Shown here: piece after piece, positions 1-64,000 of the stretch
Numbering within the stretch: position 1 is the stretch's first letter
How the letters are laid out: each line of letters begins with the position of its first letter
Source of the DNA: Mizuhopecten yessoensis
Taxonomy: Eukaryota
DNA length: 64,000 nucleotides
NCBI RefSeq assembly: GCF_002113885.1
Contig: NW_018408433.1
Span: 403,226 to 467,225 of the forward strand
Direction: 5' to 3'
Notes under the pieces: generated by a model
The model's input: only the letters and a program-made list of their open reading frames with translations
What the model was told of the DNA's origin: nothing
Database searches by the model: none
Made by a program: the position numbers and the translations under genes

Positions 1-840
1 AAAGGACAAAAATAGCACTAGGTGAATGTTGACGTTACCGGTAAAAGGGTTAATTATTATAGGGCGAAAGTTTCCAAGTATACAATATCACAGATTGTCT
101 TTTAAGAGAGGAAGTGTCTCGATCAGGCTCAATTGTAATCCACGCTTGTCTAGCGCCCAAAATATAGAGAAACAAATTAGACCATAAGTAATGCTAGGGG
201 GTCATTAAATAATTGTTTGTCTAAAATATACTCTAGTATATTTCTAACGCTGGGATACTAATTAACTATATATGGAAGTTATATTTCAACAATCAGACGA
301 TCTTTCTAAATCGGGGGCTTGGGCCTGTTTAAGAAATAATTAAAGGACTTATTAAGATACGTCCCAGTCTTATATATATTCATCTATGTGATTTCATCCG
401 TTAAGCATGGTATGATTATGGGCAATTAGAGCTAGTTTTGGTATGTTAATCGCCTCGGAAGGTCAGTGTTGCAATTACGACACGCGATTGATTAATGTTA
501 TAATTGGATGGGGAAGACGTCTCTCGCAGACAGTTTAGAGTAACGTGATCCGGATAACTCCACTTCAAAGGTATACACTAGATAACTAATGCATCGCATT
601 CATTGCTAAGGAGAAACGGAACTGGGCATGTTTACTACATTACTTTATCTGTCAGTGGAGAGAATTATCTGTTGCATAAAATCCACCAACCGCATCAAAT
701 GAATTTGGAAAACCGCTGTTGAAGTATTGCTTTTACTATCATGGTAGACGCATGATATACACTTCTCCATAGTACTGTATACTCTGGCTTGTGATGACCG
801 GTCCACGATATCACATTCAGCCAGAAAGTAATCCCTATCA

Positions 841-1690
841 ACATATGCACTGGAAAGCGACATTGTAACATCACATTTACTGTCGAGTGATTCCATGGTA
901 TCATATTCACTGTCGAGTGACTCAATATTATCATATTAACTGTCGAGTGACTCCATGGTATCATATTCACTGTCGAGTAACTCAATAGTATCATATTTAC
1001 AGTCAAATGACTCCATAGGACCATGGTCAAGGTCAAGTGACTCAATAGCATCATATACACTGCCAAGCGACTTTGAAACATCATATTCACTGTCCATTGA
1101 CTCAATATTATCATATTCACTGTCAAGTGACTCCATATGATCATATTCACTGTCGAGTGATTCAATAGTATCATATGCACTGTCAAATGACTCCATAGGA
1201 TCAAATTCACTGTCAAATGACTCAATAGTATCATATTCACTGTCAAGCGACTTCGTAACAATATATTCACTGCCAAGCGACTTTGTAACTACATATTCAC
1301 TGTCGAGTGACTCAACAGTATCATATTCACTGTCGAGTGACTCAAAAGTATCATATACACTGTCGAGTGACTCAATAGCAACATATTCACTGCTAAGCGA
1401 CTTTGTAACATCATAGTCACTGCCAAGCGACTTTGTAACATCATATTCACTGCCAAGCGACTTTGTAACATCATATTCACTGTCAAGTGACTCAATAGTA
1501 TCACATTTACTGTCAAGCGACTCCGTAACATCATATTCACTGCCCAGCGTCTCCATAACATTTATTTCACTGCCAAACGTCTCCATATTATAATATTTAC
1601 TGTCAAATGACTCCGTAGCATCAAATTTACTGTCAATAGACTCTGAAACATAATATTCACTGCCCAGCGACTCCATGTTATCATATTCAT
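841..1690. repeat. 30-bp minisatellite (~28 units, consensus TCATATTCACTGTCGAGTGACTCAATAGTA)
   Basis: The 30-nt periodicity is visible with no apparent indels. It generates the repetitive ORFs 936..1676(-), 695..1276(-), 955..1140(+) and 1289..1561(-). Confidence 0.95.
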
Positions 1691-1964
1691 TGTTTTAAAT
1701 ATCATACTATATGTATGATGATTAAGCCTGTCATAACTATCCGCATGTTCGGGGAAAGAAATTGCCTGCTTTATCCCGATGCATATGACTAATGTGTGGC
1801 CTCTTCAGAATCGGGATGGTTTCTACTTTAGATTCTGCTTAGGGGAAACCGCAGAATTGGATTTGGTGCTCTATATCAATACTGCAGGTACTTGCATTTC
1901 CTCTCTACTTCCTGGCAACCTCTTTTGTTTGCTAGTATAATGTTTGATACCTCACTTTTAACAA

Positions 1965-2165
1965 TGGGTTCTGTCCACAGGCCAGGACTTATCAATGTCC
2001 TTAATAATGGTATTTATTGGTCCCTGCTTGGCATTCATCATTTAGGGTAATCACAACAACTGGATTCCAAGTTGTCGGTATAATGTTACTGGGTGGAGTA
2101 CTGTGCTGGGGGCTTGCATCATGGCATTTCAGTGAGCTAGCACGTAATAAAGCTAAACCAAACCT
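1965..2165 (+). mobile_element. Degenerate fragment of the main SINE family (same family as 34701-35222)
   Basis: The reverse complement reads ...tcactgaaatgcc...ccacccagtaacattataccgacaac...gccaagcagggac...ggacagaaccc, collinear with ~34880-35050. Confidence 0.6.
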
Positions 2166-2837
2166 TAACATGTCACAATCTGTATCAAAAGTCGAAAAGT
2201 CGAAAAATTGTTCAACGTATTGTCAAGATATAAGAATGAAAAATCGGAACTGAAATAGCCACAAAAACACACAAAATAAACATAAAAAGCACTTAAGTAA
2301 GGAAAATGATTAGGTTCCTCTCCTGTCGAATAAAGTTTAAATGTATCATTTTTATTTAATTTTACAATGCTTACTACTTTGTTCATATTTTACATACGTT
2401 TATCAATTAATTATTACGATGCTGTTATACTAGTCTAAATGGCGAATGCATCGGTAGCAGGAATGTATTTAGTTGGTGAACGATGTGTTATAGATAAACA
2501 CTAATCTTCACTGCCATGTATGTTCATTGAGTGTGCGTTATATTGAATTAATGAAGAAATGTTTTTAGGTAAGACTGTGATACTCAGCAAGGGTTGTCTA
2601 TTTAGCAAATAGCTGTCGATGAAACTTAATGGAAACACAGCACGATCTGTTCATGCAGAATGGCTAACTTAAATGAAATCATTGATCCAAAAGAGCATGC
2701 TGCTTATTCATCTAAATGTTCTTCAAAATAAACAAAACGTAATGTCAACTTGCACTTAATTTTGAAAAAAATCCTTTCAACGGTCATAACTCCTTAGATA
2801 CTGTACTATGCTAACAAACTAAAAATATCACTCTTTG

Positions 2838-2870
2838 TCCAAGCTTTCGGGCTTAGCCCTTCGTCAGGGA
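2838..2870 (-). ncRNA. Minimal type I hammerhead ribozyme motif (Penelope-like element relic)
   Basis: Minus strand UCC-CUGACGA-A-GGGC-UAA-GCCC-GAAA-GCU-U-GGA: intact core, stem II GGGC/GCCC, palindromic AAGCUU in place of stem III, stem I UCC/GGA. Confidence 0.7.
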
Positions 2871-3825
2871 TTATATGTTACCGGGCCTCTACGTCACATC
2901 CATCTTGACAAATAGGATGAGTAACTAGGATCCTACTGTATTATATATTTTTTATTCCTTTCGTATATAATATCACTATCTCATAGTTACTTTTTAGTTA
3001 AGGAAAATCAATCGAAATCAATATCTTATTGTAGGATTTTTTTATCTTCTTGTTAAAAACGTGTTTTTGCTAAATGTCAAATTGATTTCATTCAGTTCTT
3101 GGAGCAAGTCAAAACTACATTTCATCTGAAACACATTGCAAAATATTAAACTTAATTATTTTACCTGCTGCACCGTGACTGGGTCATGATGATCACATAA
3201 AAACAACATTATCCTTGAATTGTAAGAACCCCTCTTTTAATTTGCGTTATAGTTTAGTAGGCTAACAAAGCTTTTGATATTCCTCGCGATCTGTGAAAGG
3301 AAACTACATTCACCTAAATGTACATAATGTAAACAAACGATATTCTCAGAGGTTTTGCAAATCTTCCATGTACTGGAAGCGAAATAGGATGTGCGTTGTG
3401 CGATAATTCATTATCTAAGCTTATAATTAAATAAATGTACGCTGTACTAAGCCTCTCATAAATGATGAAAATGTATTAAGGACAAGATTGGTTCCTGCAC
3501 TGTTAAAGAGATCGGCATAGTTTTGTCATTTATTTACCCTAGTTTGATGCTTGCTTTCCACTGGGGCCATCACCCGGTCAAATATTGGCAAAACGTCCAA
3601 TATAAAAGAACATTATTTTACATGTTTACTCCTTATAGATCGTGCGTTTATTTTGCGAGATTGCATTTTTTGTGATAAATTGATGTGATTTGTTGAAAGC
3701 ACACTAAAATCGGAAACTGTAAATTCTTTGTATTTTAGTGTGTACTTATATTGCCAAAAAATCCCTGTTTTTGTGAATGCTTAAAATAGCAGCTGCGCGA
3801 AGAAATTTTCAATATGTATGATAAA

Positions 3826-4260
3826 GAGGTTCCCGAACGATGTGGTGATTGATGATCATGTTTATCTAACTCGTATTAGTTAATCTTCAAATTGCATAAA
3901 GACACGAGGTTTACCGAGTGACTTTTACAATTTGCAAATTAACTTACGAGAGTTAGATAAACGTGATAACTAATCATCACGAGTTTGGGGACCTGTTTCT
4001 CCCATAATGTTCGTATTTTAACTGATAAAGCACATTTTACCCTTTGAAATACATCAAGTGTGTTTCCGATGGGGAAAACAAATGCCATGGAGCATGGTGT
4101 CATTATGGAAAATGACGTCGAAAAGCATTGTTACGTGACGTCATAAGATAAAGATTGACCAATGAAAACACGTACAAGGTGTTACCCACTAGTGGTAAAC
4201 CAAAAATGTTTACCAACTCCTAGCAGGTTTGTACAATGAGCCGGGAGTGAGGAAATCTAC
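3826..4260. mobile_element. Non-autonomous DNA element with ~165-bp imperfect palindrome (copy 1; Crypton-like by inference)
   Basis: Palindrome 3828-3994 centred on cacgaggtttaccgagtg; a collinear diverged copy lies at ~53565-53960. Confidence 0.6.
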
Positions 4261-5433
4261 AGTTCTGGTGGGAAAAACTTTGACTGCTATCTGTAGAGTT
4301 GGCGAAAATTTGATGGAAGCGATTGAAATAAATTAACAATTATGAATGGGAGTCAAAAATAGAAAGAAGATATACAACTAGGTTATTGGTAATGTTTGAC
4401 CTAGCTGTATATGTATTGATAACGTGCAATAGGATACAACCGACAGGGGGTTACCGTGTATCATTTGTGTTAGTGCTCAGAGGTCGTATAATTTAGATTA
4501 ATGGCCGTAGGTAATTATCATTTCACCGTATTGGATGTGTTCCATCACTAAACTATGATCTGATAATAAATTCGGAAAGGCAGACATAATTACTGTTTCC
4601 ATTCATTCACTCGAGACCAAGCCTGTCTTAATATCCTCAGATTTTTCTACAGATAAGTTGTTATAACATATCAAGGAGATCACTCACTCATGATCATAAT
4701 CAACCCATATAGTTAAGCACGGCAGTATTTACAATATTTTCTGTCTATTTCCGATTATATTTGAGAAAGAGACGCATCGGGTTCAGATTCAGGTCAATGG
4801 GTAAATGGCTCAATTATGGAGTTATAACCATTCGGCAGTTAACACTCGCAGCGTATAGAGTCGATACAGCCCCATGAATCAAACAGTTTCGAATGTTACT
4901 GCTAAATGGTTTCCCCTGGAGACTCACTGCACTAACAATAATGGACCTGTGTACCTATGCATGGTGGTAAGAGGCGATGAGTATGGAGCCTTTTTGCAGA
5001 ACTGTGAATGAATAAAACTGCTGTATCCGATTGCATGATCGTAAGAGGTGACTGATGCGCCAACGACTGAAGAGTGGGGTGTTTTTCCTTGACTTTCATT
5101 AAGAGGACATTGAAAAATTCAAGAATAGACCTGCTGTATTCCATTGCATGTGTATAGTAAAAGACGTTTAATATGGGTCCCCCTGCCGAATCGAGGTTTT
5201 TCTTCAATGTCTTCTACGAAGAGAACATGGAAGAAACAAACATTGATATGCTGCCCTAAATGCAATACTCGAGTTCTGTTTTCGTTTCCGGTCTTTCCTT
5301 CTGTTCCAGGTAGGCACCCGTCCGCATATGACACTTGCTGTTTCAACCCCAAACAAACAAATCTTGGAGACGTTAAGGAAACCAAAGTCAATCCACAGCC
5401 CTAATTGCAACGTCTGTGGCTCGTTAGGTTTTC

Positions 5434-5802
5434 TTTTTAGCCCACCATCATCTGATGTTGGGCTATTCAAATCACCCTGTGTCCGTGGTCCGTCCGTCCG
5501 CCGTCCGTCCTTAAACAATTCTTGTTATCGGTATTTCTCAAGAAGTACCAGAGGTATATTTCTCAAATGTTATATGTAGGTTCCCCTTTGTCCTTAGCTT
5601 GGCAGGGCAGCTTTTGAGACTGATCGGATAAACAACATGGCCGACAGGCAGCCATCTTGGATTTTGATAGTGAAAGTTTGTTATCGCTATTTCTCGAAAA
5701 GTCCCAGAGGGATCTTTCTCAAATTTTATATGTAGGTTTCCCTTGGACCTAGCTATGCAGGGCAACTTTTGAGACTGATCGGAAAAACAACATGGCCGAC
5801 AA
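5434..5802 (+). mobile_element. Helentron-associated non-autonomous element (HINE), 3'-truncated
   Basis: TTTTTAGCCCACC...TGGGCTA 5' inverted repeat, then a (GTCC)n microsatellite, then about two ~158-bp tandem monomers. This is the known bivalve HINE layout. Confidence 0.75.
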
Positions 5803-7019
5803 GCAATCGTTCATGGAGATATGACATTATACTTATACATTCAAACATCAATAAAGGTTAAGTTTAACAACAATTCCTAAAAAAGATTATATCTTTGAGG
5901 TTTTGTGTAAATCTTTTATGAAGTAAAGGGTTTGGAATGATGATTCGGTTATATTGTTTTCTCTATTTTACCGTTGAGGAGCTGTGTTGTTTTAGTCTTC
6001 TTTAACCATTTCAATGTCTTCATGTTAATCTTCCATTTGTTTACATTCTACCATAGCTCCATCGATTCAAAGATTGAAGTACGACTTTGGGATATCTTTT
6101 GTTGTTTTTCTCCATCATAAAAAACCCCTAAAACCAAACGTTATCAAATCTCACCATCGTAATACAACGCTATCGTTCTATCGTGATTGCGGTTTCAGTA
6201 CACAACGAACGTATAAAGCAAAACACTAAAACAATAAAAGTGTTCTGTGTAGTATTCAAACATCACCATACAAACGCATTGGTAAGGATCTGGACCCTGT
6301 TATTAAATGTTTGTTCTGATTAACTTATCTTTATGCATATCGTTTTTTTGTTTAATCTCTAAATTGTTTGAAAATATAATAGATACAAAAATGTGTTCAG
6401 TTGTCGTGAACGATCAGCTTGATGAATTTATAACGCAGTTTTCCAAAGTGTAATTTGTTTGAGAATCTTCTGAAAAGTTGACAATACTTCGTGTTTTTAA
6501 ATGGTCGTGAAGTTTCCCAGGCTTTCAACAACCTTGTCTCAGGCCCTGTTATATTAAGGGAAATACATTTCAGTCAGATAAATGATAAATCAACTAACTA
6601 TAAACATGTGATGTGTTGATATCGATGACCAATTTTGTTTATATATTTCTTGTGATATTTAAGTTCCAGTTTCACTGAGGACAAAATAATTCAACTGTGT
6701 TGCTGAAGAAACATACAGTAATTGACCATTAATTTCCTGGATGATATCACTGTAGTTGTCGCTGACCAGTGGGCTAAGTTGGTTAGGGTGACCATATTGT
6801 TTCCATGTAAGTCCTGTATATGATGAGTTTCTTCCTAGAAATGGTTAATTACAGCAATGCTGTAAACATTCTCAATTTAAAGTTACATTTTGGCATAAAA
6901 GAAAGACGCTGTCTCCATGGAGGAGAGCGTATATTACCATTATCACACATGAATTTCTCCATATATGAACTGTTACCGTCTTGTCAGAGCGGGAGTAAGA
7001 CTTCGTCTACACAAATCAC

Positions 7020-7200
7020 TTCAAAAGAAAAGATGACTAAAAAACACCAAAATAGTCTCGGCAACTTTAATCCAGTCTACATGTGTCGGTCCTCTAGTTT
7101 CAGATGACGGTCCGCCTTGGGGGCCGAAGCATGTAAACTTGATAAATGTTGCCGAGACTCTCCTTTTAATGTCGTCTGGTTATCTGTCCTTTTGGAATTC
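7020..7200. mobile_element. Fold-back relic of a Penelope-like terminus with a degenerate hammerhead
   Basis: Inverted arms 7054-7092 and 7121-7159 match at 32/39. 7096-7139 reads agttt-CAGATGA-c-ggtcc...gggcc-GAAG-catgt-aaact, a hammerhead core with two substitutions. Confidence 0.55.
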
Positions 7201-7326
7201 GACTACCTCCATGATTATATGCGTAGACCCACTAGGCGGCCGTCGTTAAAAACTAATATACTGGATTTAAGTTACCGATTAACTGGGGTATTCTGAACGT
7301 CGTCATTATACATAACACTAGTTGAT

Positions 7327-7860
7327 TATACATTAACAGAATCAGCGAAAGTGAAACTGTATACATTAACAGAATCAGTGAAGGTGACACTGTCTACTTT
7401 AACAGAATCATTGAAGGTGACATTGTCTACTTTAATAGAATCAGTGAAGGTGACACTGTATACATTAACAGAATCAGTGAAGGCGTCACTATACATTAAC
7501 AGAATCAGTAAAGGTGACAATGTATACATTAACAGAATCAGTGAAGGCGACACTATACATTAACAGAACCAGTGAAGGTGACACTGTATACATTAACAGA
7601 ATCAGTAAAGGCGACACTATACATGGACAGAATCAGTAAAAGTGACACTATACATTAACAGAATCAGTAAAAGTGACACTATACATTAACAGAATCAGTG
7701 AAGGTGACACTGTATACATTGACATAATCGGTGAAGGTGACATGGCATACATGATCAGAATTAACGAAAGTGACACTATACATTAACCGTATAAGCAGAG
7801 GTTACACTGTTTACATTTAAAGGTAACACTGCCTTATTTACAGTATCAGTTTACAACCAA
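7327..7860. repeat. 31/33-bp minisatellite (TATACATTAACAGAATCAGTGAAGGTGACAC[TG]), copy A
   Basis: Direct tandem periodicity with mixed 31- and 33-nt units. Confidence 0.93.
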
Positions 7861-9271
7861 TACTTCGACCACTTCATGCATGAACTGCACAGTATTTGTA
7901 CACTTAGCCTGGAGATGGTTCTGTTGTATGCATTGTTAAAAAGGCCCAACGAGCGCTTAAGTAAATAAGGAATAACAAATCTTCAGAAAAGTTTCCGATA
8001 TAACCCCCGCCGTCTACATTGACGGCCAGTGGTTTTATCCCTGTAGACACGGGACGGGCCTGATATTCGAGACAAGCCGCTCTAGAGTGCAGCGTGTTTC
8101 CAATTAAGTCCCTGTTTGTGTAAATTTAATAATCTAACGGACAATGCAACGATTTGTCAAAAACCAACCATTACAGTTTAGGTAAAAATCTACGAATATA
8201 AAATATTTACACAAAATACGTATTATCAGTTTACACTTTCACAGCATAAAAATTGCTTCCCTCAAATAAGACAATCCCGACGAACCGATTCGTTTCGGTA
8301 AATTGTCGGATTACATATAGTAGATCGAATGGTACATAGACCTACCTACCGTTCTCGTGTGAAACACACTATCAGTAAAGATTAAACCGATATATAAAAT
8401 ATCACGTGACCTTCTTATGCTTCATATAATAACTTTTTCTATAGTATTTCTTTGATAGACGCATAATAGTACATTGTAGATGGCGTTGATAGGCTTTTCC
8501 TTCATACTTTCTTTTCTATATATTTCATGTCATTTATTGAAATGAAACAGACTATATTTCGCTTTTAGTTTATATGCTATCTTTTTAATATTATTTCATA
8601 ACTTTATTTCTTGAGATAAAATGCATGTTTAGCTAAAAGGCTAGTCTCCCATATGGTCCATTTGTTAGTAAAATGCACGTGTTTGTTAAAAGATGAATAT
8701 TAATTATTGACACAAACGTAATGTGTCATATTATATTACAGTTACCTTCATAAAAATGTCACATAATACATAGTTTCGAGCAAAAGTGTTTCGTCAGTTA
8801 AATGGAAAAAAAACTATTATTGCTAAAGTGATACATACACTATCTTATTTTGGAACGTTAAAGCAAATTTGATATTCACTTCGTCATGCACAACATGGTC
8901 TTGAGTTAATCTACGTTCATATATACGTCAAAGAGCTCGTCAAAAAAATCTGTCACTCGGTTGACGTCACACAAATTATCTTTATTTAGTTTTGGTCCTA
9001 GTTGATACAATCTTATGACAATAATAAAGTCTGCGTAAAAAGTAAAGGATTTAGTTTTCAAAACTTTTTAAAGGTTTATAATTAAAGTGCATTTGTATAC
9101 ATCAATCTGGCTTTTAGTGTGTTCGGTTGACGTCAGACTATTATTACTATTCATGGTATCTAGTAAAATGTAATTACATCCTTTAATGTTGTAAACCTTT
9201 TAAGTTGTCCTGTACACATATTGTATACAACACATCGTCCGTCAACTGTCCGAAATAGACATCGCAATAAG

Positions 9272-9292
9272 ATCATCATCATCATCATCATC
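9272..9292. repeat. (ATC)n microsatellite
   Basis: atcatcatcatcatcatcatc; the equivalent position in copy B is the N gap. Confidence 0.85.
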
Positions 9293-10042
9293 ATTATTTC
9301 GTTAAATGTGGTGTCGCAGGAGGTAAATATTCGTCTCTTTGGTGTACTGATCTGGTTGAACCAACTTGAATAGCAAGTTACTTGTGGCCACTTATGTAGC
9401 CTTATCATTTAAATAAAATTTGTACTGGGAGTTACAAAAATAGTAAGATAGTTTAATAGATTCAGGGTGCACGCTAACTACTACTTTAGTAGCCCGATCT
9501 ATTTCTCATTTTCACTAATCCCGACATGACTGTGGATCCAAATTAAGATCCTGTTGCTTATTTGGTCACAACTGTATCTCTTTAACGCTTTAATATGAAA
9601 AGGTCTTTAAACTTAAGTTAGATTCATTTAAACATCTTCACATGCTATTTCAAAAACATTAGAAACGTTCTATATGATTAAAACGCTGATATGAAATTTA
9701 AACACCACTTTAGAATTTGAAAGGTCGTTAAATGACTTAAATCAGAAATGATTGCATGAAACATTTAAAAAAAAAGATTTATGAGGTGTTATGTGTTGGT
9801 CTGGATCGAATTGCAAAGAATGACTAACGATATGTTTGTATTTAAAGTAATATAAAAATACATCGGTTTTAATACTTAGCACCACACCGATCTTTTTGAG
9901 CAGATAACATACCGGTGTATCCTTCCATACCATAATTAGGCGGACCACTAGGCGGCCGTCGTTAAAAACTAATATACTGGATTTAAGTTACCGATTAACT
10001 GGGGTATTCTGAACGTCGTCATTATACATAACACTAGTTGAT

Positions 10043-10745
10043 TATACATTAACAGAATCAGCGAAAGTGAAAATGTATACATTAACAGAATCAGTGAAGG
10101 TGACACTGTCTACTTTAACAGAATCATTGAAGGTGACAATAAGGTGACAATGTATACATTAACAGAATCAGTAAAGGTGACAATGTATACATTAACAGAA
10201 TCAGTAAAGGCGACAATGTATACATTACCAGAATCAGTGAAGGCGACAATGTATACATTGACAGAATCAGTAAAAGTGACACTTTACATTAACAGAATCA
10301 GTGAAGGTGACACTGTATACATTAACAGAATCAGTGAAGGTGACACTATACATTAACAGAATCAGTAAAGGTGACACTGTATACATTAACAGAATCAGTA
10401 AAGGCGACACTATACCTTAACAGAATCAGTAAAGGCGACACTATACATTGACAGAATCAGTAAAAGTGACACTATACATTAACAGAATCAGTAAAAGTGA
10501 CACTATACATGGACAGAATCAGTAAAAGTGACACTATACATTAACAGAATCAGTAAAAGTGACACTATACATTAACAGAATCAGTGAAGGTGACACTGTA
10601 TACATTGACATAATCGGTGAAGGTGACATGGCATACATGATCAGAATTAACGAAAGTGACACTATACATTAACCGTATCAGTAGAGGTTACACTGTTTAC
10701 ATTTACAGGTAACACTGCCTTATTTACAGTATCAGTCTACAACCC
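10043..10745. repeat. 31/33-bp minisatellite, copy B (~170 bp longer than copy A)
   Basis: Same unit as 7327-7860; the A-to-B offset rises from 2716 before the array to 2886 after it. Confidence 0.93.
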
Positions 10746-11407
10746 ATACTTCAACCACTTCATACATGAACTGCACAGTATTTGTAAACTTAGTCTGGAG
10801 ATGGTTCTGTTGTATGCATTGTTAATAAGGCCCAACGAGCGCTTAAGTAAATAAGGAATAACAAATCTTCAGAAAAGTTTCCGATATAACCCCCGCCGTC
10901 TACATTGACGGCCAGTGGTTTTATCCCTGTAGACACGGGACGGGCCTGATATTCGAGACAAGCGCTCTAGAGTGCATTCTACTGGTCTGCTAAATGAAAC
11001 AGCGTGTTTCCAATTAAGTCCCTGTTTGTGTAAATTTAATAATCTAACGGACAATGCAACGATTTGCCAAAAACCAACCATAACAGTTTAGGTATAAATC
11101 TACGAATATAAAATATTTACACAAAATACGTATTATCAGTTTACACTTTCACAGCATAAAAATTGCTTCCCTCAAATAAGACAATCCCGACGAACCGATT
11201 CGTTTTGGTAAATTGTCGGATTACATATAGTAGATCGAATGCGACCTTAATCCTATGTACAATTGAACCCTGCCACGCTACTCCCCCCTTTTTAAATGTG
11301 TTCGCCCTCGAACACCACAACCCAGGTTCTAACTCCCTGTCACCACAGGGAGGGCCACGGACACCATTTGTAACATATCCTGTTGTTGTCCAGCAGTCTC
11401 CCTGACT

Positions 11408-12370
11408 GTGGCTACAACAGGATATTCTCCTATATATTCCAATACAAATGTAAGAAGCACAAGTACTACTAGCTCTATGCCATTGTATTCTACTTGGTCT
11501 GGTAGCCATATGCCCAGTTGTGAGTCAAGAGCTCAAGGTCACTCTACCTATAGAGTCAGGCGTAAAGAAAAAGAACCCCAGACCTATGACGGTACTTCTA
11601 GTTTTAGGGATTTTCTGATACATTTTGAACAAATTTCGACTTGGAATGAATGGTCCGACTCGGATAAAGCCCAGCAACTAACAATGTGCCTTAGAGGACA
11701 GGCCCAGAGAATCCTGTCTGAATTACAGCCTTCAGACCTGATGCAATTTAATGCTGTGAAAATGGTATTGAGCAAACGCTTTGACCCTCCGGGAAGGGAG
11801 GCTGCGTATAAATCAGAATTTCGTAATCGATACCGTAGGGAGGGGGAGAGTCTGGTTAATTACGGGGAGGTTTTAAGAATTGCTGCTCGCAAAGCATACC
11901 CAGACAAACAGCTGGACTTGTTAGAGGGTGACATTATAGATCAGTATATTGATGGCCTCAATAATTACGAGCTAGGTCGTCATGTCCAATTTTGCCACCC
12001 TAAAACACTTGACCGGGCAGTGAGTGCTGCAATTGAGTTTGAGTCTTTTAGTGCTAGGCAGGTGAGTCAAGTTCCTGTTAGGAAACCCAGGGAGTTAAAC
12101 CCAGAAGCTACAGTTTTTGTTCAGACTGGTACAGAAGAGTCTAGCAAAACGGCTGAAAGAATCCCTGAGCCAGATTTGGGTACTCTTATACTGGAACAGT
12201 TTGAAAAGCTGAATAGGAAATTGAATTCCAGAAGTAGAAATTTTGGGAATAAGAATTCAAGTACATCTTCTTCACAGAAGAAGTGTTATGTATGTGATGA
12301 ATTAGGGCATATCTCATATAACTGCCCTAAGAAGGAACCTGCCAACGAAATGTCAAAGCAGGTAAACTAG
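11408..12370 (+). CDS. gag: Gag (capsid-like domain plus CCHC zinc knuckle); true start uncertain
   Basis: EPQTYDGTSSFRDFLIHFEQISTWNEW...LRGQA capsid motif; CYVCDELGHISYNC is Cx2Cx4Hx4C; lies immediately upstream of pol. Confidence 0.92.
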   Translation: MATTGYSPIYSNTNVRSTSTTSSMPLYSTWSGSHMPSCESRAQGHSTYRVRRKEKEPQTYDGTSSFRDFLIHFEQISTWNEWSDSDKAQQLTMCLRGQAQRILSELQPSDLMQFNAVKMVLSKRFDPPGREAAYKSEFRNRYRREGESLVNYGEVLRIAARKAYPDKQLDLLEGDIIDQYIDGLNNYELGRHVQFCHPKTLDRAVSAAIEFESFSARQVSQVPVRKPRELNPEATVFVQTGTEESSKTAERIPEPDLGTLILEQFEKLNRKLNSRSRNFGNKNSSTSSSQKKCYVCDELGHISYNCPKKEPANEMSKQVN

Positions 12371-12426
12371 ACAGAGCTGGTCTCGGGGCCAGAGTACCAG
12401 CTCCGGAATCCGAGTGTAAAGGGCCC
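12361..12426 (+). promoter_or_regulatory. -1 programmed ribosomal frameshift signal (G_GUA_AAC plus hairpin/pseudoknot)
   Basis: Heptamer 12361-12367 sits right before the gag UAG. pol is in the -1 frame and open from 12331. After a 6-nt spacer comes stem GAGCTGGT(12374-81)/ACCAGCTC(12396-403); loop GGGCC can pair with GGCCC(12422-26). Confidence 0.75.
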
Positions 12427-12432
12427 GTCATA

Positions 12433-15400
12433 GTGTTGAATACGATTCAACCCAGCTTGTTTGCTGGAATTAGTGTGGGTAGTATAAATTCTAATTTTCT
12501 AGTAGACTCAGGATCTTCAGTGACTTTGATAGATGTTGACTTATACAGCCAATTGGAGGGAAGGTATAAGCCTGAGTTGCGAAGCTGTAATATCAAGCTG
12601 ACAACAGCCTCGGGAAGTAGCATTGTGGTATTTGGGAAGGCGGAGTTTGTATTCCAGTTGGGAGGTCGTAGTTTCATACAAGAAGCTATAGTGGCTACTC
12701 TTCAGAGTCTTCAAGGTATTTTGGGTATTGATTTTCTCTCTGGACATGGGGGAGAATTGAATTTTGGTGATAAGATTCTGAAGCTAGGGGGCCACAGGGT
12801 TAAACTTGGTGCAGAACCTATAAATGGGTGTGCCCATATCAGGGTATCGGAAACTGTTTCTATTCCCAGGAATTCCGAGTGCTACTTTGCAGGGTATGTT
12901 GAAGGAAAGATCGATAGTGAGTTGGGTATAGTTGAGCCCACGAAGCTGGTGTCCACCCAGGGCCTGCTGTTAGCAAAATCATTGATAGCTCCTCAGAAAG
13001 GAGGGGGGATAACTCTGTCTGTCTTAAACCTGACTGATAAGGATATTAAGATTCAGGGTAACACCTTTGTAGGTAGTCTGCAACCTGTTGCGCAGGTGCA
13101 TGAGATAACTGATGGAGGTACAGATTACAATCAAGATTCTAAGTTACCTCCGCATTTACAGGATATGTTGGATAGAACTTCAGACAAGTTGTCTAAGGAT
13201 CAAAAAGGGAAGGTGGGAGAATTATTGCATGAGTACCAGGACATATTTACTGGTCCTGACGGTATACTAGGACGAAGTTCAATAGTTGAGCATACCATAG
13301 ATACACAAGGGGCTCTTCCAATAAAGATGGCACCCAGAAGGATTTCACCTGCACAAAAGGTAGTTGTAGAGCAAGAACTTGATGCTATGCTGGAGAAGGG
13401 AGTCATTGAGCCTAGTTCAAGTCCCTGGTCAGCTCCTGTAGTGCTATGCACTAAGAAGGATGGCTCTGTGCGCTTTTGTATTGATTACCGTCGCTTAAAT
13501 TCCGTCACCCGTAAAAATGCATTTCCCTTGGTAAATATCGAGGAAGCATTATCTGCACTTTCAGGCGCGAAATGGTTTTCAACTCTTGATTTGGCAAGCG
13601 GATATTGGCAGTGTCGCATGGACAAAAATGATAAAGAAAAAACTGCATTTGCCACCCATAAAGGGCTCTATGAATTTAATGTTATGCCCTTCGGGCTTTG
13701 TAATGCCCCCGCAACATTCTCTAGACTTATGCAATTGGTCTTGGGGGGTTTACAGTGGTCAAAATGCCTCTGTTATTTAGATGATGTAATTGTCTTCGGA
13801 ACCACATTCGAGATAGCCATGTTGAGTCTGAAAAGTGTTTTTGAGTGTTTTAGAACTACAAACTTAAAACTTAAACCCAAAAAGTGTACACTTCTACAGA
13901 CACAGGTTTCTTATTTAGGTCATATTGTGTCAGAGGATGGGGTGAGTTGTGATCCTGGGAAAATTACAGCAGTTAAAGATTGGCCAACCCCTACTTCCTC
14001 TGCTGAAATTAGAAGTTTTTTGGGCCTGGCAGGGTACTACAGAAAATTTGTACCAAATTTTGCCGACATATCCAGTCCTTTAACTAAGTTGACTAGGAAA
14101 GGGAAGATATTCAAGTGGGATGATAAGTGTGACAAAGCATTTCAAAAGCTGAAAGACCTGTTGGTGTCCAGTCCTATTCTCTCATACCCTCAGGATTCAG
14201 GCATGTTCATATTAGATTGTGATGCAAGCAATGTGGGGATGGGAGCAGTACTGTCCCAGATACAGGGTGGAGAGGAAAAAGTTCTTAGCTATGCTAGTAA
14301 AACACTGAGCAGGGCTCAGCAGAACTATTGCACTACTCGTAGGGAATTACTGGCTGTGGTTACCTTTTTGAGGCACTTTAAACATTATGTTGGGGGTACC
14401 CATTTCCTCATACGTACTGACCATGCCTCGTTAACTTGGCTTAAAAACTTTAAGGAGCCGGAAGGTATACTAGCCAGGTGGATCAGCGTTATTGATATGT
14501 TTGACTGTGAGATTAGACACAGACCTGGTACTCAACATGGTAATGCTGATGGGTTATCACGCAGACCCTCGAAGCAGTGTGGAAGGGAAGCATGCCCTGA
14601 CTGTGTAGCTTCGGTACATGTTATCTCTACCCCGGAAGACAAAACAAAACCGTCTGTGGGGGAAAGGGATAGTCAAGAGAAATTTACTAACTGGATAGAT
14701 TCTTGGGGGGTGGAGGGTTTAAGGAAGGAGCAGGATAGCGATCCCCACATTACCGCATTTAAACAGCTCAAAAGGGATAGGGATAGTAAACCAAAAAGAA
14801 GTGAGATGAGTGGGTTACCATACGAAGTCCGAGTATACTGCCAAATGTGGGATAGGGTTTCTCTCTCGGAGGATGGGATAGTGTATGTTACCGATTCTGG
14901 GCCAGATGGGAACACAATGTATAGGGTGCTAGCCCCTGTAAGTATTAGGGAACAGATTTTGTCCCAGCTCCATGATAATCGGACATCAGGTCATTTAGGG
15001 AGGGATAAGACAATCTCTCAGATCAGGAGAAGGTTTTATTGGCCTGGCTGGTCTGATGACGTAAGTCGATGGTGCAGAAAATGTGAAGTTTGCGCACGCC
15101 GCAAGCCTGGTCCGGGTAAGGGGAAGGCCCCATTGCAGTCATCCATACACCAGGTTTCCCGTCCCCTAGACAGAATATCTATTGACATTCTTGGTGGTCT
15201 ACCAGTAACATCCCATAACATGCGTTACATCATGGTTGTCTGCGATTACTTCAGTAAGTGGACAGAAGCTTATGCCCTCCCAGATCACACAGCCCTTACA
15301 GTAGCTGATAAGCTGTGCTCCGAGTTTATTAGTAGGTTTGGGGTACCTTACCAAATACATACTGACCGGGGAGGTGAATTTGAAGGGGAACTGTTCACTC

Positions 15401-16206
15401 TATTGTGCCAAAAATTAGGGATTGAGAAAAGTCGTACCACCCCCTATCACCCATCATCCAATGGATTAGTAGAAAGATTCAATAGGACATTGATACAGAT
15501 GTTGTCTACTTTTGTAAACACCCAGTATGACGATTGGGATGATCATTTACCCTATGTTCTGATGGCATATAGAGCTACTAACCAGAGCAGTACAGGCTGT
15601 AGCCCCAATCTTGTTATGTTGGGTAGGGAAGCCACCTGTCCTTTAGATATAGTTGTTGGAGTGCCTGCCCCTGACCAAGACCCTGTGTGTCAAAACATGT
15701 ATGTTAACTGGCTTCAACACAGTATGAGGAATACATTTGATTTTGTGGCCAAAAACTTGCAAGTTGCGGCTGAGAGACAGAAAAATCAGTATGATCAAGG
15801 GTTACGACCCCGTGGTTATGAAGTTGGTGACTTCGTGTGGCGTTGGTACCCACCCGCGTTGTCATGTAAGCTAGGGAAGGGGTGGACAGGTCCTTATAAG
15901 GTAGTTGGAATTTTGTCCGCTTTGACTTATTTAGTACAAAGTAAACCAGGTGTCCGTCCGATGTCTGTCCATGTAGATCACCTAAAACCCTTTGAGGGAA
16001 GGTCTATTCCTGTGGCCTGGAGGGAGGAGGATCAAGGGGAGGATGATGGAATGTCGGATGTGTCCGTTTCCCCGGGGGTTACAGCTGACAATGGCCTTGA
16101 CCTTGCCCAGGAAGTGGGTGTGAAGGACAATTATACGTCAGCTGCGCCTGCAGTAAGTCGTTTCGGGAGGAGAATCAAACCTAAAGTGCTATTCAGCCCC
16201 TCGTAA
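12433..16206 (+). CDS. pol: Pol polyprotein: aspartic protease, reverse transcriptase, RNase H, integrase (frame open from 12331)
   Basis: Protease LVDSGS. RT SPWSAPVV, RFCIDYRRLN, MPFGLCNAPATF, YLDD (13774-13785). RNase H CDAS, RELLA, TDH, ADGLSR. Integrase HHCC, core ISID/HTD/LVERFNRTL, and GPY/F module WTGPY...VHVDHLKPF. Confidence 0.98.
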   Translation: MLNTIQPSLFAGISVGSINSNFLVDSGSSVTLIDVDLYSQLEGRYKPELRSCNIKLTTASGSSIVVFGKAEFVFQLGGRSFIQEAIVATLQSLQGILGIDFLSGHGGELNFGDKILKLGGHRVKLGAEPINGCAHIRVSETVSIPRNSECYFAGYVEGKIDSELGIVEPTKLVSTQGLLLAKSLIAPQKGGGITLSVLNLTDKDIKIQGNTFVGSLQPVAQVHEITDGGTDYNQDSKLPPHLQDMLDRTSDKLSKDQKGKVGELLHEYQDIFTGPDGILGRSSIVEHTIDTQGALPIKMAPRRISPAQKVVVEQELDAMLEKGVIEPSSSPWSAPVVLCTKKDGSVRFCIDYRRLNSVTRKNAFPLVNIEEALSALSGAKWFSTLDLASGYWQCRMDKNDKEKTAFATHKGLYEFNVMPFGLCNAPATFSRLMQLVLGGLQWSKCLCYLDDVIVFGTTFEIAMLSLKSVFECFRTTNLKLKPKKCTLLQTQVSYLGHIVSEDGVSCDPGKITAVKDWPTPTSSAEIRSFLGLAGYYRKFVPNFADISSPLTKLTRKGKIFKWDDKCDKAFQKLKDLLVSSPILSYPQDSGMFILDCDASNVGMGAVLSQIQGGEEKVLSYASKTLSRAQQNYCTTRRELLAVVTFLRHFKHYVGGTHFLIRTDHASLTWLKNFKEPEGILARWISVIDMFDCEIRHRPGTQHGNADGLSRRPSKQCGREACPDCVASVHVISTPEDKTKPSVGERDSQEKFTNWIDSWGVEGLRKEQDSDPHITAFKQLKRDRDSKPKRSEMSGLPYEVRVYCQMWDRVSLSEDGIVYVTDSGPDGNTMYRVLAPVSIREQILSQLHDNRTSGHLGRDKTISQIRRRFYWPGWSDDVSRWCRKCEVCARRKPGPGKGKAPLQSSIHQVSRPLDRISIDILGGLPVTSHNMRYIMVVCDYFSKWTEAYALPDHTALTVADKLCSEFISRFGVPYQIHTDRGGEFEGELFTLLCQKLGIEKSRTTPYHPSSNGLVERFNRTLIQMLSTFVNTQYDDWDDHLPYVLMAYRATNQSSTGCSPNLVMLGREATCPLDIVVGVPAPDQDPVCQNMYVNWLQHSMRNTFDFVAKNLQVAAERQKNQYDQGLRPRGYEVGDFVWRWYPPALSCKLGKGWTGPYKVVGILSALTYLVQSKPGVRPMSVHVDHLKPFEGRSIPVAWREEDQGEDDGMSDVSVSPGVTADNGLDLAQEVGVKDNYTSAAPAVSRFGRRIKPKVLFSPS

Positions 16207-16350
16207 CGTTTGTCATGTATTTCCTTGTGGTGTGTCTTCTATGTGTCTGGATGCTGTAAATAGTAAAAGGTAGAGAAACAAAAAAAAAAAAATGAGAAAA
16301 GAAGGAAAAAAAGAGGTAATTCTGTTGTGTACTTTTAGAAGGCTAAAAGC

Positions 16351-16373
16351 CTGATTTCATGTTTGTATTGTAG
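16351..16373 (+). promoter_or_regulatory. Putative splice acceptor for ORF3
   Basis: CTGAT branch-point-like motif, T-rich tract and TGTAG, ending 2 nt before the ORF3 ATG. Confidence 0.5.
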
Positions 16374-16375
16374 AA

Positions 16376-16828
16376 ATGGATATTCTGGAAATCAATACCT
16401 CCCTGCAGGATTTGGCATCGGTAAACCGGGATTTGAGGCCGGTGTGGGTAGCGGAGGGTATGTCTTGTCCTGTGTCATCCTGTGGGACAAGATTATATAA
16501 AACTTATAGTGCCATGCTCCAGCATTGGGCGGAAGTCCATGCCAGGACAGTTGAGTTACTGGGGTGTCCCAGGTGTGGATTCCACCATGTGAGGCGGAAC
16601 CAGGTGGTCCGCCATATCCGACGGCAACATGGGTTGGGGATGCAGGAAGCCAGTAGGCTGATGGGGGTTTCGGGGTCTGCCTGCCGAACCCTCAATAAAC
16701 GGCATGTGCCCTCGGAGGGGATGAGCATACCTGTGAAGAGTGCACCTGCAGAAAGATGCTCAGTTGAGGGATGCTGGGAGGGGGATGACGCCTCCTTATT
16801 AGTCATGTTTGATGACCTGTTCCATTGA
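16376..16828 (+). CDS. Retrotransposon ORF3: 150-aa protein with two C2H2-type zinc fingers
   Basis: CPVSSC-x13-HWAEVH (16466-16540) and CPRC-x12-HIRRQH (16565-16630). ATG start, GC-rich composition like pol, and located between the pol stop and the PPT. Confidence 0.75.
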   Translation: MDILEINTSLQDLASVNRDLRPVWVAEGMSCPVSSCGTRLYKTYSAMLQHWAEVHARTVELLGCPRCGFHHVRRNQVVRHIRRQHGLGMQEASRLMGVSGSACRTLNKRHVPSEGMSIPVKSAPAERCSVEGCWEGDDASLLVMFDDLFH

Positions 16829-17057
16829 CTGTAATCGGAACAAAGTCAATGTCTATGGACTAAGTTAATTTTATTTTATATATGGCTTTACTGTTATTGT
16901 TATATTGAATATTGTTATTATTGTTGGATTTATTGTAATTATATATATAAGGACGTTACCGTTGTCGAGAAATATTTACGGTATATATAGTTTTGCTAGA
17001 TCTTTACTAAAGGCGAATAGTACAAGAATTAGAAAATAGTATAACTATTTTCTTATT

Positions 17058-17068
17058 GGAAAGGGAGG
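17058..17068 (+). other. Polypurine tract (PPT)
   Basis: GGAAAGGGAGG directly before TGTGTGAAAG. Confidence 0.75.
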
Positions 17069-17070
17069 TG

Positions 17071-17784
17071 TGTGAAAGTCGAGAGTATTATGAAACCTGG
17101 CCAGGTGGTTGCGAATGGGTATGAGTGATTATATATATAAGGATTGTGTTGGTGAAAGTGTCTGGATGAAAGCCTGAATGAAAGGGGTATAAGAAAGTTA
17201 TCGCATATATATCTACCGTGGGTGTTCGACGTATGTGTTACCGCTGCTATTGGGACTCTGTGTTGTTATCCGGGCTTTTACTCTTTCTAACTTCCTTCCT
17301 TATTTTAGTAACCGGTGTTTTCATTGGATGACCCCTACTCTGTGGTAAAACCGTTCTGATTGGCTACCGTGGTCTACATAACATACCCACACATGGGAAC
17401 TTGTGGAGCTGTACCAATAGCCTCGGCTGGGTATCTCCGTCTTTCTCTGTCTCTTGTCATGTGTTGTGCTGTCATTATCTTCTGACCGGTCCGTGGTGCT
17501 AGGTGGGTGTTTGTGTGTTTCTGTACTGTCCGGGGAAAGCCTTGCTAGCTGCCCGCTGTGTTTATACCGTCATGTAGTGTGTTTGTTTACACCTTTCCCG
17601 TACATGTCCCAGTAGTAGCCGGGTAGGGGTTGAATAGCTTGTGTCGTCTGTGTATGTATGTTATATGCTCTATGTAATAAATCTATTAAATGTTATACAC
17701 TATGTGAGTTGTTTGTAATGGAAACCCTGGAACCCCAGGCTCAATGAACCTGGGTAAGCAAAGCCAGGACTTGCTCCTGCTACA
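17071..17784 (+). repeat. 3' LTR (~714 bp, TGT...ACA)
   Basis: Starts after the PPT with TGT (17069 or 17071) and ends GCTACA where host sequence resumes; AATAAA at 17676-17681. There is no second LTR in the window to confirm the limits. Confidence 0.75.
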
Positions 17785-18702
17785 GACCTACCTACCGTTC
17801 CCGTGTGAAACACACTATCAGTAAAGATTAAACCGATATATAAAATATCACGTGACCTTCTTATGCTTCATATTATATCTTTTTCTATAGTATTCCTTTG
17901 ATAGACGCATACTAGTACCTTGTAGATGGCGTTGATAGGCTTTTCCTACATAATTTCTTTTCTATATATTTCATGTCATTTATTGAAATGAAACAGGCTA
18001 TATTTCGCTTTTAATTTATATGCTATCTTTTTATATTATTTTGTAACTTTATTTCTTGAGGATAAAAAGCATGTTTAGCTAAAAGGCAAGTCTCCCATAT
18101 GGTCTATTTGTTAGTAAAATACACGTGTTTGTTAAAAGATGAATATTAATTATTGACACAAACGTAATGTGTCATATCATATTACAGTAACCTTCATAAA
18201 AATGTCACATAATACATAGTTTCGAGCAAAAGTGTTTCGTCAGTTAAATGGAAAAATCTATTATTGCTAAAGTGATACAAACACTATCTTATTTTGGAAC
18301 GTTAAAGCAAATTTGATATTCACCTCGTCATACACAACATGGTCTTGAGTTAATCTACGTTCATATATACATCAAAGAGCTCATAAAAAAAACTGTCACT
18401 CGGTTGACGTCACACAAATTATCTTTATTTAGTTTTGGTCCCAGTTGATACAATCTTATGACAATGATAAAGCCTGCGTAAAAAGTAAAGGATTTAGGTT
18501 TGCATTTTTTTTCAAAAGCTTTATCATTAAAGTGCATCTGTAAACATCAATCTAGCTTTTAGGGTGTTCGGTTGACGTCAGACTATTATTATTATTCATG
18601 GTATCTATTCAAATGTTATTACATCCTTTAATGTTGTAAACCTAATAAGTTGTCCTGTACACAGATTGTATACAACACATCGTCCGTCAACTGTCCGAAA
18701 TA

Positions 18703-18866
18703 NNNNNNNNNNNNNNNNNNNNNNNNNNNNNNNNNNNNNNNNNNNNNNNNNNNNNNNNNNNNNNNNNNNNNNNNNNNNNNNNNNNNNNNNNNNNNNNNNN
18801 NNNNNNNNNNNNNNNNNNNNNNNNNNNNNNNNNNNNNNNNNNNNNNNNNNNNNNNNNNNNNNNNNN
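18703..18866. other. Assembly gap (164 N)
   Basis: Run of n; corresponds to the ~56-bp (ATC)n-containing segment of copy A. Confidence 0.99.
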
Positions 18867-20589
18867 TCGCAGGAGGTAAATATTCGTCTCTTTGGTGTAC
18901 TGATCTGGTTGAACCCACTTGAATAGCAAGTAACTTGTGGCCACTTGTGTAGCCTTATCATTTAAATAAAATTTGTACTGGGAGTTACAAAAATAGTAAG
19001 ATAGTTTAATAGATTCAGGGTGCACGCTAACTACTACTTTAGTAGCCCGATCTATTTCTCATTTTCACTAATCCCGACATGACTGTGGATCCAAATTATG
19101 ATCCTGTTGCTTATTTGGTCGCAACTGTATCTCTTTAACGCTTTAATATGAAAAGGTCTTTAAACTTAAGTTAGATTCATTTAAACATCTTCACATGCTA
19201 TTTAAATAACATAAGAAACGTTCTGTATGATTAAAAACGCTGATATGAAATTTAAACACCACTTTAGAATTTGAAAGGTCGTTAAATGACTTAAATCATC
19301 AGAAAGGATTGCATGAAACTTTAAAAAAAAAAACGATTTAAGAGGTGTTATGTGTTGGTCTGGATCGAATTGCAAAGAATGACGAACGATATTTTTGTAT
19401 TTAAAGTATTATAAAAATACATCAGTTTTAATATTTCGCACTACACCGATCTTTTTAAGCAGATAACATACCTGTGTATCCTTCCATACCATAATTAGTT
19501 ACCACTGAACAAAACTTGTTTGTGGGGTATCTTTATCTTTATCCTAGCCAATGCGATCCGTACCGAACAACACTAGCCTTTGAATGGTATATGTACCTAA
19601 ACTATCCTGGATGTGTTCTTGTTCAAATGAGTTTTACTACCGCCATTGACGTTATAGATTATTGTGGGATCGGATTGTTGTCCATTATCTACACATCTGC
19701 AGTTCGGTCCGTGCTTATTAAGAGTATTGTTACTCTCGTTATCCACAAGATGAAGGCATTATATGTCTGTCAGTATTGTAAGCTGTACTTGTACGCTATT
19801 TACACGACACCTCTCAGCAATTGACCTTTTGGGTACACACCTGCGTTTAATCCTATCATCTTAATGACGCGTAATTGAGACAAGTCAACACATAAATAAA
19901 ACTACCTCTCGTACACATCGAACTGGGGGTATAGTCAAAGTCTCTGTTGTTCTGGATAATCTCGGTTGTCACGTAAGTCAAATAAACCCCTAATACCTTG
20001 TGCATTTGTTTGCTGATCAAAGGCTAACGGCAATCATTGTATGGCCATTGAGTTTCGTAGATAACGAAGTCTAGCGACCTATGTGTTAAGAAAGATAAAC
20101 GTTAGACACACACTGGTGGTTGCACAATTAAAATTGGTAATAATACAGCAAACCGAAATTGAATTACCCTGCATCATGCTGCTGTTTCGTCCATTTTGTT
20201 GCAATTCTGTAAATTGCTTGTCAAAGGGTATCCAGCAATGTACATGTATGTTTACAACGATCAATTCCCTGTTTATCATGATTCAAACACTTTAAAGTGT
20301 AGGTTGTGTTAGTACAAGAATATATTTTTGTGAAGCGAGTAAGTATGACTGTATTTGTACGTTAAGCGGGTTGGAGTACATTAATGTCGCTGACAGAAAA
20401 GTGATTTTTAATGAAACAAATTAAACCCGATTAAGATACTTTCCCCATATCAAATAGTCTTCTCTGCAATCCGATGATTATTATACCTTCATATTTTATT
20501 TACATCATTTTAAGATTGTTTTGTATTGGCAGAATTTGTTCAAAAGTCAAATATAAGCCTTTCATAAAATATCACGACAGGCAATATAG

Positions 20590-20780
20590 AGGGTAGTCGT
20601 GTGGAACGGCTGAAAGCATTGTTTTCTATTGCCAAGATGGCATTTCTTCGACCCCTAGGCAAAGGAAGAAATTGGGTCACTTGTCCCAAAACGTGAAAAT
20701 TATTCGTTTACTCCGGTTTCCTCCCACATTAAGACGCTGTGTACGCTTTCATCCCGGCCAACAGAGGTGATTAATATAAT
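20590..20780 (+). mobile_element. Degenerate V-domain SINE fragment
   Basis: tactccggtttcctcccac (~20710-20728) is a V-domain-like motif downstream of a decayed tRNA-like head. Confidence 0.45.
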
Positions 20781-21545
20781 ATGGTGAAATTCGTTGAATG
20801 ATTGTCGCAATATATCTAATCGTTTGATCGCATAGTTGTTTTGATTTAGATTGTTTTAAATATGTTATGATTCATTTTATGTTTATATATACGCTATATG
20901 TGTGCGAAATATGACATCATTTTTTCGCGTATAGTATTATTGACATTTATACTTATGACAAGCTTCAGTATCGATTTAAGCTTTTGCCAAGATAATTACA
21001 GGACAGGTGACCTCACGCACGCTATCATTGCACGAGGATAATGCGTGCGGTTAGTCATATGTTTGTGTCTTTGACATTGATGACAGGCGATTTTAATACG
21101 TAGTATCATAGCAGGAAAAGAAAGATAATGCACATGCTGATTGTGTAAGCTATATGTAAATAATATGGAGAGTCAGCAAAAGTAGCCAATAACTTATCTA
21201 TTTCTATTGTTGCTTTTAAAGTGCATCATTCAAAGAATTCTATCACGACTCCAGCACCTTTGCGTTGGTAAATTTTACAGTAGAAATAACTTTTGGTTCA
21301 TAGAGTGTATTTAATAGTTTGTACCAATTTAACTTTTTAACAACATTTAATTACTATGAACAAAAATATCGCTTTGAATTCTTATTTTTTTTACATATCC
21401 CTACTTGATGGCAAAATATGTACAAGCACTGGCAAAGGTAAAGCTTGATATAAGTTGTTATGACATGACAGCATATCAGATGATCTTACTGGTATATCAG
21501 CGTTATTCAGTATCATTTTTCTATCCATTACTAACAAGTATACGA

Positions 21546-21641
21546 ATGATTTATCAATCAATTGCCGACAGTAATAACACGAATTCTGGAAGGGGTTCAA
21601 CAATAGGTAGAGAGAGCTTTGTTGATTCCTCTCTACTGGCT
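21546..21641 (+). CDS. Candidate first coding exon (extracellular N-terminus) of the CCAP/NPS-type receptor
   Basis: MIYQSIADSNNTNSGRGSTIGRESFVDSSLLA has an N-glycosylation sequon and ends at a phase-0 GTAAGT (21642), matching the phase-0 acceptor at 48811. The frame is open from 21405, so the start may lie further upstream. Confidence 0.35.
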
Positions 21642-22719
21642 GTAAGTGATACAAATGTCCCTGTCATTGTAAATAACACATTTCTTGTATCTTGTCATAT
21701 CGATCCAGTTGGTAGGACAGTTGGTCAATGTTAGACGCACCAGCAGGCAAGTTGACGGTACATTTTGGTGACAGAAGATTCAGTTTGGAAGATAACGATA
21801 TAAAGTTCGCAAATTATTTGTATCCAGTTGTGTACACTCTATGAACAAATACATGCAAGCCAGCGAAATGAAAATATCAGCAATGACTTATGCAACTTAT
21901 AAGAATTGATTAAAATAAATATAAAACATATAAAAGCAGGTCATAAAATCTGCGTATAGGAAAAATAGGGAAAACATTGTTTACCGGTTAAGCTTTCGAG
22001 ATGAGAATATCTGCCTTACTTTATAAGTTGCATCCAATGTTGCTACGCTCAAGATCAACTCTTTAAAATATATTTGTTTTTTTATACAAAATGTTGAATG
22101 ACGTCTACCGTAGTAACGTACTTATACCAATTCATGTTATATCAAGAGTTTTTTTGGTTTTACAAATTCGCTTAAAAGTAGGATTCGTGTAATATTACCT
22201 AACGACTCGCAGTTATTCTAGAAATCGGTCGGATAATGAGGTACTCCTTTTTTTGTATGATTCAGAATACTGCCTTCAACCACACACTGCGTCTGAGAGC
22301 ACCAGCTTAACTTGCTTTCTCACTTATCTTTAGTTTCCACTATATGCAGCATTCCACGTGATCAAAAACTTGCAAGGATAACTGTACAGTTTATAGTCTT
22401 TCTTTGTAAATGGAATGACTATTTAAGGTTTGTGCGATTTTAGAGTCATCAAAACGATTACAAAAATTACATTTCACAATCGTTTTAAATTTAAAAACTG
22501 ATATTATTTTGAGAAAAACGGTCTTTAGATTCTGGTTACATCTTTTTTGAACCGTAACAACCAGTCGAACTTGAATATTCAGTCGATTTTGTTTTGAAAA
22601 CATTAAAGAAACAGACCGATACATAGGTCTAATTTTCTCTCTCTCAGAAATATAGTTAAAGTTATACAAACATACAATCCTAAAATGCGATTGGTTATTT
22701 GTATATTTTTTAAGTCCTA

Positions 22720-22925
22720 TCAACAGTTTAGGTCATTTAAGGATGTGCCTCCATGTGTGTTGTGAATGCCTGCCTGTGTGTATGTATGCCGGAGACCGGG
22801 AATGTTGTTGTATTTGCTTCATTGTGATAGCGCAGATTTCATGCCGAATTTATAGTCCTATGTCACTTTACCATGCCAAATGTACCAAACACAGCATTCC
22901 GTCACATTATACTGGAAACGGGTGA
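22720..22925 (-). mobile_element. SINE fragment (main family, 3' part)
   Basis: ggtcatttaagga...gtgatagcgcag...gtcacattatactg matches ~34746-34945. Confidence 0.65.
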
Positions 22926-23574
22926 AAAATTAACGTTCACCTTCCTATATTTATCAGATATTACAGTTTATGTACAATTTTTGTATGTAGTGCTGTATCT
23001 TGTAGAGTTTCTTTTCCTTGATTTCCTTCCTAGGTTAATGCAATTTCCAGAAGTTTTCAAAGACAGACATATTTTATATTAGATCATTGGCATGCGAATT
23101 ACTACACTAGTATTAAATCTGTGCTTCATTGATGGAGGAAAATGGTTGTGTCACTGTTCCGTACCGAGTTGTCTGCAAACCGTCATAAAAATATAACGGC
23201 ATTTAGAAGTATTCAAATGTATCAAAGTTAAACTAGTTCCGGTGTATTACATATGCCCGATGCCAGATGTTCTTATGTGCAATGTAGATAATATACCAGA
23301 TCTAACGTGCTAAAGCAATTTAAATGATACTCATGGCTGTGATGAGCTGTTTACACTCAAGCCATTTATGATTGAATGTGTCGATTTTGTAGAAATGTGT
23401 GAAAATCCTTATCAGGAAGCTTTATGTTTGAATCACATTTCACAAGTTAATTTAACCTTACAACATATTTTCTGCATTGTTACTACGGAACTGTTAGCAA
23501 CCGTAATGATTGTTGTTGCATGGGTAAGATTGATATTTATATACTATTTACAGTATGTTGATTATCGTATCAGC

Positions 23575-23756
23575 TTAATTGGTTTGCTTAAGTTTTACGT
23601 CACATTAACAGCTAATGTCATTTAAGGACATGCCAGAAATGGCAGTGGGGAAAAGCCGGAGAACCCGGAGTAAAACCACAGACTTGCGGCCTAGTGTTGG
23701 AAGGCTAGTATTTGTAGATGGTCAGACGCCTTAACCACTCGACCGACGCAGCCCCA
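23575..23756 (-). mobile_element. tRNA-headed V-domain SINE remnant
   Basis: Minus strand ggggctgcgtcggtcgagtggttaaggcgtctgac (A-box-like head) and ggttttactccgggttctccggcttttcccc (V-domain-like); shares the taaatgac..tagctgttaat tail with the main family. Confidence 0.6.
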
Positions 23757-24578
23757 ATGAAATGAACAACATTTAAAACACATATCACTAACCATGTCAG
23801 TCAGTGCAAAAAACAATATATGCTATCTGATGTATAAAATCAAAAATGTTTTATTTGTTCCCAACTTTTTTGATGAATCACCTTTGCAGAAGAAAACTAT
23901 TTGAATATATTTTGAATAAGATTTGAATGACAATGTAAAAATTTACATTAGATCGTTGCAACCGTTTGCAGTAAAGAATGCGTCACAAGCTAGTTTGCAC
24001 AAAACAGGCTCAAGTGATTGATGCTGTTACGTAAAGTAACCCTGTCAACGTCCCAGTCATAGCGTGCAAGAATATATGCACGGAAAGTATTAGCAAAAAA
24101 GATATCGACAAAAAACTAAAGTGTATTACAAATTGCATATTCATTCTTTGGTCCTCCTGACAACGCTTTTGTATTTCTTTTCCTTTGTTGCTTTCCTTTA
24201 TTACATAACTTTTTAACTTCTATTTGCACATCTGTCATCTTCCCATTATGTGCCTATTACACAGTAGGGTCGTAAAGTTCGGTTTGAATAGCCCATCGAC
24301 AATGCAATTCATTGAGAGCTGAACAACTCTGTAAAACGCTCATCAAAAGGAAAAATAAATAGCTGAAATGTGTAAGAGACCTAAAAAATACATCAACAAC
24401 AAACGAATTGGTTGAAAACTTTTCCATTTTCATCTGATTTCCAAATATAAATGGAGTATAATCATATATAGGCAAACTGCATCAAACAAACTTGACATAG
24501 TCGGTTCATCATACAATTTTTCACGAATTTGTTTGAAATCATACAATGTTTGACTGTACAGGGTTGACCACAAGCATG

Positions 24579-24989
24579 CAAATCGTCACTTTCACACATG
24601 TCCAACATAGATCGAAAGATCTATTCTTTATGCACTAGGTGGTATCAATAACATGTTTCGAAGATCATTACGAAAAGCATTTTCAAACGTTTTCTATACC
24701 AACCCATGTTTTTTATGGAAATTAGGCCATGAGAAATGGCACATGACTTGTCGAAATCTCGCGTTACCGAAGGTATTTCCCAACGTTATGACGTAGGCCG
24801 GCGAGATTTTAGTCACGTGGCATTGGAAGGCGCGGCTATCAAAAAACTAGAGTAAAACAGAGTAAGTTTGAAAAAATATGTTTTTAGTGATTGTATTAGT
24901 TGTTTGAGGCATGTTATATATGTTCATCTTGTGCATAAAGAATAGATCTTTCGATCCATGTGCGACATGTGCGTGAAAGTGACGATTTG
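24579..24989. mobile_element. MITE-like element with long (~110 bp) inverted repeats
   Basis: caaatcgtcactttcac..acatgt..gatcgaaagatctattctttatgcac at the left, and its reverse complement at ~24930-24989. Confidence 0.8.
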
Positions 24990-27765
24990 TTTCTAAAATA
25001 TCAGTTTAAAGTGCGCTCCGGGCGCGGGTCGCATATTTCCCGCATATTATAGAGGGCCGGAGTTCTGACGTTTATCGACGACAGACTGATATGAAAAAAG
25101 TCGTTAAAACGTCAGAATAATTCGGACTAGACCATGTGTGATGTGAGGTCTTCAGTTATGTTAATAACTCTATAATACACGTTAGTTAATGATTTTATAC
25201 TTCCTGATTTAAACACCTGAACACAGTACATCGGCATTATGTAATTTAGACGCAGTAACGTTATTTAAAATGGAGTCTTTGTTTCGTTATAGCCCTGTTT
25301 GTACATAATCATATATATTACATATACAAAACAAGAATATATAGCCCCTAGAGGTACTATTGACAAAAACGAAAAAGCAATGTTCAGTCCTAAATTAAAG
25401 CAAAAGGAAATCATCTCTATACCTTAACTGTAGGAAATGTTTCACATAGTCACTATGCATTGCTATATCAGGTATCTTAGCTTGTAAAAATAATTATTCA
25501 TGGTTCAATGTTCTCATTGTAGTATAGCGTTGCTTTTATATATCAATACGTACTTTTGTGGTTAGTTTTGGTGTTAATGCTCATCAATAAACCATGTATT
25601 TTGATGGATCAGCCGTCAAGACAAATTATAGCACAATGAAAAATTCATAGTTTTAAGGGTATATACCGAATACTAATATATTTTCCCGGCTTTAAATTAA
25701 TTAGTTGTATTGCCGTGGTCTCTTAGATTGTAGATAGTGACAAATAAACATTCCACATTGACATGACACGCTTTTAAAGGTACTATAGTGCTCGGTCAAC
25801 TGTACAATCCTTAAGCTGTAGCACGGTATAAATTATTAATTGAAAATACGTTAATTCGTTTACCGATTTGTTATAATTGTGAAAACATACGAAAGTCTCA
25901 GTTTCCTAAATTTAAACACAATCAAAGATAAGCCTACACTACACGAGATGCTTGGCTCTTTCCATCTCATTTCGATTAGTTTTTATGATGAAGAATTAAA
26001 TACGCCTGTAATCGTTCAGATACTAATTATTCTGATAATTTTATTTTGCTAATTTGAATATAAAACGCCACTAATTATACATGTGTTTTTGTGTGATTGG
26101 TTCTAACGTCCTATGGACAGACCAGGTCATTTAAGGGCGTGCCATCACATGTGTAATGTTATAGTTGGAGGCAGTTTATTATTGAACTTGCCACCTTCCG
26201 ATAGCTCCGATATGATGCTCCGTTTTTAGAGTTGTACCTCAATCAAAATATCATACCGAAGGTACCAAGCTAAGTACTCCAATAGCATGGACTTACTGCA
26301 TTTACAATGGTATCATGTGGGTATACAACCATTCAAGTTGTTAAGGTTTGCTTCTTATAAATTGAAGATTTTCGCATCTTTATTGTGATTAATCAAACTT
26401 AAAATTACTGAATCAATATTACATTCCATTGTGTTAAACTAGCAACATCAATGCTACAGTAATAGAAATGAGAAGGAATGATATGAGCCTATATAACTGA
26501 ATGTTATTAAGCTGCCTTAACATTTTTTTAGATACTGGTAGGTTTTTGATGCTATTTGAATTCCAAAATTCAATTAGTTTGTGCAACGAATTTGCGTGTT
26601 GAAACGGAATATCATTAAAATGACTTATTTTGATTAGTTCATGTTTGGATAAGTGCTGCAGCATGGTGAAAACATCCATCATTATGATCAGAAATAATTC
26701 ATCTTTATTTTTTTATAGAGTATAAAAGTGTCAGTTTGCTTCATGTTATAAACCGGTTCAGTCAATTGATTGTGCAAATATTAGCTCAAAGTAAAAGCAC
26801 TAAATTATCATATCTATGTATCAGACTTCCTGGCTAATACTAAAAGCCGTAGGTTTGCTGTATCCGAGTACGTAATGTAAACATTTTGTTCCATATTTAA
26901 CAGGAAGTAAAATCAGGATGGAACCAATATATACATGTTTAGCAAGAAAAAGGTATACATATGTATTCAGGAGGATTAAACGTGAGATGAATTTTGATTC
27001 AAAAGGACAGAAGGCGCAATGTTTTGCTTGGCGAAAAGTCCATAGTTCCTCATTGCAAAATGATTTATGAAATATACATATACGACATTTGTAGAAACAA
27101 ATTTAATTTAAAACAGATGGATGCAAAACACAAAGAGGTTATTGCAACACTACAATTTGTTATAAATACTGGATTACACTTCATCATGCAGGCGTTTCTC
27201 CCATTTAGGACTCATCGGTAAAATGTGGGACTTCAGTGTCTGCAAACCTGCGATTCTGAAAAAAATGTCCATGGTGTCGGAGAATAATGATGAACAACAT
27301 ATGTTATTGACTCTACAGTCACAATCATGATATGTTTCAGATTTGCCCTTGAAAATGTTGACCTAACCGGCATACATGGTCTTGCCAGCGAAGTTTTGTA
27401 CATGAGGATATGTTTATGTTTCTCTTCTCTTGATGCCTTCTCAAATTGACGTTGGGGTTTGAATCAGTACTTCGGTTTGCTTCTTTTGTTCCGATTTCCA
27501 CACAATTTGAACATTGATCTGCTGCTCCCATGCAACGTTTGGGATCTATAATTGTGTGTTTCCTATCTCGCTATTCTTTCCCTTCCTTGTTAGTTCACTA
27601 AACATCATTCCTCTGTAGCGAGGACGTTAGACCAGAAACAAACATGAAAAACAAAAGAAATTGAACATATAGCTATTATATATTCATTCAGAGTTGATAA
27701 TCAAAAGTTAAAAATGAATATTTTAAACAAAGTAAGGCAAGCAAGCATGTCTATTTTCGTTGACT

Positions 27766-28746
27766 GGTTTGGTTTGGTTTAGTATTGTTTAACGTCCAAT
27801 CAATAGCTATGGTCATTTAAGGACGGCCTCCCATGTGTGCAAGATGCATGCGTGTAGTGTATGCTTGTGTTTTGGGAGGCTGCGATAAGTTCGTGTTTGT
27901 CTCCTTGTGATAGCGCAGAACTGATGCCGAATTTAAAGTGCTACCTCACTGAAGCATACTGCCGAAGGACACCCAGCAGAACACCCCACCCGGTCACATT
28001 ATACTGACAACGGGCGAACAACTAATCGTCCCACTCCTTAATTGCTGAGCGTTAAGCAGGAGTGGAGTAGAAACTACCAGTTTTATAGACTCTGGTATGC
28101 CTCGGCTAGGGGACAGAACCAAAAGCTTCCTCACGGGCCGAACGCTCAACTAAAGGCCAAAATTTATGCATTGTCAAGGGAGACATTAGGTAGAAGAAAG
28201 TCATGATCGTAAGAGGCGACTAAATTTGGAACCTTATCTCTTCTCTCCTGTCTAAATAACTTTCTTCGTCTTAATGTCTCCCTTGACAATGCCTCACTTT
28301 TGGCTATTTGTTGAGCGTTCGCCCCTGTGAGGAAGGCTTTGGGTTCTGTCCCCTGGCCGAGACATACCAAAGTCTTTAACAATGGTAGTTTATACTCCTG
28401 CTTAACGCTCAGCACATTAGGAGTGGGACGACTGGTTCGCCCGTTGTCAGTATAATGTGACCGGGTGGGGCGTCCTGCTGGGTGTCTTCGGTAGTATGTT
28501 TCAGTGAGTTAGCACTATAAAGTCGGCATCACTTCCGCGCTATCGCAAGGAGACAAACACGAACATATCGCAGCCTCCCAAAATACACACACATACACTA
28601 CCCGTATGCATCTTGCACACAGGGGAGGCCGTCCTTAAATGACCTTAGCTGTTAATAGGACGTGAAACAAAATCAATCAAACAAACAAATCCTCTTACGA
28701 TCATGCAAAGGGGGCAGCAGGTACAATTCATACGCCCTGTCTGCAG
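27766..28746 (-). mobile_element. Main-family SINE (host copy: 27766-28201 plus 28691-28746), interrupted by an inverted sister copy
   Basis: Collinear with 34701-35218; its head motif resumes at 28691 after the inserted copy. Confidence 0.88.
28202..28689 (+). mobile_element. Main-family SINE (Meta-domain-like centre, (AAAC)n tail), nested in opposite orientation
   Basis: Near-identical to the reverse complement of 34701-35175; contains ccgagacataccaaagtctttaa..aatggtag..ctgcttaacgctcagca; ends aatcaatcaaacaaacaaa. Confidence 0.9.
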
Positions 28747-29775
28747 AGACAATTAATTGACTGTATTAACCTTTTAACTAACATTCAGCTTCACTGGAAA
28801 CATAGCCAGAAGGATGTCTGTCGTAAATACACCGGAAAAATGTTTTGTATAGTTTTACGTTATCATTTTATCACTGTGCCTATGGCGGTGTTAATCTCCC
28901 GACGTTCATAATGTCCTGTTGTGAGTTTCTCGATTCATAACACATTAGACATTTAACTCAAAACAAAATGGAGATCACTCAAGGAATAAACGTGCGGTAC
29001 ATTATATGCTATATAACATTACAATTTTTCATATAGTTTTTTCAGGAGTTTATGGATTCGAACTTATTTGCTAACATTCCGGTCTACAGATAGTAAGTCA
29101 CAGCGAAATATATAAATGTGTACCAGACAGTTCACTAAACGAAATCGTAGTTAAGTACAACCGCAGCATTTCAGATATATGTTCTTTGCAATTACATGTA
29201 AATTAGGTTATACAGTTGTTTTCTCTTCAAACAAACATGATTGAACAGCATAAATACCTGCTTTAATTACTGCTTTTTCTATCTTTTAAACAAAAATGTT
29301 AAGTGGGTTTTTTTCTGCTGAAAAATATACCACGAATTTTATTTCGCCTCAGTGAATATCCTGTCTACAGTAAACTTACAAAATGTGATAATAATGTCTT
29401 GTGCATATTGAAATTTCACATCGCCTGTAGGGTTCCCATTATTTTCACGGTTAATAAACCCAACCGGCGTGTCAAATTGTGACCTCTAGCATTTTTTTGT
29501 TACATTATATAACCGAAGCATTCATCTAGAAGAAATAAATTGAATACAGAATAATGATAAAAACCTATAAAAATTATTGGAGTCAGTGCGTAGACAGATA
29601 ATTACACGTTGTTAAACCTAAACCGGTTAAGAATATAAAAAAATAACTTATCTTATGATGTGCATCTGTTACAGAAGAAAGAACATAGCCCCTTTTACTT
29701 TTGATGTTGATGTTTGTCATTAATTTTTACGTTTCTTTGATGCTATTTTTTTTCACGCGTCTTATCTACCATTTA

Positions 29776-29986
29776 TTCGCCCTAAAGATCTTTTCTGTGT
29801 TGATGTGCCGTTAAAAATTCAATAACCAACCAAGTTAATGATGTTATTCGCCCTAAAGATCTCTTCTGTGTTGATGGGCCGTTAAAAATATCAATAACGA
29901 ACCAAGTTAATGATGTAATACACCCTAAAGATCTCTTCTGTGTTGATGGGCCGTTAACATTTCAATAACGAACCAAGTTAATGATG
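29776..29986 (+). repeat. Three ~70-bp tandem repeats resembling a retroposon 3' tail
   Basis: ccctaaagatctcttctgtgttgatgggccgttaa...caataac.aaccaagttaatgatgt repeated three times. Confidence 0.88.
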
Positions 29987-32900
29987 TGATTTAGTCAGGA
30001 ATGCCACTCGCCATTTGTAAATGAACATCCTGGGTGATCGTGACTTAACGTCCACGTAAGAGGCACATAGTTCCATATGAAGGCATGTGGCTAGGTATAA
30101 ACCGCAGGAACAGATATATTGTAAAGAAAGAGAGAACAGAAACGATAGATAAAGTAAAAAATCACAGGTGTTGTAAGGGGGGCAGCTCTCCTCAAGGTCT
30201 TGTTAGTTTAGTAGAAGACAAAAAAAAAAAGACTTTACATGCGCCCAAACTAATTGCCTCTTATGGTTCACATGTAGTGAGATATAGCATGTCTGTTTTT
30301 GGTTTCTACGATGTCCCGTGAAAAAAACACACCAGAGATATCACCCCCCGATTCTGCAAGCGGTGGGTCACCGATGGGAAAGGGAGGGGATGGGGCACAT
30401 ATATCGCCTCTTACGATATGCATTGACCCCTTATCTTTCGCTGAACCTGCACGGGTAGGGGTTTGTCCTTTGCCACTATTTTTGATCACCTAACTGTGTC
30501 AGTGTTATAATTGCATTATTTCGATTGACCGTCAGTTCCTAACAAATAATGAAAACATCTGCATATTCCACAGTAATACACGTAGAACAGATGCAGTGCT
30601 TAAGTTAATTGAATAGGACTGAAAGTACCCGTATATACAAGAAAGAAAATAAAGTCTCATAACTAACATGTTTGTCGGGGGTTTAATGTCCTCGCACCAG
30701 CCAGGTTCACATCAAGACGAGCGCCTAGAGAGACATCGCCTGAAACAGAAAGTAGATAGAAAAGACAGAAGACAGGAAAGATAGGAAAGATAGGAAACGA
30801 AGATGTCTCATAAACTGAATCCATTTTTCATTAATAATATAGTTTATTTAGTTCTATAATATACAGCCGAAGGATAATTGGAACAATGACGCAGTTATGA
30901 TTTATCAAAATGAGTTTCAAAGGTTACATTTCAGTAATAAATACCATGTATGACTTGGACAGTAATGTAGGCTTAGTTACGTGTTTCGAAGAAAAATTAC
31001 TCCGGAGTTTCTGTAATTTTGTGGCTGCTTGTGATATTTTTATAGTCCGCGAACATATTGAGCGTTAACTTTGGGAAACAGACAGGCGAAAAGTTGATGT
31101 CCTGGCAATATGGCGGATAAATCAAGCGTAATCCTAATGACACAAACGTACATGTACATAAGAAGCAAAATGTTGAGGCATCATGAGTAACCAGTGCTCT
31201 TCTTTCATGTTACAATAAGAAATCCTCTTTTATTAAGAATATTTGGTGCGATGGTAGGGGCTGGTGACCTCGAGGACCTCGAATAAACTTACGGCGCTGA
31301 CAATTTATGAATAACAGTGTTTTTAAAGAGGAAGTCATAGGCCTGTTGTTTTGTATTTTTCATTGACTCATCTAATTATAAAGATATTGTTTTACCTAAA
31401 GATTTATTTGCCTAACAGAAAAAAACATTTGAAGTTTCAAAAGTGCAAAGCAGTGATCTAAATTGAGAAGAATATTTACTGTAAGATACAACCTCTAGCA
31501 TATCACACAGTACATAACATTACACTTATTTCATCAAACAATTCCTGTAAAAATAATGCTGTAGCAAACGGTGTATCATTTCTACACTGTATATACAATT
31601 ATGCAAAACTGAAGAACGGTAGTATATACATCATTTCGTTCTGACATATTTCTGTATTTTCTTTTGTGTGTGACATCACATTATATAAACCAATTTCATC
31701 TAATTAAAAAAGAAACCATTAACAAACAAACGTATATTTTTGTAGAAATGTATATTTGGAATGTTTATCAAAGAATGTATGTATCATTTTGAACTCTGAC
31801 AGTATGCAATCTTTCAGATATTTTCACTTGCACAGAGGAAGCAGGGTACTTTGTAATGTGATAGCAACACGCTGACGTTTCTAATCCTTATTGGCTTTGT
31901 TGATTTAACTTGAATAAGGATTAAATATGGAATTACACTGGCTGATTGGTACTTCCGACGTGTTTAAAATATCACCCATGTGATGATCTCATTTTGCACT
32001 TTAGAAAAAGAAAGCTTGTTATCACAGACAGGTCAATTGAACTGACAAATAACGGTAGAATCCCCCCATGTTTATACCTCTGTTTGAATCAATGCGCTGA
32101 ATCTTCTTGATAAACGGCATAGGGTTAAGAAAGCGAAGGACAATGTTCTTGTATCAATGGAAGCTGACTCGCAATTTCCTAAAACCTGTCGCAACGCGTG
32201 TTACATATATTGCCAATACGTTTCCAATTGGACTACAAACCGGAAGCTAGACCCCTGGGAGACTCAATTAATTCCTTTAAATTGTATATTTTACTCCAAC
32301 TGTTATTCGTTCCGGCATTAAGCCAAACTAATTGTTTGTTTAAACTCTACACGGGTCGGAGTGATAAATAAGGTTTTGTTCACAGTTCAACTAGGAATTG
32401 ATACAGGAAAGAATTTCCGCTCTTTGAAAACCGTTTTTTAGTATATATGAAACTCAAACTACATATAGGAAAATCCCCCAAAACAATTTTGTTTTTAAAT
32501 AATCAGTAATTGAATAGAGCTCAACATATTTCCCGAAATAGTAATATATTCACTTTTTCTCCAAATAACTGAAAAATGTGAAAAAAACCCCCAAAAAACT
32601 AAGAGTAACGGAATATAAAGGAACAAACAAACTATGTAAGCTGTGTGTGTTGTTCGTCATAATGACTATTTTGTTTAGGTAGGAATTTAGCTACAAACAT
32701 CACATTTTATTTAAGAATGAAAGCTGCTGAAGAACAGCACAGGATCGTAATAAGTTGTATATTTAAAAGTGCATTGTGTAACGCAATAGTCAACAATCAT
32801 GTTTGTACACTAGAAGAGAAATATGAAATTATCGATAACTCGGGCTAGTTATTAAATATGTGTGGAACTTTGATTTTATAAGACTTCAAATGTATTTAAA

Positions 32901-34429
32901 AGACATGGTTTCGTAGTTGAACAGAAAGACAATATATCAGATATGTTTCTCTATTAATAGTTGTGTTTTGTTTATTGGTGTTTTGATATCAATAATTCAA
33001 TATGCCGAATCCTTACTTCACAACGATGGAACCTGGGATGGAACAAGGATATACAATACCAGACAACAGTATTTATACCCATATCCAGGGTAAGCGAAAT
33101 CCTCACCTCCATTCTAAATAAGTGTGTCTTTCATTTTAGCCGGAAAAGATAGCTTGTATTCACCTAGTGGAAGAAAACCTCGTACTGATAGCATTCACTA
33201 AATTGTGACGTCATAAAAATGAAAGGAAACTGCAACGTCATATGAAAGAAAATGATGATATTCATGATATTCGATTACAACAGCCATACTCCTATCAGTG
33301 GAGTTGTGGCTGAAATGATTCGACGAGAGAAAAATAATCATCTCAAACCTTGAGGATGTAACAGAGAAATATCCAACCATCGCGGAGGAGATTTCGGTGT
33401 CACACTTTCAATTTAGCGGAAAATTATCTTAGTCTCACCCTAGGATTGAGACGACGGGTTCCCCCAGTCATGACAATTGTCTGACGTCACAGTAACAATA
33501 CACTGACCCCAACCATAAACATGTCATGTTGACGCATCAACTATTTGGCAACTAGAAATTCTATCCTATCGGGTTGATATATATCTATCTCAGCTCCACT
33601 GGGTGAGATCTTCTATTACTTCCTACCCAATCCAGAATTTACAGGTTTGGCAGAATGGTTAACGTTTTTTCAGTCATCCTTACAGATGGCTAGGGGCTCC
33701 TCGCAGGATTGAAAGCTTAGAGAAAATGTTTCTCTCTCTTGCTGACCTTACTCCTAGACCACCGCTAGCGGCGAATAAGACAGCCCCTCTCGAACATGTG
33801 TTGATTTTATGATATACTTACTCTAATTTTAAATCAGTTTAAAGTTGTTTATTGCAGTGAGATTTGGTAGGTTGATAAACCTATTGTTTATCTATTTTAC
33901 CTCGCCCTACTCTCATCCTTGTTACCTAAATACGTATGTACGTTATCAACATGCATGGATGTAAAACACATAATTTGATACTAAAATCGATACTCAATTT
34001 CCCTGATGACTGTTTTTAAAACGATTCCAGTATTTGATTATTTCCTCTTTGGGACAGTCAACTTGTTCTATTACTTGCTATTGTCAATATCATCTTAACA
34101 TATTTCAAATAGAAACATTATTTGCACATAGTGAACAACCATCGGTTGGTCCCATTATTAACGGTCAGTTAACACGAAAATATCCTATAAGACATAGATG
34201 CTGATAACATAACGTAAATATTAAAAAGAGCATGAACTAAACTACAAAACATCTATCAGGATAAAAACAGAAAATAACAATGAAAAATAAAAAGTCAATA
34301 ACAGGAAATAAATGGAATTGATAGGTGAATGATAATAAGTACTTACATTCGTAGGTTCGTATTTGAGTTCGTAGGTCGTCTCAAAGCGGTTCACAAATTA
34401 TTAAATTATTTAATTAGGGCCTTTGCAAC

Positions 34430-34668
34430 CAGCCAATATCTTTCTCAACTCCCTGGAGGAGCATACAGCCGGAGCTGCTATTTCGGCGCTAACAGCTAGC
34501 ATTCAACAATTTTAGGACTGCCCAACCACGTACTCATTGACAGCTAAGTAGACTGGAACAAGCGGAGTAAAGTATCTTGTTCAAAGATACACACAGAGCC
34601 TTGTCGTGACTCGAACCCGCATCCCTTCGGTCACGAGCCAGGCGTCCTATCAATAGACCAACGTGCCT
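34430..34668 (-). mobile_element. tRNA-derived CORE-like SINE
   Basis: Minus strand has an A-box-like tggtctattgata, B-box ggttcgagtc, then gtatctttgaacaagatacttta...ccagtctacttagctgtcaatgagtac (CORE-like). Confidence 0.65.
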
Positions 34669-34700
34669 ACAAACAATCAAGCATGAACAGATGAGATACA

Positions 34701-35222
34701 TTTGTTTGTTTGTTTGATTTTGTTTAACGTCCTATTAACAGCTAAGGTCATTTAAGGACGGCCTCCCCTGGGTGCAAGATGCATGCGTGTAGTGTATGTG
34801 TGTGTATTTTGGGAGGCTGCGATATGTTCGTGTTTGTCTCCTTGTGATAGCGCGGAACTGATGCCGACTTTATAGTGGTACCTCACTGAAACATACTGCC
34901 GAAGACACCCAGCAGGACGCCCCACCCGGTCACATTATACTGACAACGGGCGAACCAGTCGTCCCACTCCTAATTTGCTGAGCGTTAAGCAGGAGTATAA
35001 ACTACCATTTTTAAAGACTTTGGTATGTCTCGGCCAGGGGACAGAACCCAAAGCCTTCCTCACAGGGGCGAACGCTCAACAAATGGCCAAAAGTGAGGCA
35101 TTGTCAAGGGAGACATTAGGAAGAAGAAAGTTATTTAGAAAGGAGACCCAAATTTAGTCGCCTCTTACGATCATGCAATTGGGGGCAGCAGGTACAATTC
35201 TTACGCCCTACCTGCAGGGTCT
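34701..35222 (-). mobile_element. Full-length main-family SINE (~520 bp) with 12-bp target-site duplication
   Basis: TSD AGATGAGATACA at 34689-34700 and 35223-35234; (AAAC)n tail; several copies in the window. Confidence 0.92.
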
Positions 35223-36413
35223 AGATGAGATACAAAAACCAAAGGGTGGCAACATTTCTAGGTATAAAAGACCAGAAGCGGAACCAGATTTTCGCTGGGG
35301 GTTATGTGTTTCTTACGGTTCATGTATGATTAGTCTCCCGCCACCTCTAGGAATTTGTATTAGTTGCGTTACGACAAGGGGAGGGGTTTCAAATTGTACA
35401 TGATACCACAATGTATCCATTATGCAGAACGGTACCAATCTTTTTCAAAACCCGTCAAATGTTCTAAGAGACATCCAAAATCCACTTTAAGACAGTATAC
35501 GACTTGGCACCAGAAGGTTACCATTTTTCGCTCGTATTGACATGTGCACCAAGAACATGATGGATTATGGACTATGTTCTATTCTAGATGTCACCGTAGC
35601 AAATACATGGATATTTACGTCAGGTACATTGGATCAACGACACATCGTTACACTTATATCCAAGTGTTGACTCTCGTAGTATCGAAAGTATAAGTACTAT
35701 GAAAGTGATCACTGAATGTATTCATGTGTTTGTTTTCGCGTTCGCGTTCGTGTTCTCTATCTGTAACACAAATCAAATAATTGTGTACAACATATGCTAA
35801 CTAAGATAATGATATTTGTGCAGCATATCCACCCGAACTATGTCATTCAAATCGTAGTATTTCCAGAGAGTTCTAGCCACATTTAAGCATTAACTCTACA
35901 TAGGAAGATGGGATTAATTGAAATAGCAAATGTTGATTGTGTTGTATGGTATCACTACTGTAGATATATATAGATATCCAATTGCAATGTAATGAGTGTT
36001 GTGATAACCTTTCAAACTGTTGAGTATTTCATAATGGTTTTTAAAACCAGCACAAGGGATTATCTTTCTTTTGCATGTAATCTGTGGATATCACGTGGTG
36101 CTTCCGGTAATATGTCAAGCACCTGCTTGTAGATTACATTGACCTTCAATCAACTCAGTAATTTCTTGACGATAAATCTCTTTTCGAAACAACTGCCGCT
36201 ACAACTCTTAACTGCATGATAACTTTTGGTCTGTACTTTTCAAGTCGACATTTATCTTTTACCCTTTCGTTTGTTTCAGGTCGCTACCTTATCATGTTTT
36301 GTCGGCCTTTTATTAGCCCTGAAGACGTCTTCAGTATTGCTGGGCCTTTAAGAATCTAGTAATAATAATGTAATGTGCTGCTTCTGAGGTATGGACAGTG
36401 TACTCTAAAGTAA

Positions 36414-36506
36414 ATTAGCCTTACGAGTTATTACCGCTATGATACATTTGACATTCTGCAGTATATTAGCATTACGAGTTATTACCGCTATGATACATTT
36501 GACATT
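36414..36506. repeat. Short tandem duplication (~51-bp period)
   Basis: attagc.ttacgagttattaccgctatgatacatttgacatt occurs twice. Confidence 0.85.
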
Positions 36507-39500
36507 GATGCGGGGTTAGTAATTTAATTTTAATAAATGAGACAAAGAACGAAACTGAAGGACATTCGAATGAGGTGCAGAACAACCGAGAAAGGCAAAA
36601 TGCCGAATGGGCCTGGTTGTAAGGTGCTTTAGAACTTTGTTTACACTACACCATGTATGTTTGGTCATACAAATCTGAAAGTTCTAACGTATTCAACTAC
36701 ATGATGATCATGTGAGGCGACCAATGCGTGGGCCACTGCAGTAATGGATGTTTTCTGTTGTGTTCTCGTCTGTAGGACAATGAAGCTAATAACATCGATC
36801 TTCTGTCATTATTATAACATCTGTCTTTTCTTCGCTGTCAGTTTTCTATTTATTTTGATCATTGATGTCTCCCTAGACACCTCTGGTGAAAGTAGTGTCA
36901 GAACAATGACACTTGAGTTAGATGATATGTTCCCGTGTAAGAGGTCCTGGAATGAACTAGTTTTAAGCAAACTTCTCGTCAAACGCGTATGAACTAAACT
37001 ATTGTGATTATCATGAAACCTGGATAATCTGTGTTCTAGGTATTTCGACATTCTGGCCAATCGAAAAAACTGCTAGAATCAAATTGATATGAAAGCAATC
37101 GGTTGTGAAAATCAACCGATATGATCTGTATAAACTGATATCAGGACTAATTTGACCGGTAACTTGTCTCTAAGTGTATATTACATTAGCAAGGTCACAC
37201 AGTATACATAATTAAAAGTAGTAATACGTGCATAGGACGTTTTGAATTATTGTCTGGAAATATCTTGTACTGTGTATTACCGAAATTTACTTTACATAAT
37301 TGGATTTACTGTAAACCAATTATTTTGCTATATTTAACTTCATCTCATTTTAAAATTTGACTTAATAATGTTATTCACTATACATTCTCAAATTTAATTT
37401 AGGTGACCGAGCTTGCTTCAGTTACTTAATGTACTTTTAATCATAGTGTTTCCGTAAATCACTTCATTTCATTTAAAATCAATTAACTCGGTTTAGATCA
37501 ATTCGTTTTTTAAAATGATTTCATTTACTGTAAATTGCTTTTTTTAACATTGATTAACCATTTAACTATTAGAAATTTAGATAATTGCACATATACATTT
37601 TAATTTAATGTCAATCTGAACATTTTTGCATATTTGTTTCCGCTTATGTGCTACAAAATACGTACTAACGTGAATTTGAGTTTGCAAAATCAATGATAAT
37701 TGCTGGTTTTTAAAAGTGTTTCGCGTTCCGTACGAATGAACAGAGCAAAAACATCATTCACAAAAACATTAGGATTTACAGTATGCATTTTTGTACCTAG
37801 TGTATTTTCGCAGTTTTGGACTTGTTCAGTGTAAAATCCTTCGCAATGTAAAGCAAGGATGAAATTATTTTGTGTTACTATTTAGCAGTACTGAATGATT
37901 AGCTCGTCTGATATATGTTTTCCTCTGAGTGAGACATAAATGACTACCCAGATGGACGGTAACCTCTCATTAAGATTCGTCTGCAGCAGACAAAGATATC
38001 CACCTCAATGACTCTTTCATCACGATGAACAATAAGCATTGCTCTTCATAAAGCAGAGATCAATGCCTGTAAGTACGTTTAGATCTCAAGATAAACAATG
38101 TACTTATGTTTTCTACACAAAAGACCTGAAGGTGGACACAATTATATTGAAATATTAAGTAGTATTTTTCAACAAACGTGCGTGTTTTGAAATGGATATC
38201 AAGTTAATTATATCATTTTCAGTTAGAATAAAATAATAATAAAATTGCATATTTGAACTAAGGTTTATATTAGTTCTTGATACCGAGACCATGCATGAAT
38301 GATGAACTAAAACACTGTTCACGTTGAGCTCAAAATATCAACAATCAGTCCCGTGCGTTGTGTAATGATATTTCCGACTACATAGCTTGCAATTAGAGTT
38401 GACACGATGTTTTTTGTGAATTATGACCTAGCACACGAACATATGTCACTTTTCGTAATAAATATTAATGATTGATGATAAACCATTCATTTGTGTTTTG
38501 TAATCAAGACTTGTGTTAAAGTGCACGTTAAAGAGGCATAGCAATAGTTAGAATTTCAAACAAAATATCAATCGAGCGGAATGCATGCACAAATGCATGC
38601 AGTTTCATTAATTATTTGTAGCATGCTAACAAGTATCAAGTTATATTGAACTTTTATTTGTGTTTTCCGTCAACAAGTCATTGCAGTTAGTTTTAATGGG
38701 CGTTTTCATGATTTCAGTGTCTCGCACGTAACTAGAGTGTTCCGGATAATTAAGGATTTTTAAGTAACATTTCAAAATATGATTATTTACATTTAATCAA
38801 TTTTTACACATTTTTATAAAACCTTTTTTAAACCATTTGGCCTACTAATGTTGTTTTGGTGCATCTTTTAAGCATTTCAAACGTTTGGTTTATGTTTGCA
38901 CATGTTCGTTTTTGTAAACGTCTATTTTTATTTTTTTTGGTACAACATGACTCACATTGTCAATACACTAATCAACAAGTTTATCACCGATATATTTTGT
39001 AAAACACAATTCATTATCATATTTCTTCAATATGGTGACATCATCAGGCATCTAAGATAATTGCAACATAACAGGAAAAACAACATGAACATGTGAGTCG
39101 CCACTGCATACCTTAACAAAAAGCATAGATACATAATTATTAAAAGTCAACATTATGTGCTATGGATGAATGATTGTCTTGCTAGGCATTTTGTGCACCG
39201 TTCAGGATGGTTAGCGTTAAATCAAGAGAAGTAAAAACACAATATAGCAACGTAAACGCTGGAATTTCGATAAAAGACACATGATAGCGTCATTTAGCCA
39301 GAATCCTAGCTCGAAATGAATTGCAGTCTATTACCGTGATTAGCTGTTTTGACCTACACAACTCGGCCGTAACTCTAGGAAAGTGAATCCATCATACATC
39401 TCTTAAGGTGATATTTTTTATAGCAATGTTGTAAATTGCTTTCCACATGAATTGCCGCTGAAATACAAAAAATCAATCAATCTAGGTAAATTTGTCGTTT

Positions 39501-40559
39501 AGGGTTAGGATATATATCGTGTACTAATCAGCGACCAATTTCTTTTCCTTATGGTATTGGCAGCATCGTGTTGTTGTTCTTGGTACATGACATTTGCTAT
39601 TCAATTATTTTCCGGTTGAGTTACAAATATAGCTTACAGGTGTGGCAGGGAAGTGGTCGGCGTGGATGCAAATAAATAAACAATTACCTTTGTTGCTGCT
39701 TTCTGCAATACCATCTAAGCGAAAAGAGACGATAAAAACCGCAGTTCCCAAGGCGTTCCAGCTAAACAATTTCTCAAACAAAATATAATGCAAAAGGATA
39801 GAGATGAATTATTTAGTTTCTACAATTTGACAACAATTTTACCAAAAACTGGAAGTTTATTAATGTATGATTGACCTTTTTCTTTTTGACAGTTTTATTG
39901 TTATCCCAAGGTAACAACAACGCAGAAAACGTGCATTATTATTGTATTTAAAAAACTGCCATGCAAGACTGATTAAATACCAGATTAACCTGAGAAAAGA
40001 AAATCTAGATTTATTTCGTCAGGAAATCCTTTTGTGTTTACCTTAAACAGATATTACCAATTAAAACCACTGATGGGAACGTATGCAGGTTGATAAATGA
40101 GTAAGCAGTAATTATCAATGGCAGTCGTGACTGCCATTTCATTACCTTTGTTGAACCATAAGTAGACTCTTAACCAAGCAAAAACTCCTATGGGAAGTAA
40201 ACACTGGTCTTGATGAGTTGTGTTGGATGCAATATCACAAAGGTCACGATATTAAGCAATGCATTTTCATGAAGATTTTTCCGCCATTTATTAAACAACA
40301 TAGATTATTTAATAATTCGACAATTCTATTTTTTCCCGATTTAAAATTATTTGAATGACAAAGACGTTCTTTTTGTTACGTCATTTAAATACTTTGAAGC
40401 ACAATATACCCTATGTTGAAAGATGACTTTCATTAAATCATAGTAGAATGATAAAGTGTGCGATTCTCGTCAAACCTTACAACGCTATGAACAATTAATG
40501 CCTTGACATCTATCATCCTTTGATTTTTATATGAAATTTCGCGTATTTTCAATGGTATT

Positions 40560-40730
40560 TTAGTGGTGTAGCGCTATGCAGTGGGCATCAGTTCAGCACT
40601 ATGACGAGGGACATATACACCAACATACCACCCCCAACACACATACACTCATATTTCACACACATGGAGGCACGTCCTTGCGTGATCAAAACTATTAATA
40701 GTATGGTAAACCTTATCAAATCAAACCAAA
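40560..40730 (+). mobile_element. Degenerate SINE 3' fragment (main family)
   Basis: ggcatcagttc...acacatggaggcacgtcctt...aaatcaaaccaaa; related fragments at ~40895-41000, 56805-56897 and 26095-26150. Confidence 0.55.
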
Positions 40731-42436
40731 GCTACGCAATTGTCATTTGACAGTATGTACTTAATTTCCATTAATCTTTCTTTTGTAAAACAATAAATTA
40801 AAAAAAATATCGATTTAACAGTAAGATGTTACAATAAAGCGAGGATATTCTCTGTAGCGGCCGTGTCCTAGGCTTTTAAGGTAAGCGTTCTCTTGTCCCA
40901 CTATCGCAAGGAGGCATACACACCAAAAAACCGACCTTAGCGTACATGCACTGTACACATGGAGGTCCGCCATTAAATGACATTAACTTTTAATAGTACG
41001 ACTTACATGATAATTGTAATAGTGTTCCATTTTTTTTTGCTTCTGTTAACGAGGGGCAAGGGTAAATCATATTTCGTTTATCCACGTAATTCATATTATT
41101 TTCATATTTTGCATATGTTACCGAATGAAAGCGCTTATAACAAATTGTATAAGATCACAGTGGCAGAATAAAATTGGAATCAATGTGTAGATCACAAACC
41201 ACACGTTATTTAACCTTTAGTCGGTGACTATTGTCCACCCTATAAAAACGGCAGTAGGGCGAAACTGCGTCTCGGGACGTCCCGAAAATCTTTGGAAAAA
41301 TGCCAGGATTCGAGCACTGGCCATCTGGGTCATATGTTTTTGGCATGTTTTTCACTGATTACATTTTCATTGATAAAAGACGGCATCTGTGGTTAATATT
41401 TAACATGGTATTACGAATCGCATGGTGCATATAGTTCGCGCATTAACATGTCACTATGTACTTTGGCCATCAAAGGTCAACTCCCTGTTAAGATGAACTA
41501 AATTGCTTCTACGCATGAATATGGATAACATATTATACGTCGGAAATGTTAATGAATATATTAGTCAGTTAATCATTTGCCAAAATATGATATTGTGTGT
41601 GCTGGTATAGTGAAAGGGAGTTTCGTATACAAAGTTGCCTCATCCGGATATTGGTTAAAATGGTAAGTTGGCCTATAATCCCGGTTGTTCAATCCTAGTT
41701 AACTTAACCAAATAAAAGTACATATAACTTGTATAGCAAATTCTCACAGTGGTTTATAAAGAGAAATAATATTTCTATCGAAATATTCTGAAATTTAAAG
41801 TAATGTTTATTAAGCAAGAATGATATTTAATGTTAAATAAAAACAACGTTCATGTATATATTCTTGTTTAAATTCCAATTTCAGAGTTATAAAACTAACA
41901 ATGCTTTTAATATACGGAGACTGGACATTATCACCGGTAAACGATTACCATAAATGGTAATTGAATATGTTATGTAAAATTGATATTCCTTTTGGAAATA
42001 TACATGCAATTTTTTCTGATAAGAGTATCGAAAATCAATCAAATTTCGCAAACAATTTTGTTCGTAGTATTACATAACGCCGAATTGATATGAGTTTTAA
42101 ACTCATAACAGTGATAACAATTTCTCGAAAAATCTCGCTTAGATTGTAATATACAATATCGTTGAAGTTTCCTGTGTAATAAAGCGACGATAAATAATTC
42201 ATATTTAGAAGTACATTTTTTTAATCACCAGTCAATTTTCCCCCTTTCGTTTTCTACAATTAAGAACTTAAGAAAAACTCCTCAATGAAAGAACTCGATA
42301 TTGAAGGAAATAGAAATGATTTGCTCCAATACGTTTTCTTTATGTCATTCAAATGAAACAACGTAAACCTTTGCTTTTGTTCGACTTAACCCCTCGATAT
42401 GTATATTAATTTCATACGAAAATATGAAATTAAGGA

Positions 42437-43020
42437 TTGGTTTGGTTTAAATTTTGTTTAACGTCCTATTAACAGCTAAGGGCATTTAAGGACGTGTAGG
42501 AGACAGAGTATGTTGGTGTGCTTGCCTACTTGTGATAGCGCGAATCGGATGCCGACTTTATAGTGCTGTCTCACTGAAATACCATATCAAAGGCACAAAT
42601 CACAGCATTCCGCCCGGTCACATTATACTGACAACGGGTGAACCAGTTGTTACCATTCCCCTTAATGCTGAACTTTAAGCAGGGAATAACATCTACCATT
42701 TTTATGGACTGTGATATGTCCCGGCTTGGGGACAGAACCCATAGCATTCCTCACGTGAGCGGAACGCTTAACATTCAAGCCAAAAGTGAGGTGTTGCCAA
42801 GCAAGGTGCTAGGAAATAAAGAGTAGTAAGAAGCAGAAAATAAGATAAAGATCCAAAATATTGCAATGGGCGAAGCAGATTTATTTTGGTCGCTTCTGTG
42901 TAGAGGACACCAGCAAATCCCCAATTCTGCAGGGGGTTCCCCTCATTTGTCGCCTCCTACGCTATATGCAATTGGTAATAACAGGTGTATTCTTTTCCCG
43001 AACCCCAACCTGCAGGGGTG
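42437..43020 (-). mobile_element. Older full-length main-family SINE with ~13-bp TSD
   Basis: Collinear with 34701-35222; ATGAAATTAAGGA (42424-36) versus ATGAAATGAAGGA (43021-33). Confidence 0.8.
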
Positions 43021-44893
43021 ATGAAATGAAGGAATTTCACGTTTAAATATATGATTGATATTATTAAGATGTGATATAATTTTGATCCACCTATTCCAAG
43101 GACACTACAAAACGTTGTTGATGAATATCGTTTTGACAAAACACAAAAGAGGTCCAATATCTGACCTTGCGTTCATCGGAAGTTAAGTCAGCCATCCCAT
43201 CCTAGTACACAGCGATGTCGAGGTCTAAAAGTTTAACTGTAGCAATTGCTTTAGAAAACAATTACCGCCATTTGTTTTCTATTGTCAGCAGTTACTGAAA
43301 CAAAAGCCAGTTTAAAATTGCCAATCATGTTTACCTTTCGCCAATGGCGCCGATGGCGGTCGAGCCCTATTAATAATATATGTAATATCAGATATTAGGA
43401 CACACAATACCAACAATGTTTTATTGTTGCAATTCCTTAGACGTCCTCATACGTTGCCAACTTATCATTATTCCGCTCTCGCCAAACTTGACGAGAGGCC
43501 GTTTGTCTGGTCAAAAATCAACAAAACCAGTAATTTGGTATATTTATTGATTTGCTAGGAGTTTAACGCCCTCTAATGTAAAGACAGGTGCCAAGATACA
43601 CGCCTCTGAAAAAAAGACGAGAGACAGAAGAACAACGACAATATCTCAGGAATTGCAATGAGGCAGCAGATCAATTTTCCTTATCTCCAGTGTCCTCTAA
43701 ATAGCACTCAAAAGTAAAACGAGAATCAGTAGGGAGCTATACGTTAGTATTAATGTATTCTCTTACGTCTTGTTTTGGGGTACAGCAGTGATATTGTTTC
43801 CTGGAATCTGCACAGTCACCGTAAATCAGATCAAAATCGATGAAGCATTTAATTCTGTGTCTTAAGTTCATCTCGCAGGTGTTTGCTAGTTCTTGTCTGT
43901 TTCCATGCGCTTGTTTAACATACCTAGTAAACAATTTTGAGAAAACTTATTTATATAGAAAAATATTGAAAATGTTTAAGAACTGATGAAAATGCTATTT
44001 AAATATTGATATCGAATATGATAGGTACCAAAATTGAAAATGAAGTGCATTATTTAAAACAAATATTCAGCTAAGTATTCTAAAATACATTGTTTTGTAT
44101 CGTCTCCAGATGCAAAAAAATAAATAAATAGCTGTCAACATTTTATAAGCAAATCCTAGAAAAGGGGTTCCTAATTAAAATTGCACTACATTGAAAGCAT
44201 TCCTTGCTCAGACAGACATAAGGCTATACATAAGCTGAGCCTGCCGCTTAGGCACAACATGATGAAAGCACGTTTAGTACAAACATCAGCTTCTTTCCAT
44301 AGTTCACACATTGAATGGGACTAAATCGTACACCTACGAGACATTTGTCCCATTGTAATGACAACAGTATATGTCTATTACGTATGAGAAACAACTCCGA
44401 CGTCTAAGCACCAAGACCGTCTCCTGTTCGCTGAGACGTTCTTTCTTAAGAGCCCTATTTGTCATTGCTAATTGTGCGAAAAATTGGCATTAAGCGGTAT
44501 CGGAGTTTGTCTGTTACAGCCCGTAACGTTTCACACTTCGGATATCCCCCGTTAGTCGTCTGGTGCCACAAGTGCCATTTGATGTGTACAGAATAATAAG
44601 TATCGGTTTCATACGTTATTGTATACATATACAATTGTGCTTTTATTCTTGAATATGTACAAAAATAATAAGATATCTACTTTTTTTAAGAGGAAAGGGA
44701 GTACTTAGCTATAACAAAATGTCTTTTTTTGCTCCGATGAATTTTCTTATTGACAATAACATGACTTATTGTTTTTAATTGATGCTCTTCTGGAAGTAGC
44801 TGATTGGTGTATATAACCATATATATATATTGAATAACATTCTAATTATTAATTGGATGATCAGCTTGCCAACTCCAAGAACTCGTTGTGTAG

Positions 44894-45522
44894 ACTTCGT
44901 CAGACATTAACCTAGGAACAAATCAGCCAAATAGCATGCTTCAGGGCCTTTCAGTTAATCAGAAAAAGTCGTTTAAAGGTTTTAACAAATTTGATCCCTA
45001 TGATCTTGAATATGGGTCAAGGTTATTTCTTTTCGCAAATTTGTCGGGCTTCATCTTTGAAACTTAGTAGCCAAATATCATGCTGATTAACTGAAAGGCC
45101 CTGAAGCATGCTATTTGGCTGATTTGTTCCTAGGTTAATGTCTGACGAAGTTTGCGAAAAGAAATAACCTTGACCTGTATTCAAGGTCACAGGGGTCATA
45201 TTTGTTAAAAGCTTTAAACGACTTCTTCTGATTAATTTTAAGGCCTAGAAGCATGATCTTTGGCTATAGGGAAATGAGATTTTTTTTTCTCTTATAGAAA
45301 GAAAGATTAACCTTAGCTGATTCCCAAATTGTTGTATCAAATAATTATCAAATTGCTATGATAATATTATTGGTATGTTAGCATCGAGTTAATTAGACTG
45401 CACACATTACTTTTAATCATAAATACTGATGTTTTGCCTGTAGCTTAGTTTTAGATCACTTTTAAGGTTACAAGTGTGAGATTTATACTAGGTGAGCGAT
45501 GCAGGCCCTTTGGACCTCTTGT
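44894..45522 (+). mobile_element. Rearranged HINE/Helentron element with ~145-bp monomers and an internal inversion
   Basis: Typical 3' end AGGTGAGCGATGCAGGCCCTTTGGACCTCTTGT (~45490-45522); monomers occur in both orientations; perfect 69-bp inverted repeat 44894-44962/45083-45151. Confidence 0.75.
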
Positions 45523-48500
45523 GTTTTATTTTAAGAAAACATTGAAATCCGAAGTTTTGCAATAAGGACAGCAGATCAATTTCGCCTCTTAATATAAATT
45601 ATGTTGATAACAATAGGTTTAAGTAGTAGACACTGAATGAAAAGTAAATATAAAAACCGTTATTGCAGGGGAGGGGAAAGGGAGGGGCACCAGTGTTAAG
45701 GTTTTCCAGTTAATTCGAAAAACCTATCACAGTGTATCAATTGAAATCGACTGGACTATATTTTATTGATTGCACAATGGACATATCTGTGTAGCTTTTT
45801 TCGAAACGAGAATCATCTAAACCGCTATAAAGGAGTTCTCACAATGGGGAAACAACCCCTGACCGAATCGTACTGTTTTACGGGTTTCCGTTTATTATAA
45901 AGAACCTCTTCTGACTCATCAGACTCGTATAATCCTTACTGGCGAGTTTTTGTCATCTTCCTCATTACTCAAGCTGACATTCATCCCGTCCTTCTGATCT
46001 AATTTGACAGTCATCAATAACGAGGCTACATATCTCTTTCACGCGATCTACGTTAGCTTCAAAGAGTGAATCTTGAAATATATATTCTTGTATGACCGTA
46101 AATGAGCTGTGTACTCTTCAATAACGGGATGTGATTTTTCTGCGTCGCTGATATCAATTAAGTTTCTCGTACTTCCCCATGGTTGCTCATCAGTCAACTT
46201 GTTTTCAGTTTGAATTAATCTTGACAGTAGTCTAGCAGAAATTATTTACAGTCGATTACTGGTGTTTGTATATGTCGAGTTTCTTGTTTCATTTGATATA
46301 GTCAGTTTTATAAAAACGCTTTTGTTTCTACCTTTTAATGGTAGCCCAATTTGTCAACTAGTTCCTTCTTTCGAGTTATAAGGTAAACCATTTCTGCAAT
46401 GTAAACAAAATAAAAGGCAAGCGTGACATCAAAATTATTTATGTTTATTTATAAGGAAAAGTTTTCGTTTTTAGTAAGATATTGTGATACTTAAACCGTT
46501 ATTCATAACAATATCACGATACGCTTAATTAATCGAGTGTACCGCTTCAACCAAGATTTTCACATTTAGGGTTACTTACCTGTGAAGACAATGTGCGACA
46601 ATATAAAAACAACACCAATCTATTTATTCTGCTAAAGATCCCCCCCCCATTTGTTGACAGTTCAGTGTATGAAGAAGCATATAGGATATAAGTATTTTAA
46701 CGGAATTAATAAAACAAAATAACAATATCGAGTGCTCGGGTTTATTTAAAAGTCAATAACGTTGCATATTATCGACCCGGGACCATCCAACTTATAATAG
46801 AAAAATTTCTAGGCCCAGTGCAAAAAATTTTAAGCTTACTGAATCGCTTATGCATATTTTCAAACCGATATGTTATTATAAATACCATAAAAGCCACGAA
46901 TATGTTTGGAACATTTTGTTTGTTTTTGTCAGATAAGCTGTTATTCCCTTACATGTAGTTTCAGCTTTGAATCAGAGAACTTTATTAGAAAATGTTACAT
47001 GCATGTTTGGCGCACAAAAGTCGATACGCTAACTATTCTTTCCAACACTGGGTCAGGATCACAGACCAACGTGCTGAAAATAACGCGTGGTTTGCAGAGG
47101 ATGCCGTTATAAGGTTTATGCGTTTTACTAGGTTTCTCCGACACAATTTAAAAGTGTTACGCTGTACTCGGTAAACATACCACAGCTTCTCTTATGGTAC
47201 AATATCGTCTTTTGAAGGAATTAAAATTATCTCTCTATTAAAAGCCTCTTCACCTACATAAACTATCTAGCAAGATAATTATTTGACAAAAAGTAATTGA
47301 GTGTCGGACAATCTTGCGTTAGGATTGGCCAATTAACATAAAGTTACACTTCTAAGTCGGCGGATATTTGAGGAATTGCTGCTGCGTCACGTACCTTCGT
47401 GACTTGTTGTCTTGTATGAATACTCAAAATATGTCAATTTGTAATTCGGGAATATTGCTTTCCTCGTTTACTGGATAAAGTTTAAATCAATTTGCATTCT
47501 CAATATGTCAATTTAGTTCAACACGTAAAAAAAGAAGCAAATGTATTTTTGTTTATGCAGCCGGAATAGGAAGTACAGTAAAGTGAAAATTAACATTATT
47601 TTTACGTTTTCCTGATTTATTTTGTTTAGCCTAATTTGCAATCCGTGTGATTTCATGATTCGGAGCGCTGAGTGCTTTTAATTTAAAACGTCCAACTGAA
47701 AGAGTGATAACACTCAAAGTAATCTAATTAAGGTAAATTATTCTTTAATTTGGGTCTATGGTATAGGAAATTTCGACTTCGGGAAGGTGAAAAATATAAT
47801 CCTATTGTTAACAGAGCTTTTATTATTTTTTGTTTTTATAATTTGGCGGCCATATTGAAATCTAATTGTTTTTCTCTTTACACAATATTATGAAGAATTT
47901 TCATATTATTTTCTGTACTAATTGCATCATTTATCCTTGTTTTTCACATCGTCTCTGTGTACTTATAATCCATTTCCTAATGCAGTCAAATTATTTATGT
48001 TATGTAAAAAATGTGTCTGTTTCAAGTGTGTTGACCAATGTCCGGCCAATTATAATTCGATGTCAATGCTAAAGCAACTTCCTTTCTTAACAGCATGTGA
48101 ATACGTTTCATGCAAAGTGAGCACGAGAAAACCTTGAATGAGTTTGCATTTCAGAGGTCATGCGTTACTATATAAAACAATATGTTAGTTTGCAATTACA
48201 ATATACAGGACATTTAATTATTACATACACGCACACGTTTTGATTTAATGATACAATTTTGTACACAGTTAAATATATTTCGATTTTGGGCAGGTGAAAG
48301 ATTGCTGTCACCGAACAGGAGGGTTTCTACTGATGTATGATTTTGTATTGCCCTAAAACATTTTTGTGGTCATAGTTCCGACAAGATACTAGATTAGGAT
48401 CGTTTGTTTCGTTTGCCTCACGGCAGAAACAGAGTGGACTTCCTACTAGATTTTTATGAAAAAGATGGCCTTTTAGTGAACTTCATTTCATTCTGAGTCT

Positions 48501-48810
48501 GGCATGGTATATTTGGCCTATTCTAGTACCGCAGAAGTAATATGATTCTTTTTGAAGTAAGTTTCTGTTAAGATATAGCTTTAGTTTTTTATGGATGCGT
48601 CATTCCGTATGGCTTCAGGGAGTTCATTCCATAGATTGACAGAAGCAGATAGGAAAGATTTTTGATATAAATTTGTTCTACAATGTACATGTCTAAATCT
48701 ATTTGCGTAAATACGTTAAATGATGGCATCATTTTCCATCAGGGAAGGGATATTCATATTTTAAATATTTTGTTTTAATTCTGGCTATACATACATATCT
48801 TTTGTTTCAG

Positions 48811-48946
48811 ACCCAACAAGTGGCGTTCCTCTGTGTGCTCTTTGTCCTGACTGTGACCGCTAACTGTATCGTCCTCGCTCTCATTTACCTCTCCCGGAAG
48901 TTGAAGTCACGTATGAATATGTTCATCGCCAATCTCGCATGCGCAG
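48811..48946 (+). CDS. CCAPR: Internal exon of a rhodopsin-family neuropeptide GPCR, CCAP receptor / neuropeptide S receptor type (TM1-ICL1-start of TM2)
   Basis: tttgtttcag|TQQVAFLCVLFVLTVTANCIVLALIYLSRKLKSRMNMFIANLACA(D)|gtatgt. The T[EQ]Q..L..LF....N.....KSRMN.FI..LA.AD pattern and the phase 0/phase 1 boundaries are those of CCAPR/NPSR exon 2. Not in the ORF track. Confidence 0.88.
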
Positions 48947-50029
48947 GTATGTTACTTATGGGGTATTATTGTGTCTAACGTCATCTTCAAAGAAATAAAG
49001 AATGTTTAGCCTCATCACTAGATGCATAACCTCTGGGTACCGTTTGTTTGTATAAATAACATTCATTTTGTCATGATGCAATAAGATACCCGTATGTCCT
49101 CATTGATAAACTTCGACAAACGCTTGTACCAGAAAAGCGAATTTTCCATCATTGAAATACCGACATCATATCGGCGTTTTCCTGACAAAGAGTATCTGTG
49201 AAATAATTAAAGGGAGTTTAAAAGCTTTCCAATAATTTGAACCCTATTTTTTCAATTATCCATGGACTATTAGACAATGCAAGAGGAAAGCAAAACAAAA
49301 ACTCAATGCCTCGATTAAATATGTCAAATCACGTTACTACAAACCAAAATTTGAGTTTTCCCTAAACTTTTGCATTTTTGCGAATGCTGTTTTCTTTATT
49401 TCAGCCTCCCGAGACATGTTTCAGCGTTTTTCAATTTCTTTTAGTTCCCAAATAAATTGCATTGTTTAAATTTGTCCTTGTTAATAAGAAAACTTTTAAA
49501 AATACCGTAAGGGTGAATGTACAGATTTGTTTTTGTATTGGGGCATTTTTTCTTATAATAAGCTGACAATTAGCTTCAACAAAATAATATCCAAAAAAAG
49601 GAAAATGTTTAGAAAGAAATTAGAGATGTCGTGAGTAAAATAGATGGTGTTATGATGAACATTATTTCCCGCTGTCTACAATAAGGATGATAAGTGCAGC
49701 ACTGTTAAGAAGAGGAGATACTAACGACACCGCATCAGATAATTTTGCGACAACGTGTGTATCGATCTAAGGTGTCAGCTGAAATGAGTTCCCCAATTAG
49801 TGTTTATAACTGTAACCTCATTAAGAAGTATCTTCACCATTAATCTAAAAAGGAATATCGGAACCGATATCAATTATGCAAAGGTTATTGTTATTTCTTA
49901 GACACTCAATCGCTTATAAACGACGATGATCTATATCAATAGCCTATCTTTATAGCTTTCTAATAACTTGGCCATATTCATGACGTTCCAGAACATTCTT
50001 AATCATCCGCCTGTCTCGATTCATGGCAA

Positions 50030-50350
50030 ATTTGTGGTTGTACTTGCTACGGTGATATTCCTGGATCTGCCGACTAAACCGCAGTAGCTAACGGAGAAAG
50101 ACTAAGCATGCTCTTTCCCACTACAATAGACGATTAGTGTGGGCCTCTGCAGAATTGCCGGTTTCGGCCATGTCTCATGATTAGAGGACATTTAAGAACC
50201 AAATATTTAGCTGCTGTACCGTGGAAATATTTGGGATCTATTATTGTTCCTTTTCTCATCTCACCGCTCTAACTTATCGGTGGTGTCGCCCTAACCGCCC
50301 GTTTTCAGATGACCTCAGCTGTAGGGAGGACGTTAAACTTAAAACAAATG
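50030..50350 (+). mobile_element. Degenerate SINE of another family
   Basis: Ends gatgacctcagctgtagggaggacgttaaacttaaaacaaa, the same tail type as the main family. Confidence 0.45.
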
Positions 50351-50852
50351 TGCTCAGCATATTATACTCCGAGACCCCGTAATCTGCATATGCTATAGTT
50401 ACACATCATTATTAGCTCTCGTCCACCTGAATGCTCAAGGCTAAGCTGTTGTTTTTTGGGTTACTGTAAACGGACATTTTTTCGAACAATTTAATGTTTT
50501 CAATCACATTTAGTATCCTTTCTAACGATATGTGCAATAATCCTCTCCAAAGAGCCGTCAGTAATTGCAGTACATATTCTCCTTTACTGTATTAACAGGA
50601 GTCGTGCAGATTAGATTTTCTCTTGAAAAATCGTTCTACTGGGGCGAACAATGGATATTCACATAGGATTGTAAACATTGGAAAATGTTATTCATCATAA
50701 TAGCATACATATTCACGATATTTCTCCGTTTCTCTAAAACCTGTTTTATTTGATTTGTTAGACAATGTATGTTACGGCGGTCAATTTGAGATTTTGTACC
50801 ATATCTCCTGAAAAAACATGTACATTTGTTACTTATCCATACTTCCGTAGGC

Positions 50853-51006
50853 CAAAATCTAAGTTCTAGATAATGATTTGTTAGCGTCACCGTCTGTTAT
50901 TAGTTTTAAAATAATTTATTGGGGCTAATAGTCCCAAATCTAAGTTCAAGATAATGATATGTTCGCGTCATCGTCTGTTATTAGTTTTAAAATAATTAAT
51001 TGGGGG
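50853..51006. repeat. ~80-bp tandem duplication
   Basis: aaatctaagttc.agataatgat.tgtt.gcgtca.cgtctgttattagttttaaaataatt.attgggg occurs twice. Confidence 0.88.
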
Positions 51007-51252
51007 CATATTAAATAAATTGAATTACAAATTTTAACTTATTTGCAAACTTAACGTATACATCCTGACAAGGATGTTATGACTTGAACGAAAAAAATCA
51101 AAATCCCTCGTAAATATTTCTACGCAGTAACGGAATTGCAAAATTATTAATGAAAATGATATCACATTAAAATGTGACTGAATGATTGTTTATTTAATAA
51201 AAAATGATCGGTAGATGCTGAGCAACCCGACATGTTTATTATGGAATATAAG

Positions 51253-51411
51253 ACTCTTTAATGCTCAGAGGCAACCTCGACTAACAGGGGTTACGCTCAC
51301 CTATGCTCTAGAGAGCGTAGGTGAGTGTAACCCCTGGAAATCGAGGATGGCACAGGGGTGTAGGCTAGGGAAGTTCTCCCGAGAGGATCCTACACCCTTG
51401 GGCATAAGAGT
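51253..51411. mobile_element. Nested palindromic mini-elements (MITE-like hairpins)
   Basis: 25-bp inverted repeat 51285-51309/51312-51336, flanked by cctcga/tcgagg; second stem gggtgtagg/cctacaccc; outer stem actctt..atgctca/tgggcataagagt. Confidence 0.7.
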
Positions 51412-53564
51412 ATTTTCTCTCTTATTCCAACCACCGGAATAAGCTCAGATACCATGAAAATGCGTTTGGACTGGCCACCATTTTGAAAATACCAATCCCC
51501 CTTCTGAGCTTTTTAGACGAAAACGAATCAGCCAGCCGGATTAAACATATCCCATATATTCACAAACAGAGTTTGTACAGGAAAATTAATCACATCTTTC
51601 TAACGTGTACGGTAAATGTATCGTAAAAGGTTTTTAATTTCATCACCTCACCTTTTTCACATTGCGGTATCGTAAAGTTCCAAATGGTCACATGAAATGG
51701 GGTGTAAGATACAAATGTCCTACATCCCTTCCTTACCATGGACAGCTCTATCTTACACACAGGAAAATGAGAGAAAGTAATTTCTTAAATGTACTTAAAG
51801 TTGAATAGTTTGTTTGGTTATTAATGACACAAGCTTCGAAAGTATTTCATTATTCGTATGGTTTGTGAAAATATAGACTAAACATATTGGATTGCTAGTT
51901 CTTGCCGTATGATTGTGACAAATGAAAGAACCATCTTGTAAGCACATGATTTCTGTGGTGTCCTCATGCTTTTGTGAATATGTCAATATTTACAATTGTC
52001 ATAAAAATGGACATATAAGCGAGAACATGTATGTACAGTGTATTTATCCCCAACCCCTGGATATGTTATAAAAAAATGGATATATTCGCGAAGACATGCT
52101 TTTGCCAAACAACAGGAAGAAATTAAAAAAAATAAGTTTTTTAATTTGTGATTGTTTCGCAACGCGAATTCGATCTACTGTCAATTGTGTGATATTATTA
52201 ATTTAACCCAGTTTAAATAATAATAAAATTATTTGCTTTTTCACCTACGATGTTTACATAATACTAGCATGTTGTCAGAACTAGGGATACGTTAAGATGT
52301 ACTTTTCTGCGTTCATGTTCTATTTTGTTCATTTTAATGGCACCTACATTGACACTCTTCGACCTACTTCTGTTCAAGTAACGTTAATCCCCAACGAAAC
52401 TTTTGTTTTTGTTTTGGATTAGGGATGACCTCCGTTGCCTCTGATTGGCTCATACAATATCGGTTATAGTTAGAGTTACAAATGGTCTTATTCTTGATAC
52501 TTTGTGGGTGTGATGCATATGGGATATACGTTGAGCTGAATTGCCAACTTTTAACATTCATGATTCCTTATTGCCACCATGGTCTTTGATCGGTTGAGAC
52601 AGAAGCGGTTATAACTTAAGTTGTATGCAGTCGGTTATGAGGGAATGATTCATTGGGGATTATGTGATTCCTATAATTAGTATTCCTGTGGCTTGTAGAT
52701 CTTTTTACCATAAAATAGGAACACTTGATGGGCTATGTCAAATTTTCTGTTGAAGCGCGTTGTTTTACAACATTCGGATTATGTCTGCCGACTCACAAGT
52801 AACAAATCAACGTTTGATGGACATCGTACTTTGTATCCTGATGACAAAATTAATGAAGATGCATTAATCATCTTCTTTAATCCAAATTACAAATCAGTGT
52901 GCTTCCGAATGCGAACAGCGGCTTGACATTTTGATGAAAAGCTTATCACAAGTACATTTCCTTTGGGAGCGCAGTGGTTCAGTTGGCTTTTTTCTGTGTC
53001 TTTGGTGGGATTCAATATTCAAAACACAGAAAACATCAATATTAGTGAAAGAGTAAAACCCCACTTTGCTGACACCTGAATTGAAGTATACCATCTTATG
53101 GCTTTTAAAGACTGGTTTACCGTTATCTAAATATCATTATTTTAATGAAGATTAAAAACAAAGAGAAAAAAACAGAATAGTGGTTTGCACTAAAAATTGA
53201 TGGAACAAAACTATGGCAAACTACTAACAAAGGACAGATTTATAGGGATGCCCTTGATATTGTGCAAAGCAAATAAGACTTAGAATTCATTCCAAACGGA
53301 AGAGTAAACGTGTAATTTCTCAGCAATGACACGCCTATGTCATATCAAGGCCGGAGCAATACAAACGTATATTTTAACCATTTTGCACCCTACCAAGCAT
53401 AATCAAAAACGTCCATATCAATATCGCTATATAGGAAATATAATTGTTCCCGATGATATCATGATGGTGTCCACAAGTATTGCCCATAGTCTTAATCAAT
53501 TGGCATTTCTGGAAACCCTGTCTTGCACGTTGTCCGTAAACAATCGACATCAGTCACAGAACTA

Positions 53565-53960
53565 GAGGTTCTCCGACGAGTGATGGTTGTTTGTGATGTT
53601 TATCTATCTCGAATTATTTTTCCAATGGTATAAAGACAAAAAGTTTACCGAGTGTTTTTTACAATTTAAAAATTGACTAACGATATTTAGATACACATGA
53701 TTATGAACCATCACGAGTTTGGGGACCTTTCCCTCACAATGTTGAGATAATAGATCCAAAACATATATAAATATATACATAATATATATTTTCTCCATTC
53801 GAAACAACACTTGCCATGAACTATGACAGCGCAATAGAAGATGACGCCGCAAAAACATTCTTACTTGACGTCATAACTAGAAGATTGATCATTAAAATAA
53901 CGTCTAGTTGTCACAACTCCTAGCATGTTTATACGATCAGTTTGGGAGTAATGAAACTAT
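53565..53960. mobile_element. Second copy of the palindromic DNA element at 3826-4260
   Basis: Shared blocks atgtttatcta.ctcg, gtttaccgagtg, catcacgagtt.gggacct, tgacgtcataa, caactcctagca.gttt. Confidence 0.6.
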
Positions 53961-54394
53961 ATTCTTTCCGATATCAAATTACCAGCAACTTGTAAACACC
54001 GAAACTATCAATAAAGGGAATGTTCACGACTGGATAATCGAAATCGTTACGATTATGGAAGCCCTCCATGATAAACATGCTGCAATCAAACCTAAACAGT
54101 AAAAGAGTATTTAGTAACTTTGATTTAAATTTAGGAGGGTATACATGCGTACGTTTGATGAGTGTTAATTGCTACTTAAAGATACGACGTCCTCGAAATA
54201 TCGTTACGAAATCATTGAAAATGTCTGACTGGCAAACTGCCACAAAATGCCCATACCACTAGTTTTCTCTTATTTATAAACCCCCTGTTTCAAACAAACC
54301 GTTTAGAACGGTTTAGAATCTCATTTTGGCCTCTACCATCATCTATGGATCCTAGAAGTTCGAAACAGCTTTAAGTGCAATCCGTAATCTATTT

Positions 54395-54873
54395 TTTATT
54401 GATTATAATAATAAGCATTTGATATACCGCCATATCTAGCTGGAATAAACCACTCTAAAAGGCTTTACAGTACAAAGGTATACAATTTTTACAATCAATG
54501 AAATTAGCATATACATTATCCAATACAATTTTGAGGAATTCGCAGGAGCTGCCTTGTCACGCGCTTACTACCACCTGGCTAATATCTTCCTATGTGTGTA
54601 TACCTGCATGTGTGCTGGATATGTATTGTGTTCTGTTTTACAGTTGGACCGTGCTTCCAACGGTATAGTGTATAGTGCCACCTCACTTAAACGCTACAGC
54701 AGATATCCGCAACATCAACTCACGACCATTTTATACTCCACCTGGGTTGTTAAAATTGTATGGGTAGGAGAAAAACACTTTCTCTAAATATTACATGTGT
54801 ACGACGACCTCGAGGATCGAGCCCCGGCCGCCTGCGTGGAAGACCGAAGTGTTAACAACTCGACCAATCCGCC
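54395..54873 (-). mobile_element. tRNA-headed SINE with L2-like tail
   Basis: Minus-strand head gggcggattggtcgagttgttaac...ggggctcgatcc; tail tgtaaagcc...gcggtatatcaaatgcttattattat. Confidence 0.55.
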
Positions 54874-57800
54874 CTTTAAGGGGTTTAAGTACCCCTTCTA
54901 TTTCAACAGTTGTTTTGACCAATTTTTTATGTCAATTATGGCTCCAAATATCAAACGCTGTATGTTACAGTACAGTTTTTAATTGGCATACTGTATCTAT
55001 TACCAAACCATACCAAACCATATGTGTATCTTAATGTTTTCTGCATCACATAATTATGCACATTTCATGAATTCTTTCTTCAAATCCAGTTCAACAGGTC
55101 CTCAATCAGCTATAATAATTAACAGAATAACTCAGTCCTTCTTATTTCTTTATGACGTCGATGAGGTAGCGAATCACTATCCAAGAGTATTACGTTGTAA
55201 TAGTGATGATCATCTCCAACATGGATGTAATGAAAAAGATTTGGTTTCCTTATTTGAACAGAAATGGCCTGTGGCTCATGTGGTCTTCCCAACATAGCCT
55301 TTTCGGCAACACTGAAGAACGACTCCCGCGGCCACCTATGGAAACACTTTGGATCTTTATCTATTTGTGTTCCTTATTTACTATATCCCTTTTTTTGGTG
55401 ATATTTTCCGAAATATATTATGTTATGTATCTTAATTCCAGCAAATGTTGACGTTTAAGTTTGGTCGTACCTCAATGTGGTCTCAGAATGGCTTCAGCAT
55501 CATTCGACGTTGTCGCGATTTAATCTTAGCTGTTACGATGACTTTAAGTACCTAGCTAGCAGAGCAGAATTATGTGTACTGACATTTCTACGCATGCTTA
55601 TTAAAATGAAATGAATTAGGATATACCACTCCAGAAATGTATTGTGCCAAAATTGTAATTCTTAGCAGATAATTATCACAAAGAGACCTGGTTGTTTTTA
55701 TCATATAATATTTGTGACTTTATCATGAAATATATAATTAATCTTCACCAATCTTGAATCTTGAATTATAAATATTGCACGATTAAACCAGAACCAAATT
55801 AGCAGCGCCTCATGTATTTTTGTAATATATGAAGAGTCCAATTTCAGAAATAAGGGTTCGTATGCAGCTCCAATATATGTATATTCAAAAGTTACGTATA
55901 GTATCTTATTATTTTTACCGTTTTACGAATATAACACATGGAAGTGTATATGCAGTTTTACTGTTATCTTTTATTTACAAATTTACGACAATTATCAAAG
56001 GTGTTAACTTATTTTTGTTTTCCTGGTATTTATAAGTATCTTGTTTTGTTCAATATATGTATGCATGGACTTTTTAGAACTTCTCTGACACTAGAAGATA
56101 GATGTACCTGTAACACATTATTTCTTTTCCGTAGTAGAGTGTTATCGCAAATCAGAGGGGAATCCAATTTAAATTTTAGTTTGAAAGGCATAAATTAGCT
56201 ATGCATAACTAAAACATACACCAAATTAACTCCATTCTATGAAACCAATGACATACAATGCATAAGGTGTATCTTCGTCTTATGTTTCTTATCAGAAATA
56301 TTTACTACAAAAACAAATCTAGTATTTCTTTAAGAAAGTAAGTTACAAATGAGAATGGAACTAAAACCAGAAGAAATAACACGACTTAATTTGTGTCATT
56401 TTAACAGTTTTTAAATTGTTACTTGTTTGTTTTGTTTTTGACTTGTTGTAACACTTCACCAAGACGTGTTTACGATTGACATTTTCCAAGAAGTACAAGA
56501 ACGAAATTCCATCGGGAAGCAGGTGATTGTGAATCCACATAAACTAGCAGAATTGTTTTGATGGAGTTCCTCTTCACGCTTAAAGTACAATTTATTTAAG
56601 TGAATTGCCCTATGGCACACCTTTTGTTTTTATTGCCTGAACACGTTTGTCATTTTTGAAATTACACTTCGATTTAATGGAACAATTTCAAATGTAATGA
56701 CAGTTAATATGCATCTTATTAAGATCTAACCTGTTGAGTGTGCTGCTGTATGAAATATTATGAAATATAACACAGATAGATGTAGTATATTTTGTTGTAC
56801 GTTACACACATGCACGCATTCACAACATACACGGAGGCACGTCCTTTAATGACCTTAGCTGTTAATAGGACGTTGATCAAAATAAAACCAAACCAAACTT
56901 GCGTTAAAATATCGACATTTTTTTTATGATGTTCTTAGCTTGTTCAGGTTCGGGGAAAGAATAGACCTGCTGCATCCCGCTGCATGTCATAAGAGACGAT
57001 TTATGTCGGGTCCCGTAAAGAATTTTTTTTTTCATATTTATCGTCTGTTAAAGGAACATAACAGAAATCAAAATTTATCTAAAGCCCCTATAGCAATACT
57101 TTGGATATATATTTGTTTGACCGTCTACACTTCTCTTTAGGCAGTGTCTCTCTAGGCAACCATCTTTATATGACGAGCTTTTGCGATTATACTAGCCCTT
57201 GATAGCAGTGTTGTGGTTTCGTTGGCACGTCCGCTGTTTGTGCACGTGCCATTTGTTGGATGTGACCGAAATTAACATGACAGGAGTCGTTGATGAGGCA
57301 GAAGACTCTTACACTTTCGGAACACCTGGTGCTACTCTCGTTATCCTTCTCAAGGGTAGTTGTGATTAGTGCTGATATTTTGACGTAGTTTCATCGATTT
57401 TTAAACCGTTAACAACAAATTTTGTAAGGTCAATGTAGCAAAATAATAAGAATCAATGCGTAGACAACAAATTATACTGTGTAAAACCGAAAATCGGTGA
57501 ATGGTATCCATGCTATAGAAAAAACCGTCAACATAGGTTATCTTTGCCACTAAGTTTTAAATGACATTAACGTGAGTTATTGCCTACACCAGAAGCCCAT
57601 TAAATGTAACAAACCAACTTGTAATGAAGATACAAATATGACACTTATATCACTTTTTTGTATGGTACGTGTAATTTCATTACATGGAGAAATGCTTCAC
57701 TGTCAGTTAAAACAAATAAAATAGAGAAAGCCTACCAAACCAAAGCTTACTATTTTTTACGCGTATTTTAGAATAATGTTTTAACAGGATGGGCTGTCAA

Positions 57801-58861
57801 CGTGATTGATATTTATATTATATGAAACACTTGATTTATCGACTATAAATGATAAAAATGATCTTTCCGGTCATCGTTGACGAAAACTGTCTCTGGTGGG
57901 CAGATTAATATGTCAGTCACTTTAACAGCTTGTAAATACAGACGTATATGTTCATTGTATGGCAATGGCAAAGCGATAAAATATTTTTTCTTCATTATAG
58001 TTATCTTCTATATCTAAGACAAATCGCACTCAATAAGTGTGTCCAATATAGAAAGCCTATCAGCAGCGTAGTGAAAATAGTATGATAAGACAGGAAATAT
58101 GTCCTGCAAGCGACGTGTGGGAACTAGTTTCCTTTGACATATATGTTTGCGTGGCCTGAACTGACAACATTTGTTTGAGGAACAAGGATGATATATTGGT
58201 TTTGGAAGATCTAGATTAATACATTAATTCTTATAAAAGAAACCGTATTGTGAAAATATTTTCAACATAACAGCAGGAATTGTCCGTGACAACGAGTATT
58301 GATAGCGAAGGCGTTGCCAGGAGGGTAACATTTGTTAGCAATTTTTAAAAGAGCATATTACATCCTGATTTAACATAAGGTTTTATCAATCTTGTAAATA
58401 AATGACATAACATGCCGTTGGTGTTGCCGATGTTATATAAAATTCGCATCCTTTACATATGTAAATAATGATCGTCGTCCTGAAGTATGCATTTCGGATT
58501 GGCACAACACCCTTTTAGACTAGAAAATATTACTTTACAATAGATAACTAGTAAAGGATTTGGCTTTTGTTCTTTGTCAGTAAAACAAATTTTAAAACAA
58601 ATCTTCTAGACAAGCTTCATCAATATAGTATTCAATGGAACCTCTTCTCTCTGTTTCTGTTAATGTTCCTTCATAGTCTGGTAATCTTACATTGGGGATC
58701 CAAGTGATTCAATCAAACTGTCTATGGAGTCAGTCTAAGCACTTTTCTAGACTTTCAAATTCGTTTAGATGTTACATCATACATACCACATGCCGTAGAA
58801 AAGAACAAAACTGTGAAAAGGGGAAATGTACGGAGCCCGTTAACTGACATGCTACACACTT

Positions 58862-59245
58862 ATTTTATTTCGTTTTATCGAATTGTTATTTCGTTTTTTC
58901 GAATTATTATTTCGTTTAAACGAATTATTATTTCGTTTTTTCGAAATATTATTTCGTTTTTTCGAATTATTATTTCGTTTTTTCGAATTATTATTTCGTT
59001 AAAACGAATTATTATTTCGTTTTATCGAAATATTATTTCGTTTTTTCGAAATATTATTTCGTTAAAACGAATTATTATTTCGTTTTATCGAAATATTATT
59101 TCGTTTTATCGAATTATTATTTCGTTTTATCGAAATATTATTTCGTTTTATCGAATTATTATTTCGTTTTAACGAATTATTATTTCGTTTTTTCGAAATA
59201 TTATTTCGTTTAAATGAATTATTATTTCGTTAAAACGAAATAATA
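58862..59245. repeat. 21-bp tandem array (TTTCGTTTTWTCGAAWTATTA) x~18 ending in an inverted partial unit
   Basis: Direct periodicity; the array terminates tattatttcgtt-aa-aacgaaataata. Confidence 0.95.
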
Positions 59246-60929
59246 TTGACGGCGTCTTCGGAACTCTTCTGCTGCGAAAACAACTAAAGCTATTACACCT
59301 TGCTTGATCAGGGACGGACGGACGGAGTCCTTTGAAGGTAAAGTTGATATTAAGTATGTAAACTTGTACGAAATGTATATAGATGTGAACTAGGCCTACA
59401 GTGCTTGTAAGTTTTGTGCTTTTCAGAAATCGTTTAGATATTAACCAATGACCAGGTCTTTTTATGAATATTTCACTTGATCAACCCTAATTTTCTCGAC
59501 AAGCTATTCACTAATTCAGTACAATAGGCTAGGCCTACTGGCCGTTTTCGTTTATCGCATTCCAAACGGTTTGACCAGATTTGTTCGGTTTATGAAATAT
59601 CGACAGACCTAGTAATTTGATGTTATTTTATGTCAAGTCTTGACAGAGATTTTCAAGGCCTGTATTGCCATTTGCAGGTCCGTCAGGTCGTATCCCTGAA
59701 ATGATCAAGTCTAGAACAGGCCCCGCGCCGGTATTCGGATGATTTTGTTGTGTCTAATACGGATGACTGCTGTCTTTGTGTACCGATAAACTCAATATCA
59801 TTGTTCTTCAGGTTAAATCTACCACTGAACGAGTTATAAAGGCAAAGAATAGTTTCACTTTTTGTTTTTACATTTGGAGTATTCTCCCTTCTATATAGAA
59901 GATGAAGCATTTTTTTCTGACTCTGTGTAACTTCCACTGTCAGGATTTTCATACATTTTTTGGCCAATAACTGGACACTCTTTAAGATGAAATGCTTTAA
60001 TTCTTAGATGGCAACATTGATAGTGCAAGCTTTGAAATATAAAGGTTCTAAGTTTGTTTGAATCTTCAAATGCTGAAAATTTCAATTTTTAACAGGTTTT
60101 TTTATTCCATAAATTGTATTTTAACATGCATATATGTGATGTACCATGAATACTTGAAAAGAGTTTAAAACATATCTTTCAATATTGGCAATGCTTACAA
60201 CTAATTACCCTTTCCTAGCAGACACACCCTGTCTCATCTGGATTTACCTCACCAACACACTAATCCGAAGAAAACAAATCAGAAACCAGAACTGTCCACA
60301 TCTTTGGAGATGCTTTTCAACATAAACTCCATCCTCCTAAACCCTCAACAACACAACTTTCACACATGCTTCAACATATTAAAGGACAGCAGCTAAACGA
60401 CAAAATTCTATAATACTTTCCAAATGTGGTTATTTCACCCCCTCCCTAACACCAGCCCAATCATATACTTTTTCACACACAGTGACACACACAATCCTGT
60501 GATTATCATAGACATTTTTCTGACAAGCCCTTTACATCTTTAACTTTTTATGAGTCCCATTACTAAGAAATATATAGTTGGTCTTCAGAAAGTTGGTGAG
60601 TACGAAAGGAAAAAGATGAGTCCAGGACTCAAATATCTGAGTCCAAAACATTACTGACCATCACAGTATTACACACATGCATACCCAGTAGCTAACTGGA
60701 ACATATTTCCTGCAATACCAAACCCACTGGATTTTTTTCATCCTGATCATGAAAGACATTGTTTTGTTATTATTGTTATACATATATGTAATTTTATAAC
60801 TGTCCATGTCAAGATGATACATTTTCTGTACTGAAAACCCTCTTTCAAAATATGTTAGCAGGTACACTGTATATTTATGGCAGAAATATATAAAAGTTTC
60901 ATTCATATTTTTTATTTTCCAGATACAGG

Positions 60930-60995
60930 ATGGAAGACTTTTTAAAAGATCGAGGAGTAGAAGGAACCATCATTAATAAAATGAAAGAAGAAGGT
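60930..60995 (+). CDS. First coding exon of a SAM-domain-like protein (MEDFLKDRGVEGTIINKMKEEG)
   Basis: ttttattttccag acceptor (60922), ATG at 60930, phase-0 GTAAGT donor at 60996. FL..RG....I..MKEE resembles SAM helices 1-2. A candidate non-coding exon ends GAAG|GTAAAG at 59337. Confidence 0.55.
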
Positions 60996-61450
60996 GTAAG
61001 TAATGTCTTTAAATCAGAAAAAAAGTCTGACTATCAAGGAGTGAAACAACTTGGTAATGGTAAAAGTCCAGGATTTGTTGAGAAATGTCCTTTTTAGAAA
61101 AAACATTGTTAAAAAACATTGTTAAAAGGCTTCATTTCATCAATATGGGAAACTGACCCCTACTCCACCACTGTTTTGCCCTAATTTTTTTAACTCCACA
61201 TTTGATTTCTGTTATTTAAAGATATAGAACCATATCTTAAAGTAAGTTAAAAAAACAATTGATTAGATTTTTTTTTAAATGGTTGATGGCTTCATTTCAC
61301 CATTATGGTAGAGTGACAATTTCTTTGTTGAGATATGAAAGTGTGTTTATATTTATGCCTGGACCATTTTTTTGGTCCAGCTACTGGGCCCGGTAAACAA
61401 GATTTACAGATGACCCGTGAACGTGGTAAAGTAAAGGTATCTACCAGGTA

Positions 61451-61650
61451 TTTTCGCTTACCTGCCCAGAGGGCAATTGAACTTCTGCCATGGCGCAGCG
61501 TCCATCGTCCATCCATCAACTTTTCCTTTAAAACACCACTAGTCCTGAATGACTAAGAGGATTTTAGTTAAATTTGGTCTGGAGCAGCCTTGGGCGAAGG
61601 GCACTCAATTTTGTATAAACGTGAGTGTGGCCCCCAAGGGGGCAGAGGGG
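61451..61650 (+). mobile_element. 5' part of a HINE/Helentron element
   Basis: ttttcgcttacctgccc..gggc head, a (TCCA/GTCC) microsatellite and the start of a monomer, running into the satellite. Confidence 0.55.
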
Positions 61651-64000
61651 TGGTGTAATGTGGTAATGTAATGTGGTAGTGTGATATGGTAGTATTATGT
61701 GGTAGTGTGATATGGTAGTGTACTGTTATGTGGTAGTGTAGTGTAATGTGGAAGTGTGATATGGTAATGTGATATTGTAGTGTGGTGTGGTAGTGTTATG
61801 TGATGTGTAGTGTTTTGTGGTGTGTAGTGTTATGTGGTGTGTAGTGTTATGTGATGTGTAATGTTATGTGGTAGTGTGATATTGTAGTGTGATGTGGTAG
61901 TGTAATGTGGTAATGTAATGTGGAAGTGTGATATGGTAATGTGATATTGTAGTGTGGTGTGGTAGTGTTATGTGATGTGTAGTGTTTTGTGGTGTGTTGT
62001 GTTATGTGATGTGTAATGTTATGTGGTAGTGTGATATGGTAGTGTGATGTGGTAGTGTAATGTGGTAATGTAATGTGGTAGTGTGATATGGTAGTATTAT
62101 GTGGTAGTGTGATATGGTAGTGTACTGTTATGTGGTAGTGTAGTGTAATGTGGAAGTGTGATATGGTAATGTGATATTGTAGTGTGGTGTGGTAGTGTTA
62201 TGTGATGTGTAGTGTTTTGTGGTGTGTAGTGTTATGTGATGTGTAGTGTTATGTGGTGTGTAGTGTTATGTGATGTGTAATGTTATGTGGTAGTGTGATA
62301 TTGTAGTGTGATGTGGTAGTGTAATGTGGTAATGTAATGTGGAAGTGTGATATGGTAATGTGATATTGTAGTGTGGTGTGGTAGTGTTATGTGATGTGTA
62401 GTGTTTTGTGGTGTGTTGTGTTATGTGATGTGTAATGTTATGTGGTAGTGTGATATGGTAGTGTGATGTGGTAGTGTAATGTGGTAATGTAATGTGGTAG
62501 TGTGATATGGTAGTATTATGTGGTAGTGTGATATGGTAGTGTACTGTTATGTGGTAGTGTAGTGTAATGTGGTAGTGAAGTGTGATATGGTAGTGTGATG
62601 TGGTAGTGTAATGTGGTAATGTAATGTGGTAGTGTGATATGGTAGTGTAGTGTTATGTGGTAGTGTAGTGTTATGTCGTGTGAAGTATGATGTGATGTGT
62701 AGTGTTATTTTAGTGTGTTGTGGTGTGTAGTGTTATTTTAGTGTGTTGTGGTGTGTAGTGTTATTTTAGTGTGATTAGGTGTGTAGTGTGATGTGGTTGT
62801 GTTATGTGGTGTGTATTGTTGTGTGGTGTGAAGTGTTATGTGGTGTGTAGTGTTATGCGATGTGTAGTTTTATGTAGTGAGTATTGTGGTGTGAAGTATG
62901 ATGTGGTGTGTAGTGTTATGTGGTGTGTAGTATGATGTGGTGTGTAGTGTTATGTGGTGTGTAGTGTTATGCGATGTGTAGTTTTATGTAGTGAGTATTG
63001 TGGTGTGAAGTGTTATGTGGTGTGTAGTGTTATGCGATGTGTAGTTTTATGTAGTGAGTATTGTGGTGTGTAGTGTTATGTGGTGTGTAGTGTTATGCGA
63101 TGTGTAGTTTTATGTAGTGAGTATTGTGGTGTGAAGTGTTATGTGGTGTGTAGTGTTATGCGATGTGTAGTTTTATGTAGTGAGTATTGTGGTGTGTAGT
63201 GTTATGTGGTGTGTAGTGTTATGCGATGTGTAGTTTTATGTAGTGAGTATTGTGGTGTGAAGTGTTATGTGGTGTGTAGTGTTATGCGATGTGTAGTTTT
63301 ATGTAGTGAGTATTGTGGTGTGTAGTGTTATGTGGTGTGTAGTGTTATGCGATGTGTAGTTTTATGTAGTGAGTATTGTGGTGTGAAGTGTTATGTGGTG
63401 TGTAGTGTTATGCGATGTGTAGTTTTATGTAGTGAGTATTGTGGTGTGTAGTGTTATGTGGTGTGTAGTATTGGTAATGATGTGGTGTTTAGTGTTATTT
63501 GGTGTGTATTGTTATGTGGTGTTTAGTGTGATGTGGTATGTAGTGTTATGTGGTGTGTAGTGTTATGTGGTATGTAGTGTTATGTGGTATGTAGTGTTAT
63601 GTGGTAGTGTATTGTTATGTGGTGTTAAGTGTTATGTGGTGTTAAGTGTTATGTGGTATGTAGTGTTATGTGGTATGTAGTGTTATGTGGTATGTAGTGT
63701 TATGTGGTAGTGTAGTGTTATGTGGTGTTAAGTGTTATGTGGTGTTAAGTGTTATGTGGTATGTAGTGTTATGTGGTATGTAGTGTTATGTGGTATGTAG
63801 TGTTATGTGGTAGTGTAGTGTTATGTGGTGTTTAGTGTTATGTGGTGTTAAGTGTTATGTGGTATGTAGTGTTATGTGGTATGTAGTGTTATGTGGTATG
63901 TAGTGTTATGTGGTAGTGTAGTGTTATGTGGTGTTTAGTGTTATGTGGTGTTAAGTGTTATGTGGTATGTAGTGTTATGTGGTATGTAGTGTTATGTGGT
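61651..64000. repeat. GT-rich pentamer-based satellite (TGTGG/TAGTG/TGTTA) with higher-order repeats; runs off the window
   Basis: Almost C-free + strand; ~400-420-bp blocks at ~61660/62060/62480; 63-bp units from 62995; ~20-bp units after ~63500. Confidence 0.97.

Follow-up and report, generated by a model that had tools for sequence, protein, structure and literature searches.

Accessory genes separate complex from simple retroviruses, and few such genes are understood in LTR retrotransposons, the clearest case being CERV of Cer1. In Ty3/Gypsy elements, third ORFs that follow pol are usually env-like and made from a spliced subgenomic RNA. A sequence-only reading of the window (by which we mean the whole 64,000-nt stretch of Mizuhopecten yessoensis DNA analyzed here) drew attention to an ORF in this position, ORF3, with two C2H2 zinc fingers. 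Is ORF3 a gene of the retrotransposon, how might it be expressed, and what would a retrotransposon gain from a DNA- or RNA-binding factor of its own? The last of these questions can be approached directly with sequence, expression and structural data.

The Ty3/Gypsy copy and its host context

The element interrupts a repeat of the host genome, and its boundaries are set by that repeat (Table 1). A 2.7-kb host unit (7229–9939) is tandemly duplicated, and the element splits the second unit between 11241 and 17784: host repeat A′ stops at 11241 and B′ restarts at 17784, and the unbroken paralogous unit continues across 8331–8338. The right end of the copy carries a 1-nt ambiguity (17783/17784). 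We also considered the long direct repeats 7229–11241 and 17784–19498 as LTRs and rejected them, as they are the tandemly duplicated host unit interrupted by the element. A run of N at 18703–18866 falls in the host repeat.

Table 1. Features of the ORF3-bearing element in the window (positions are those of the whole stretch)
Feature	Position	Strand	Remarks
Ty3/Gypsy copy	11242..17784	+	leader, gag, pol, ORF3, PPT, 3′ LTR; bounded by host repeat A′/B′
Leader-like stretch	11242..11476	+	5′ of first in-frame gag ATG (11477)
gag	11408..12370	+	320 codons by mechanical start, first ATG 11477; Retrotrans_gag and zf-CCHC
pol	12433..16206	+	1257 aa; Pfam protease, RT, RNase H, integrase, the Ty3/Gypsy order
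Protease	~12487–12735	+	Pfam, in pol
RT	~13453–13929	+	Pfam, in pol
RNase H	~14116–14496	+	Pfam, in pol
Integrase zinc domain	~14935–15108	+	Pfam, in pol
Integrase core	~15157–15453	+	Pfam, in pol
Integrase C-terminal domain	~15889–15990	+	Pfam, in pol
pol-ORF3 spacer	16207..16375	+	A-rich run, hairpin-like repeat, pyrimidine-rich run, acceptor-like AG
ORF3	16376..16828	+	150 aa, ATG start; between unbroken pol and PPT/3′ LTR
ORF3 finger 1	16466..16540	+	C31-x4-C36-x13-H50-x4-H55
ORF3 finger 2	16565..16630	+	C64-x2-C67-x12-H80-x4-H85
Polypurine tract (PPT)	17058..17068	+	abuts 3′ LTR
3′ LTR	17069..17784	+	TGTG...CTACA
TATAAG	17188–17193	+	in 3′ LTR
AATAAA	17676–17681	+	in 3′ LTR

The gag, pol and ORF3 genes of this copy contain no stop and no frameshift, and each aligns to its relatives in one piece (the gag alignments being single HSPs). 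The pol frame is –1 relative to gag, likewise in the relatives. In gag, Pfam matches above the cut-offs cover Retrotrans_gag (aa 92–185) and zf-CCHC (aa 291–308). The sequence-only reading had called this a Gypsy element, and both gag and the Ty3/Gypsy domain order within pol bear out the class; the copy itself is incomplete, with its 5′ LTR missing. We found no 5′ LTR for the ORF3-bearing copy and no second copy of its 3′ LTR within the 64-kb window, no target-site duplication is visible at the edges of the copy, and no primer-binding site (PBS) was recognized in the leader-like stretch. The Ty3/Gypsy assignment is unaffected by this, given the LTR pairs seen in three complete relatives (loci L005, L007 and L013) and the 4-bp target-site duplication, GTTG, at the L013 insertion in Pecten maximus. 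In L013 and L005, a leader of similar length is present, with a PBS (TGGTGC...) directly after the LTR and the conserved GGTAATCC.

The 3′ end of the copy resembles that of its relatives. Locus L001 has the same purine tract followed by TGTGTG, and in L005, L007 and L013 the PPT is followed by TGTA. The motif GAACCTGGGTAAG, situated ∼45 nt from the end of the 3′ LTR, is common to the LTRs of the relatives and is donor-like in the window copy. The hairpin-like repeat of the pol-ORF3 spacer is AGGCT-AAA-AGCCT (16340–16352). An Rfam search of the whole window gave no match. We also compared the element with Troyka, a mollusc-rich lineage with CG...CG termini, a 3-bp duplication, a single Gag-Pol and a CX2CX8-10HX4C knuckle (PMC12440569). 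Identity with Troyka was rejected: the termini here are TG...CA, the duplication at L013 is 4 bp, gag and pol lie in separate frames, and the knuckle is a standard CCHC.

ORF3 is a conserved gene of the retrotransposon

HMMER, run in full against 1.84 billion representative proteins, yielded 198 ORF3 relatives at E ≤ 1e-3, 47 of them at E ≤ 1e-10. With a best homolog at E = 1e-34 and this number of relatives, ORF3 lies far beyond chance. Most relatives are 90–250 aa in length, with the alignment starting at residue 1, and both fingers are present in 82 of 103 small homologs, the pair usually beginning near residue 30, as in the window ORF3. The named relatives belong to bivalves and gastropods (M. 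yessoensis, Argopecten irradians, P. maximus, Gigantopelta aegis, Biomphalaria pfeifferi, Plakobranchus ocellatus, Elysia crispata and Sinanodonta woodiana). Their database labels read uncharacterised, C2H2-domain or ‘zinc finger protein 407’, and the family thus bears on annotation, with several genome projects listing such ORFs as uncharacterised host proteins or under the last of these names.

Other searches recovered little. An exact-sequence look-up of the window ORF3 found no record; a word-index protein search gave one match with the single sequence and three with a 63-member alignment; and a JGI metagenome scan with a 10-member alignment found no relative. In Pfam, the window ORF3 falls under every gathering score (best 17 bits, versus cut-offs of 27). 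The 63 aligned members hit generic C2H2 families or gave scattered chance matches (per-member bit scores are given for the first of the 63 only), with the commonest family reached by 17/63 at E ≤ 0.01 and no family covering the whole domain.

We then asked which residues are conserved. Across the 63-member alignment (15–48% identity to the window ORF3), C31, C36, H50, H55, C64, C67 and H80 are invariant, and H85, V33 and W51 persist in 90% or more. The sequence-only reading had made conservation of the Cys/His residues a test, and the conservation is found, with seven of the eight ligands never replaced and only H85 showing any variation, although this is partly by construction, because the members were picked by the finger pattern (which 82 of the 103 small homologs match). 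V33 and W51 are not affected in this way. Among the ten closest relatives, D19, W24, R79 and N107 are invariant, N75 and Q76 are kept in at least 90%, and P119 is nearly invariant. Conservation of D19, W24, N107, P119 and the like indicates that an N-terminal leader and a post-finger motif are part of the family signature. Acidic/hydrophobic C-termini also recur among the relatives.

To place these homologs in their genomic context, we inspected the DNA around ORF3 relatives and around the closest pol relatives. In at least nine element families of bivalves and gastropods, whose pol is 46–59% identical to that of the window, an ORF3 homolog lies 3′ of pol in the same orientation. The arrangement gag-pol-ORF3 on one strand is seen in L002 (pol 57% identical to that of the window) and L003 (55%), and the same order is found in L005 (Argopecten), L007 (Gigantopelta; pol up to 50% identical locally), L008–L011 (46%), L016–L018 (48%) and L013, whose pol aligns with that of the window in one piece, full length, at 59% identity. 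The ORF3 homolog of L014/L015 is preceded by an integrase-bearing pol, and a 903-aa Pecten gene model extends from RT across integrase into a fused ORF3 homolog. Three copies (L005, L007 and L013) are complete, with LTR pairs 98–100% identical. The sequence-only reading had suggested that homologs be looked for between pol and a 3′ LTR, and they do lie 3′ of pol in sister elements and, in the three complete copies, before the 3′ LTR. Every inspectable close pol relative has the ORF3 gene. ORF3 evolves faster than pol (31% versus 59% identity between the window and Pecten elements), and it can be aligned between elements whose LTRs and spacers cannot.

Several of these copies show damage. The pol of the Argopecten copy is spread over three reading frames; in the Gigantopelta copy, gag occupies two frames and so does pol; and at a Mizuhopecten locus pol persists in pieces only, with an ORF3 homolog from which a single internal deletion has removed finger 1. 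Compared with its Argopecten counterpart, the Pecten ORF3 lacks part of the C-terminus owing to a single indel. In the family represented by L008–L012, ORF3 is duplicated in tandem; the two paralogs are 35% identical, and an AG precedes the ATG of each.

Could ORF3 nonetheless be open by chance, or be a piece of a host zinc-finger gene picked up on a single occasion and without a role? The same domain does occur in proteins of host genomes, but at least nine families from two mollusc classes agree in the position, strand and length class of the gene, in its N-terminal motif and in its ligands, and ORF3 is open in some copies with broken pol. We regard such an origin as highly improbable. The proposal that ORF3 is encoded by the element and is not a one-off capture stands on these families, on the finger fold and class, and on the recurrent acceptor described below. 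ORF3 is the retrotransposon's own gene and not an envelope gene; a whole clade of animal Ty3/Gypsy elements, from two classes of molluscs, has conserved it as a third gene.

Predicted fold and probable spliced expression of ORF3

The sequence-only reading described an intact 150-aa ORF between pol and the PPT, and ORF3 is just that, with the spacings of both fingers as they had been read. It had also noted the lack of a signal peptide or transmembrane segment and an acidic/hydrophobic C-terminus. The translation agrees: its hydrophobic stretches are all too short to act as a signal peptide or to span a membrane, its C-terminal residues are acidic and hydrophobic, and the finger region is arginine-rich; the AlphaFold model is of a small soluble domain. 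We rejected an envelope reading of ORF3, which is without a hydrophobic segment, a Pfam env family or a viral structural match. The env ORF3 of errantiviruses and other Ty3/Gypsy elements (PMC13524379) shares with the window ORF3 its post-pol position and the expected spliced subgenomic RNA; the window ORF3 differs in having no signal peptide, membrane segment or glycoprotein homology and in being a small soluble zinc-finger domain.

AlphaFold2, run on the ORF3 alignment, gave a confident model (pLDDT 87.2, pTM 0.70), with residues 21–120 above 90. A folded domain is predicted for approximately aa 1–125, followed by a disordered tail (∼131–150, pLDDT about 50). The domain comprises a helix at 10–20, the finger helices at 44–55 and 74–85, which carry the His ligands, and a further helix and strand. 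Both fingers are predicted to be beta-beta-alpha, and both fit the classical pattern C-x2-4-C-x12-13-H-x3-5-H. The finger pair superposes on the DNA-bound Tramtrack pair (2drp) with a TM score of 0.76 and an rmsd of 1.3 Å over 57 columns. Foldseek found the finger pair only, and no whole-domain match, in the PDB, and no match among viral structures (BFVD). A profile search of PDB sequences matched fingers of CTCF, TFIIIA, Tramtrack and Zif268.

ORF3 resembles the fingers of Tramtrack (2drp) and those CTCF fingers that have H-x4-H spacing and a long linker; the likeness covers ligand spacing, beta-beta-alpha fold, finger orientation and the presence of polar and basic residues at the contact positions. 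It is unlike classical fingers in its conserved 30-residue N-terminal leader with a helix, its post-finger helix and strand, and the motif N-x-[KR]-[YF]-[VI]-x-P-G, all within one confidently predicted domain that resembles no solved structure over its whole length. The predicted fold of ORF3 is thus a DNA-binding-type tandem C2H2 pair inside a larger, novel domain.

How might this gene be expressed? The sequence-only reading placed a splice acceptor 2 nt before the ATG. The AG in question (16372–16373) follows a pyrimidine-rich run, included in the piece that starts at 16351, and the configuration recurs in relatives. A Y-rich...AG lies 0–10 nt 5′ of the ATG in 11/12 ORF3-type genes, in upstream DNA that is otherwise unalignable between families, and the twelfth (L015) has a weak version only. 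Such a configuration is expected at 10–15% of places by a rough estimate, not computed by a tool, and on that estimate 11/12 is far from chance. In the Pecten and Argopecten elements, a conserved non-coding block contains a TACTAAC branch-point-like motif ∼45 nt 5′ of the acceptor. In the RefSeq model XP_033729441 (P. maximus), an upstream exon is spliced to the AG that lies 2 nt 5′ of the ORF3 ATG, the equivalent of window position 16373. The first exon of this model lies 3.2 kb outside the element; hence, the model shows that the site is treated as an acceptor and says nothing of the element's own message being spliced.

The donor side is less uniform. Comparing phase and position of candidate sites, we found no donor common to all relatives compared. 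Candidates in the window are a GT at 11450 in the leader (aat|gtaaga, GT = 11450–11451) and a GTAAGC ∼35 nt short of the LTR end. A donor-like GTAA immediately follows the first gag codons in Pecten and Argopecten and would be in phase with the acceptor, an arrangement that fails in Gigantopelta. Taking the comparative evidence together with the gene model, ORF3 is most likely translated from a spliced subgenomic RNA.

What ORF3 might do for the element

Extra ORFs after pol are already known (envelope genes, CERV, and the plant and rotifer ORFs), and we have not found a C2H2 ORF3 described among them. In the 8.4 million texts of the literature searched, with Repbase reports outside its scope, there was no description of a C2H2 ORF3 in a Ty3/Gypsy element; within the same scope, the sequence-only reading was right not to recognize the lineage as described. 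The nearest analog in organization is Cer1 of Caenorhabditis elegans, also Ty3/Gypsy, which establishes that ‘complex’ LTR retrotransposons with a spliced accessory product exist (PMC10309623). Its nematode-restricted CERV protein is 517 aa long, is assembled from five exons having sequence in common with gag, and contains a possible C4 finger at most (PMC10309623), whereas ORF3 is a single-exon, 150-aa double C2H2 domain. No CERV or Rev homolog was present among the HMMER, PDB or BFVD matches of ORF3. Bdelloid rotifers (PMC5408684) and plants have LTR retrotransposons with extra ORFs that likewise lie after pol, are lineage-specific and often spliced, and are mostly of unknown function; for the plant ORFs our source is Vicient and Casacuberta (2020), as cited in PMC8220671. 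In the rotifer and plant texts found, no C2H2 protein appears among the extra ORFs. ORF3 differs from them in being conserved across two mollusc classes and in having a domain that is also part of giant host proteins.

The reading that we tentatively favor, and would call a reasonable possibility, is that ORF3 is an element gene, expressed from a spliced message, whose product is a DNA-binding regulator of the element's own LTR transcription. ORF3 would have been passed down alongside gag and pol within a large group of related mollusc Ty3/Gypsy elements. Gag-pol would be spliced out of a subgenomic RNA from which ORF3 is translated, the acceptor just 5′ of the ORF3 ATG making this ATG the first, or an in-phase, start. 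The finger pair would then bind double-stranded DNA in a sequence-specific manner, and the tail would recruit host factors, such that the protein regulates LTR-driven transcription.

DNA binding and a regulatory role are the most likely functions of ORF3 judged from its predicted fold class and its sequence. In the finger 2 helix, R, N, Q and R occupy the usual base-contact positions (aa 73, 75, 76 and 79), and the conservation of basic and polar residues at these positions in close relatives supports DNA binding. Other observations point the other way. The AlphaFold model has the N-terminal helix and the segment after the fingers packed against the finger pair, an arrangement that could restrict wrapping around DNA. 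The LTRs have hardly anything in common from one family to another beyond their termini and a single short U5 motif. Close relatives vary rather little at the finger 2 contact positions, and a conserved target therefore fits better than family-specific LTR sites; this constancy and the near-total divergence of the LTRs sit uneasily with a family-specific LTR activator.

A conserved target would suit a factor that tethers the pre-integration complex to conserved host DNA, analogous to the N-terminal zinc finger of the non-LTR element R2, and the fact that finger 2 contact residues are conserved across families in different hosts counts in favor of such an integration-targeting role. C2H2 fingers guide R2 to its target (PMC10499050). 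But known LTR elements target via integrase, and the integrase of this pol has a C-terminal domain of its own. The insertion contexts are also unrelated (a host tandem duplication in the window, the GTTG-flanked site in Pecten), and no common flanking motif was noticed at those insertions. On balance, we think targeting improbable.

C2H2 pairs can bind RNA too, which raises the main alternative to the favored regulator of LTR transcription. ORF3 may be an RNA-binding helper of the unspliced RNA or cDNA, acting in export, packaging or strand transfer in the manner of CERV, Rev or C2-L1Tc. An element that splices needs an export route for its unspliced genomic RNA, and Cer1 solves export with a protein from a spliced message (PMC10309623). 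C2-L1Tc, from the LINE L1Tc of Trypanosoma cruzi, resembles ORF3 in its two C2H2 motifs and in being encoded 3′-terminally within a retrotransposon, and it binds nucleic acid, as ORF3 would on this reading, with a preference for RNA; it differs, comparing the two by description, in being a chaperone that belongs to the main polyprotein region of a non-LTR element (PMC2805920). The arginine-rich finger region of ORF3 would be in keeping with such a role, as would a single-sequence PDB search in which the best match, to finger 2, is a ribosome-associated C2H2 protein. However, gag already has a CCHC nucleocapsid knuckle, ORF3 has no homology to CERV or any viral protein in the HMMER and BFVD searches, and its finger pair superposes best on DNA-bound pairs. 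Furthermore, splicing here would serve the expression of ORF3 alone, and export by itself would therefore not explain why the gene has been retained. We consider the RNA helper unlikely, if deserving of attention.

The remaining evidence comes from host genomes. Using a profile built from the ORF3 alignment, we located tandem units by their domain coordinates and found mollusc proteins of 1000–5000 aa with 4–23 near-whole ORF3 domains, spaced 110–220 residues apart. In Elysia, one locus holds several ORF3-like genes. These proteins suggest an alternative in which ORF3 is a counter-defence protein, a mimic or competitor of the giant array proteins, or in which the latter are domesticated ORF3s that restrict the elements. 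The arrays of up to 23 whole units are what would be expected under this scheme, as is the Elysia cluster, from which gag and pol are absent within 27 kb, and the two tandem ORF3 paralogs in one element family imply that the unit duplicates readily. Yet nothing ties the giant proteins to control of the elements, and transfer may have gone in either direction. Counter-defence is a quite improbable account of ORF3.

A broader version is that the ORF3 domain is a retroelement-borne, sequence-specific DNA-binding module that mollusc genomes have repeatedly acquired and multiplied into the giant proteins, or that the elements have acquired from them, and that the two sides use against each other. 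We regard this scenario as improbable; if true, it would constitute an invertebrate counterpart of the arms race between zinc fingers and transposons, with the finger module common to both sides. Two of the giant array proteins are products of neighbouring genes in S. woodiana, and one array protein, of 2522 aa, is encoded on contigs of 9–10 kb.

Insertion site and 5′ end of the element copy

The Ty3/Gypsy copy interrupts duplicated host sequence (see table). Both of its edges lack six bases that are found at the insertion point in the intact host unit, and no target-site duplication was found at the copy. A leader-like stretch forms the start of the element; we recognised no primer-binding site within this stretch, and a 5′ LTR was not found for the copy in the window. 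Candidate explanations for the missing 5′ LTR are that the inserted cDNA was incomplete, that the LTR was deleted, or that the assembly is in error here.

Positions of features in the window and at related loci
Feature	Sequence	Position	Remark
30-nt-unit tandem array	window	870-1693	~27 copies
Tandemly duplicated host unit, ~2.7 kb	window	7229-11241 and 17784-19498	second unit split by element
Tandem arrays, 31-33-nt repeat	window	7327-7817 and 10043-10708	one per host unit
Leader-like stretch	window	11242-11476	
AGGCT-loop-AGCCT repeat	window	16340-16352	~20 nt 5′ of ORF3 acceptor
AGGCT-loop-AGCCT repeat	L004 (Mizuhopecten)	about 9950-9965	loop differs
RAAYCTGGG-type motif	window	17739-17751	~45 nt from LTR 3′ end
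Run of N	window	18703-18866	within host repeat B′, part of the second host unit
GT-rich satellite, ~17-nt unit	window	61649-64000	up to window end; GC skew 0.97
Tandem ORF3 paralogs	L009	5630-6585	
XP_033729441	L013 (Pecten maximus)	6740-17056	RefSeq model
pol, ORF3, gag, pol, ORF3	L016	1-12087	
ORF3-like genes	L006 (Elysia crispata)	10001-26947	

ORF3 and its flanking signals in related elements

One element family carries two ORF3 paralogs in tandem (L009; also L008, L010 and L012), of 125 and 177 aa and 35% identical, and in each of them an AG directly precedes the ATG. A gene model of Pecten maximus, XP_033729441, has an upstream exon spliced onto the ORF3 acceptor. The element at this locus is complete and young; the model's first exon lies outside it, 3.2 kb away on the upstream side, and the predicted product is a chimeric 188-aa 'host' protein, the body of which is the element's ORF3. 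The gene order on contig L016, whose pol is 48% identical to that of the window, can be read either as two elements in tandem with one common LTR or as LTRs collapsed by assembly.

A short hairpin-like repeat upstream of the ORF3 acceptor is retained at a Mizuhopecten locus with an ORF3 homolog. Within the LTRs of four element families (window, L013, L005 and L007; alignment A4), the RAAYCTGGG-type motif is the sole block in common besides the termini. As read in the window it resembles a good splice donor, but this is not so in all relatives.

Other ORF3-like genes and proteins

At the Elysia crispata locus, several ORF3-like genes are multi-exon and neither gag nor pol was found within 27 kb; these genes may be host or domesticated copies. 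Giant proteins (P0122-P0132, P0271 and P0272), the longest with 5062 aa, also consist of whole ORF3-like domains in tandem, up to 23 of them. Two such array proteins are encoded by adjacent genes in Sinanodonta woodiana, and the contigs of a 2522-aa array protein are just 9-10 kb long.
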